Below, piece by piece: positions 1 to 64,000 of a DNA stretch of 64,000 bases. Source of the DNA: Raja brachyura (lineage: Eukaryota); the NCBI GenBank assembly GCA_963514005.1, contig OY740792.1:67456001-67520000 (forward strand), read 5' to 3'. Both the position numbers and the translations under genes were made by a program. The notes beneath the pieces are model-generated. The model was given only the letters and a program-made list of their open reading frames with translations. It was not told the DNA's origin and did not search any database. Every line of letters starts with the position of its first letter. Position 1 is the stretch's first letter.

Positions 1-290
1 AATATTGACAATGTACTTTCCCTCATCCCAGATTTCCACATTCTTCAATGTAAGGAATGCTTTTCCTTTTTTAAATAAGAATGTGTCGACTTCAATTCTT
101 CCAGAGTAGTTGGCATGTTGTTTTCTGAAATCGCTTTTATCTTCCTTGTACTCATACAAGATTCCGGCATCTTGATCCTTCTCCCACCTCACCCTCGGTG
201 CACATGGATCGTTGCACTCAAACGTACACTTGAAGGTGACATCCTTGCCGATCTCTACATCTGGGGCTGGTTCACAAGTGGTGAATGCAT
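1..290 (-). CDS. IgV-domain exon of a B7/butyrophilin-like (VTCN1/CD276/HHLA2-like) receptor, running off the window edge
   Basis: Manual minus-strand reading: polypyrimidine acceptor (ctttctgtcttttgttcag; AG at 292-291), then a phase-1 open frame (D)AFTTCEPAPDVEIGKDVTFKCTFECNDPCAPRVRWEKDQDAGILYEYKEDKSDFRKQHANYSGRIEVDTFLFKKGKAFLTLKNVEIWDEGKYIVNI. It has the B-strand Cys, the C-strand Trp and the B7/BTN-type Q..YxGR...G.A.L.L.NV...DEGxY signature. Confidence 0.85.
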
Positions 291-869
291 CTGAACAAAA
301 GACAGAAAGGGGTTTATTATTGTCACCTTCACTTGAGTTGAGTTTAGTTTATTGTCACGTGTACCGAGGTACAGTGAGAAGCTTTATGTTGGGTGCTAAC
401 CAGTCAGCAGAAAGACAATACATGATTACAATCGAGCCGCCCAAAGTGTACAGATACACGATAAAGTCAACAAAGTCCAATCAAAGATAATCTGATGGTC
501 TCGAATGAGGTAGATAGTAGTTCAGGAATGCTCTCTAGTTATTGGTGGGATGGGTCAGTTGCCTAATAACAGCTGGGAAGAAACTGTCCCTGAATCTAGT
601 GGTGTGCGTTTTCACACTTCTGTACCTCTTGCCTGATGGGAGAGGGGAGAGGGAAGAAGAGGGAGTGGCCAGGGTGCAACTTGTCCTTAATTACGCTGCT
701 GGTCTTGCCGAAGCGAGTCATAGGAATGGAGGTCCCAACCCGAAACGTCACCCATTCCATCTCTCCAGAGATGCTGCCAGATCCACTGCGTTACTCCAGC
801 ATTTTGTGTCTATCAAAGGAATGGAGGTTGGTTTGTGTGATGGTCTGGGCTGTCCCTTTTCATAACTCC

Positions 870-1878
870 TAGCAATGTTACAAAATTTTGAGATTTCAAA
901 AATCAAGTCTGCAATTTATCCCATCAGATAAAGCATAAAAAGAAGTTTAATTTGACACCTAATTCACTTTCATATCTTCAGTATTAAAAATGTTATGGCC
1001 ACTTTCATACTCAGAAATTAGCATCTTGTTCCCCATTGCCTTTCCATTGACTTAACACAAAAGCTGTGATCGAGGACAGTCAAAGGCCCATAACTTTCTT
1101 AAAATTTAAGAGAACTCAATGAAATTTTCAGTTATTGTAGATTGACGCATTCTGAAACAAATATGAAACAATATTACTTGGTTGACCTGAAATTAAAGTA
1201 TATAATTAGTTAGTTACCTAATTGTAGCTAATTACAAAATTCAATTACTAGATCTAAACATCTATCCATTTCTTAAGAAAAGATAAACTTTTTTATATTG
1301 CCTAAGTGTCCAAATAACATTCACACAATAATTCACAATATAACATGATTTTTAAATCTCATTTTCATGAATTTTACAGGCCAAATGGAAGGAATTTAGT
1401 GCTTAATTCCTGTAAATTAATGGCCATTTAAATCAACTAACGAGTGGGTTTTAGTGGAATGCGGTGGATTAGAATGTTGCGGTTTGCGGTGAGGTCGGTA
1501 GGAAAAACACGGCCGGTTCGTACATTTTTTTTGTCCCCTTTTCGCAACATGAAAATGTGATTAAAGCCTTCCTAAAAACCAAGTTTAAATGTAAAAATAA
1601 ACTGTGCACTTTATTTTCTCCCCTACGTAAAATCCTTCCTGTTGTTGGCGCTCACGGCTTTAGAAGATAATTTTTAAATTACACTAGTCAATAAATAATC
1701 TATCATAAATCAAATGTCGGAGCGATTTCTCTTCAGCAACGAAATCGCCCGACATGGATCGATTTGCCCTGTCTGTGGAAAAACGGCACTTTAAACACCC
1801 CTCCCCCTCAGAAAGGCACCAAAATCACGCCCACGGGGAGTGGCAGAACTGCTCAAGGTAAGTTTTGTAACATACCTA
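870..1878. mobile_element. Non-autonomous TIR DNA transposon (MITE), ~1.0 kb, TAG..CTA termini
   Basis: Left end TAGCAATGTTACAAAA and right end TTTTGTAACATACCTA form an imperfect 16-bp TIR. Flanks taactcc (863-869) and caactcc (1879-1885) are a 7-bp TSD with one mismatch. The first ~370 bp match 22292 onward. Confidence 0.75.
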
Positions 1879-2419
1879 CAACTCCCTGCAATTTATTGCG
1901 GTCTTGAGCTGATCACAAACCAGGCTGTGATGCATCCTGATAAAATGCTTTCTATGGTGCGTATGTAGAAGTTGCTGAGAGTTGCTGGGGATATGCACAG
2001 AGATACAGTGAAAAGCTTTTTTTAGCATGCAGTCCAATCATATCTGATACTATACATAAATAATCAAGCCAAACTCCAACAAAGAGAGTGCAGAATATAG
2101 TTCTCAGCATTGTAGCGCAATAGTTCCATAGACAAAGGAGTTGAGGAGTCTGAGGGTGGTGAATCTGTGGAATTTATTACCACAGACAGCAGTGGAGACT
2201 GTCTTTTTAAAAAATCAGCGATTGCTAGATTCTTGACTAGTAAACGTCAGATATGCCATTTCTTGCGGCCTTGGTAGGTAATTATATGTTATTGTCTTTG
2301 GTTTACTATTGTTACCTGTACTGAGATAGTAAAAACATATCTTTTTACATGCTATCCAGACAGATCATATCATACACAAGTACAACAGGTTGTGCTAAAG
2401 GCAAATTAAAATTACAGTG

Positions 2420-3490
2420 TGTAGGAAGGAACTGCAGATGCTGGTTTACACCGAAGGTAGACACAAAATGCTGGAGTAACTCAGTGGGACAGGAAGCATC
2501 TCTGGAGAGAAGGAATGGGTGAAGTTTCAGGTCGGGACCCTTCTTCAGACTGAGTGTCAGGAGAGAGGGAAACAGAGATGTGGAAGGGTAAGGTGTGAAA
2601 ACAAGAAATCAAAAGGGGAGTTGTCAAGGAAAATATAGAATCAATCATTGTTAGCTGCGGGGCCGTGACAACAATGCATGCAACCAGTAAAATTTAATCA
2701 GGAGGAAACTAATCGAACTAGCATGAGGGAGAGATGGAGAAAGGAGAAAAGCAAGGATTACTTGAAGTTACAGAGGTCAATATAAATACATCTAGGTTAT
2801 AAACTGCCCAAGCGAAGTGAGATGCTGGGCCTCGTACTGACAGCAGAGGAGGCCCAGGACAGAAAGGTCAGTGTGGGAATGGGAGGTGGAGTTCAAGTAT
2901 TTAGCAACTGGGAGGTCATGTTGGCCAAGGCAGACTGAGCGGAGGTGTTCAACGAAACAATCGTCGATCGATGAGGTTGGAGGAGGTGCAAGTGAACCTC
3001 TGCCTCACCTGAAAGGACTGTCGGGGTCCTTGGATACAGTCGAGGGAGGAGGTATAGGGACAAGTGTTGCATCTCCATTCGTTGCAGGAGAAAGTACCTG
3101 GGGATGGGGTGGTTTGGGTGGGAAAGGATGAGTTGACCAGGAAGTTGCGGGGGGAATGGTCTCCATGGAAAGGGGTGGAAATGGGAAGATGTGGATCGTG
3201 GTGGAATCCTGTTGGAGGTGGCGAAAATGTCAGAGGATTATGTGGTGTATGCGACAGTCTTTTCAGGTGAGGCAGAGGTTCACTTGATACTATACCTTCC
3301 CCTCGGTAACAATGTTCCATTCTTCATTTTCCTTGACCTTCGTCCCTCTTGATCTCTCGTTTTTACACCTAACCCTGCCATATCTCTATGTCTCCCTCTC
3401 CCCTGACTCTCAGTCTGAAGAAGCATCACAACCCAAAAAATCACCCATTCTTTCCATCCAGAGATGCTGCCTGTCCCGCTGAGTTACTTC
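2420..3490. mobile_element. Penelope-like remnant with inverted pseudo-LTRs
   Basis: Minus-strand GIY-YIG-like peptide (IQGPRQSFQVRQRFTCTSSNLI) lies between oppositely oriented copies of the gctggagtaactcag...ccttcttcagac repeat (2470-2550 and 3410-3490). Confidence 0.65.
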
Positions 3491-3897
3491 ATCGTCAAAG
3501 ATTATAGTGTGATAGAGCAAGTGTGGATTCATGTTTACAGGCTTGTTAGGCAGCAGCAAATATGTCTTTCATTGTTCTGTTGTCAGTACATTTGAGAAAT
3601 CACACTCTTGACTCTCTCCTTAGAAGATGGTGTAAGTCAATAAGACGAGAGATCTGGTTATTATTGCTCCTTATTCTGTGCACATTATGTTTTAAATGTT
3701 GATTGCTTTGCGAGTGTTGAATACAGATGATTTGGGAACAGATATCTTGCTTGTTGCATCCCACCATTTTATTTTGCTGTTTATTATGATGAAGTTTTAG
3801 GTTTATTATTGTCATGGCCACTGAGGTCCAGTGAAAAGCTTTGTTTTGCAACTATCCAAACAGTTCAGATAATACTCTACATAAATAAATCAAGTAC

Positions 3898-4150
3898 TCA
3901 GGTAGAGCCAAGGGGAAGATACAGAGTGCAGAATATAGTTCTCAGTATTGTAGCGCACCAGTTCCAGAGACAAAGTCCAATGTCCATAATGGGATAGAGA
4001 TGAATCAGGCAGTAATCTAGCTTATGGAAGAATGCTTTGAAAAGCCTGATAACAGAGGGGAAGAAGCTGTTCCTGAGTCTGGTGGTGCCCACTTTCAAGC
4101 TTCCATACCTTCTGCCGCCAGATGGGAGCAAGGAGAAGAGGAATGACAGG
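3898..4150 (-). mobile_element. Rex1/Babar-like LINE 3' fragment
   Basis: LLPSGGRRYGSLKVGTTRLRNSFFPSVIRL, the same C-terminal motif as the Rex1-like copies at 20405, 39335 and 47025. Confidence 0.6.
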
Positions 4151-4324
4151 GTTGGGACAACTCTGATTATTGCTTTTTTTTTTTTAAATGCCTGGTTTGG
4201 GCTTTTCAACATGGGCTTTGGAAAACTGGGGTCATTCTCCATTACATGGTCTGGCAGAAATAGAAGACGCATGGAACTGCAACTGCTGGAATCATACGTT
4301 GAACAGAAAGTACTTAAGTAACAG

Positions 4325-4495
4325 GATATCAGATATGGTCTGGTGTACCCTGCAATATTGAGAGTTACCTATGAGAAGAAGCAGCATCGTTTCCCGAAGC
4401 ATACGGAGGCACTGGAATTCGCTCGGAATATAAAGAAGAAGATAGAAGAAGAACAACAACAACAAGCAGGAGAAGACCCGACAGGAGAGGATTAA
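4325..4495 (+). pseudogene. L1 ORF1p C-terminal remnant
   Basis: Manual translation DIRYGLVYPAILRVTYEKKQHRFPKHTEALEFARNIKKKIEEEQQQQAGEDPTGED*, containing the YPAxLR motif of the L1 ORF1 C-terminal domain. Confidence 0.75.
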
Positions 4496-5050
4496 GCATG
4501 AACTTTACTGACCCGCGGTTATGAATTATTCATTGAGAAAAAGGCGGAATAATGGACTTAAAGTTGTAGTATTGTATTAATTATTAATTACTAATTACTA
4601 ATTATTATGACCTTCCTTATCCCCCTAATATAGTATTACTTATTATAATACTAATTATAATAGAAACTAATAACTAGAAATCAGTTATATGAATAATAGA
4701 AATAGTTACTAAGAACATAAAGTTAGTACCCCACCCCAACATATACAGCATTCTAGATAAGAGCTGGAATAACCAACATCTTTTTTCTAAGAAAACGGAA
4801 GTCCTTAGATTAATAGCCATACTAGTGTGGCTTCCACTTGGGCACACTACACGCTATAAAAGTGTAGTTTCTTTTTTTTCTCTACACCCTTTTATCACCC
4901 TATACTTTTTTTATATTTACATTTTTTACTATTTTTCGATTTTATATTATATATTATATGATTATGGTTACGACTTATATTATATAACCAGGTTAAATGG
5001 ACATGGATTAATAGAATTGGTAATTTTCATCGGACTAAAGCAGGGGTGTT

Positions 5051-6743
5051 ATGTCGGGCCGGAGGAGTCAAGAAGGCTACCCCAAAAAAAGCCACCCTAA
5101 TAATAAAATGCAAGATATGAATGTAAGGATTGGGGGTGATGGAATCACCTTCTGTAGTTGGAATGTTAAGGGAATTAATGAACCAGTTAAAAGGGGAAAG
5201 GTGTTAGCTCAGTTGAATAGATTGAAATCAGATGTTACGTTTCTTCAAGAGACACATCTTAAAAAAGATGCTCAATATAGATTAGCAGCTAAGTGGATTT
5301 CAAAGGTGTATCACTCATCATTTATACATAAATCTAGAGGAGTTGCAATAATTATTCGTAAAGGCATACCTTTTAAACCTAGTTCTATAATAGAGGATAA
5401 GGAGGGTAGATATTTAATAATTACAGGGGAATTACAGTCAAAAAAAGTAATTCTTATGAATATATATGCACCCAATTTCGATAACCCATTATTTTTCAAG
5501 AAAATATTTAATAATATCCCTATTTCCACTCAATATAATTTAATAATTGGGGGTGATTTAAATTGTACTTTAGATAATTATTTAGATAGATCTTCCATGA
5601 AAAGGAAAGCTCTTTCTAAGTCAAGTAAATTTATAAATTATTTTATTAATACATCGAATGTTAAGGATATTTGGAGATTGGATAATCCAACTGGACGTGA
5701 ATATTCATTTTTCTCACCGGTATTTGGAACCTATTCGAGGATAGATTATTTTTTAGTCGATTCAAAATTACTTCCCTTCATGTATGATGCAAAATACCAC
5801 AATATTATTATCTCAGATCATGCACCGCTAACATTCAAGATAAAATTAAAAGATATAGTTAATAAAACTAACACTTGGAGATTTAACCCACAAATATTGA
5901 AGGACAAAGGCTGTTGTAATTATGTGGAGGAACAGATTAAATTATTTTTCGAAACTAATGATAAACCTGAGATTTCCCCATTATTATTATGGGATACATT
6001 TAAAGCATTTATGCGTGGTGCAATAATATCAGCACAAGCATATTTTAATAAAGAAAATCGAAAGACGGAGCAAAAGTTAGAAAAGGAGATAAAACGATTA
6101 GATAGTGAAAATATAAGACATCCTTCTAAAGAGTTAGTTAATAAAATTGCAATATTAAAATATAGATTAAATAAAATATATTCTGACCAAGTTATTAAAC
6201 TTTTTCAAAAAAACAAACAGGTACATTTTGAATTTGGAGATAAGCCACAAAAATTATTAGCACGACAACTCACAAAATTAGACGATGAAAAAACTATACA
6301 TAGTATTAGATCTATGCAGGGAAACATGCTGACTATACCAAAGGATATTAATGACACATTTTTACAATATTATCAAAATCTTTATTCATCAAAATCAACA
6401 GGGCAAACAGATGAAATGGAAAAATTTCTAGACAAATGTCATATTAATAGGCTAGATCTGGAAAGTAGACAATTGTTAAATGCTGAAATATCAGTAAGAG
6501 ATATTGAAGAATCAATTGGTTCGTTAAAAAATGGAAAAACCGCGGGCCCTGATGGCCTGAGTGCAGAATTTTATAAAAAATTTAATGATCTAATCTCACC
6601 AAGATTACAGACAGTGTATAGATATGCATATGAACTAGGAAAATTACCAGAATCCTTAAACGAATCTACAATTACACTCATTCCTAAGTTAGACAAGGAT
6701 CTGGAAGATCCTGGATCATATAGAGCGATTGCTCTTTTAAATA
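5051..6743 (+). CDS. L1 ORF2 N-terminal part (APE endonuclease + linker)
   Basis: SWNVKG, FLQETH, NIYAPN, GGDLN, YSRIDY and SDH motifs, then GPDG and SYRAIALLN. Interrupted at 6744 by a CR1 insert. Confidence 0.9.
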
Positions 6744-7390
6744 GCATTCATAGCGAAAGGATTTGAGTATAGGAGCAGGGAAGTTCTACTGCAGTTGTAC
6801 AGGGTTTTGGTGAGGCCACACCTGGAGTACTGCGTACAGTTTTGGTCTCCAAATCTGAGGAAAGACATCCTTGCCATAGAGGGGGTACAGAGAAGATTCA
6901 CCAGACTGATTCCTGGGATGTCAGGACTTTCATATGAGGAAAGATTGGATAGACTCGGTTTGTACTCGATGGAATTTAGAAGATTGAGGGGGGATCTTAT
7001 AGAAACCTACAAAATTCTTAAGGGGTTGGACAAGCTAGATGCTGGAAGATTGTTCCCGATGTTGGGGGAGTCCAGAACAAGGGGTCACAGTCTAAGGATA
7101 AGGGGGAATTCCTTTAGGACCGAAATGAGGAAAACATTCTTTACACAGAGAGTGGTGAGTCTCTGGAATTCTCTGCCACAGAAGGTAGTTGAGGCCAGTT
7201 CATTGGCTATATTTAAGAGGGCGTTAGATGTGGCACTTGTGGCTAAAGGGATCATGGGGTATGGAGAGAAGGCAGGTACGGGATACTGAGTTGGATGATC
7301 AGCCATGATCACATTGAATGGCGGTGCAGGCTCGAAGGGCCGAATGGCCTACTCCTGCACCTATTTTCTATGTTTCTATGTTTCTAAATA
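6744..7390 (+). mobile_element. Young 5'-truncated CR1-clade LINE inserted in L1 ORF2
   Basis: CR1 RT C-terminus (LVRPHLEYCVQFWSP...RRLRGDLIETYKI...WNSLP) and a (tttctatg)n tail. The 6-bp duplication taaata lies at 6738-6743 and 7385-7390. Confidence 0.9.
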
Positions 7391-9543
7391 CTGACCAAAA
7401 AATATTAACTAAAGTACTATCTCGGAGGCTAAGTTTAGTGATTTCTAAAATAATACATCACGATCAAACAGGTTTTATTCCAAAACGTTATTCATCACAC
7501 AATCTCAGGTGCCTGTTTAATATCATATATTCGAAAAGAAAAAGAGACACAGAATTAGCAGTTATATCGTTGGATGCAGAAAAAGCATTCGATCAGGTGG
7601 AATGGTCATATTTATTTAATATAATGGAAAAGTTTCAATTGGGGGATGGATTCTGTAAATGGGTAAGAATATTATACTCTAATCCTACTGCAAGAATTTT
7701 AACTAATCAAATACTATCACCTAAATTTAAACTATTTAGGGGATGCAGACAGGGATGTCCGTTATCCCCTTTATTATTTGCCTTGGTCATAGAGCCTCTG
7801 GCTGAAAGAATTAGATCTGAACCTGAAATATATGGTTATAATACTGATACAACAATTAATAAAATATCTTTATATGCAGATGATGTTTTGATTTATATTA
7901 CAAGACCGGAATGCAGTATTCCCAAGTTATTTAATGTTATAAATGAATTTAGTATATTTTCAGGATATAGGATTAACTGGAATAAAAGTGAAATTATGCC
8001 TATAACTGGCATAAATGTAAATATATTGCAACAATATCCATTAAAAATAGTCACAGATAAATTTAAATATTTAGGAATTAATGTACCTAAATCCTATAAA
8101 TTATTAATTAAATCTAATTATCCTCAATTATTAGATAAACTTATAAAAAATATTTCATATTGGAAAACACTTCCTATATCTATGGTTGGTAGAATTAATG
8201 CTATAAAAATGATTTTTTTACCACAATTGTTATATTTGTTTCAGGCTATTCCTTTTTTTCTCCCGAAATTTTTTTTTAAGAAAATTGATAATATTGTTAA
8301 TAGTTTTATTTGGGACTATAAAAGTCATAGAATAAGTAAAAAACACTTATGTAAGTCTAAGATAAATGGAGGGTTAGCACTTCCAAATTTTTTATATTAC
8401 TTTTGGGCAGTTCAGATTAAGAATATGAATTTTTGGTGGATAAATCTGGATAATGAACCAATGTGGTTAAAGATGGAAAAGGAAGACTGTTTACCTTTTA
8501 ATATAGGCTCGATTCTCTTTGCGCCAAAGGAAGTACAAAAAAAGATTTATAGGGATAACCCTATAATTTATAATAATAGGCGTATATGGAAACAGATAGT
8601 TAAGACTTTACATCTGGATAATCTATCCTTCAGGTTACCAATTAGGAATAACCCATTGTTTAAACCCTCAATATTAGATGCGGGGTTTAGACTCTGGGAG
8701 GATTTAGGAATTAAAAGGATAGGACATCTTTATAGAAATGGAAAATTTTTATTATTTGAAGAGTTGCAAGATATTTTTGGATTGCCTTCACAACATTTGT
8801 TTAGATATTTACAAATTAGAGATTACATTAAATGTGATACACAAGATTATAAAAATAAAGAACCAGGCTTATTAGATGGTTTGTTTAATTTACATCCAAA
8901 TACGGAAAAGTTAATAGCTCATATATATAATATTATTCTAGATAAAGAGACCCCAATAACTGAAACATATCGCCAAGCATGGGAAAATGAAATTGGATTA
9001 CCTATAACAAAAGAAATTTGGGAAGAAAGTTTACAGAGAATAAATCGGTGTTCTTTAAATGCTAGACATATATTAATACAATTTAAAGTACTATATAGAT
9101 TACATTATTCGAAAACCAAATTAAATAGTATTTTTCCCAATCTCTCCGCTATTTGTGATAAATGTAAGAATCTAGAAGCAAACTTAATACATAGTTTTGT
9201 AACATGCCCTAAGTTGAATTATTACTGGACAGAAATTTTTAAAGTAATTTCTGAAGTTCTTAAAGTTAAACTGGACCCTGACCCAAAATTAATAATATTT
9301 GGAATTCCGGAATCAAGTTTGGTTTTGACAGTAGATCAAAGAAATTTCTTTGATTACTGTTTGATAATAGGGAAAAAAATCATATTGAAATTTTGGAAGG
9401 GAACATTATCCCCAACAATTAAAATGTGGACAGCAGAGATGCAGAAGACGTTATATTTGGAAAGAATTAGATTTGTCCTATTGGACAGGTATAATTCTTT
9501 TGAACTGATATGGTCTCCATATATACAGTATCTAGAGAAGTAG
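7391..9543 (+). CDS. L1 ORF2 C-terminal part (reverse transcriptase + CCHC zinc knuckle)
   Basis: DQTGF, LDAEKAFD, GCRQGCPLSP, LYADD, KYLG and CxxC-x8-H-x4-C motifs; no stops. Confidence 0.9.
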
Positions 9544-10084
9544 CTGTTCTTGGCATCACGGCTCGACGGGCACCCTACGGAATCCGATGAGAATAACTTA
9601 TTTACATATGGGATTAATGCGCATGTCCCATTGATATTATTGTTTGAAATAATTTCATGTATAATGTACTTAGTTGTTTTTGATTTATATATATATATAA
9701 TATATATATTTTTTTAAATTTGTATTTGTAGATTGTTTTCTATTTCTATCTCTTTTTTTCTTTTCCTCTTTATTATATATCTTTTTCTATCTTTATTTCC
9801 AAAAAAACAGACGATATTAATTATTGATGTGCTATTTGTAGAAATTTTGAATTAAGATGATGTTTTAAATGTGTGTTATACATTGTAAACTGGTTACTTC
9901 AAATAAAAAAATATTTAAAAAAAAAGAAAGTACTTGAGTAACTGAGAGGGTCACGCAGCATCTCTGGAGGACATGGATGGACGATACTTCAGATCGGGAC
10001 CCTTCAGAAGTAGAAGATCTTCTCCAGGGTCTTCAGTGTTACAATACTTGACAAGGTTATATTCAAGGCAGAATTGAATTAATT

Positions 10085-10385
10085 GTAAGATACAGCATGG
10101 AAACAGGCCCTTCGGCCCACCGAGTCCATGCCGCCCATCGATCACCCGTTCACACTAGTTCTATGTATCTCACTTTTGTATCTACACACGACAGGCAATT
10201 TACAAAGTTCAATTAACTTACAAACCCACATGTCTTTGTGTGTGGAAGGAAACAGGAACACCTGGAGGAAACCACACGGTCACAGGGGGAACATGCAAAC
10301 TCCACACAGACAACACCCGAGGTCAGGAATGAACCCGGATCTCTGGCACTGTGAGGCAGTGGCTTTACCAGCTCTACCAACCAAT
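10085..10385 (-). mobile_element. tRNA-derived V-domain SINE (HE1-like)
   Basis: Reverse complement of the SINE at 44370-44680 (tRNA-like head, V-domain, gggcctgtttcc tail). Confidence 0.65.
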
Positions 10386-10856
10386 GTGCTCAATTGATGG
10401 AGAGCCGTATGACCATACCTGTGAATAGGCCAAGGCAGAATATCAGTGGACAATTCGAAAATATTATGATTCATTTTGCCAGTGGTCACAGTAGTGGAAA
10501 AATTTGGTGAGTGGAGACCGACAAAGTTGTTATGTCCCAAAGGTCCTTTTACAGACTGGTTATCCTAATCGCTGTTGGGATGAAACAGAACCGCAGATGT
10601 TGGTTTAAATAAAAACACAAAGTGCTGGGGTGACTCAGTGGGAAATGCATGTGGAGGGGTTGTTTCCAGTAGTGGTGGGCCTCGGACCAGAGGGTACAGC
10701 CTTAGAATAAAAGGACGGACCTTTAGAATAGAGAAGAGGAAGAAATTCTTTAGCCAGAGTGTGGTGAACCTGTGGAATTCATTGTCACAGATCGTGACAG
10801 GTTCTTAATTAGCAAGGGCACCAAAGGATATGGGAAGAAGGCAGGAGAATGGGGTT

Positions 10857-12854
10857 TAGGCTGTGGGCCGAGCAACAAAAAGGTGTCTAGAAATCAACTT
10901 TCGTGACCCATGTCTCGGAACTACATTAAATGTTGTACAGATTTAGATAAAATATTTAGAGAAGGAACTCATAACTCGTAAGTGCCAAAAGTTGCACATT
11001 AATTCATTAAACTAATTAGAAAAAGTAAGCGCCATTAGTATCCAGAGCTCATATTACACCATGGGGAGCCTATTTCCGTATTGCAGTCTCATAAAATATT
11101 ATTACTATACCATCTATATATATATGTATATATGACGTGAATTTGACTGTAATCATATATAATTATGTATAATTATATTATATAAAAATAATATAATTAA
11201 TATAATTGTGAGGTTTTTTTTTTAATGAGACTGCTGCAGAGGTCCTGCTGAACCAGCCTAATTAATGGGCGAGTGCAGTTCCTGTGGGTTTCCCCATTTA
11301 CTGAACCCCACTGACTGCCAGTGTGCAAAGTGGGGGTCACAGCCATAGTGGGACTAGGGCAATGCCAGGCTGGGGGAAGGCTAAGGCAGGAAAATGCCTA
11401 ACCCTAACTCGCCCCCCCCCCCCCCCCTCCAGAGCAGCCCACGGCTGGATAATAGACAATAGGTGCAGGAGTAGGCCATTTGAGCCAGCACCGCCATTCA
11501 ATGTGATCATGGCTGATCATCCACAATCAGTACCCCGTTCCTGCCTTCTCCCCATATCCCCTGACTCCGCTATCTTTAAGAGCCCTATCTAGCTCTCTCT
11601 TGAAAGCATCCAGAGAACCCGCCTCCACCGCCCTCTGTGGCAGAGAATTGCATAGACTCACCACTCTCTGTGAGAAAAAGTGTTTCTTTGTCTCCGTTCT
11701 AAATGGCTTACACCTTATTCTTAAACTATGGCCCCTGGTTCTGGCTGGAGCTGGAGCCGCTTTGGGACCGGCTGCGGGTTCCGTGCGTGTGGCCCCGCAG
11801 CGCGCCCACCTCGGCCAGCACGCCCTTCTGGATCATCGTGGTGATGATGGTGGCGAAGAGCACTGCCCTGCACGCTACCCGGGCCACCTTCAGTACCGCC
11901 ATGGCGCCGGCTCCGTCTTACCAGCAGCCTGATAGCCCGACCGACCCCTCGCCGCACCCACCGGAGGCCCGGCCCAATGCTCACCAACCCACCGGAGGCC
12001 CGGCCCAATGCTCACCACCCATGAGGAGGCCCGGCCCAATGCTCACCAACCCACCGGAGGCCCGGCCCAATGCTCACCAACCCACCGGAGGCCCGGCCCA
12101 ATGCTCACCACCCATGAGGAGGCCCGGCCCAATGCTCACCAACCCACCGGAGGCCCGGCCCGATGCTCACCAACCCACCGGAGGCCCGGCCCAATGCTCA
12201 CCACCCATGAGGAGGCCCGGCCCAATGCTCACCAACCCACCGGAGGCCCGGCCCAATGCTCACCAACCCACCGGAGGCTTGGCCCGATGCTCACCAACCA
12301 TGAGGAGGCCCAGCCCAACTCTCACCACCCACCGGCAGCCCGACCGATCCTCCACAGCATCCATCGGCCTACCGACAAGCCCGACTGACTGATTGACTGA
12401 CTGACTGACTCTAACCCTAGCAGCACATTTGTTATTTATCATTTTTATTTAACAGTTCATATTATAACTTTATAAAGCTAAATCAATTGAGAAACAAAAT
12501 GAACAGCAAGGTGAGCATTACCTTTATTCCTTGGAAACCTTGTTATAGTTTTGATGCAATGAGGAGGCAGCCATGATCCCAGGGTCCTCGCTGCCAGCGA
12601 CCATATAACAAAGCGCGGGATTGGTCACTTTGCGTCCGACCTCAATGTCAAACGTGCATTGATTGGGCAATTACTACTTAGAACATCTGAGTTTTTTTTC
12701 ATATTTCTTAAGAATGTGCAGGTTTTGGTCTTGACGAGTTTCAGGTTTGATTTATATAATATTTTAAATATGTTATATAATATGTTAAACATTTAGGTAG
12801 TTCCGTGAGTTGGGTCACAAACATGAACGACAAAGCTCCTCGGCCCACAGCTTA
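10857..12854. mobile_element. ~2-kb non-autonomous TIR element carrying a CR1 fragment, a GC-rich segment and a minisatellite
   Basis: TIRs TAGGCTGTGGGCCGAG and CTCGGCCCACAGCTTA (15/16 match). It splits a CR1 3' end (gagaatggggtt | gagagggaaagatag). Confidence 0.7.
11955..12320 (+). repeat. 31-bp GC-rich minisatellite with a 3-unit (93-bp) higher-order period
   Basis: Unit ccggaggcccggcccaatgctcaccaaccca; every third unit carries the catgagg variant. Confidence 0.9.
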
Positions 12855-14069
12855 GCTGAGAGGGAAAGATAGATCATCCATGATTAAATAGCCGAGTAGA
12901 CTCGATGGGATGAATGAACTTACGACTGGTTGGGATCATGAAAATCCCTTGCGAAATTAAATCCCTTGAGTAGATGTAGGAGAAGAGGGAAATCTGGAGG
13001 GCAAAAAGAGGATAAAGTACTGCTTTGGCAAATAATGTCAAAGATCCTCCGAAGATAGTCGAAGTGTAATTAAGGGCCTAAGAGTAACTAGAGAGAAAAT
13101 AGGGCTCCTTATAGATCAACAAGGTCATCCATGTTGGAGCCACAGGAGATAAACAAGATGTTAAACCAAGAGTCAGCTATCAAAAGTGCTTAATTGTTAG
13201 ATGTACTGCATGGAACAACGGAACAATTAAATGCTTACTTGCTGGCAGCTTACCAGGTCCATAAATGCAACAGCACACCGATAACATAGAAGACAGAAAA
13301 ATAGTTGTAGGAGTAGGCTATTCCTCCCTTTGAGCCAGCACCGCCATTCAATATGATCATGGCTGATCATCTAAAATCAGTACCCCGTTCCTGCTTTTTC
13401 CCCCATATCCTATAGCCCACAAGAGTTAAATCTAACTCTCTCTTTAAAACATCCAGCGAATTGGCCTCCACTGCCTTCTGTGGCAGAGAATTCCACAGAT
13501 TCACCACTCTCTGGGTGAAAAAGTTCTTCCTCATCTCACTCCCAACCCCTTAAACCGTGACCTCTGGTTCTGGACCCAATTTCGGGAACATTTTTTCCTG
13601 CAACTAGCATTAGATTAGATTAGATTCTTTATTTGTCATTCAGACCTTTTGGTCTGAACGAAATTTTGTTCCCCTGAAGTCATGCATATAAAAAAAAATT
13701 TTAATGATAGAAACACACAATAAACACAAATTTAACATCCACAAATTTAGCATGTCCAAAAGAATTTTATAGTTTCTATAAGATCCCCTCTCATCCTAAA
13801 TACCAAAATAGTATTTCTAAATGCAAACCCAGTTGACCCATTCTTTCATCATATGTCAGTCCCGCCATTCCGGGAATTAACCTGGTGAACCCACACTGCA
13901 CTTAAGAGAGATAGAGCTCTAGGGGTTAGTGAAATCAAGGGATATGGGGAGAAGGCAGGCACGGGTTATTGATTGGGGACGATCAGCCATGATCGCAATA
14001 AATGGCGGTGCTGACTTGAAGGGCCGAATGGCCTCCTCCAGCACCTATTTTTTATGTTTCTATGTTTCC

Positions 14070-14490
14070 CTCCCTTGCTGTGTCTCTGTCTTTCGCTCTC
14101 TCCTTCCCTCCCTCCCTCCCTCCCTGTCTCTGTCTTTCACTCTCTCCTTCCCTCCCTCTCTGTCTTTCACTCTCTCCTTCCCTCCCTCTCTCCCCGTCTC
14201 TGTCTTTCACTCTCTCCTTCCCTCCCTCTCTCCCCGTCTCTGTCTTTCGCTCTCTTCTTCCCTCCCTCTCTCCCCGTCTCTGTCTTTCACTCTCCCCTTC
14301 CCTCCCTCTCTCCCTGTCTCTGTCATTCGCTCTCCCCTTCCCTCCCTCTCTCCCTGTCTCTGTCATTCACTCTCCCCTTCCCTCCCTCTCTCCCTGTCTC
14401 TGTCATTCACTCTCCCCTTCCCTCCCTCTCTCGCAGTGTCACTGTCTTTTTCTCTCTCCTTCCCTCGCTCGCTGTGCCTCTGTCTTTCGC
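14070..14490 (+). repeat. 40-bp pyrimidine-rich minisatellite
   Basis: Unit tgtctttcactctctccttccctccctctctccccgtctc, about 10 copies. Confidence 0.9.
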
Positions 14491-14939
14491 TGGAGTAACT
14501 CAGCGGGTCAGGCAGCATCTCTGGAGAGAAGGAATAGGTGACGTTTTGGGTCAAGACCTTTCTTCGGACATTCTACTGATCCAGCCTGACCTGCTGAGTT
14601 CTCCAGCATTTTATGTTTTGCTCTTTAAATACATTCGTGGTCCACTGAAGAAACAACACGATAGACCACTCTGGAAGTGCAAGTTTTGCTGTACACTTCA
14701 TACGGTAGAACATATCATAATACACCTGGAGTGATTTAATGGGGTTAAAAATTTTTTTAATTTGCTGTCTAGAATTAATCGGGTACCCACCCTGTGTACC
14801 TTATATCAGATTTAAATCGGAATTCCGATTTTTGTTATCCTATATGTCGAGTTTTAGTGCCCGATTATTTGGCAGCCAATCAACCGCTCTCCAAGGGGGT
14901 TGTGTCCAATCACCGACGAGCTTCTCTTAAAATTCCCAT

Positions 14940-15362
14940 CAGACAAAAATGCTGGAGAAACCCAGCGTGTGAGGCAGCATCTAAGGAGTGAAGGAAAGAG
15001 GCGACGTTTTGGGTCGAGACCCATCTTCAGACTGATGGAGGGTGGGAAGAAGAAAGGTAGAGGCGGAGACAGTGGGCTGAAGGAGAGCTGGGAAGCGGAG
15101 GAGAAAGCAGGGACTACCTGAAATTGGAGGTCAATTTTCATACCGCTGGGGTGTAAACAGCCCAAGCGAAATATGAGGTGCTGCTCCTCCAATTTATGGT
15201 GGGCCTCACTCTGGCCATGGAGGAGGCCCATGACAGAAAGGTTGGATTCAGAATGGGAGGGGGAGTTGAAGTGCTGAGCCACTGGGAGATCAGGTTGGTT
15301 ATTGCGAACTGAGTGTAGGTGTTGTGCGAAGCGATCGCCAAGCCTGCACTTGGTCTCACCGA
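14940..15362 (-). mobile_element. Penelope-like 3' fragment (GIY-YIG C-terminus + pseudo-LTR)
   Basis: GETKCRLGDRFAQHLHSVR...VAQHFN...LEEQHLIFRLG..HPSG, followed by a degenerate hammerhead-like motif at 15003-15030. Confidence 0.75.
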
Positions 15363-15734
15363 GGTTTATCATACGCTCAATAATCCAACCAGAATTTTGT
15401 TTGGAAGTGGAAAGAAATAATAGAAATTGCATTCATTGCAACGTTTAAAAAGAGATGAGATACTGTATTGTAATTTTGCTGCATGTCATTGTGGTGTAAA
15501 TCATGTCTTGATTGGTGAATACGTTTAATTTGTGACTTTATTTGAAGCAGAAATAACATGTGAAAGCTTCATTTACCATAATTCTGACTGGTAACTACGC
15601 ACTTCGTCCGAGCACATTATCGCACGTGTCATGCACGCCGTCTCAAATGACCACCTAAACTGTCTTTTGGCAACCTAAAAAGCTGCCTAGGTTGCCCAGC
15701 TGGCAACAGGGGAAAAAAGTTAAGTGAGAGCCCT
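15363..15734. mobile_element. Partial hAT-type MITE (one end aagttaagtgagagccctg)
   Basis: Terminus ...CCCTG typical of hAT TIRs; the same terminus recurs at about 19235-19252. Confidence 0.5.
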
Positions 15735-15743
15735 GGGAACCAG

Positions 15744-16570
15744 ATGCGAAAGACAGTGGTGGAAAATATAATTTCAAAACAATCTAAAATGTCTATTATG
15801 ATTAATGAATCTACTACTGTTAATGGGAAAACTGTTCTAGTAGTCTGCTTTAGTGAATGGTCCCAACCTATATCATTCTATTTTGACTTGGAACATATGA
15901 AACTTGGTGCAAATGCAAAATCTATATATGATGGGCTTCTAAGGTGCTTACAAAGAGGTGGTTTTTCAATACAGTATCTAAAAGAAAATGTGATATCACT
16001 TGTAACTGATGGTGCATCAGTAATGTTAGGATGAATTGTAGGGGTTGCAAAACTATTTCTTGATGATTTCCCTAATGCAACTGTTTGGCACTGTGCCAGT
16101 CACAGGCTTGAACTCAGTGGAGGTGATGCTATAAGTGAAGTTGCAGGTTTGGATCATTTTCAGATATTTTGTGATAAATTGTATTCCTTATATCATAGGT
16201 CTCCTAAAAATCAGGATGAGTTAACTGCATGCTCTGAGGCTCTTCACTGCCAACTGTTGAAAATTGGTCGTGTTTTCAATGTGAGATGGGTTGCTTTGTC
16301 TTACCGAACTGTAAAGGCAATGTGGCCGTCTTATAAAGCTATTTGGGAGCATTTTGGAAAAGCAAGCTGTGATGCTTCAAGATCTAGTGCAGAGAGAGCA
16401 AAGTACGAGGGGCTGGAAAAAGTATTAGAATCATCAGCTTTCATAAATAATTTGGGCTTGTGATGGACAGTTTGCTAGAATTGTCTGAACTGTCACTTGA
16501 ATTGCAGAATCGAAATTGTACACTTAGTAAATCACATGAGGAAATTAAACAAATTATCAAGGTTCTTGAA
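15744..16570 (+). pseudogene. Decayed hAT transposase (ZNF862/KIAA1586-like)
   Basis: SIMINESTT (first catalytic D decayed), LVTDGASVMLG, WHCASHRLEL (CxxH) and VRWV (RW) motifs; in-frame stops at 16032 and 16461. Confidence 0.8.
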
Positions 16571-17467
16571 TGTCAAATAGAGAAGCCATGAACTTAGTAC
16601 CCCAGTTCCTAAAACCCATTTCCATCACTGGAAACCGCACAGCTCCATATTCAGTGATGGTTTCTTCCCAGCTGTTATCAAGCAACTGAACCACCCAACC
16701 AACAACTGGAGAGCGGTCCTGAGATACTATCAAGTAATTCAAAAGAGATTTAGATAGAGCTCTTAGGGCTAACGGAATCAAGGGGTATGGGGAGAAGGTA
16801 GGAACGGGGTGCTGATTGTGGATGATCAGCCATGATCACATTGAATGACGGTGCTGGCTCGAAGGACCGAATGGCCTACTCCTTCACCTATTGTCTATGT
16901 ATCTATCTCATTAGAGGCCCTCGGACTATCTTTCATCAGACTTTGCTGGTCTTGCTCTTGCACTAAACGTTATTCACATTATTCCCTTTACCATGTATCT
17001 ACACACTGTAAATGGCTCGATGGTAATCATGTACTTTACACGTCTTTAGAGTGCGAGAGGAAACCAGAGCACACAGAGAAAATCCAGACGGAAACGGGGA
17101 GAATGTAAACTCCTTATAGACAGCGCCCATAGTAAGGTTCAAACCTGGGTCTGTTCACCTTCTCTCCCCTGCATTCTGACTCATTGTTACCCATTATTCA
17201 TCCAACAATGGTGGCGTCACAGGTACATGGATATGATAGAGGGATATGGGCCAAATGCAGGCAGATGGTACTAGTGTAGATGGAACATGTTGGTCAGCGG
17301 AGGCACGTTGGGCTAGAGGGCCTTTATCTACACTGTATGGCTCTAATAAATGTGAACGGAAAGATTGTAATGTGAGGAGGTTACTCATAATAACTCTCGC
17401 CTCATCAACGGTGAAGAACACCAAGACTGAAACACTTGCAACCACCCACACCCAGAAAGGAACTTAC

Positions 17468-17517
17468 CAGCAGTAACGAACAAGATGGAAAACACCAGAT
17501 GTTTGAAGTACATTATT
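17468..17517 (-). CDS. Signal-peptide (leader) exon of the B7-like gene; CDS 17513-17468
   Basis: Acceptor ttctatttcag, ATG at 17513, hydrophobic MYFKHLVFSILFVTA plus 1 nt, then the donor G|gtaagt. Phase 1 joins the IgV exon in frame as ...VTA-D-AFTTC. Confidence 0.75.
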
Positions 17518-18029
17518 CTGAAATAGAAGTAACAACTGGTTAGAATGGAGGAGAGCGAGCATTTAAAGTCAACTCGAATGATCACAAAAGCTTAAGAGTT
17601 CATTTCCCAAAGTGAGAGTGCTCCTGACCACCCATCTACCTCATTGGAGACCCTTGGACTATCTTTAATCAGACTTTAACTTGCAGTAAACATTAATCAC
17701 ATTATCCTGTATCTATACTCTGTGGGTGGCTTGAATATAATCATGTATAGTCTCCCACCTACAGTGTAGCATGCAACAGAAAAGCTTTTCACGACATGTG
17801 ACCATAATCTAAACTAATTAGTTCTGTTCATTTGACTATTTTTACTCTGTACATGCAGACAGATAAAGTCAATGAGGGGTCCCGACCCGATACGTCACCT
17901 ATCCATGTTGTTCAGTGATGTTGCCTGACCCGCTGAGTAACTCCAGCACTGTCAGTCTATCTTTGGAATGAATCAGCATCTGCTGTTATTAGATGAGTGT
18001 TGGTCTTGGCATCATGTTCCTGTGCTATC

Positions 18030-18690
18030 TTTTATTTGGATATATGCCTTCATCAGTCAGAATATTGTATAGAAGTTGGGAAGTCATGTTGCAGTTGTAT
18101 AAGATGTTGGTGAGACTGCATTTGGAGCTTTTTTTTTCCAGTTCTGGGCACCATATTATAGAATAGATGCTGTCAAGCTGGAATGGGTACAGAGAAGATT
18201 TATAAGGATGTTGCCAGGGCTAGAGGGTCTGAGCTTTAGGGAGAGGTTGAGTAGGCTGGGACTCTATTCCTTGGAGCACAGGAGGATGAGGGGTGATCTT
18301 ATAGAGGTGTATAAAATCATGAGAAAAAGGGGAGGTGCAATGAGATCTGGGTGTCCTTGTTTATCAGTAACTGAAAGTAAGCATGCAGGTACAGTAGGCA
18401 GTGAAGGAAGCTGATGGCATGTTGACCTTCGTAACAAGAGGAGTTGAGTACAGGAGAAAAGAGGTCCTTGTGTAGTTGTACAGGGCCCTAGTAAGACCAC
18501 ACCTGGAGTATTGTGTGTAATTTTGGTCTCCAAATTTGAGGAAGAACTTTCTTGCTATTGAGAGAGTGTAGCGTAGGTACACGAGGGTAATCAAAGTCAA
18601 AGTCAAAAATTCCCGGGATGGCGGGACTGTCATATGTTGAAAGAATGGAGCGACTTGGCTTGTATACACTGGAATTTAGAAGGATGAGAG
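18030..18690 (+). mobile_element. Two adjacent decayed CR1 RT fragments
   Basis: LPGLEGLSFRERLSRLGLYSLE..RMRGDLIEVYKI, followed by a second CR1-subfamily fragment. Confidence 0.7.
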
Positions 18691-18694
18691 CTCG

Positions 18695-19220
18695 GCCGCA
18701 GGAAATGCAACACTTGTCGCTTTACCTCCTACCTTGACTCCATCTAAGCACCCAAGCAGTCTTTCCAGGTGCAGCACCTGCACCTCCTCCAACCTCATTT
18801 ATTGCATCCGCTCCTCTAGGTGTCAGCTGCTCTACATCGGTGAGACAAAACATAGGCTTGGCGATTGCTTCGCCCAACACCTCCGCTCGGTTCGCAATAA
18901 CCACCAACCTGATCTCCCGGTGGCTCAGCACTTCAACTCCCCCTCCCATTCCGAATCCGACCTTTCTGACCTGGGCCTCCTCCATGGCCAGAGTGAGGAC
19001 CACCATAAATTGGTGAAGCAGCACCTTATATTTCACTTGGATAGTTTACACCCCAGCGGTATGAACATTGACTTCTCCAATTTCAGGAAGTTCCTGCTTT
19101 CTCCTTCTTTCCCCTCCCCTTCCCAGCTCTTCCACAGCCCACTGTCTCCGCCTCTTCCTTTCTCCTTCCCACCCTCCCCAACCCCGCATTAGTGTGAAGA
19201 AGGATCTCAACCCGAAACAG
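18695..19220 (+). mobile_element. Penelope-like GIY-YIG endonuclease remnant + pseudo-LTR
   Basis: TCTSSNLIYCIRSSRCQLLYIGETKHRLGDCFAQHLRSVR...HPSGMN (IY..YIG and N motifs). Confidence 0.8.
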
Positions 19221-19672
19221 CATCAGAGAAACAAAGTTAAGTGAGAGCCCTGCTGTTGGTTAACACAACTAGGCATCAATATCAAACGTAGACACAAAGT
19301 GCTAGAGTAACTCAGCTTCTTTTGAGAAAAGGAGTAGGTGGCATTTCGGGTCGAAAGCCTTCTTCAGACTGAATGTAGAGGGGGCGGGGTGGGCACAGCA
19401 AACAGATTGAGGGTGAGAAAAGGCTACAGTTTATCTTGCGTCCTGCCTTCCACCTCTAATTTCGATCTGAAGAAGGGTTCCAACTCAAAACCTATTCCTT
19501 TTCTCGAGTGATGCTGCCTGACCCGCTGAATTACTCCAGCATTTTGCGTCCATCTTCGGTGTAAACCAGCATTTGTATTTTCTTCCTACACAGCTGGCCA
19601 TTAATATTAATCCATCGTTATGGTGCCTGTGAAATATGAATATTCTCATGAAAAGTAATAAGAGACTACAGA

Positions 19673-19860
19673 GGGTTACACAAAAAGCTGGAGAAACTCA
19701 GCGGGTGCAGCAGCATCTAAGCAGCGAAGGAGATAGGCGACGTTTCGGGTTGAGACCCTTCTTCAGACTGAAGAAGGGTCTCGACCCGAAACGTCGCCAT
19801 CTCCTTCGCCCCTTAGATGCTGCTGCACCCGCTGAGTTTCTCCAGCTTTTTGTGTAACCC
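19673..19860. repeat. Inverted Penelope pseudo-LTR pair (~190-bp palindrome) with two hammerhead-like motifs
   Basis: gttacacaaaaagctggagaaactcagcggg...ccttcttcag followed by ctgaagaaggg...cccgctgagtttctccagctttttgtgtaac. Confidence 0.85.
19768..19795 (+). ncRNA. Minimal type-I hammerhead ribozyme-like motif
   Basis: CUGAAGA-A-GGGU(CUCG)ACCC-GAAA-CGUC: conserved core boxes, stem II and palindromic ACGU stem III. Stem I is poorly paired in this copy. Confidence 0.55.
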
Positions 19861-20404
19861 TCGATTCTCCAGCATCTGCAGTTCCTTCTTTAACACAAGA
19901 GACTACAGATGTTGGCACATTGAGCAAAACACAAACTGCTGGAGAACAAAATTGAGTCTACAGAAGGGTCCTGACCCAAAGTCACCTATCCACATTCTCT
20001 AGAGATGCTGCCTGACCCTCTGTGTTACTCCAGCACTTTGTGTCTCCTGTTGTAAACCAGCATCTGCAATTCCTTGTTTCTACAAATTGCTGGAGAAACT
20101 CAGTGAGTTTAGCTTAGTTTAGATATACAACGTGAAAACAGGCCCGAACACTAGTTCCATCATACACTGACAATTTATAGTAGCCAATTAACCTGCAAAC
20201 CTGCACTCTTTGGGATGTGGGAGGAAACCACAAGGAGAATGTGCAAGCGACTCAAAGAGAATGCAAACTCCTTAATGACAGTACCCAAGGTCAGGATTGA
20301 ACCCGGGTCTCTGGTGCTGTGAGGCAGGAACTCTACTGCTGTGCCACTCTCATGATCAGGTCAGTGGATAGACCAAAGGGCCTCATACCCATACAATCCA
20401 CATA

Positions 20405-21058
20405 ATGGAAAGGGTCAAGAGCTTCAAATTCCTGGGTGTGCACATCTCTGAAGATCTCTCCTGGTCCGAGAACACTGATGCAATCATAAAGAAAGCACAT
20501 CAGCGCCTCTACTTCCTGAGAAGATTACAGAGACTCGGTATGTCAAGGAGGACTCTCCCTAACTTCTACAGGTACACAGTAGTGAGCATGCTGACCGGTT
20601 GCATCGTGGCTTGGTTCGGCAATTTGAGCGTCCAGGAGCAGAAAAGACTACAAAAAGCAGTAAGCACTGCCCAGTCCATCATCAGTTCCTACCTCCCTAC
20701 CACCGAGGGGATCTATCGCAGTCGCTGCCTCAAAAAGGCTGTCCGCATCATCAAGGACCCACACCATCCTAGCCGCACACTCATCTCACCCCTACCTTCA
20801 GGTAGAAGGTACAGGAGCCTGAAGACTGCAACATCCAGGTTCAGAAACAGCTTTTTCCCCACAGCCATCAGGCTATTGAACTCAACTCAAACAAAACTTT
20901 GGACATTAATAGTCATGCATGTATATATTTATATAATGGTATATGGAACACTGATCTGTTCTGTATTCCTGCCTTCTATATTCTGTTGTGCTGAAGCAAC
21001 GCAAGAATTTAATTGTCCTATCTGGGACACATGACAATAAACTCTCTTGAATCTTGAA
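20405..21058 (+). mobile_element. Rex1/Babar LINE 3' fragment
   Basis: FKFLGVHISEDLSW...KKAHQRLYFLRRL...LPSGRRYRS...SFFP; aataaa and a (tcttga)n tail. Confidence 0.8.
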
Positions 21059-21132
21059 TAATTCCTTCCACCACCTAAAACAATGGTTTAAAAACTCTTA
21101 CAAAAGATAAAGAATGCTTGATGCAACTCAGC

Positions 21133-22128
21133 AGGAAATGGAAACTAAGGCAATTAAATTTCTGGTGGCGGAGGGGTCTTCAACATGAAATACTGTTGAG
21201 TTTCCAACATTTTCTGCTGATATTTTAGGTTTCCAGCATCCACGGTGTTTATTTAGGCCGAATATCCCTCGACGCCTTGCCTATCCCTATACGCCTTGAT
21301 CATTACTGTGCTACAATGATCAAAGGAACTTAGTAGACAGACCTGCAATCTTAACATAACAGATATAAAATATATATATTTACAAGTGGAGTTATAATTA
21401 CAAAACATTGACACGGAATACGTACATTTATGGAAAATCACCCCGAGCATCTGCAGATCTGTCCTAAACCTTTTCCCTCCAACTCCACTGTGAGGTGAGG
21501 AAGTTAAAATTGATACAGAATCAGGTCCGGCCCAATCGGATGCCAGATTGCCGGCCGCGTCACTAGTTGCGAGGCAGAGGCGAGATCGGCAGGTTGCAAA
21601 TAGGTGCGTTCATCCACCACTGCGCCTGCGTGCACCCGCTGCGACGCCGGCACTCCCCCTCCCCTTCCTAACCTTCCTTCCAATCCAGCCCTTGTGGACC
21701 GTCCCGTCCACAGGGCACCTCTCTGTGTCGGAGTGTTTGTATCATTTTAATAATCTTTTTCATTTGTAAAATAGTTATGTTGATGTTATACTTTTTAGAT
21801 TATTCGTTTAGTTGGTTGGTCAGAATTATCAAAACAGTATACTGAGGGATACATATAGATACATGTTGCTTTATTTTTAATACACTAATGTCTACAAGAT
21901 AAGCACATATTCGGTTTTGGTGCAGTCATTGCCGAACTGAAACCTAAAACACAATGACTTGAATATTCAAATATGTGAGGCTGGTAAGCTAGTGGAATTT
22001 ATCAAAAGGTTTATGTCATGAATCACATGCATTAATGTCAATGTATCCGTTGATTTCAGGGGTTTAGGTTAAAGTGATTTGTTGACCAAGTCCGTGAAAT
22101 GGAAACAGAAAGTCAGAGAAACGAAACT
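21133..22128. promoter_or_regulatory. Candidate promoter: CpG-rich segment flanked by ISRE-like motifs
   Basis: AGGAAATGGAAACT at 21133-21146; a CpG-rich, apparently non-repeat stretch at 21525-21730 with CCAAT and TGCGCCTGCG; a GAAA cluster GTGAAATGGAAACAGAAAGT...GAAACGAAACT at 22094-22128. Confidence 0.4.
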
Positions 22129-22580
22129 TAGTGGCGGTTCTCCACTAACGAAACTTAATAGGGAGATTCTTCGTGGTGGGTGTGGTACAATCTGCATCAG
22201 CAGGGTCTTGATCGTTTGGCAGGTGGGCTGAGGAATAGTTGATGGAATTTAATACAGAGAAAATGTGAGGTGTTGATAAGAGGACATCGTTTAGCAATGT
22301 TACACCATTTTGAGATTTAAAAAATCAAGTCTGCAGTTTATTCCATCAGATAAAGTAAAAGAAGAAGTTTAATTTGACACCTAATTCACTTTCACATCTT
22401 CAGTATTTAAAACGTTATGGCCATTTTCATACTAGTAAATTAACATCTTGTTCCCTATTGCTCTTCCATTGACTTAACTCAAAAGCTGTGATCGAGGACA
22501 GTCAAAAGCCCATCACTTTCTTAAAAATTAAGAGAGCTGAATGACATTTTCAGTTATTATAGATTGAAGCATTCTAAAAC

Positions 22581-23333
22581 ATGGTAAATGGTAGGGAATT
22601 GAAGAATACAGTTGAACAGAGGGATCTGGGAATAACCGTGCATAGTTCCTTGAAGGTGGAATCTCATATAGATAGGGTGGTAAAGAAAACTTTTGGTATG
22701 CTGGCCTTTATAAATCAGAGCATTGAGTATAGAAGCTGGGAAGTAATGTTAAAATTGTACAAGGCGTTGGTGAGACCAAATCTGGAGTATGGTGTACAAT
22801 TTTGGTCGCCCAATTATAGGAAGGATGTCAACAAAATAGAGAGGGTACAGAGGAGATTTACCAGAATGTTGCCTGGGTTTCAACAGCTAAGTTACAGAGA
22901 TAGGTTGAATAAGTTAGGTCTTTATTCTCTGGAGCGCAGAAGGTTAAGGGGGGACATGATAGAGGTCTTTAAAATGATGAGAGGGATAGACAGAGTTGAT
23001 GTGGACAAGCTTTTCTCTTTGAGAATAGGGAAGATTCAAACAAGAGGACATGACTTTAGAATTAAGGGACAGAAGTTTAGGGGTAACATGAGGGGGAACT
23101 TCTTTACTCAGAGAGTGGTAGCGGTGTGGAATGAGCTTCCAGTGGAAGTGGTGGCGGCAGGTTCGTTGGTATCATTTAAAAATAAATTGTATAGGCATAT
23201 GGATGAGAAGGGTATGGAGGGTTATGGTATGAGTGCAGGCAGGTGGGACTAAGGGAAAAAAGTTGTTCGGCACGGACTTGAAGGGCCGAGATGGCCTGTT
23301 TCCGTGCTGCAATTGTTATATGGTTATATGGTT
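22581..23333 (+). mobile_element. CR1 LINE 3' fragment (second subfamily)
   Basis: 223-aa open CR1 RT C-terminus and a (tggttata)n tail; it splits the transposon sequence aaaac|aaatatg. Confidence 0.85.
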
Positions 23334-23419
23334 AAATATGAAACAATCTTACTTGGATGACCTGAAATTCAAGCATATAATTAGTTAGTTACCTAATTGT
23401 AGCTAATTACAAAATTGAC

Positions 23420-24285
23420 CTATTATATGTACATAAATGTTCAATTAATGTAAGGCATAACTTAATTCAATTTTAAATTTTACATAGATGATATTACTCG
23501 AAAACGAGTTTGAATAAAATATTTCCAAACGTTTCCATTTGTGACAAATGTCTAACTCAAAATGCCACTATAGCACATTCCTTTGTCTCCTGTACAAAAC
23601 ATCATAAATTTCATGTAATTATGAAATTAAACTTCATAAGAACTTTTACAAAATAATTCAACACAAAATTGAACCCCAATACAGAACTGATTATCTTCGG
23701 TTCAATGGAAGAGGGACATAAATTAACTACGTTCCAAGAATCTCTCTTTAATGATGGTTTAATAACAGCAAAAAAACATATACTTAAATTTTGGAAAAAC
23801 GCATCTACGTCAACGTTTAAAATGTGGATTTCAAATATGTCGGAAACACTACATCTTGAAGAAATGAGATTCCTCCTACTAGACAAAGTAGACCAATTCT
23901 TAAAGATTTGGCCTCCTTTTATCGACTTCTTAAAAGCATATGGTGCAACATAACATAACCTTAGAAATTCAATGGTTCAGAACCGGGTGACTGATGGGTA
24001 AAGATATTAAATAGGTATATCTCTCCTAATTTATTTTCTTTCTATTTTCTCTTTTTTTTTCAATCTCTTTAGCTTCTTATCTCTGCTTTTTGTCTCTCTC
24101 GCTATTCGTTTCTACTCTCTTGTCTATCTATTTTGACACTCTTTATTTTCTTCTTTCTATCACTGCTCTTTTATTATTAAATTAAAAATAAGAAGTTGTA
24201 CAAGAATTGTAACGTGTATGTATGTATCAGGTACTTAGGTACCACGTTACTGTACTTCTAACAAAAATATATATTTTTAAAAAAT
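23420..24285 (+). mobile_element. L1 3' fragment (zinc-knuckle region, 3' UTR, poly(A))
   Basis: Homologous to 9080-9920 (CDKC...HSFVSC, AKKHILKFWK). A degenerate duplication acaaaattg(a)cc flanks both sides. Confidence 0.75.
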
Positions 24286-24455
24286 GACAAAATTGCCGTT
24301 GTGACAGAAATAGTAATAAACACCCTGACTGCTTTGAAAATTCAAAAATGTGATATTCTCAAGATCAGAACTTTAATATTATTGTATTATATGCTGTAAG
24401 TCCGTTAAAGATATGTAAATAATTTACAATTTCTAGCAAAAGACCAAGTCTTTAT

Positions 24456-25232
24456 AGAAACATAGAAAATAGGTGCAGGAGTAGGCCATTCGGCCCTTCG
24501 AGCCTGCACCGCCATTCAATGTGATCATGGCTGATCATCCAACTCAGTATCCCGTACCTGCCTTCTCTCCATACCCCCTGATCCCTTTAGCCACAAGTGC
24601 CACATCTAACGCCCTCTTAAATATAGCCAATGAACTGGCCTCAACTACCTTCTGTGGCAGAGAATTCCAGAGACTCACCACTCTCTGTGTAAAGAATGTT
24701 TTCCTCATTTCGGTCCTAAAGGAATTCCCCCTTATCCTTAGACTGTGACCCCTTGTTCTGGACTCCCCCAACATCGGGAACAATCTTCCAGCATCTAGCT
24801 TGTCCAACCCCTTAAGAATTTTGTAGGTTTCTATAAGATCCCCCCTCAATCTTCTAAATTCCATCGAGTACAAACCGAGTCTATCCAATCTTTCCTCATA
24901 TGAAAGTCCTGACATCCCAGGAATCAGTCTGGTGAATCTTCTCTGTACCCCCTCTATGGCAAGGATGTCTTTCCTCAGATTTGGAGACCAAAACTGTACG
25001 CAGTACTCCAGGTGTGGCCTCACCAAAACCCTGTACAACTGCAGTAGAACCTCCCTGCTCCTATACTCAAATCCTTTCGCTATGAATGCTAACATACCAT
25101 TTGCTTTCTTCACTGCCTGCTGCACCTGCATGCCTACTTTCAATGACTGGTGTACCATGACACCCAGGTCTCGTTGCATCTCCCCCTTACCTAATCTGCC
25201 ACCATTCAGATAATAGTCTACCCTCATGTTAT
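24456..25232 (-). mobile_element. Young CR1 3' fragment, nearly identical to 6744-7390
   Basis: Same peptide with one difference (GIRG vs GIMG), a (catagaaa) tail, and a short ttat duplication at the junctions. Confidence 0.9.
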
Positions 25233-27795
25233 GGAGAAGATCAGCTGCTAGCTGGTACATTGGTATATCAAAACTAGTTGCATCATCATACTCCTCAGAT
25301 TGTAACCAATAAGCAACTCTGTACACCTTGTTTTTCCTCAACGTTTCAATGTTGGCATTGTAAACTACAAGTTTTTGCTCTTCAAACCACGCACTACATG
25401 CCTTTCCGCACACTACTTTCCCATTAACAATGTCCTGTAGATCATCACATTTGGAGTAGTCCACATTCGGATAATCTCTGCCAATGCTGTTTAAATCAGT
25501 CTCTTTCAATTTTTTTCCTAGTTTTTTCCTCTCGTTCGTGTCCCGAGCATGCTCCTTGCCTTTCTGTCGCTTGATGATTTCTGCTCCCAATTCCTTCTGT
25601 TTTTTCTTCCGTCTGTTCCTCTGCACTCTCCCCCATGTCACTGCCTTACAGAGCACCTCCTCCCTACGATGCTCCTCGAGATTATCAAGGTAATTGGCTG
25701 TTCTATTCTTCCAGGCCCGCATCATACATGACAAATAACACATGGTGGCATTGGGTGGTTTATGTATCGATGAGCTAAACATCCCCATTATCTCCTCCAC
25801 ATCAATGTTGTGTGATCTTGCTGATGCAGTCTCCTCCTTCAGTTTCTCAGTTACATCAAGTTCAAAGTATTTACTATACTGCCTCTGCAACACAGTGATG
25901 ACAGCTTGAAGACAGCTCCCCATCTTTGAACTGAACTGTGGATGTATTGATAGCTCCCGAAGTTTTGTCAATGTGGCATCAAGAAGTGGTTTCCTTTAGA
26001 GCAGCAATCACCCCTTTAACCACTTTGATGCCATCAACTTGGTTGATCTGATTCTGACTTGAAGTGTAGAAGCGCTTCATCCAAGGCCCAGTCAGATATT
26101 TGCCAAGTAAGCCTAACATCTGAAGTGCTAGTTTTGCTTCAGCCTGGGTGAAGTCATGCAGGATGGCGCTTTTCAACCCCCCACAGGATGTTCCGCTATT
26201 CAGCAGGGCAACAAAGTCATCATAATGTGCTGTGAGCTTGCCTCTAATATGAAACAGTGTGTGCAATCTGTTGCCACGGTACCATGGGAGAACACCTCGG
26301 GGGATGTTCCTGTCATCTAATAATGCTACAAATCCTTTTGGGTCCCCTTTTCCATTCTTGTACCAAAGTTTGCTCATCTGCAGTATGGCATTTACTGCTG
26401 GACAGTCTTTCCCAAACAAGAATTGTCCTCCGGATTGTTTCTGCATTTTGAGGGCTGAGCAAACTGATGTTGCAATGGAATCAAGACAATGCAAGTGGCA
26501 GTAGACCTCATTCAAAGATTATCCCACTCACTACTCACAATCCTAATAGCTGCATGATTAGCGGCACACCTGTCACTCACTGTGTTTGAAATGTTGTTGA
26601 GTATCTTTTGCCTGGTAGCTTGAAAAGCTGCTTGCTCATTGAAATAAGCGTAAGTTTTACACATTGTCAACTGTTTCGCAAATATGTTTTGCATAACCAC
26701 AGCAGTCCGACCAGCCAATTCATCGACTGCTGCAGAGAAACATTTGTCTGTGGTGGTGAAGTGCACGCTGTTAATGTGGATCTCTTCCTGGGTGGTTGCA
26801 TCAAATCCCACAGTCAAACCCTTTGTTGCTAGCTCCCAATTCTCGGGTCATAACTTCAACTGCACTGCGTCGAGGAACATAATCCAGATGAAGTTCACTC
26901 TGCTTGTAGAACTGATTTATCAGGATTGAAATGTTTGCTGTGGGAGTTTTGTTTACGATACAGTCAAACACATGCATCCTTCTTGTTGAGGAGTAAATTT
27001 TCTGGCCCACACTTGCCTTGACAATACTGGCAGCCTGCAGAGTTTCGATTGTTTCTTTGAGGACAAGATTGTCAAATTTAAGGCATCTCACTTCCTCTTC
27101 CCTGTCCTTTAAATTTTCATGAACTTTTCTGTACTGGTGAATTGAAACAGTTTTCCTCTTTTTCTTACTGCCACGAAACATCAGCAATTGTCTGTGTGCT
27201 TTTTTAAGTCTCAAAAGCTCTGGCTTGGTTTCAGCAAGCTCTTATGCAAAAGTTTTCCCACATAATTTGGTTTTGAGTTCCTGAATCTTTCTGTCCCTTA
27301 AATCTATCTGGTTTTGCTTTCTCTTTAAGGCTTGATTAACTACACGTTTGGGAGTTTTCAACCGTGCCCTAAGTTCACTGATCTTTGTGTGATACTTTAT
27401 TGTAAGAGCAGCCCTGGATTTGGACAGAAAGTTTAGTCTTTTCAATTTCTGTTTCCTTGGAGAAAGACTTAGAAATTCTCTGCGATGTCTTGTTGAAACA
27501 CTAGATGTTTGTTGATAGCATTGGTTCAGGTGAGGCAGCAGCTGTCGTTGGCGTTGCTAGATTCAATGGAGGATGCAGACTATGACTGTCATCGCCCATG
27601 TCCTCAGTGTCTTGAAATATGGGCACTTGGCTTTCAGCTGATGTCAAGGATTCAGGATCTTGAGCACCAGGCAGTGGAACGTCATCTAAAGAAATGTATT
27701 GACTGCCTTCTGGAAGTTTAAAAGTTTCATCACAAATTTTCATAAATGCTCCAAGTTCCTTGGGATTAGTGAGTTTTTTAAACTTAAGCAAAGTC

Positions 27796-28682
27796 CGGTT
27801 ACGAGGAATGGGCGGCGCGACTCTCATCGCAGCGGCCTCTGCAGTCCTTCTGTCTTTTTTTATTTTTTGTCTCGTTTTGAGTGTAGCTATAGTGGTTTTT
27901 TTAGCTGGGTATGTGTGGGGGGCGGGGTGGGGGAAGCCTTTAAAATCTTTTCCCTGTACGGAGGACCCGACCTTTTCTCTGTCGGGTCTCCGTTGTTGTT
28001 GGGGCCTAGCACCATGGAGCGGCCTCCAACCAGACCTGGGGCTCCAGTCGCGGAGCTGCGGGCTACTTACCAACGTGGAGCTGGCCAAGTTAGGAACGGG
28101 AGGAGCTGTGGTGGCGCGCTGCTGCTGCCTGACCCCAGAGATTCGGAGGCTCCAGCTGCAGGCCCGGTGGATGGTAACACCGGGAGCTCGCTGGTCCCTG
28201 GTGGGAGACCGCTTTTCGGAGCTCCCGCAACGGCGACTTCTCCCGCCCGAGTTGCGGGGTTGAAAATGACCCAGAGCGGGGCCTTACATCGCCTGGCGCG
28301 GCTTTAATGGCCGCGGGACTTGCTAGGGCCCACCGGGGTCTCCAACATCAACACCCGGAGTGGGGCCTTACATCGCCCGGCGCGGCCTTAACTGCTGCGG
28401 GACTTACTTACCATTACCCGCCGGGGGCTTTGACTCTGACATCGGGAGGAGAATGGGGAGTGCAGGGGAGAGATAAGACTTTGCCTTCCATCACAGTGAG
28501 GAGGAGATTCACTGTGATGGATGTTTGTATAAATTGTGTTGTGTCTTGGTTCTTTTCTTATACAAATAAGAAAAGAACCAAGACACAACACAATTTATAC
28601 AAACATCCATAACTGCAGAAACTAAATTTCGTTTGAACCCCAATGAGGTTCAAATGACAATAAACGGTATTGTATTGTATTG
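27796..28682 (+). mobile_element. Non-autonomous retroposon with a Rex1-type 3' stem-loop and (attgt)n tail
   Basis: GC-rich body, tttgaacc..ggttcaaa stem-loop, aataaa and gtattgtattgt tail; it interrupts the transposase frame. Confidence 0.6.
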
Positions 28683-28853
28683 TTAACGAGCGCCTTCACT
28701 CTTAACTTAACAGCACCAAATGATTAGCCTTCTGCATTCGACAAAGAGAAATGTGAACTCAGCGATTTCTCTGTTTCAGACAGACTTTTTCCAAACGAGG
28801 TATACAAATACAAGATGTGTCCATTTTTAAGATCCGTCTTAGACTCGGGCATG

Positions 28854-29396
28854 ACAGAGTTAACCATAAAGCATACTCCCCCTCCTCTCGACTTGCCGAT
28901 TCCTTCGTTTTGTCTTGACGGTAGACGGAAAAACTGTGTGGAGTTACGGCACAGTCGGGTACGCTGATCTCCAGCCACGTCTCTGTGAACGCCAGAACAC
29001 AGCAGTTCTTAATGTCCCGTGGTGTTCGATCCGTGCGTGCAACTCGGCTAGTTTATTGTCCAGGGATTGCACATTCACTAGCAGGATGCTGGGCAGAGGG
29101 GGTTTGTTGTTTATTCACCGACTTCTACACAGAACGCCGGCACGCTTCCCTCTCTTTGCTTTCCTCCGCCACAGCCATGCAGGTAAGCAAAGCCAGGGGA
29201 GGCTGTCGTCCGTGATATCAATAACCGGCTTAAAGTCCCCGTTGGCTGCCTTTCTTATTCCAAAAGTGGTTGTCGATCATACTGAATGTGTGAAAGAATA
29301 GTATGTACAAAAAGAACAAGTAATAAAAGTAAATACACACAAGTTTGCTGAGATGACTCGGAGCTCTCGTCAGTGCAGCCATCTATACGGCGCATG
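28854..29396 (-). mobile_element. 5' fragment of a Rex1/Babar-like LINE (5' UTR + start of APE endonuclease)
   Basis: GKSRGGGVCFMVN endonuclease motif; gcatg duplicated at 28849-28853 and 29392-29396. Confidence 0.55.
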
Positions 29397-29577
29397 GGAA
29401 GATTTTTACATACAAAAAGAAAACCCCAAAATTTACAGCCAGATTTATCACTTCTGAGACTTTTTAGATACCAAAGGAATCAGGAAAAAACACAAATAAT
29501 GCTTTACAGAAAACCCTGTCAATCTTTTCATGCTGTCAATCTTAAGAAGCAAGTGGCTGTACTAACTTTATAGATAA

Positions 29578-32500
29578 CTAGACCAAGTGCAGACCCGTTG
29601 GGTCTGTTCCCCCAACGTGTGGTTGCAGGGGAGGGAGGGAAGGGAGGAGGGGAGAGAGGGGTGGGGAAGGGAGGAGGGGAGAGAGGGGTGGGGGAGAGAG
29701 AAGTGGGAGTGGGGAGGGAGGGTGAGAGATGTAGGGGAGAGTGGCGGAAGTGGGAGAGAGAGAGGGGGAAGGGGGAGTGGTGGAAGAGGGAGAGAGGAGT
29801 AGGGGAAAGGGATGGGGGAGATAGGGAGGGAGGGGAGAGAGCGGGTGGGTGAGGGAGAGAGGTGGGGTGGGGGAAGGGAGGGAGGTGGAAGAGTGGGGAG
29901 GGAGGGGGAGAGGGGTAGGGGAGTGGTGGAAGTTGGAGAGAGGGAGGGGAGGGTGGTGGGGGAGTGGTGGGACAGGGAGATAGGGGTAGGGGGGAAGGGG
30001 GTGGGAGGGAGTGGTGGAAGAGGGACAGGGGTAGGGGGGAAGGGGGCGGGGGAGAGAGGGAAGGGGAAGGTGGAGAGAAGGAAGGGGGTGGGGGAGAGAG
30101 GGAAGGGGTGGGAGGAGGAGCGGGGTGAGGGGAGTAGAGAGAGGTGGGGGAAGGGGAGGGGGAAGAGGGGGAGATGAGAGCAGAGGGGTGGTGGAGAAGA
30201 GGGGAGGATATGGACAGGCGGTGGGGAGAGGAGAGGGGGAGGAAGAGGGGGAGGGGAGGTGGAGAGAGAGGGGGAGAGAGAGGAGAGGGAGGGAGGGAGT
30301 GGAAGGAGAGAGAGAGAGAAAGGGGAGGGAGAGTTGACTTTCCTGTAAATCAAATAATAAGATTTTGAAAATGAAAAATAATTTAGATCGATCGCTTTTG
30401 AGAAACGAAGTCCGAATTACCGTTGGGGAAGAATGTTCTGGAAAAGGTTTCAAAGGCAATGCGAGCAAGCAATGTTCCCCCCAGTCACATGTGTGGGGGA
30501 TAGTGGTAGAGTGTCCCCCAGTCACATGTGTGGGGGATAGTGGTCCAGTGTCCCCCTAGTCACATGTGTGAGGAATGAGGTACTGTGTCCCCCTAGTCAC
30601 ATGTGTGGGGGATAGTGGTACAGTGTCCGCTAGTCACATGTGTGGGGGAAGTGGTACAGGTCCCTCTAGTCACATGTGTGGGGGAAGTGGTACAGTGTCA
30701 CCCTAGTCACAAGTGTGGGGGATATTAGGTGGTACAGTGTCTCCCTAGTCACATGTGTGGGGGATGAGGTACAGAGTCCCCCTAGTCACATGTGTGGGGG
30801 AAGTGGTACAGAGTCCCCCTAGTCACGTGTGTGGGGGAAGTGGTAAAAGGTCCCCCTAGTCACATGTGTGGGGGATGAGGTACAGTGTCCCCCTAGTCAC
30901 GTGTGGGGGAAGCGGTACAGTGTCCCCCTAGTCACATGTGTGGGGGAAGTGGTGCAGTCCCCCTAGTCACATGTGCGGGGGGGGGGTGGGGCAGCATGTC
31001 CCTGAGGGTGGGTGAGGGGGTTAGAGAGGGGTGGGGTAAGGGGAAGGGGAGGGGAGAGGAGAGGGGAAGGTGAGAGGAGAGGGGTTATGGAGAAGAGGGG
31101 AGGAAAGGGAGGTGGAGGGGAGAGGAGAGGGGGAGAAACAGGGGTAGGGGAGAGGTGGAGAGAGAGTGGAGGGGAGGGAGAGAGAGTGAAAGGAGAGGGA
31201 GAGAGGTGTGGAGAGAGAGGGGGTGAGCGAGGAGGGGTAGAGAGAGGGAAAGGAGAGGGGGAGAGGTGGGGAGGGGAAGGAGAGGGGAAGAATGGTGAGT
31301 GAGGGGAAGAGGGGTAGCTGGGAGTGGTGCAAGAGCGATGGGAAGGGGGTGGGGGGGAGATGGGGATGAAGAGGGGTGGGAGAGAGAGGGGGTGGGAGCG
31401 GTAAGGAGAGAGGGAGATGGAGAGAGGGAGAGGGAGGAGGAGAGGGGGGTGGGGGAAGGTGTGAGAGGGTTCAGGGAGGGGTGGGAGGGGAAGGGGAGAG
31501 AAGGGGAAGAGTGTGGAGGGAGGGGGGAGGTGTAGGGGAGAGAGAGGGAAGAGTGTGCAGGGAGGGGGAGAGTGGTAGGGGGATGGGGAAGAGTGAGGAG
31601 GGAGGGGGAATGCAGAGAGAGGGGGAAGAGTGGGGGGGAGGGAAGGGGGGGGAGAGAGGGGTGGGGGAGGGAGAAGGGGAAAGGTGGGGAATGGGGAGAG
31701 AGAAATGGAAATGGGGAGGGAGAGGGGGAGGGTAGAGTGGTGGAAGTGGGAGAGAGAGAGGGGGAAGGGGGAGTGGTGGATGAGGGATAGAGTAGGGGAA
31801 AGGGGTGGGGGAGATAGGGAGGGAGGGGAGAGAGAGGGTGGGGGAGGGAGAGAGGTGTGGTGGGAGAGGGGTGGGGGAAGGCAGAGAGAAGTGGAAGAGT
31901 GGGGATGGAGAGGGGTAGGGGGAGTGGTGGAAGTTGGAGAGAGGGAGGGGAGGGGGTGGGGGAGTGGTGGAGAGAGGGGTAGGGGAAAAGTGGTGCACGG
32001 GAGAGAGGGGAGGGAGGGGGAGGGAAGTGGAAGAGTGGGGGGGAGAGGGGTAGGGGGAGTGGTGGAAGATGGACAGGGGTAGGGGGGAAGGGGGCAGGGG
32101 GAGAGGGAAGGGACAGGGGGAGAGACGGAAGGGGGGTGGGGGAGAGAGGGAAGGGGGTGGGAGGAGGAGGGGGGTGAGGGGAGTAAGGGGAGGGGAGAGG
32201 GGAAGGTGAGAGCAGAGGGGTGGTGGAGAAGAGGGGAGGAAAGGGAGAGGTGGCGGGGAGAGGAGAGGGGGAGGGGAGGTGGAGAGAGAGTGGAGGGGGA
32301 GAGAGAGGAGAGGGAGAGAGAGAAAGGGGAGGGAGAGTTGACTTTCCTGTAGAATTAAATCAAACACAACAAAAGAATTTGAAAGAAAACTGTGAAAAAT
32401 GTGGGTAAATGTAGCGGAGCAAATAACAGAGAATTGAAACTGTTAAAAATGCTGTAAATTGAAATAGAGAATTTTTAAAAACGGATTTTTAAGCATTTTT

Positions 32501-33483
32501 TTAAGCATTTTAAAAACATTACTTGTCTAATGTAAAGTATAGATACGCAATGAAAACCAGAAAATGAAATAAAATTATCACTTGTCTAAAGATAACATTT
32601 GATAAACACGGCTGTGGAAATCGGCAAAGAAAAAAGCAATCTCTTCAAAGTGGAGTAATGGAGTCCTTTGAATAAAGAGAGAATATTAAAAAACCGGGAA
32701 AATGTGTGTTAATTTGGCAGAGCAAATAACGGAGAACTTAATAAAAAGAATTATTCAAATATAAATAAATATTGAAAACATCGTCTACGTTTACCTTTTG
32801 AAAAAAGTGTAAATCGATAATAAGATTTTCAAAACAAAAGTGTCAAATGAAAAATGAAAAAACGGCAGAAATCCAGCGTTTAGATCGATCGCTGTCGAGA
32901 AACAAAGTCCAAATGACCATTGGGGAAGAATGTTCTTGAAAAGGTTTCCAAGGCTACGCCAGCTGGCAATGTCCCCCCAGTCACATGATGACACAGGCTG
33001 CTGGGGGAGGGGCTGGGGCTGGGGCTGGGGCTGGGGCCAAGGCAGATGTAAATGAGATCCATTCCGATTGGCCATTTGTGAGGGATGGCATTGTGACATC
33101 ACACAATGGAACGTGCTGGAACATCAGGCGGGGGAGGGGGGGCTGGGGCTGAGGCAGATGTAAATGAGATCCATTCCGATTGGCCATCTGTGAGCCTTGG
33201 GCATTGTGACATGGCACGATGGAATGTTTACCAACATTCTATGGGTGAGAGCAGTTTGATTTTCGAAAAAGGGGGGTGGGGGGACAACGGATTTTATTAA
33301 AAACGGTGTAGGTAACGACGTCCAAACGTGACGGGGAGCGCCGTCGGGAAAGCGCGAGCGTAACGTCCGGGCCGGTGGGGAAAACGGCGGCGTCCAAGGG
33401 TCCTGTTTCGGCGGAGCGCGACATCAAAGGGCGGAGACACGGCAGCCGGTTGTCGGTAGCCGGCCACACAGTTTTAATATATA
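29578..33483 (-). mobile_element. Non-autonomous Helitron-like element with polypurine tracts and internal minisatellites
   Basis: Minus-strand 3' end: hairpin CAGACCC-aac-GGGTCTG, 8 nt, then CTAG|T (29578-29606). AT-rich 5' end tatatattaaaac at 33483. Confidence 0.7.
30475..30980 (+). repeat. 37-38-bp minisatellite
   Basis: Unit gtcacatgtgtgggggaagtggtacagtgtcccccta, about 13 copies. Confidence 0.9.
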
Positions 33484-33690
33484 CTGGACCAAGTGCAGAC
33501 CCGTTGGGTCTGGTCCCCCAATGTGCGGTTGCGGGGGGGGGAGGGGGGGAGGTGGCGTTGGAGGGGGGGGGGTGTGGAGGGGGCTTAGGGGAGGGAGGGT
33601 GGGGGAGGGCAGGGGGTTGGGAGAGAGAGAGTGTGGTGGGGAGAGAGAGAGAGAGAGAGAGCATGGGGGGAGAGAGGGAGAGAGAGAGAG
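33484..33690 (-). mobile_element. Second Helitron-like 3' end, head-to-tail with the previous copy
   Basis: The same hairpin at 33496-33512, with a CCAG (mutated CTAG) terminus abutting the 5' end of the first copy. Confidence 0.65.
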
Positions 33691-34850
33691 GTGGCCGTTG
33701 AAAAATCCGTTAGTGAGCCTTTGGTTGCTCCACAAGCAGAAGCCACGGAGGAAAACCCAGTGCCTAAAAAATGTAAAAGGAAATCTGAAGGGCCTGTGGT
33801 TTCTGATGAATCTTATTCTGGAAGTCCAGACAGAAAGGCCTTATGGCTCAGAATGGATCAAATGGAGAAAATGCTCCAGACAATAATCAACCAAGGGTCT
33901 AAAAACCCAGAATATTCCCAGGCAGCCCCTGAGGGGGTTCCATATCATGAATATGGTGCCAGTTTGAATTGGGAATTTGAAACTCCAGTGCCTGGGATTG
34001 GGCTGGAGGAAGTCTCCTTTGAGCAAGTCTCAGGAGTACCAGGGCTGCATGAGACTGATCCTGAAGGTGGTGATTTCGGTCATGAGTACCCACCACAATA
34101 CAATACAAAAATATTGTTCCAGGTGTGCCTGATGTGGCACAAACTTTTGCTATACCTGGAGGAGGCGGTGAGGCCATGGAAGAAAACCTGGCGGCCAACA
34201 TTAATTATATGGTCTCTCACCCGCTTCAAGAAGCTGTTATGGTTGAAACAGCAGATTTATATAAAACACCTGTTAATTGTACCTCACTGAAGGTACCTAC
34301 AGTGAATCCGGCTATTTGGGCGCCAATGTCATCAATGGTGCGGGTGCAGGAAATACGATTTCAAAGAATCCTCAAACTGATTTCGGCTAGGATCACTGCT
34401 TTTGGAAGGCAAGTGGAAGGTTGTGGAATGACCAAAGTTCAGAAGGATATGTTGGCATTGTTCTGCAACTCATATTTTGAGATTAATTGTATGAGGAAGA
34501 TTGCCATTTGGCCCATTTTACATCCAAGATTTGCAGGTTTGTGCAGATCAAGCAATGTTCAAGCTCCTGGTTATTTGTTCGGAGAAAATCTGTCTAAACA
34601 AATTAAAGAAATTGATGAAGAGGCAAAGACTATTGGCCTCATGAAACCCTTCGTTTTTGGCCAAAGAAGAGCCGGTCAAATGAGAAGGGGATTTGATTTT
34701 GGAGTAGGAACAAGCCGAGGCAGGAGTATGGTAAGGAAGAATTACCAACCAGCACAGCCGAATGTTCATCCATATGTTGGGAGAAGGAGACCATCACGTC
34801 CGGTTGGAGAGGAACAAAAACTTTATCCTATTAAAGAAGAATCTTTGGAT
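33690..34850 (+). pseudogene. DIRS gag-like ORF1 (frameshifted)
   Basis: YKTPVNCTSLKVPTVNPAIW...QKDMLALF...EINCMRK...LFGENL, located upstream of the RT. Confidence 0.65.
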
Positions 34851-35829
34851 GAACCTCAGATTGGTGGTAGACTACAAATGTTTTATGATGAATGGGACTG
34901 TATAACATCTGATCGTGTTATATTAGATACTGTTTTAGGATCTACCATTGATTTTGTAGAAGGTATTGATCCACCGGGACAGAATAAGCCTAATCATATT
35001 TTGGTGTTTTCTGTATTTGAAAAAATTCAAATTGATAAAGAAGTTAAGAATTTGTGTAAAAAAGGAGTTATCGAGAAATCAGGTGAGGATCCACAACAAT
35101 TTGTGTCAAATATTTTCCCCAGACCAAAGAAAGATGGGGGTTGTAGAATCATTTTAGACCTCACACAATTGAATCCATTATAAACATTTAAAAATTGATA
35201 CCTTCAACACTGCAATGCAGCTGGTATCAACAAATTGTTACATGGCTACAATAGATTTGAAGGATGCATATTATTCAGTACCAATTCATTGTCACTTTCG
35301 CAGGTATTTGACATTTAATTGGATGGGACGGCTGTGGCAATACAAAGCATTACCTAATGGATTAAGCTCAGCTCCTAGGCTGTTCACTAAATTGTTGAAA
35401 CCAGCACTTGCACTGCTAAGGGCACAAAAACACATCATTATGGCTTATCTAGATGACATTTTAATTGTCAATGCTAATCAGGAGTCAGCTGAAAAATCAG
35501 TCTCAGCAACTACAAGTCTGTTTGAAAGGCTAGGGTTCCTGATTCATCCAACAAAATCTAAGTTACAGCCATCCCAAACCATTGAATATTTGGGGTTTGT
35601 GATTAATTCAGTTACCATATTAGTAACTTTACCAATAGGCAAGATTGTTGATATTACAAATCTATGTCAGTGCCTTATTGACAAACCTTATCCCTCCATC
35701 CAAGAAGTTGCTAAGGTTATTGGTAAGTTAGTAGCAGCATTCCATGCTTGTAGAATTTGGTCCACTGCATTACCAAAATCTCCAAAGGGCAAAAACTCAA
35801 GTGCTTATACAGTGAGCAGGCCACTTTGA
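34851..35829 (+). pseudogene. DIRS reverse transcriptase
   Basis: IGGRL, FVSNIF.RPKKDGG.R.ILDL, IDLKDAYY, LPNGLSSAPRLFTK, YLDD and YLGF motifs; stop at 35181 and a later frameshift. Confidence 0.9.
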
Positions 35830-35836
35830 CAGGCCC

Positions 35837-36730
35837 ATGCAATTGCCAAAGGAAGCCTTATCAGAATTGCATTGGTGGATTGAGAATGTTCCACAAGCTG
35901 TTAAAAACATATTAGTTCAGCAGCCAGCAGTAATTTTGCAAACTGATGCAAGTTCTCTCAGATGGGGTGCTACGGATAATGAGACCAGCTGTGGGAGCAG
36001 ATGGACTGTCCAAGAGGATTTAATTCTCCAAACATATGGTATAAATTATTTGGCGTTACTGGGAGCATTTTATGGATTAAAAGCTTATTGTTCTACTATG
36101 AAGGACTTGCATGTCCAATTACAAATAGACAATACCACAGCTGTGGCATATATCAATCACATGGGTGGAGTAAGATCATTATCATGTGATCATCTGGTTA
36201 ACCAGATGTGGCATTGGTGTGTTGGTAAGAACATTTGGCTTTCAGCTATTTATCTCCCAGGGAGAGACAATATTGTGGCAGACAAAAGATCACGAACATT
36301 TAAAGACAGTACAGAATGGATGGTAAATCCGCAAATTTTCAAAAATATTGTCAGTCGGTATGGAGTACCGGACATTGATCTGTTTGCATCCAGATTAAAT
36401 CACCAATTGCCCAAATACGTGTCCTGGGAACACGATCCAGGGGCTGTAGCGGTGGATGCTTTCTCGCTACACTGGGGGAATATGTTCTTTTATGCTTTTC
36501 CCCCATTCTGTCTGATTGGGCAATGTCTCAAGAAAATAGCGCAAGATGCTGCCAAGGGCATTTTGGTGGTGCCAAATTGGCCTACACAGTCATGGTTCCC
36601 ATTGATGCTGAAAATGATTATTGAACCATGTATGACGATTCCTAGTTGCAACGATCTGTTGACACAACCAGTAACAAAAGAAATTCATCCATTGCATGAT
36701 CATATGAATTTGTTAATCTGCAGGTTCTGA
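35837..36730 (+). pseudogene. DIRS RNase H + DNA N6-adenine methyltransferase-like domain
   Basis: RNase H motifs QTDAS, IDNTTAV and N..AD; MTase-like motifs DIDLFAS, DAF, YAFPPF and PNWPTQSW. Confidence 0.85.
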
Positions 36731-36738
36731 CCAGACCA

Positions 36739-50239: not shown

Positions 50240-50745
50240 CGATGTGTCACCCGTCACCTGACGCAGCTTGGCCAATCAGGTACAGGAGCCCTTAACCCCT
50301 TAATTCCTGACTCCCAGCCACGGGGCCTGCACTCAGGAGAGAAACAGAAAAGGTAAGTACATAGCATTCACCGGGGGGGAAGCGCCTAACACCCACACCC
50401 AAAGATACTGAATAAGCTTCGGAAGAAACTATTCAGTACTAAAATACAACACAAGGCGTCAGCCAAGATATTATCCTTGCCCCTGATGTGCCTGAACTCC
50501 AGGTTGTATTCTTGCAGCTGCCAACTCCAGCACATTAACCGCCGGTTCTTATTCTTCATGTTCTGCAAAAAAACCAAAGTGTTATGATCCGTGAATACGA
50601 TGACAGGGACATTCGAGCAGCCCACATAAACCTCGAAATGATTCAGAGACATTAACACAGCAAGGGTTTCTTTCTCAGTGGTGGAGTACCACCTCTCATG
50701 GGGATTAAACGTCTTAGAGAAGTACGAAACTGGATGCCCCACCCC
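50240..50745 (-). mobile_element. Gypsy (Gmr1-like) 3' end: RNase H, PPT-like tract, start of the 3' LTR
   Basis: PVSYFSK...YSTTEKE.LA...FTDH...LQEYN...HIRGKDNILADAL, then gggtgtggg and TGTTAGG at about 50391. Confidence 0.7.
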
Positions 50746-50827
50746 ACTTGAGAGAATAAACTGAGTCTATCCAGTCTTTCTTCATAAGACAGTCCTGACA
50801 TCCCAGGAATTAGTCTTCTTGCCACCA

Positions 50828-51620
50828 GTGGATAAATGTGAAGTTATCCACTGGTGGCAAGAACAGGAAGGCAGAGTATTATCTGAATGGTGTCAGGTTA
50901 GGAAAAAGCGAAGTACAACAAGACCTGGATGTCCTTGTACATCAGTTACTAAAAGTGAGCATGCAGGTACAACAGGCAATGAAGAAAGCTAATCGCATAT
51001 TGGCCTTCATAACAAGAGGAGTTGAGTATAGGAGTAAAGAAGTTCTTCTGCAGTTGTACAGTGCCCTGGTGGAACCACACCTGGACTATTGTGTGCAGTT
51101 TTGGTCTCCTCATTTGTGGATGGACATTCTTGCTAATGAGGGAGTGCAGCGCAGGTTCACAAGGTTAATTCCCGGGATGGCGGGACTGGCATATGATGAA
51201 AGCATGGAGCAAATGGGCTTGTATTCACTGGAATTTAGAAGGATGAGTGGGAATTTTCTTGAGACATATACAAATGATTAAGGGATTGGACACACTAGAG
51301 GCAGGAAACATGTTCCTGATGTTGGGGGAGTCCAGAACATGCACCAGCGTTTAAAGATAAGGGGTGGGCCACTGAGATGATGACAGACAGAGGTAAAGAC
51401 AGAGAGCTGTGAATTTGTGGAATTCTCTGACTCAGAAGGCAGTGGACACCGATTCATTGGATACATTCAAAATAAAGTTAGGTAGAGCTCTGTGGGTCAG
51501 CGGAATCAAGGGATATGGGTAGAAGGCATGAATGGGGTACTGATTGTAGATGATCCGCCATGATCACATTGAATGGCGGTGTTCGCTCGAAGAGCCGAGT
51601 GGCCTACTTCTGCACCTAAT
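50828..51620 (+). mobile_element. Decayed CR1 3' fragment
   Basis: YYLNG..L...DL.VLVH..LK..QVQQA..KAN...PHLDYCVQFWSP. Confidence 0.8.
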
Positions 51621-51889
51621 CCCCCCTCTAACATTCCCCCTCTACTCACCCTCCCTCCCCCTCACTGTCCCCCTCCCATTGCCCCCTCCCTTCTGTCTCC
51701 ACACTCTCCCCCCCTTTTCTCTCCCCCTCTGTGTCACCCTCTCCACCCCTCTCTCCCTCTCCCTGCTCTCTGTCCCCCCTCACTCCTATCCCACCCCTCT
51801 CTCCCTCCCCCTTCGCTCTCACCCACTCTTTCTCTCCCCTCTCTCTCTACTCAAACTCCCGCTCTTTCCCCCCACTTCTCTCCCTCCTA

Positions 51890-53615
51890 TGAGGTACGCC
51901 ATAGTCACGGGAGAAATATATTCTACTCCACTTACTTTGATAAATATTTATGCTCCTAATTTTGACAACCCTCAATGTTTTAGTGAAATTCTGGATATAA
52001 TTTCAGAACAACTATCAAAATGTGATAATAGGGGGAGATTTGAATTATGTTTTAGATCCATATCTGGATAAATCTGCAAAACAAAAAAGGATTAACATAA
52101 AATCTAAAACTAGTGAACTCCTAAATACATACATGCAAAATACCAATATAACAGATGTATGGAGGATCGCTAACCCAGTAGGTAGGGAATATTCATTTTA
52201 TTCAACGGTACATAAAACATATTCACGTATTGATTATTTCTTAGTGGACACAAAATTAATTCCATAGACATAAAATGCTAAATATCATAATAGTATTATT
52301 TCTGATCATTCCCCGTTAATTCTTTCTTTAAAATTAACGATGAAAAATTGTTTTGGAGGTTTAACCCCAAATCTTAAACAACTCACAAGGTTGTACATAT
52401 TTAAAAGAGCAGATGAAATTCTTCTTTGAGACAAATGATATACCAGATATTTCACCCTTCTTATTATGGGAAAATTTTAAGGCATTTATTAGGGGAACTA
52501 TAATCTCATATCAAGCTTTCCAAAATAAAAAGAATAATACTGAACAATTGCAGTTAGAACAAGAAATTAGACAATTAGATTTAGAAAATGCCAAAGAACC
52601 AACTATAGATAAACACAATAAGATAACAATACTAAAATATAAATTAAATTAAATTTTATCGGCCAGAATAATAAGATTATTTCAAATTACAAAACAAGAA
52701 CATTTCGAATTTGGTGATAAACCACATAAACTCTTAGCACGCCAACTGAAAAAACGGGAAGCAGAAAATACAATTACTAAAATTAAATCAGATAAAGGGG
52801 AATTACTAACACTACCTAAAGATATTAATAAAAAAATTGCTCAATTTAATAAAAATTTATATACATCGAAAACCTCTGCAAACAAAACTCAAATTACAAA
52901 TTTCTTAGACAATTGTAATCTTCCAAAATTAAATATGGTGGAACAAGAGGGATTAGGAGCTCAGATTACACTTCAGGAAATAGAAGAAACAATAAATTTG
53001 TTGAAGAATGGCAAAACGCCAGGACCAGACGGTTTTAGTAATGAATTCTATGAAACAGTCCACGAGATAATTACTTCACGCTTGCAAGATTTATATATAT
53101 ATATACTTTTAAAGAAAATAACCTACCAGAAACACTAACTGAGTCAACTATTACACTTATACCAAAAAAGGATAAAGATCTAGAAGACCCAGGCTCATAT
53201 AGAGCTATTGCAGTCCTAAATACAGAAAAAAAATATTAGCAAAGACACTAGCGAGAAGATTGAGTAAATATGTTACCAAACTAATAAACCCGGACCAAAC
53301 AGGGTTTATACCAAACAGATACTCATTTAACAACTTGAGACGGCTGTCTAATATAATGTACTCACATAATACTGAAGAAGACCTAGCAATTATTTCATTG
53401 GATGCAGAAAAAGCTTTCGATCAAGTAGAATGGCAATATTTATTCAAAATATTGCAAAAATGTAACATGGGAGATTACTTTATCTCATGGGTAAAATTAT
53501 TATATGATAAGCCGACGGCTAGAATACTGACTAATAATATATTATCCCCGAAATTCAAATTGGCAATGGGCAATAGGTAGGGGTGCGCACTATCGCCTCT
53601 GCTATTTGCTCTTGG
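51890..53615 (+). mobile_element. Decayed L1 ORF2 internal fragment (EN to RT), related to 5400-7790
   Basis: NIYAPNFDNP, GGDLN, YSRIDY, GPDG, DQTGF and LDAEKAFD motifs, with multiple stops and frameshifts. Confidence 0.85.
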
Positions 53616-53966
53616 GTCTAACCCATGGTCTCTGGACTGACTGTCTCACTCATGGCCTCTGGACTGACATACTGAATCACGGCTTGTAGACTGACTGACT
53701 TATGCCCGACTTCTGGAGTCACGTTCGATTTTTGTAAACTGAAATCTGTAACATCCACATTGCAGAACAGTGTCTTCCTGACAGCCATCGGGCCATTAAA
53801 CATAACAAATACGCTCTGAACTACGAAAGACTATATTATTTGTCCTATTTGTTATTTGCTCATCACACACACCCTCCACCTCACACATACACTCTCACGC
53901 ACACACACACACAAACAAACACACACACACGAACTCACACAAACTCACACACAAACACACACACGC

Positions 53967-54128
53967 NNNNNNNNNNNNNNNNNNNNNNNNNNNNNNNNNN
54001 NNNNNNNNNNNNNNNNNNNNNNNNNNNNNNNNNNNNNNNNNNNNNNNNNNNNNNNNNNNNNNNNNNNNNNNNNNNNNNNNNNNNNNNNNNNNNNNNNNNN
54101 NNNNNNNNNNNNNNNNNNNNNNNNNNNN
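53967..54128. other. Assembly gap (162 N) next to a (CA)n microsatellite
   Basis: Run of n characters. Confidence 1.
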
Positions 54129-54224
54129 AATGCCAAGTAACTTCAGAACGTGGTGAACGTACATTGTGTAAACCGAATGATTCAAACGTTTAAAGCCTCC
54201 TGTAGAGGTGGCTGCTGGTGAAGC

Positions 54225-56590
54225 ACCAACGAGAGATCAGGCTATCCTAGACTGGGTATTGAGTAATGAGGAAGGGTTAGTTAGCAGTCTTGTTGTGCGT
54301 GGGTGACCATAATATGGTTGAGTTCTTCATTAGGATGGAGAGTGACTAAATTGTCAGAAACAAGGGTTCTGAATTTGAACAAAGGTAACTTTGAAGGTAT
54401 GAGATGTGAATTGGCCAAGATAGACTGGCAGGTGATTCTTAAAGGGTAGACAGTGGATGTGCAATGGAAGGTATTTAAAGACTGCATGGATGAAGTTCAA
54501 AAATTGTTCATACCAGTTTGGCAAAAGAATAAATCAGGGAAGGTGGTGCATCCATGGATAACAAGGGAAATAAGGGATAGTATCAAAACAAAAGATGAGG
54601 CATACAAATTGGCCAGAAAAAGCAGGCTACCGGAGGACTGGGAGAAATTCAGAATCCAGCAGAGGAGGACAAAGGACTTAATTAGGAAAGGGAAAATAGA
54701 TTATGAAAGGAAACTGGCAGGGAACATAAAAACTGACTGCAAACGTTTTTATAGATATGTGAAGAGAAAGAGACTAGTTAAAACAAATGCTCATCCCTTG
54801 CAGTCAGAAACAGGTGAATTGATCATGGGGAACAAGGACATGGCAGACCAATTGAGTAACTACTTTGGTTCTGTCTTCACTAAGGAAGACATAAATAATC
54901 TGCCGGAAATAGCAGTGGAACGGGGGTCAAATAAGATGGAGGAACTGAGTGAAATCCAGGTTAGCCGGGAGGTGGTGTTGGGTAAATTGAATGGATTGAA
55001 GGCCGATAAATCCCCAGGGCCAGATAGTCTGCATCCCAGAGTACTCAAGGAGGTAGCCACAGAAATAGTGGATGCATTAGTGATAATTTTTCAAAATTCC
55101 TTAGATTCGGGAGTAGTTCCTGAGGATTGGAGGGTAGCTAATGTAATCCCAGTTTAAAAAAAAAGGAGGGAGAGAGAAAGCGGGGAATTACAGACCAGTT
55201 AGTCTAACATCGGTAGTGGAGAAACTGCTAGAGTCAGTTATTAAAGATGGGATAGCAGCACATTTGGAAAGTGGTGAAATCATTGGACAAAGTCAGCATG
55301 GATTTATGAAGGGTAAATCATGTCGGACGAATCTGATAGAATTTTTCGAGGATGTAACTAGTAGAGTGGATAAGGGCGAACCAGTGGATGTGTTATATCT
55401 AGACTTTCAGAAGGCTTTCGACAAGGTCCCGCAAAAGAGATTAGCATACAAACTTAAAGCACACGGTATTGGGGGTTCAGTATTGATGTGGATAGAGAAC
55501 TGGCTAGCAGACAGGAAGCAAAGGGTAGGAGTAAACAGGTCCTTTTCAGAATGGCAGGCAGTGACTAGTGGGGTACCGCAAGGCTCAAGAGGGGACCCCA
55601 TATATTTACAATATATATTAATGATTTGGACAAGGCAATTCAATGCAACATCTCCAAATTTACAGATGACACCAAGCTGGGGGGTATAGTCAGGTGTGAG
55701 GAGGATGCTTGGAGGCTGCAGGGTGATTTGGATAGGCTGAGTGAATGGGCAGATGAATGGTAAATGCAGTATAATGTGGATAAATGTGAGGTTATCCCAT
55801 TTGGTGGCAAAAACATGAGGGTAGACTATTATCTGAATGGTGGCAGATTAGGAAAAGGGGAGATGCAACGAGACCTGGGTGTCATGGTACACCAGTCATT
55901 GAAAGTAGGCATGCAGGTGCAGCAGGCAGTGAAGAAAGCAAATGGTATGTTAGCATTCATAGCAAAAGGATTTGAGTACAAGAGCAGGGAGGTTCTACTG
56001 CAGTAGTACAGGGTTTTGGTGTGACCACACTTGGAGTATTGCGTACAGTTTTGGTCTCCAAATCTGAGGAAAGACATTCTTGAAATAGAGGGTACACAGA
56101 GAAGATTCACCAGACTGATTCCTGGGATGTCAGGACTTTCATATGAGGAAAGACTGGATAGACTCGGCTTGTACTCATTGGAATTTAGAAGATTGAGGGG
56201 GGATCTTATGGAAACTTACAAAATTCTTAAGGGGTTGGACAAGCTAGACGCTGGAAGATTGTTCCCGATGTTGGGGCAGTCCAGAACAAGGGGTCACAGA
56301 CTAAGGATGAGGGGGATTTCCTTTAGGACCGAGATTATGAAAACATTCTTTATACAGAGAGTGGTGAGTCTCTGGAATTCTCTGCCACAGATGGTAGTTG
56401 AGGCCAGTTCATTGGCTATATTTAAGAGGGCATTAGATGTGGCACTTGTGGCTAAAAGGATCCGGGGGTATGGAGGGAAGGCAGGTACGGGATACTGAGT
56501 TAGATGATCAGTCATGATCACATTGAATGGCAGTGCAGGCTCGAAGGGCCGAATGGCCTACTCCTGCACCTATTTTTCTATGTTTCTATG
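54225..56590 (+). mobile_element. CR1 LINE ORF2 (end of EN through RT), older copy of the family at 6744 and 24456
   Basis: KSPGPD..HPRVLKE, QHGF.KGKSC, YLDFQKAFDKV and SGVPQGS motifs; several stops and frameshifts; (tttctatg)n tail. Confidence 0.9.
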
Positions 56591-56724
56591 TGCTTCAAAT
56601 AACATCCAACACAGACAGAGCAGTAAGCTCTCTCGAATTATTCAACGACGTCTTCACTATGATTTCTGCAGTCAGCACCATCTTGCAACGAACCGGAAAT
56701 GAAGCAGTCATTATCGGCGCCATC

Positions 56725-59700
56725 TTGCCACCTGACAACCAAATTTTTATCCGTGAACACAAACTTTTTAAAAGGCGAGGCAAGCAATTTGGCAGCAGCC
56801 ATCTGACAACCAACATTATTTTCGTGAAAACAAACTTTTTAAAAGGCGAGGCAAACAATTGGACAGCAGCCATCTGACAACGAAAATTCATTTCGTGTAC
56901 ACAAACCTTTTAAAAGGAGAGGCAAATAATTGGGCAGCAGACACCAGTCAACCAAAATAATTTTCGTGAATAAAAACTTTTTAAAAGGCGAGGCAAACAA
57001 TTGGGCAGCAGCCACCTGACAACCAAAATTATTTTCTTGAACACAAACGTTTTAAAAGGCGAGGCAAACAATTGGGCAGCTACCGCCTGACAACGAAAAT
57101 TATTTTTGAGAACACAAACGTTTTAGAAGGCGTGGAAAACAATTAGGCAGCATCCACCTGTCAACCAAAATGTTTTTTGTGAACACAAACTTTTTAGAAG
57201 GCGAGGCAAACAATTGGGCAGCAGCCATCAGACAAGAAAAATTCATTTTGTGAAAACAAACGTTTTAAAAGGCGAGGCAAACAATCGGGCAGCAGCCACC
57301 TGACAACCAAAATTCCGTTCGTGAACACTAACCTTTTAAAAGGCGAGGCAAACAATTGGGCAGCAGCCGCCTGAAAATCAAAATTCTTTACGTGAACAAA
57401 AACTATTTAAAAAGCGAGGCAAACAATTGGGCAGCAGCCACCTGAAAACCAAAATTATTTCCGAGAACATAAACTTTTAAAAAGGCGAGGCAAACAATTA
57501 GCCAGCAGCCATCTGCCAACGAAAATTCTTTTGGTGAATACAAACGTTTTTCAGCGTGATGCAAACAATTGGGCAACAGCCGCCTGGCAACCATTTTTTT
57601 TCGTGAAAAAAGACTATTTAAAAAGCGAGGCTAACAATTGGGCATCAGCCACTTGACAACCAAAATTATTTTCGTAAACACAAACTTTTTAAAAGGCGGG
57701 GCAAACTATTCGAAAGCAGCCACCTGAAACCCAACATTCTATGCATGAACACAAACTATTTAAAACGTGAGGCAAACTATTGGGCAGCAGCCATCTAACA
57801 ACGAAAATTCATTTCGTGCTCAAAACCTTTAAAAATGCGAGGCAAACAATTAGGCAGCAGCCACCTGACAACCAAAATTATTTTCGTGAATACAAACTGT
57901 GCAAAAGGCGAGGTAAAGAATTGGGCAGCAGCTACCTGACAGCCAAAATTATTTTCGTGAACAAAAACTATTTTTAAAATGAGGCAAACAATTGGGAAGC
58001 AGCCACCTGACAACCAAAATTATTTCCGAAAACACAAACCTTTAAAACGGCGACGCAAACAGTTGGGCAGCAGCCACCTGAGAAAAAAATTCTTTCGTGA
58101 ACACAAACTTTTTAAAAGGGGAGGCAAACAATTGGGCAGCAACCAACTGGCAACAAAAGTTATGTTCGTGAAAACAAACTTTTTAAAAGGCAAGGCAAAC
58201 AGTTGGGCAGCAGCTATCTGCCAACGGAAATTCTTTTGGTGAATACAAAACGTTTTTCAAGGTGAAGCAAACAATTGGGCAGCAGCCACCTAATAACCAA
58301 AATTATTTTCGTGAACACAGAAATATTAAAAGGCGAGGCAAACAATTGGGCAGCAGCTACCTGAAAACCAAAATATTTTTCGTGAAAAAAACTATTTAAA
58401 CTGCGAGGCAAACAATTGGGCAGCAGCCACCTGACAAACAAAATAATGTTCGTGAACACAAACTTTTTAAAAGGCGAGGCTAACAATTGGGCAGCTGCCA
58501 TTTGCCAACGAAAATTCTTATCGTGAACAAAAACGTTTTAAAAGGCGAGACAAACAATTGGGCAGCAGCTGCCTGAAAATCAAAATTCTTTACGTGAACA
58601 AAAACTATTTAAAAAGCGAGGCAAACAATTGGGCAGCAGCCACCTGAAAACCAAAATTATTTCCGAGAACATAAACCTTTAAAAAAGGCGAGGCAAACAA
58701 TTAGGCAGCAGCCATCTGCCAACGAAAATATTTTTGGTGAATACAAACGTTTTTCAAGTTGATGCAAACAATTGTGCAGCAGCCGCCTGGCAACCAAAAT
58801 TCTTTTCGTGAACAAAAACTATTTAAAAAGCGAGGCAAACAATTGGGCAGCAGCCACCTGAAAACCAAAATTATTTCCGAGAACATAAACCTTTAAAAAA
58901 GGCGAGGCAAACAATTAGGCAGCAGCCATCTGCCAACGAAAATATTTTTGGTGAATACAAACGTTTTTCAAGTTGATGCAAACAATTGTGCAGCAGCCGC
59001 CTGGCAACCAAAATTCTTTTCGTGAACACAAACTTTTTAAAAGGTGAGGCAAACAATTGGGCAGCAGCTACCTGGCAACCATAATTATTTTCGTGAAAAC
59101 AAACTTTTTAAAAGGCGAGGCAAACTATTGGAAAGCAGCCACCTGAAACCCAACATTCTTTGCGTGAACACAAACTATTTAAAAGGAGAGGCAAACAATT
59201 GGGCAGCAACTAACTGCCAACCAATTTTTTTTCCTGAACACAAACTTTTCTAAACGCGAGGCAAGCAATTCGGCAGCAGCCACCTGACAACCCAAATCTT
59301 TTCCGTGAACACAAACTTTTTAAAAGGCGAGGCAAGCAATTTGGCAGCAGCCATCTGACAACCAACATTATTTTCGTGAAAACAAACTTTTTAAAAGGCG
59401 AGGCAAACAATTGGGCAGCAGCCACCTGACAACCAACATAATGTTCTTGAACACAAACTTTTTAAAAGGCGAGGCAAACAATTGGGCAGCTACCACCTGA
59501 CAACGAAAACTATTTTCGAGAACACAAACTTTTTAGAAGGCGTGGCAAACAATTATTCAGCAGCCACCTGTCAACAAAAATGTTTTTCGTGAACATAAAC
59601 ATTTTAAAAGGCGAGGCAAACAATTGGGCAGCAGCCACCTGACAACCAAAATTCCGTTCGTGAACACTAACCTTTTAAAAGGCGAGGCAAACAATTAGGC

Positions 59701-62700
59701 AGCAGCCACCTCACAACCAACATAATGTTCGTGAACACAAACTTTTTAAAAGGCAAGGCAAATAATTGGGCAGCTGCCATCTGCAACGAAAATTCTTATC
59801 GTGAACAAATACGTTTTAAAAGGCGAGACAAACAATTGGGCAGCAGCTGCCTGAAAACTAAAATTCTTTACGTGAACAAAAACTATTTAAAAAGCGAGGC
59901 AAACAATTGGGCAGAAGCCACCTGACAACGAAAATTCATTTTGTGAACTTTTTAAAAGGTGAGGCAAATAATTGGGCAGTAGCCACAAGGCAAACAAAAT
60001 AGTTGTCGTGAATACAAACTTTTTAAAAGGCGAGGCAAACAATTTGGCAGCAGCCACCTGACAACCAAAATTATTTTCTTGAACACAAACGTTTTAAAAG
60101 GCGAGGCAAACAATTGGGCAGCTACCACCTGACAACGAAAATTATTTTCAATTGGGCAGTAGCTACCTGACAACCAAACTGTTTTTTTGTGAAAAATGAC
60201 TATTTAAAAAGCGAGGCAAACAATTGGGCATCAGCCACCTGACAACCAAAATTATTTCATTGAACACAATCTTTTTAAAAGGCGAGGCAAACTATTGGAA
60301 AACAGCTACCTGAAACCCAACATTGTTTGCGTGAATACAAACTATTTAAAACGCGAAACAAACTATTGGGCAGCAGCCACCTGACAACGAAAATTCATTT
60401 CGTGATCAAAACTTTTAAAAAGGCGAGGCAAGCAATTGGGCAGCAGCCACATGACAAACAAAATTATTTTCGTGAACACAAACTGTTCAAAAGGCGAGGT
60501 AAACAATTGGGCAGCAGCTACCTGACAGCCAAAATTATTTTCGTCAACAAAAACTATTTTAAAAATGAGGCAAACAATTGGGCAGCAGCCACCTGACAAA
60601 AAAATTCTTTCGTGAACACATACTTTTTAAAAGTGGAGGCAAACAATTGGGCAGCAACCAACTGGCAACAAAAATTATGTTCATGAAAACAAACTTTTTA
60701 AAAAGGCAAGGCAAACAGTTGGGCAGCAGCTATCTGCCAACGAAAATTATTTTGGTGAATACAAACGTTTTTCAAGGTGAAGCAAATGATTGGGCAGCAG
60801 CCGCCTGGCAACCAAAATTATTTACGTGAACACAAACGTTTTATAAGGTGAAGCAAACAATTGGGCAGCAGCCGCCTGGCAACCAAAATTATTTTCGTGA
60901 ACACAAACTTTTTCAAAGGTGAGGCAAACAATTGGGCAACAGCTACCTGACAACGAAAATATTTTTCTTGACAAAAAACTACTTAAAATGCGAGGCAAAC
61001 AATTGGGCATCAGCCACCTGACAACCAAAATTTTTCCTGAACACAAACGTTTTCAAAAGGCGAGACAAACAATTGGGCAGCAGCTGCATGACAACCAAAA
61101 GTCTTTTCATGTAAAAAACTATTTAAAAATCGAGGCAAACAATTGGGCAGCAGCCACCTGACAAGCAAAATTATTTTCGTGAGAACAAACTTTTTAAAAG
61201 GCGAGGCAAACAATTAGGCGGTAGCCACCTGACAACCAAAAATTCTTTTCGAGAACACAAAATTTAAAAAAGGCGAGGCATACAATTGGGCAGCAGCCAC
61301 CTGACAACAAAGATTCCTTTCGTGAACACTAACTTTTTAAAGGAGAGGCAAACTATTGGAAAGCAGCCACCTGAAAACCAACATTCTTTGCATGAACACA
61401 GACTATTTAAAAGGCGAGGCAAAGAATTGGGCAGTAGCAACCTGACAAAGAAAATTATTTCGAAAACAGAGGCTTTTTAAAAGGGTAAGGCAAACAATTG
61501 TGCAGCAGCCACCTGACAACCAACATTCTTTTCATGAACACAAACTTTTGAAAAGGCGAGGCAAACTATTGGGCAGCAGGCAGCTGACAACAAGAATTCA
61601 TTACGTTAACACAAACCTTTTAAAAGGCGAAACAATCAATTGGGCCGCAGCCACCTGAAAACGAAAATTATTTTCGATAACACAAACTGTTTAAAAGGCG
61701 GGAAAAACCATTAGGCAGCAGCCACCTGACAACCAAAATTATTTTCGTGAACACTCTCCTTTTAAAAGGCGAGGCAAACAATTGGGCAGCCACCACCTGA
61801 CAACCAAAATTCTTTTCGTGAACACTAACTTTTTGAAAGGTGAGGCAAACAATTGGGGCAGCAGCTACCTGACAACCAATTTTGTTTCGTGAAAAAAAAC
61901 TATTTAAAAGGCGAGGCAAACAATTGGGCATCAGCCACCAACTGACAACCAAAATTATTTTCGTGAACACTCTCCTTTTGAAAGGCGAACTAAACAATTG
62001 GGCAGCCACCACCTGACAAGCAAAACTATTTTCCTGAACACAATCTTTTTAAAAGGCGAGGCAAACTATTGGGCACAGCCACCAGACAAACAAAATGCTT
62101 TTAGTGAACTCAAACTATTTAAAAGGCGAGGCAAAATATTGGGCAGCAACCAACTGACAACCAAAATGCTTTTAGTGAACTCAAACTTTAAAAAAGGTGA
62201 GGTAAACAATTGGCAGCAACCAGCTGCAAACCAGAATTCTTTACGTTAAAACAAACGTTTTCAAAGGCGAAACAATCAATTGGGCAGCAGCCACCTGACA
62301 ACGAAAATTCTTTTCCATAACACAAACTGTTTAAAAGGCGAGGCAAACAATTGGGCAGCAGCTACCTGACAACAAAAAAAACATTTAGTGAACACAAACT
62401 ATTTAAAAGTCGAGAAAAAGCATTGGGCAGCAGCCACCTGACAACCAAAATTATTTTCGTGAAAACTCTCCTTTTAAAAGGAGAGGCAAACAATTAGGCA
62501 GCCACCACCTGACAACCATAATTCTTTTCGTGAACACAAACTTTCTAAAAAGCGAGGCAAACAATTGGGCATCAGCCACCTGACAACCAAAATTATTTTC
62601 GTGAACACAAACTTTTTAAAAGGCGAGGCAAGCTATTGCAAAGCAGCCACCTGAAACCCAACATTCTTTGCATGAACAGAAACTATTTAAAAGGCGCGGC

Positions 62701-64000
62701 AAACAACTGTGCAAGAACAAACTGACAACCAAAGTTATTTTCGTGAACACTCTCCTTTTAAAAGGTGAGGCAAACAATTGGGCAGCAGCCACCTGACCTT
62801 GAAAATTCTTTTCGATTACGCAAACTGTTTAAAAGGCGAGGCAAACAATTGGGCAGCAGCTACCTGACAACAAAAAACATTTCGTAAAAACTCTCCATTT
62901 GAAAGGCGAGGCAAACAATTGGACAGCCACCACATGACAAGCATGATTCTTTTCCTGAAAACAAACGTTTTAAAAGGCGAGGCAAACAATTGGGCAGCAA
63001 CCAACTGACAACCAAAATTATTTTCGTGAATACTCTCCATTTAAAAGGCGAGGCAAACTATTGGGCACAGCCACCTGGCAACCAAAATGCGTTTAGTGAA
63101 CTAAAACCTTTTAGATGTCGAAACAATCAATTGGGCAGCAGTCACCTGACAACGAAAATTATTTTCGATAACGCAAACTGTTTAAAAAGCGAGGCAAACA
63201 ATTGGACAGCAGCTACCAGACAACCAAAAACATTTCGTGAACACAAACTTTTTAAAAATCGAGAAAAACCATTGGGCAGCAGCCACCTGACAACCAAAAT
63301 TATTTTCGTGAACACTCTCCTTTTAAAAGGCGAGGCAAACAATTGGGCAGCAACGAACTGACAACCAAAATTATTTTCGTGAACAATCTCGTTTTAAAAG
63401 GCGAGGCAAACAATTGGGCAGCAGCCACCTGACAACCAAAATTATTTTCGTGAACACAAACTTTTTAAAAGGCGAGGGAAACTATTGGAAAGCAGCCACC
63501 TGAAACCTAACATTCTTTGAGTGAACAAACACTATTTAAAAGACAAGGCAAACAATTGGGCAGCAACCAAATGGCAACCAAAATTATTTTCGTGAAAACT
63601 CTCATTTTGAAAGCGAGGCAAACAATTGGGCAGCCAATACATGACAAGCAAAATTATTTACCATAACACAAACTTTTTAATAGGCGAGGCAAACTATTGG
63701 GCACAGCCACCTGACACCAAAATGTTTTTCGTGAACTCAAACTATTTAAAAGGCGATGCAAACAATTGGGCAGCAACCAACTGACAACCAAAATTATTTT
63801 CGTGAAAACTCTCCTTTTAAAAGGCGAGGCAAACAATTGGGCAGCAGCCAGCTGACAACCAGAATTCTTTACGTTAACACAATCTTTTTCAAAGGCAAAA
63901 CAATCAATTGGGCAGCAGCCACCTGACAACGGAAATTCTTTTCGATAACACAAACCGTTTAAAAGGCGAGGCAAACAATTGGGCAGCAGCCACCTGACAA
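56725..64000 (+). repeat. 71-bp tandem satellite array (about 100 units, continues past the window end)
   Basis: Consensus aaaaggcgaggcaaacaattgggcagcagccacctgacaaccaaaattattttcgtgaacacaaacttttt; period 71 (ggcgag at 56774 and 56845). Confidence 0.95.

Follow-up and report, generated by a model that had tools for sequence, protein, structure and literature searches.

An intact B7-type gene of the skate Raja brachyura encodes a leader-IgV-IgC protein without membrane anchor, probably cartilaginous-fish B7-H4 (VTCN1)

The skate Raja brachyura carries an intact gene with a leader-IgV-IgC exon structure and an open reading frame, two 3' splice joints of which were seen in relatives. Our favoured reading, held with somewhat better than even confidence, is that its four coding exons specify a 233-residue anchorless protein, likely the B7-H4 (VTCN1) of cartilaginous fishes, whose predicted role is that of a secreted ligand or decoy and not of a receptor. 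The gene is real and of ordinary appearance, and since many sharks and rays already have it annotated, its discovery is not new; what deserves attention is that rays, sharks and a chimaera have retained a B7 protein that lacks an anchor and has a conserved DL or EL end and a swap of cysteines in the V domain. No description of the anchorless form, of this end or of the cysteine swap was found in the literature searched, whose coverage is incomplete, and earlier work may treat the gene or its neighbour; one elephant shark genome supplement contained no VTCN1/B7H4 string.

Gene structure and transcript support

The leader and IgV exons lie on the minus strand of the window, by which we mean the whole stretch of 64,000 nucleotides analysed (C12:67456001-67520000). 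The leader exon (17468..17517) is 50 nt long, with an AG acceptor, 4 nt before an ATG at 17513, 46 coding nt and a G|GTAAGT donor; it is the strongest among four leader-like candidates on this strand, and its signal peptide was called by eye and hydropathy. Since it has an acceptor of its own, a further, unmapped exon probably lies 5' of it. The IgV exon occupies positions 1..290 of the window and measures 339 nt in full (C12:67455952-67456290, minus strand), with an acceptor at 290 behind a pyrimidine tract and a G|GTATGT donor 49 nt beyond the window start. It matches the Pfam V-set profile with an E-value of 1.3e-8. Between the two exons lies a phase-1 intron of 17,177 nt (291..17467, minus strand), of which about two thirds is repeats, locally multi-copy sequence covering 66%. 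It includes a LINE-type element (5039..9543, plus strand) whose endonuclease and reverse transcriptase frames are split by a second repeat fragment, and which sits in a stretch absent from the other two copies of the gene. The preliminary description had located both exons, their splice signals, the start codon and the 17-kb repeat-filled intron correctly, and the two exons join in phase 1, in frame, to give the peptide that it quoted.

Two further coding exons were found outside the window, both on the minus strand. An IgC exon of 264 nt (C12:67454630-67454893) lies 1,058 nt downstream of the V exon, and a tail exon (C12:67450151-67450203), in which a stop follows 17 hydrophilic codons, lies 4,426 nt beyond the IgC exon. 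The full leader-IgV-IgC-tail product has 233 residues with six cysteines, and it contains neither a transmembrane nor a GPI stretch, nor any hydrophobic segment past the leader. Of the C-domain and transmembrane exons for which the preliminary description suggested inspecting the adjacent region, the former was thus found and the latter was not, and its proposal of a co-signalling receptor does not hold for a gene in which only a short hydrophilic tail follows the IgC domain and which has neither a transmembrane nor a cytoplasmic exon.

The leader and V exon each match three places on C12, all with open frames, and the leader-to-V spacing in the three copies is 11.0, 12.3 and 17.2 kb. Leader, V and C are separate phase-1 exons, as the layout of the B7/BTN superfamily demands, and canonical splice sites with an open frame are present in 3/3 copies; the leader plus phase-1 V layout, described earlier for one copy, thus recurs in all. 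Copies A and B are on one contig and copy C lies beyond a 200-N gap at C12:67.258 Mb. Considering that the blocks on either side of this gap are collinear (up to 99%), copy C may be an allele of copy B, giving two or three tandem copies.

Transcript support was assessed in 4 of 17 listed runs, using contigs, which drop rare isoforms. The C-to-tail joint (4,426 nt, CT..AC) is present in contigs of three of these runs (X6, X15 and X16, the kind of X15 and X16 not being on record) and was not seen in the fourth, X1; V and C are contiguous in one contig of X6. The leader-V joint itself was not seen in these contigs, in which the V piece reaches its acceptor with 64 (X6) and 100 (X15) letters beyond. 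In database proteins of other skates, nearly the same leader is joined to this V domain, and P0003, P0009 and P0010 are encoded from the leader onward on contigs of 991-1,458 nt, too short to hold the intron, which supports the leader-V joint in these proteins. Because every copy has both the leader and the V exon, their pairing is not a matter of chance, and the skate proteins together with this recurrence support a genuine leader-V joint.

The anchorless tail, its DL/EL end and the V-domain cysteines

A profile search recovered 14 family proteins among 1,206 candidates, 11 of them named VTCN1 or VTCN1-like, one butyrophilin-like and two unnamed, the named ones all being from rays and sharks; a member from the chimaera Callorhinchus (XP_042190234.1) came from a representative search. 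The V domain is 85% identical to that of the little skate protein. The gene had been described as hidden and perhaps lineage-specific; its relatives are already annotated in databases, RefSeq naming most of them VTCN1 or VTCN1-like, and as the family spans rays, sharks and a chimaera, specificity at the level of the species is not supported. The RefSeq proteins (XP_055500206.1, XP_032889366.1, XP_051869732.1 and XP_067896839.1, besides the Callorhinchus entry) are of similar length with the same anchorless end and differ only in copy number and individual residues. Their names are automatic, and no functional study of them was found in the literature searched.

The absence of a hydrophobic tail is common to 18/18 aligned chondrichthyan proteins. 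Peak hydropathy over the last 60 residues ranges from -0.61 to 0.57 in these proteins and from 0.93 to 1.42 in 5 of 6 bony-vertebrate VTCN1 or VTCN1-like rows, a frog VTCN1-like row likewise having no hydrophobic tail. DL or EL ends 14 of the 18 chondrichthyan homologues, from rays, sharks and a chimaera, as well as all three local copies. In the model of P0003 (pLDDT 88) the tail supplies one more strand and the final residues are unstructured.

This end would be an argument for an intracellular protein, one that a KDEL-receptor-type xx[DE]L signal would keep mostly in the ER, where it might, for instance, chaperone or restrain a partner IgSF protein, and from which only stress would release it. 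Such a reading agrees with the recurrence of DL/EL on a tail that the prediction leaves unstructured, and RTDL, KEDL and QEDL occur on ER proteins (PMC2140024). In the reporter tests of that study, however, D at position -2 was weak, giving only partial ER localisation, and at -4 K, R, H, N or aromatic residues worked better than S (PMC2140024), for which reason we take the xxDL end to be no more than a weak retrieval signal. Moreover, the C-terminal end of no copy or homologue fits the PROSITE motif [KRHQSA]-[DENQ]-E-L, and 4/18 homologues have no DL/EL end. Amino-acid differences among the copies are also concentrated in the V domain's F-G region, a pattern that suits a ligand acting outside the cell. 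We rate ER retention as unlikely, though it is the strongest of the alternatives.

Under the secreted reading that we prefer, the signal peptide would bring the protein into the ER, where it would be glycosylated (1-3 sequons). The last exon would extend the C domain by the one predicted strand, ending at the point where bony-vertebrate VTCN1 runs on into its anchor. With only weak retrieval by the xxDL end, most of the protein would leave the cell, perhaps following interferon induction, and could then bind a V-type lymphocyte receptor, dampening or buffering its signalling.

The V domain itself departs from the canonical pattern. In the skate a valine stands where the F-strand cysteine would be, so the canonical B-F disulfide is absent. 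The preliminary description had overlooked this missing cysteine. Among the aligned chondrichthyan proteins, 11/18 have an A-strand cysteine without an F-strand one, 6/18 show the reverse and 1/18 has both. The F-strand cysteine is replaced in 10/11 ray proteins and in the chimaera, every one of which has the A-strand cysteine; all 6 sharks keep the F-strand cysteine and have none in the A strand, and Narcine has both. From this distribution it is likely that the ray A-strand cysteine forms an A-B disulfide, a new bond that would stand in for the lost B-F one. The same swap is found in two further B7-like V exons, located on C8.

Relationship to B7-H4 and other B7 proteins

For the V domain, B7-H4 ranks first of 54 PDB sequence matches (E 9e-9) and is also the best fold match (TM 0.88), which bears out the earlier assignment to a B7/BTN-type V domain. 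Both V-set and C2-set_3 (PF22705) score above the Pfam cut-off, and the top 54 of 59 matches in a PDB profile search are B7/BTN-family or MOG chains; the structure models have pLDDT values of 88 and 91. When both domains are used, the best profile match in the PDB is BTNL8 and the best fold match is PD-L1 (TM about 0.70), in searches where only the V domain of B7-H4 is among the matches. Membership of the B7/BTN superfamily is supported by these results.

We consider it probable that the skate gene is the VTCN1 orthologue. A GH47 mannosidase (MAN1A-type) gene lies at C12:66.76-66.95 Mb, 0.2 Mb from the nearest copy, and a TENT5-type gene at C12:66.49 Mb, 0.65 Mb from it; from their position we take these to be MAN1A2 and TENT5C. 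The locus thus adjoins MAN1A- and TENT5-type genes in agreement with the order VTCN1, MAN1A2, FAM46C given for human 1p13 (PMC9394163) and with a salmon block of matching gene order (PMC13752854). A GRF-finger/SNF2 (TTF2-like) gene is located 31 Mb away, at C12:35.9 Mb; a decayed copy of the gene that neighbours the cluster lies about 15-50 kb from it, a juxtaposition that suggests displacement by rearrangement. As to TRIM45, which together with TTF2 would be expected on the other side of a VTCN1 locus, no filamin-domain match was on C12 among 48 matches. IFT57, which we take to be a marker of the HHLA2 locus, is on C2.

Trees were built from 49 V domains and from 33 V+C rows (a row with short coverage being left out), with a sampling that included no named CD276, PD-L1 or HHLA2. 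The chondrichthyan family forms its own clade (100/100) whose sister is a polytomy, and it falls outside the BTN clade (99/96); an AU test did not reject a link to the VTCN1 clade (p 0.44). The expectation of a best match within the B7/BTN families was borne out by B7-H4, and the phylogeny that was to place it further gave only a polytomy as sister.

Such a topology would also suit a separate chondrichthyan-specific B7 paralogue near the VTCN1 position, its database name reflecting nothing beyond best-hit naming. In keeping with this, the reciprocal best hit failed: the forward best match is B7-H4, and in the reverse direction VTCN1 queries prefer other skate exons, namely V exons at C12:61.6-61.8 Mb and on C31, C8 and C25, the cluster ranking 30th of 42 with paddlefish VTCN1 and 28th of 45 with bat VTCN1. 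Two members are, furthermore, named butyrophilin-like or CD276-like in databases. Against a paralogue, no further B7-like exon turned up when a local profile search scanned 824 kb that begin within the MAN1A-type gene and extend across the cluster; the C12:61.7 exon groups in the tree with unnamed fish sequences, away from VTCN1; and the V domain finds its best matches in B7-H4, by sequence and by fold. A distinct paralogue appears somewhat less likely still than retention in the ER, and B7-H4 remains our preferred identity.

B7-H4 (PDB 4gos; bat P0172, sturgeon P0169, paddlefish P0170) shares with the skate protein the V + C layout, the MAN1A- and TENT5-type neighbours and a short extension beyond the C domain. 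Identity to VTCN1 proteins is 22-25% over the aligned proteins, and the skate gene differs in its tandem copies, a shorter signal peptide and the lack of the C-terminal hydrophobic anchor, which in human B7-H4 is a transmembrane segment at 260-280 (PMC13600086). The canonical V disulfide (human 56-130) is impossible in most rays. The ectodomain is B7-like, yet without the anchor and the canonical disulfide of mammalian B7-H4. PD-L1 (CD274), despite being the best two-domain fold match, has about 20% identity, and its anchor and tail are missing from the skate protein. Butyrophilins (BTNL8, BTN3A, BTN2A1) share the IgV + C2-set_3 ectodomain and are the best two-domain profile matches; a butyrophilin proper is unlikely, given the placement outside the BTN clade and the lack of a transmembrane or B30.2 part. 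BTN-like V exons of this genome are mostly on C25.

A membrane co-signalling receptor with its transmembrane exon further on or alternatively spliced, for which the B7-type V domain and the small share of runs examined leave some room, is hardly credible given the stop codon in every copy's tail exon, the C-to-tail splice in three runs, a search that found no convincing phase-1 hydrophobic exon common to the copies, and the lack of an anchor in every one of the 18 homologues.

Upstream block, neighbouring gene and divergence among copies

A low-copy block (21065..22197, minus strand) with a GC-rich core near 21500-21750 is common to the three copies and is a candidate promoter and first exon. 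Within it, a 12-nt stretch (22117..22128, minus strand) is identical to the interferon-stimulated response element published for chicken Mx (PMC7245633), and a second consensus match is at 21134-21146. Every copy has the exact element 4.4-4.6 kb upstream of its leader, and the 824 kb examined hold no further occurrence. It appeared in 0 of 2,000 simulated 6-kb stretches, a figure to be read with the element having been spotted by eye before testing and the copies counting as one inherited site; a match to the loose interferon consensus arises by chance with a probability of 6% per 6 kb. The gene is perhaps interferon-induced, judging from these motifs.

The gene downstream of copies A and C has a leader, one exon that combines a V domain with a J-like motif (GxGT), and a C1-type exon. 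The best PDB matches of its V domain are TCR V-alpha and VNAR. Nothing was found among 362 candidates in a homologue search with the C1 exon, whose best PDB match, UrIg2, adds up matches to three domains; a search for a transmembrane exon gave none assignable to the gene, and no recombination signal pair was seen near its V exon. Genes of this non-rearranging VJ-C1 type are looked for as remnants of the ancestral antigen receptor (PMC12227049; PMC10751288). Complex prediction for the two V domains gave 0.40, compared with 0.05 for the best of three controls, which were unrelated proteins and not chosen Ig relatives; runs agree in at least 96% of contacts and the partner pLDDT is at least 80. 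The mark used is reached by 51/78 solved and 2/108 mismatched pairs, and at 0.60 or under it takes in only 5 solved pairs together with all 4 passing mismatches. The weak score may stem from likeness to solved B7-receptor complexes, and the neighbour is a weakly supported candidate partner, to be taken as a lead only.

B7-H4 is a T-cell checkpoint protein, described in mammals as an inhibitor of T-cell activation. Its receptor has yet to be identified (PMC13600086). If the skate gene is the B7-H4 orthologue, this checkpoint protein works without a membrane anchor across one whole vertebrate class, which bears on the role of soluble B7-H4, and the neighbour becomes a candidate receptor. That cartilaginous-fish B7-H4 might be a soluble interferon-inducible ligand whose receptor is the adjoining, co-duplicated, non-rearranging VJ-C1 gene is a long shot, drawn from adjacency and co-duplication, the TCR-alpha/VNAR-like V domain and the weak complex score; if true, it would provide a linked pair of B7 ligand and antigen-receptor-like gene and a possible pointer to the B7-H4 receptor.

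Positive selection among the copies is not claimed, pN/pS values of 1.5, 1.8 and 8.1 being accompanied by Fisher p-values of 0.21-0.80 on 14-22 changed codons. Between copies, the introns diverge by 1.7-2.3%, compared with a pN of 2.8-3.8%.

The VJ-C1 neighbour gene and its decayed copy

The non-rearranging gene that neighbours the B7-family cluster, comprising a leader, a single-exon VJ and a C1 exon, has two copies on the minus strand of C12 (67426678-67430812 and 67126560-67131810), both of which appear intact. Its V domain has TCR alpha and VNAR as nearest relatives, and the gene is possibly PRARP-like; no 3' exons were found.

A decayed copy of its VJ exon, interrupted by repeats, is located at C12:35915634-35916698, close to a TTF2-like (GRF-finger/SNF2) gene. 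Since the flanks of this relic resemble the DNA upstream of cluster copy C, the sequence suggests an old breakpoint. Another single-exon V domain, with a GxGT J-like end, lies at C1:143423994-143424320.

Further B7-like genes

The top matches of a bat VTCN1 query were three nearly identical B7-like V exons at C12:61.62-61.77 Mb, HHLA2-like in appearance. Two additional B7-like genes are found at 87.80 and 88.00 Mb of C8, both carrying an A-strand cysteine and lacking the F-strand one; the gene at 88.0 Mb includes a V, two C and a hydrophobic exon.

Assembly and repeats around the cluster

At C12:67138826-67406190, collinear blocks, up to 99% identical, flank a 200-N gap, and a false duplication in the assembly is possible. 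At C12:67.30-67.32 Mb a 7.4-kb unit is repeated about three times. In the 200 kb upstream of the window, the only coding gene recognised was a rhodopsin-family GPCR exon (C12:67608857-67609270). The window itself contains a plus-strand retroelement (34086-37672) with reverse transcriptase, Dam-like methylase and tyrosine recombinase frames, a DIRS-like element, and a long degenerate repeat array (about 56500-64000) with repetitive reading frames on both strands.
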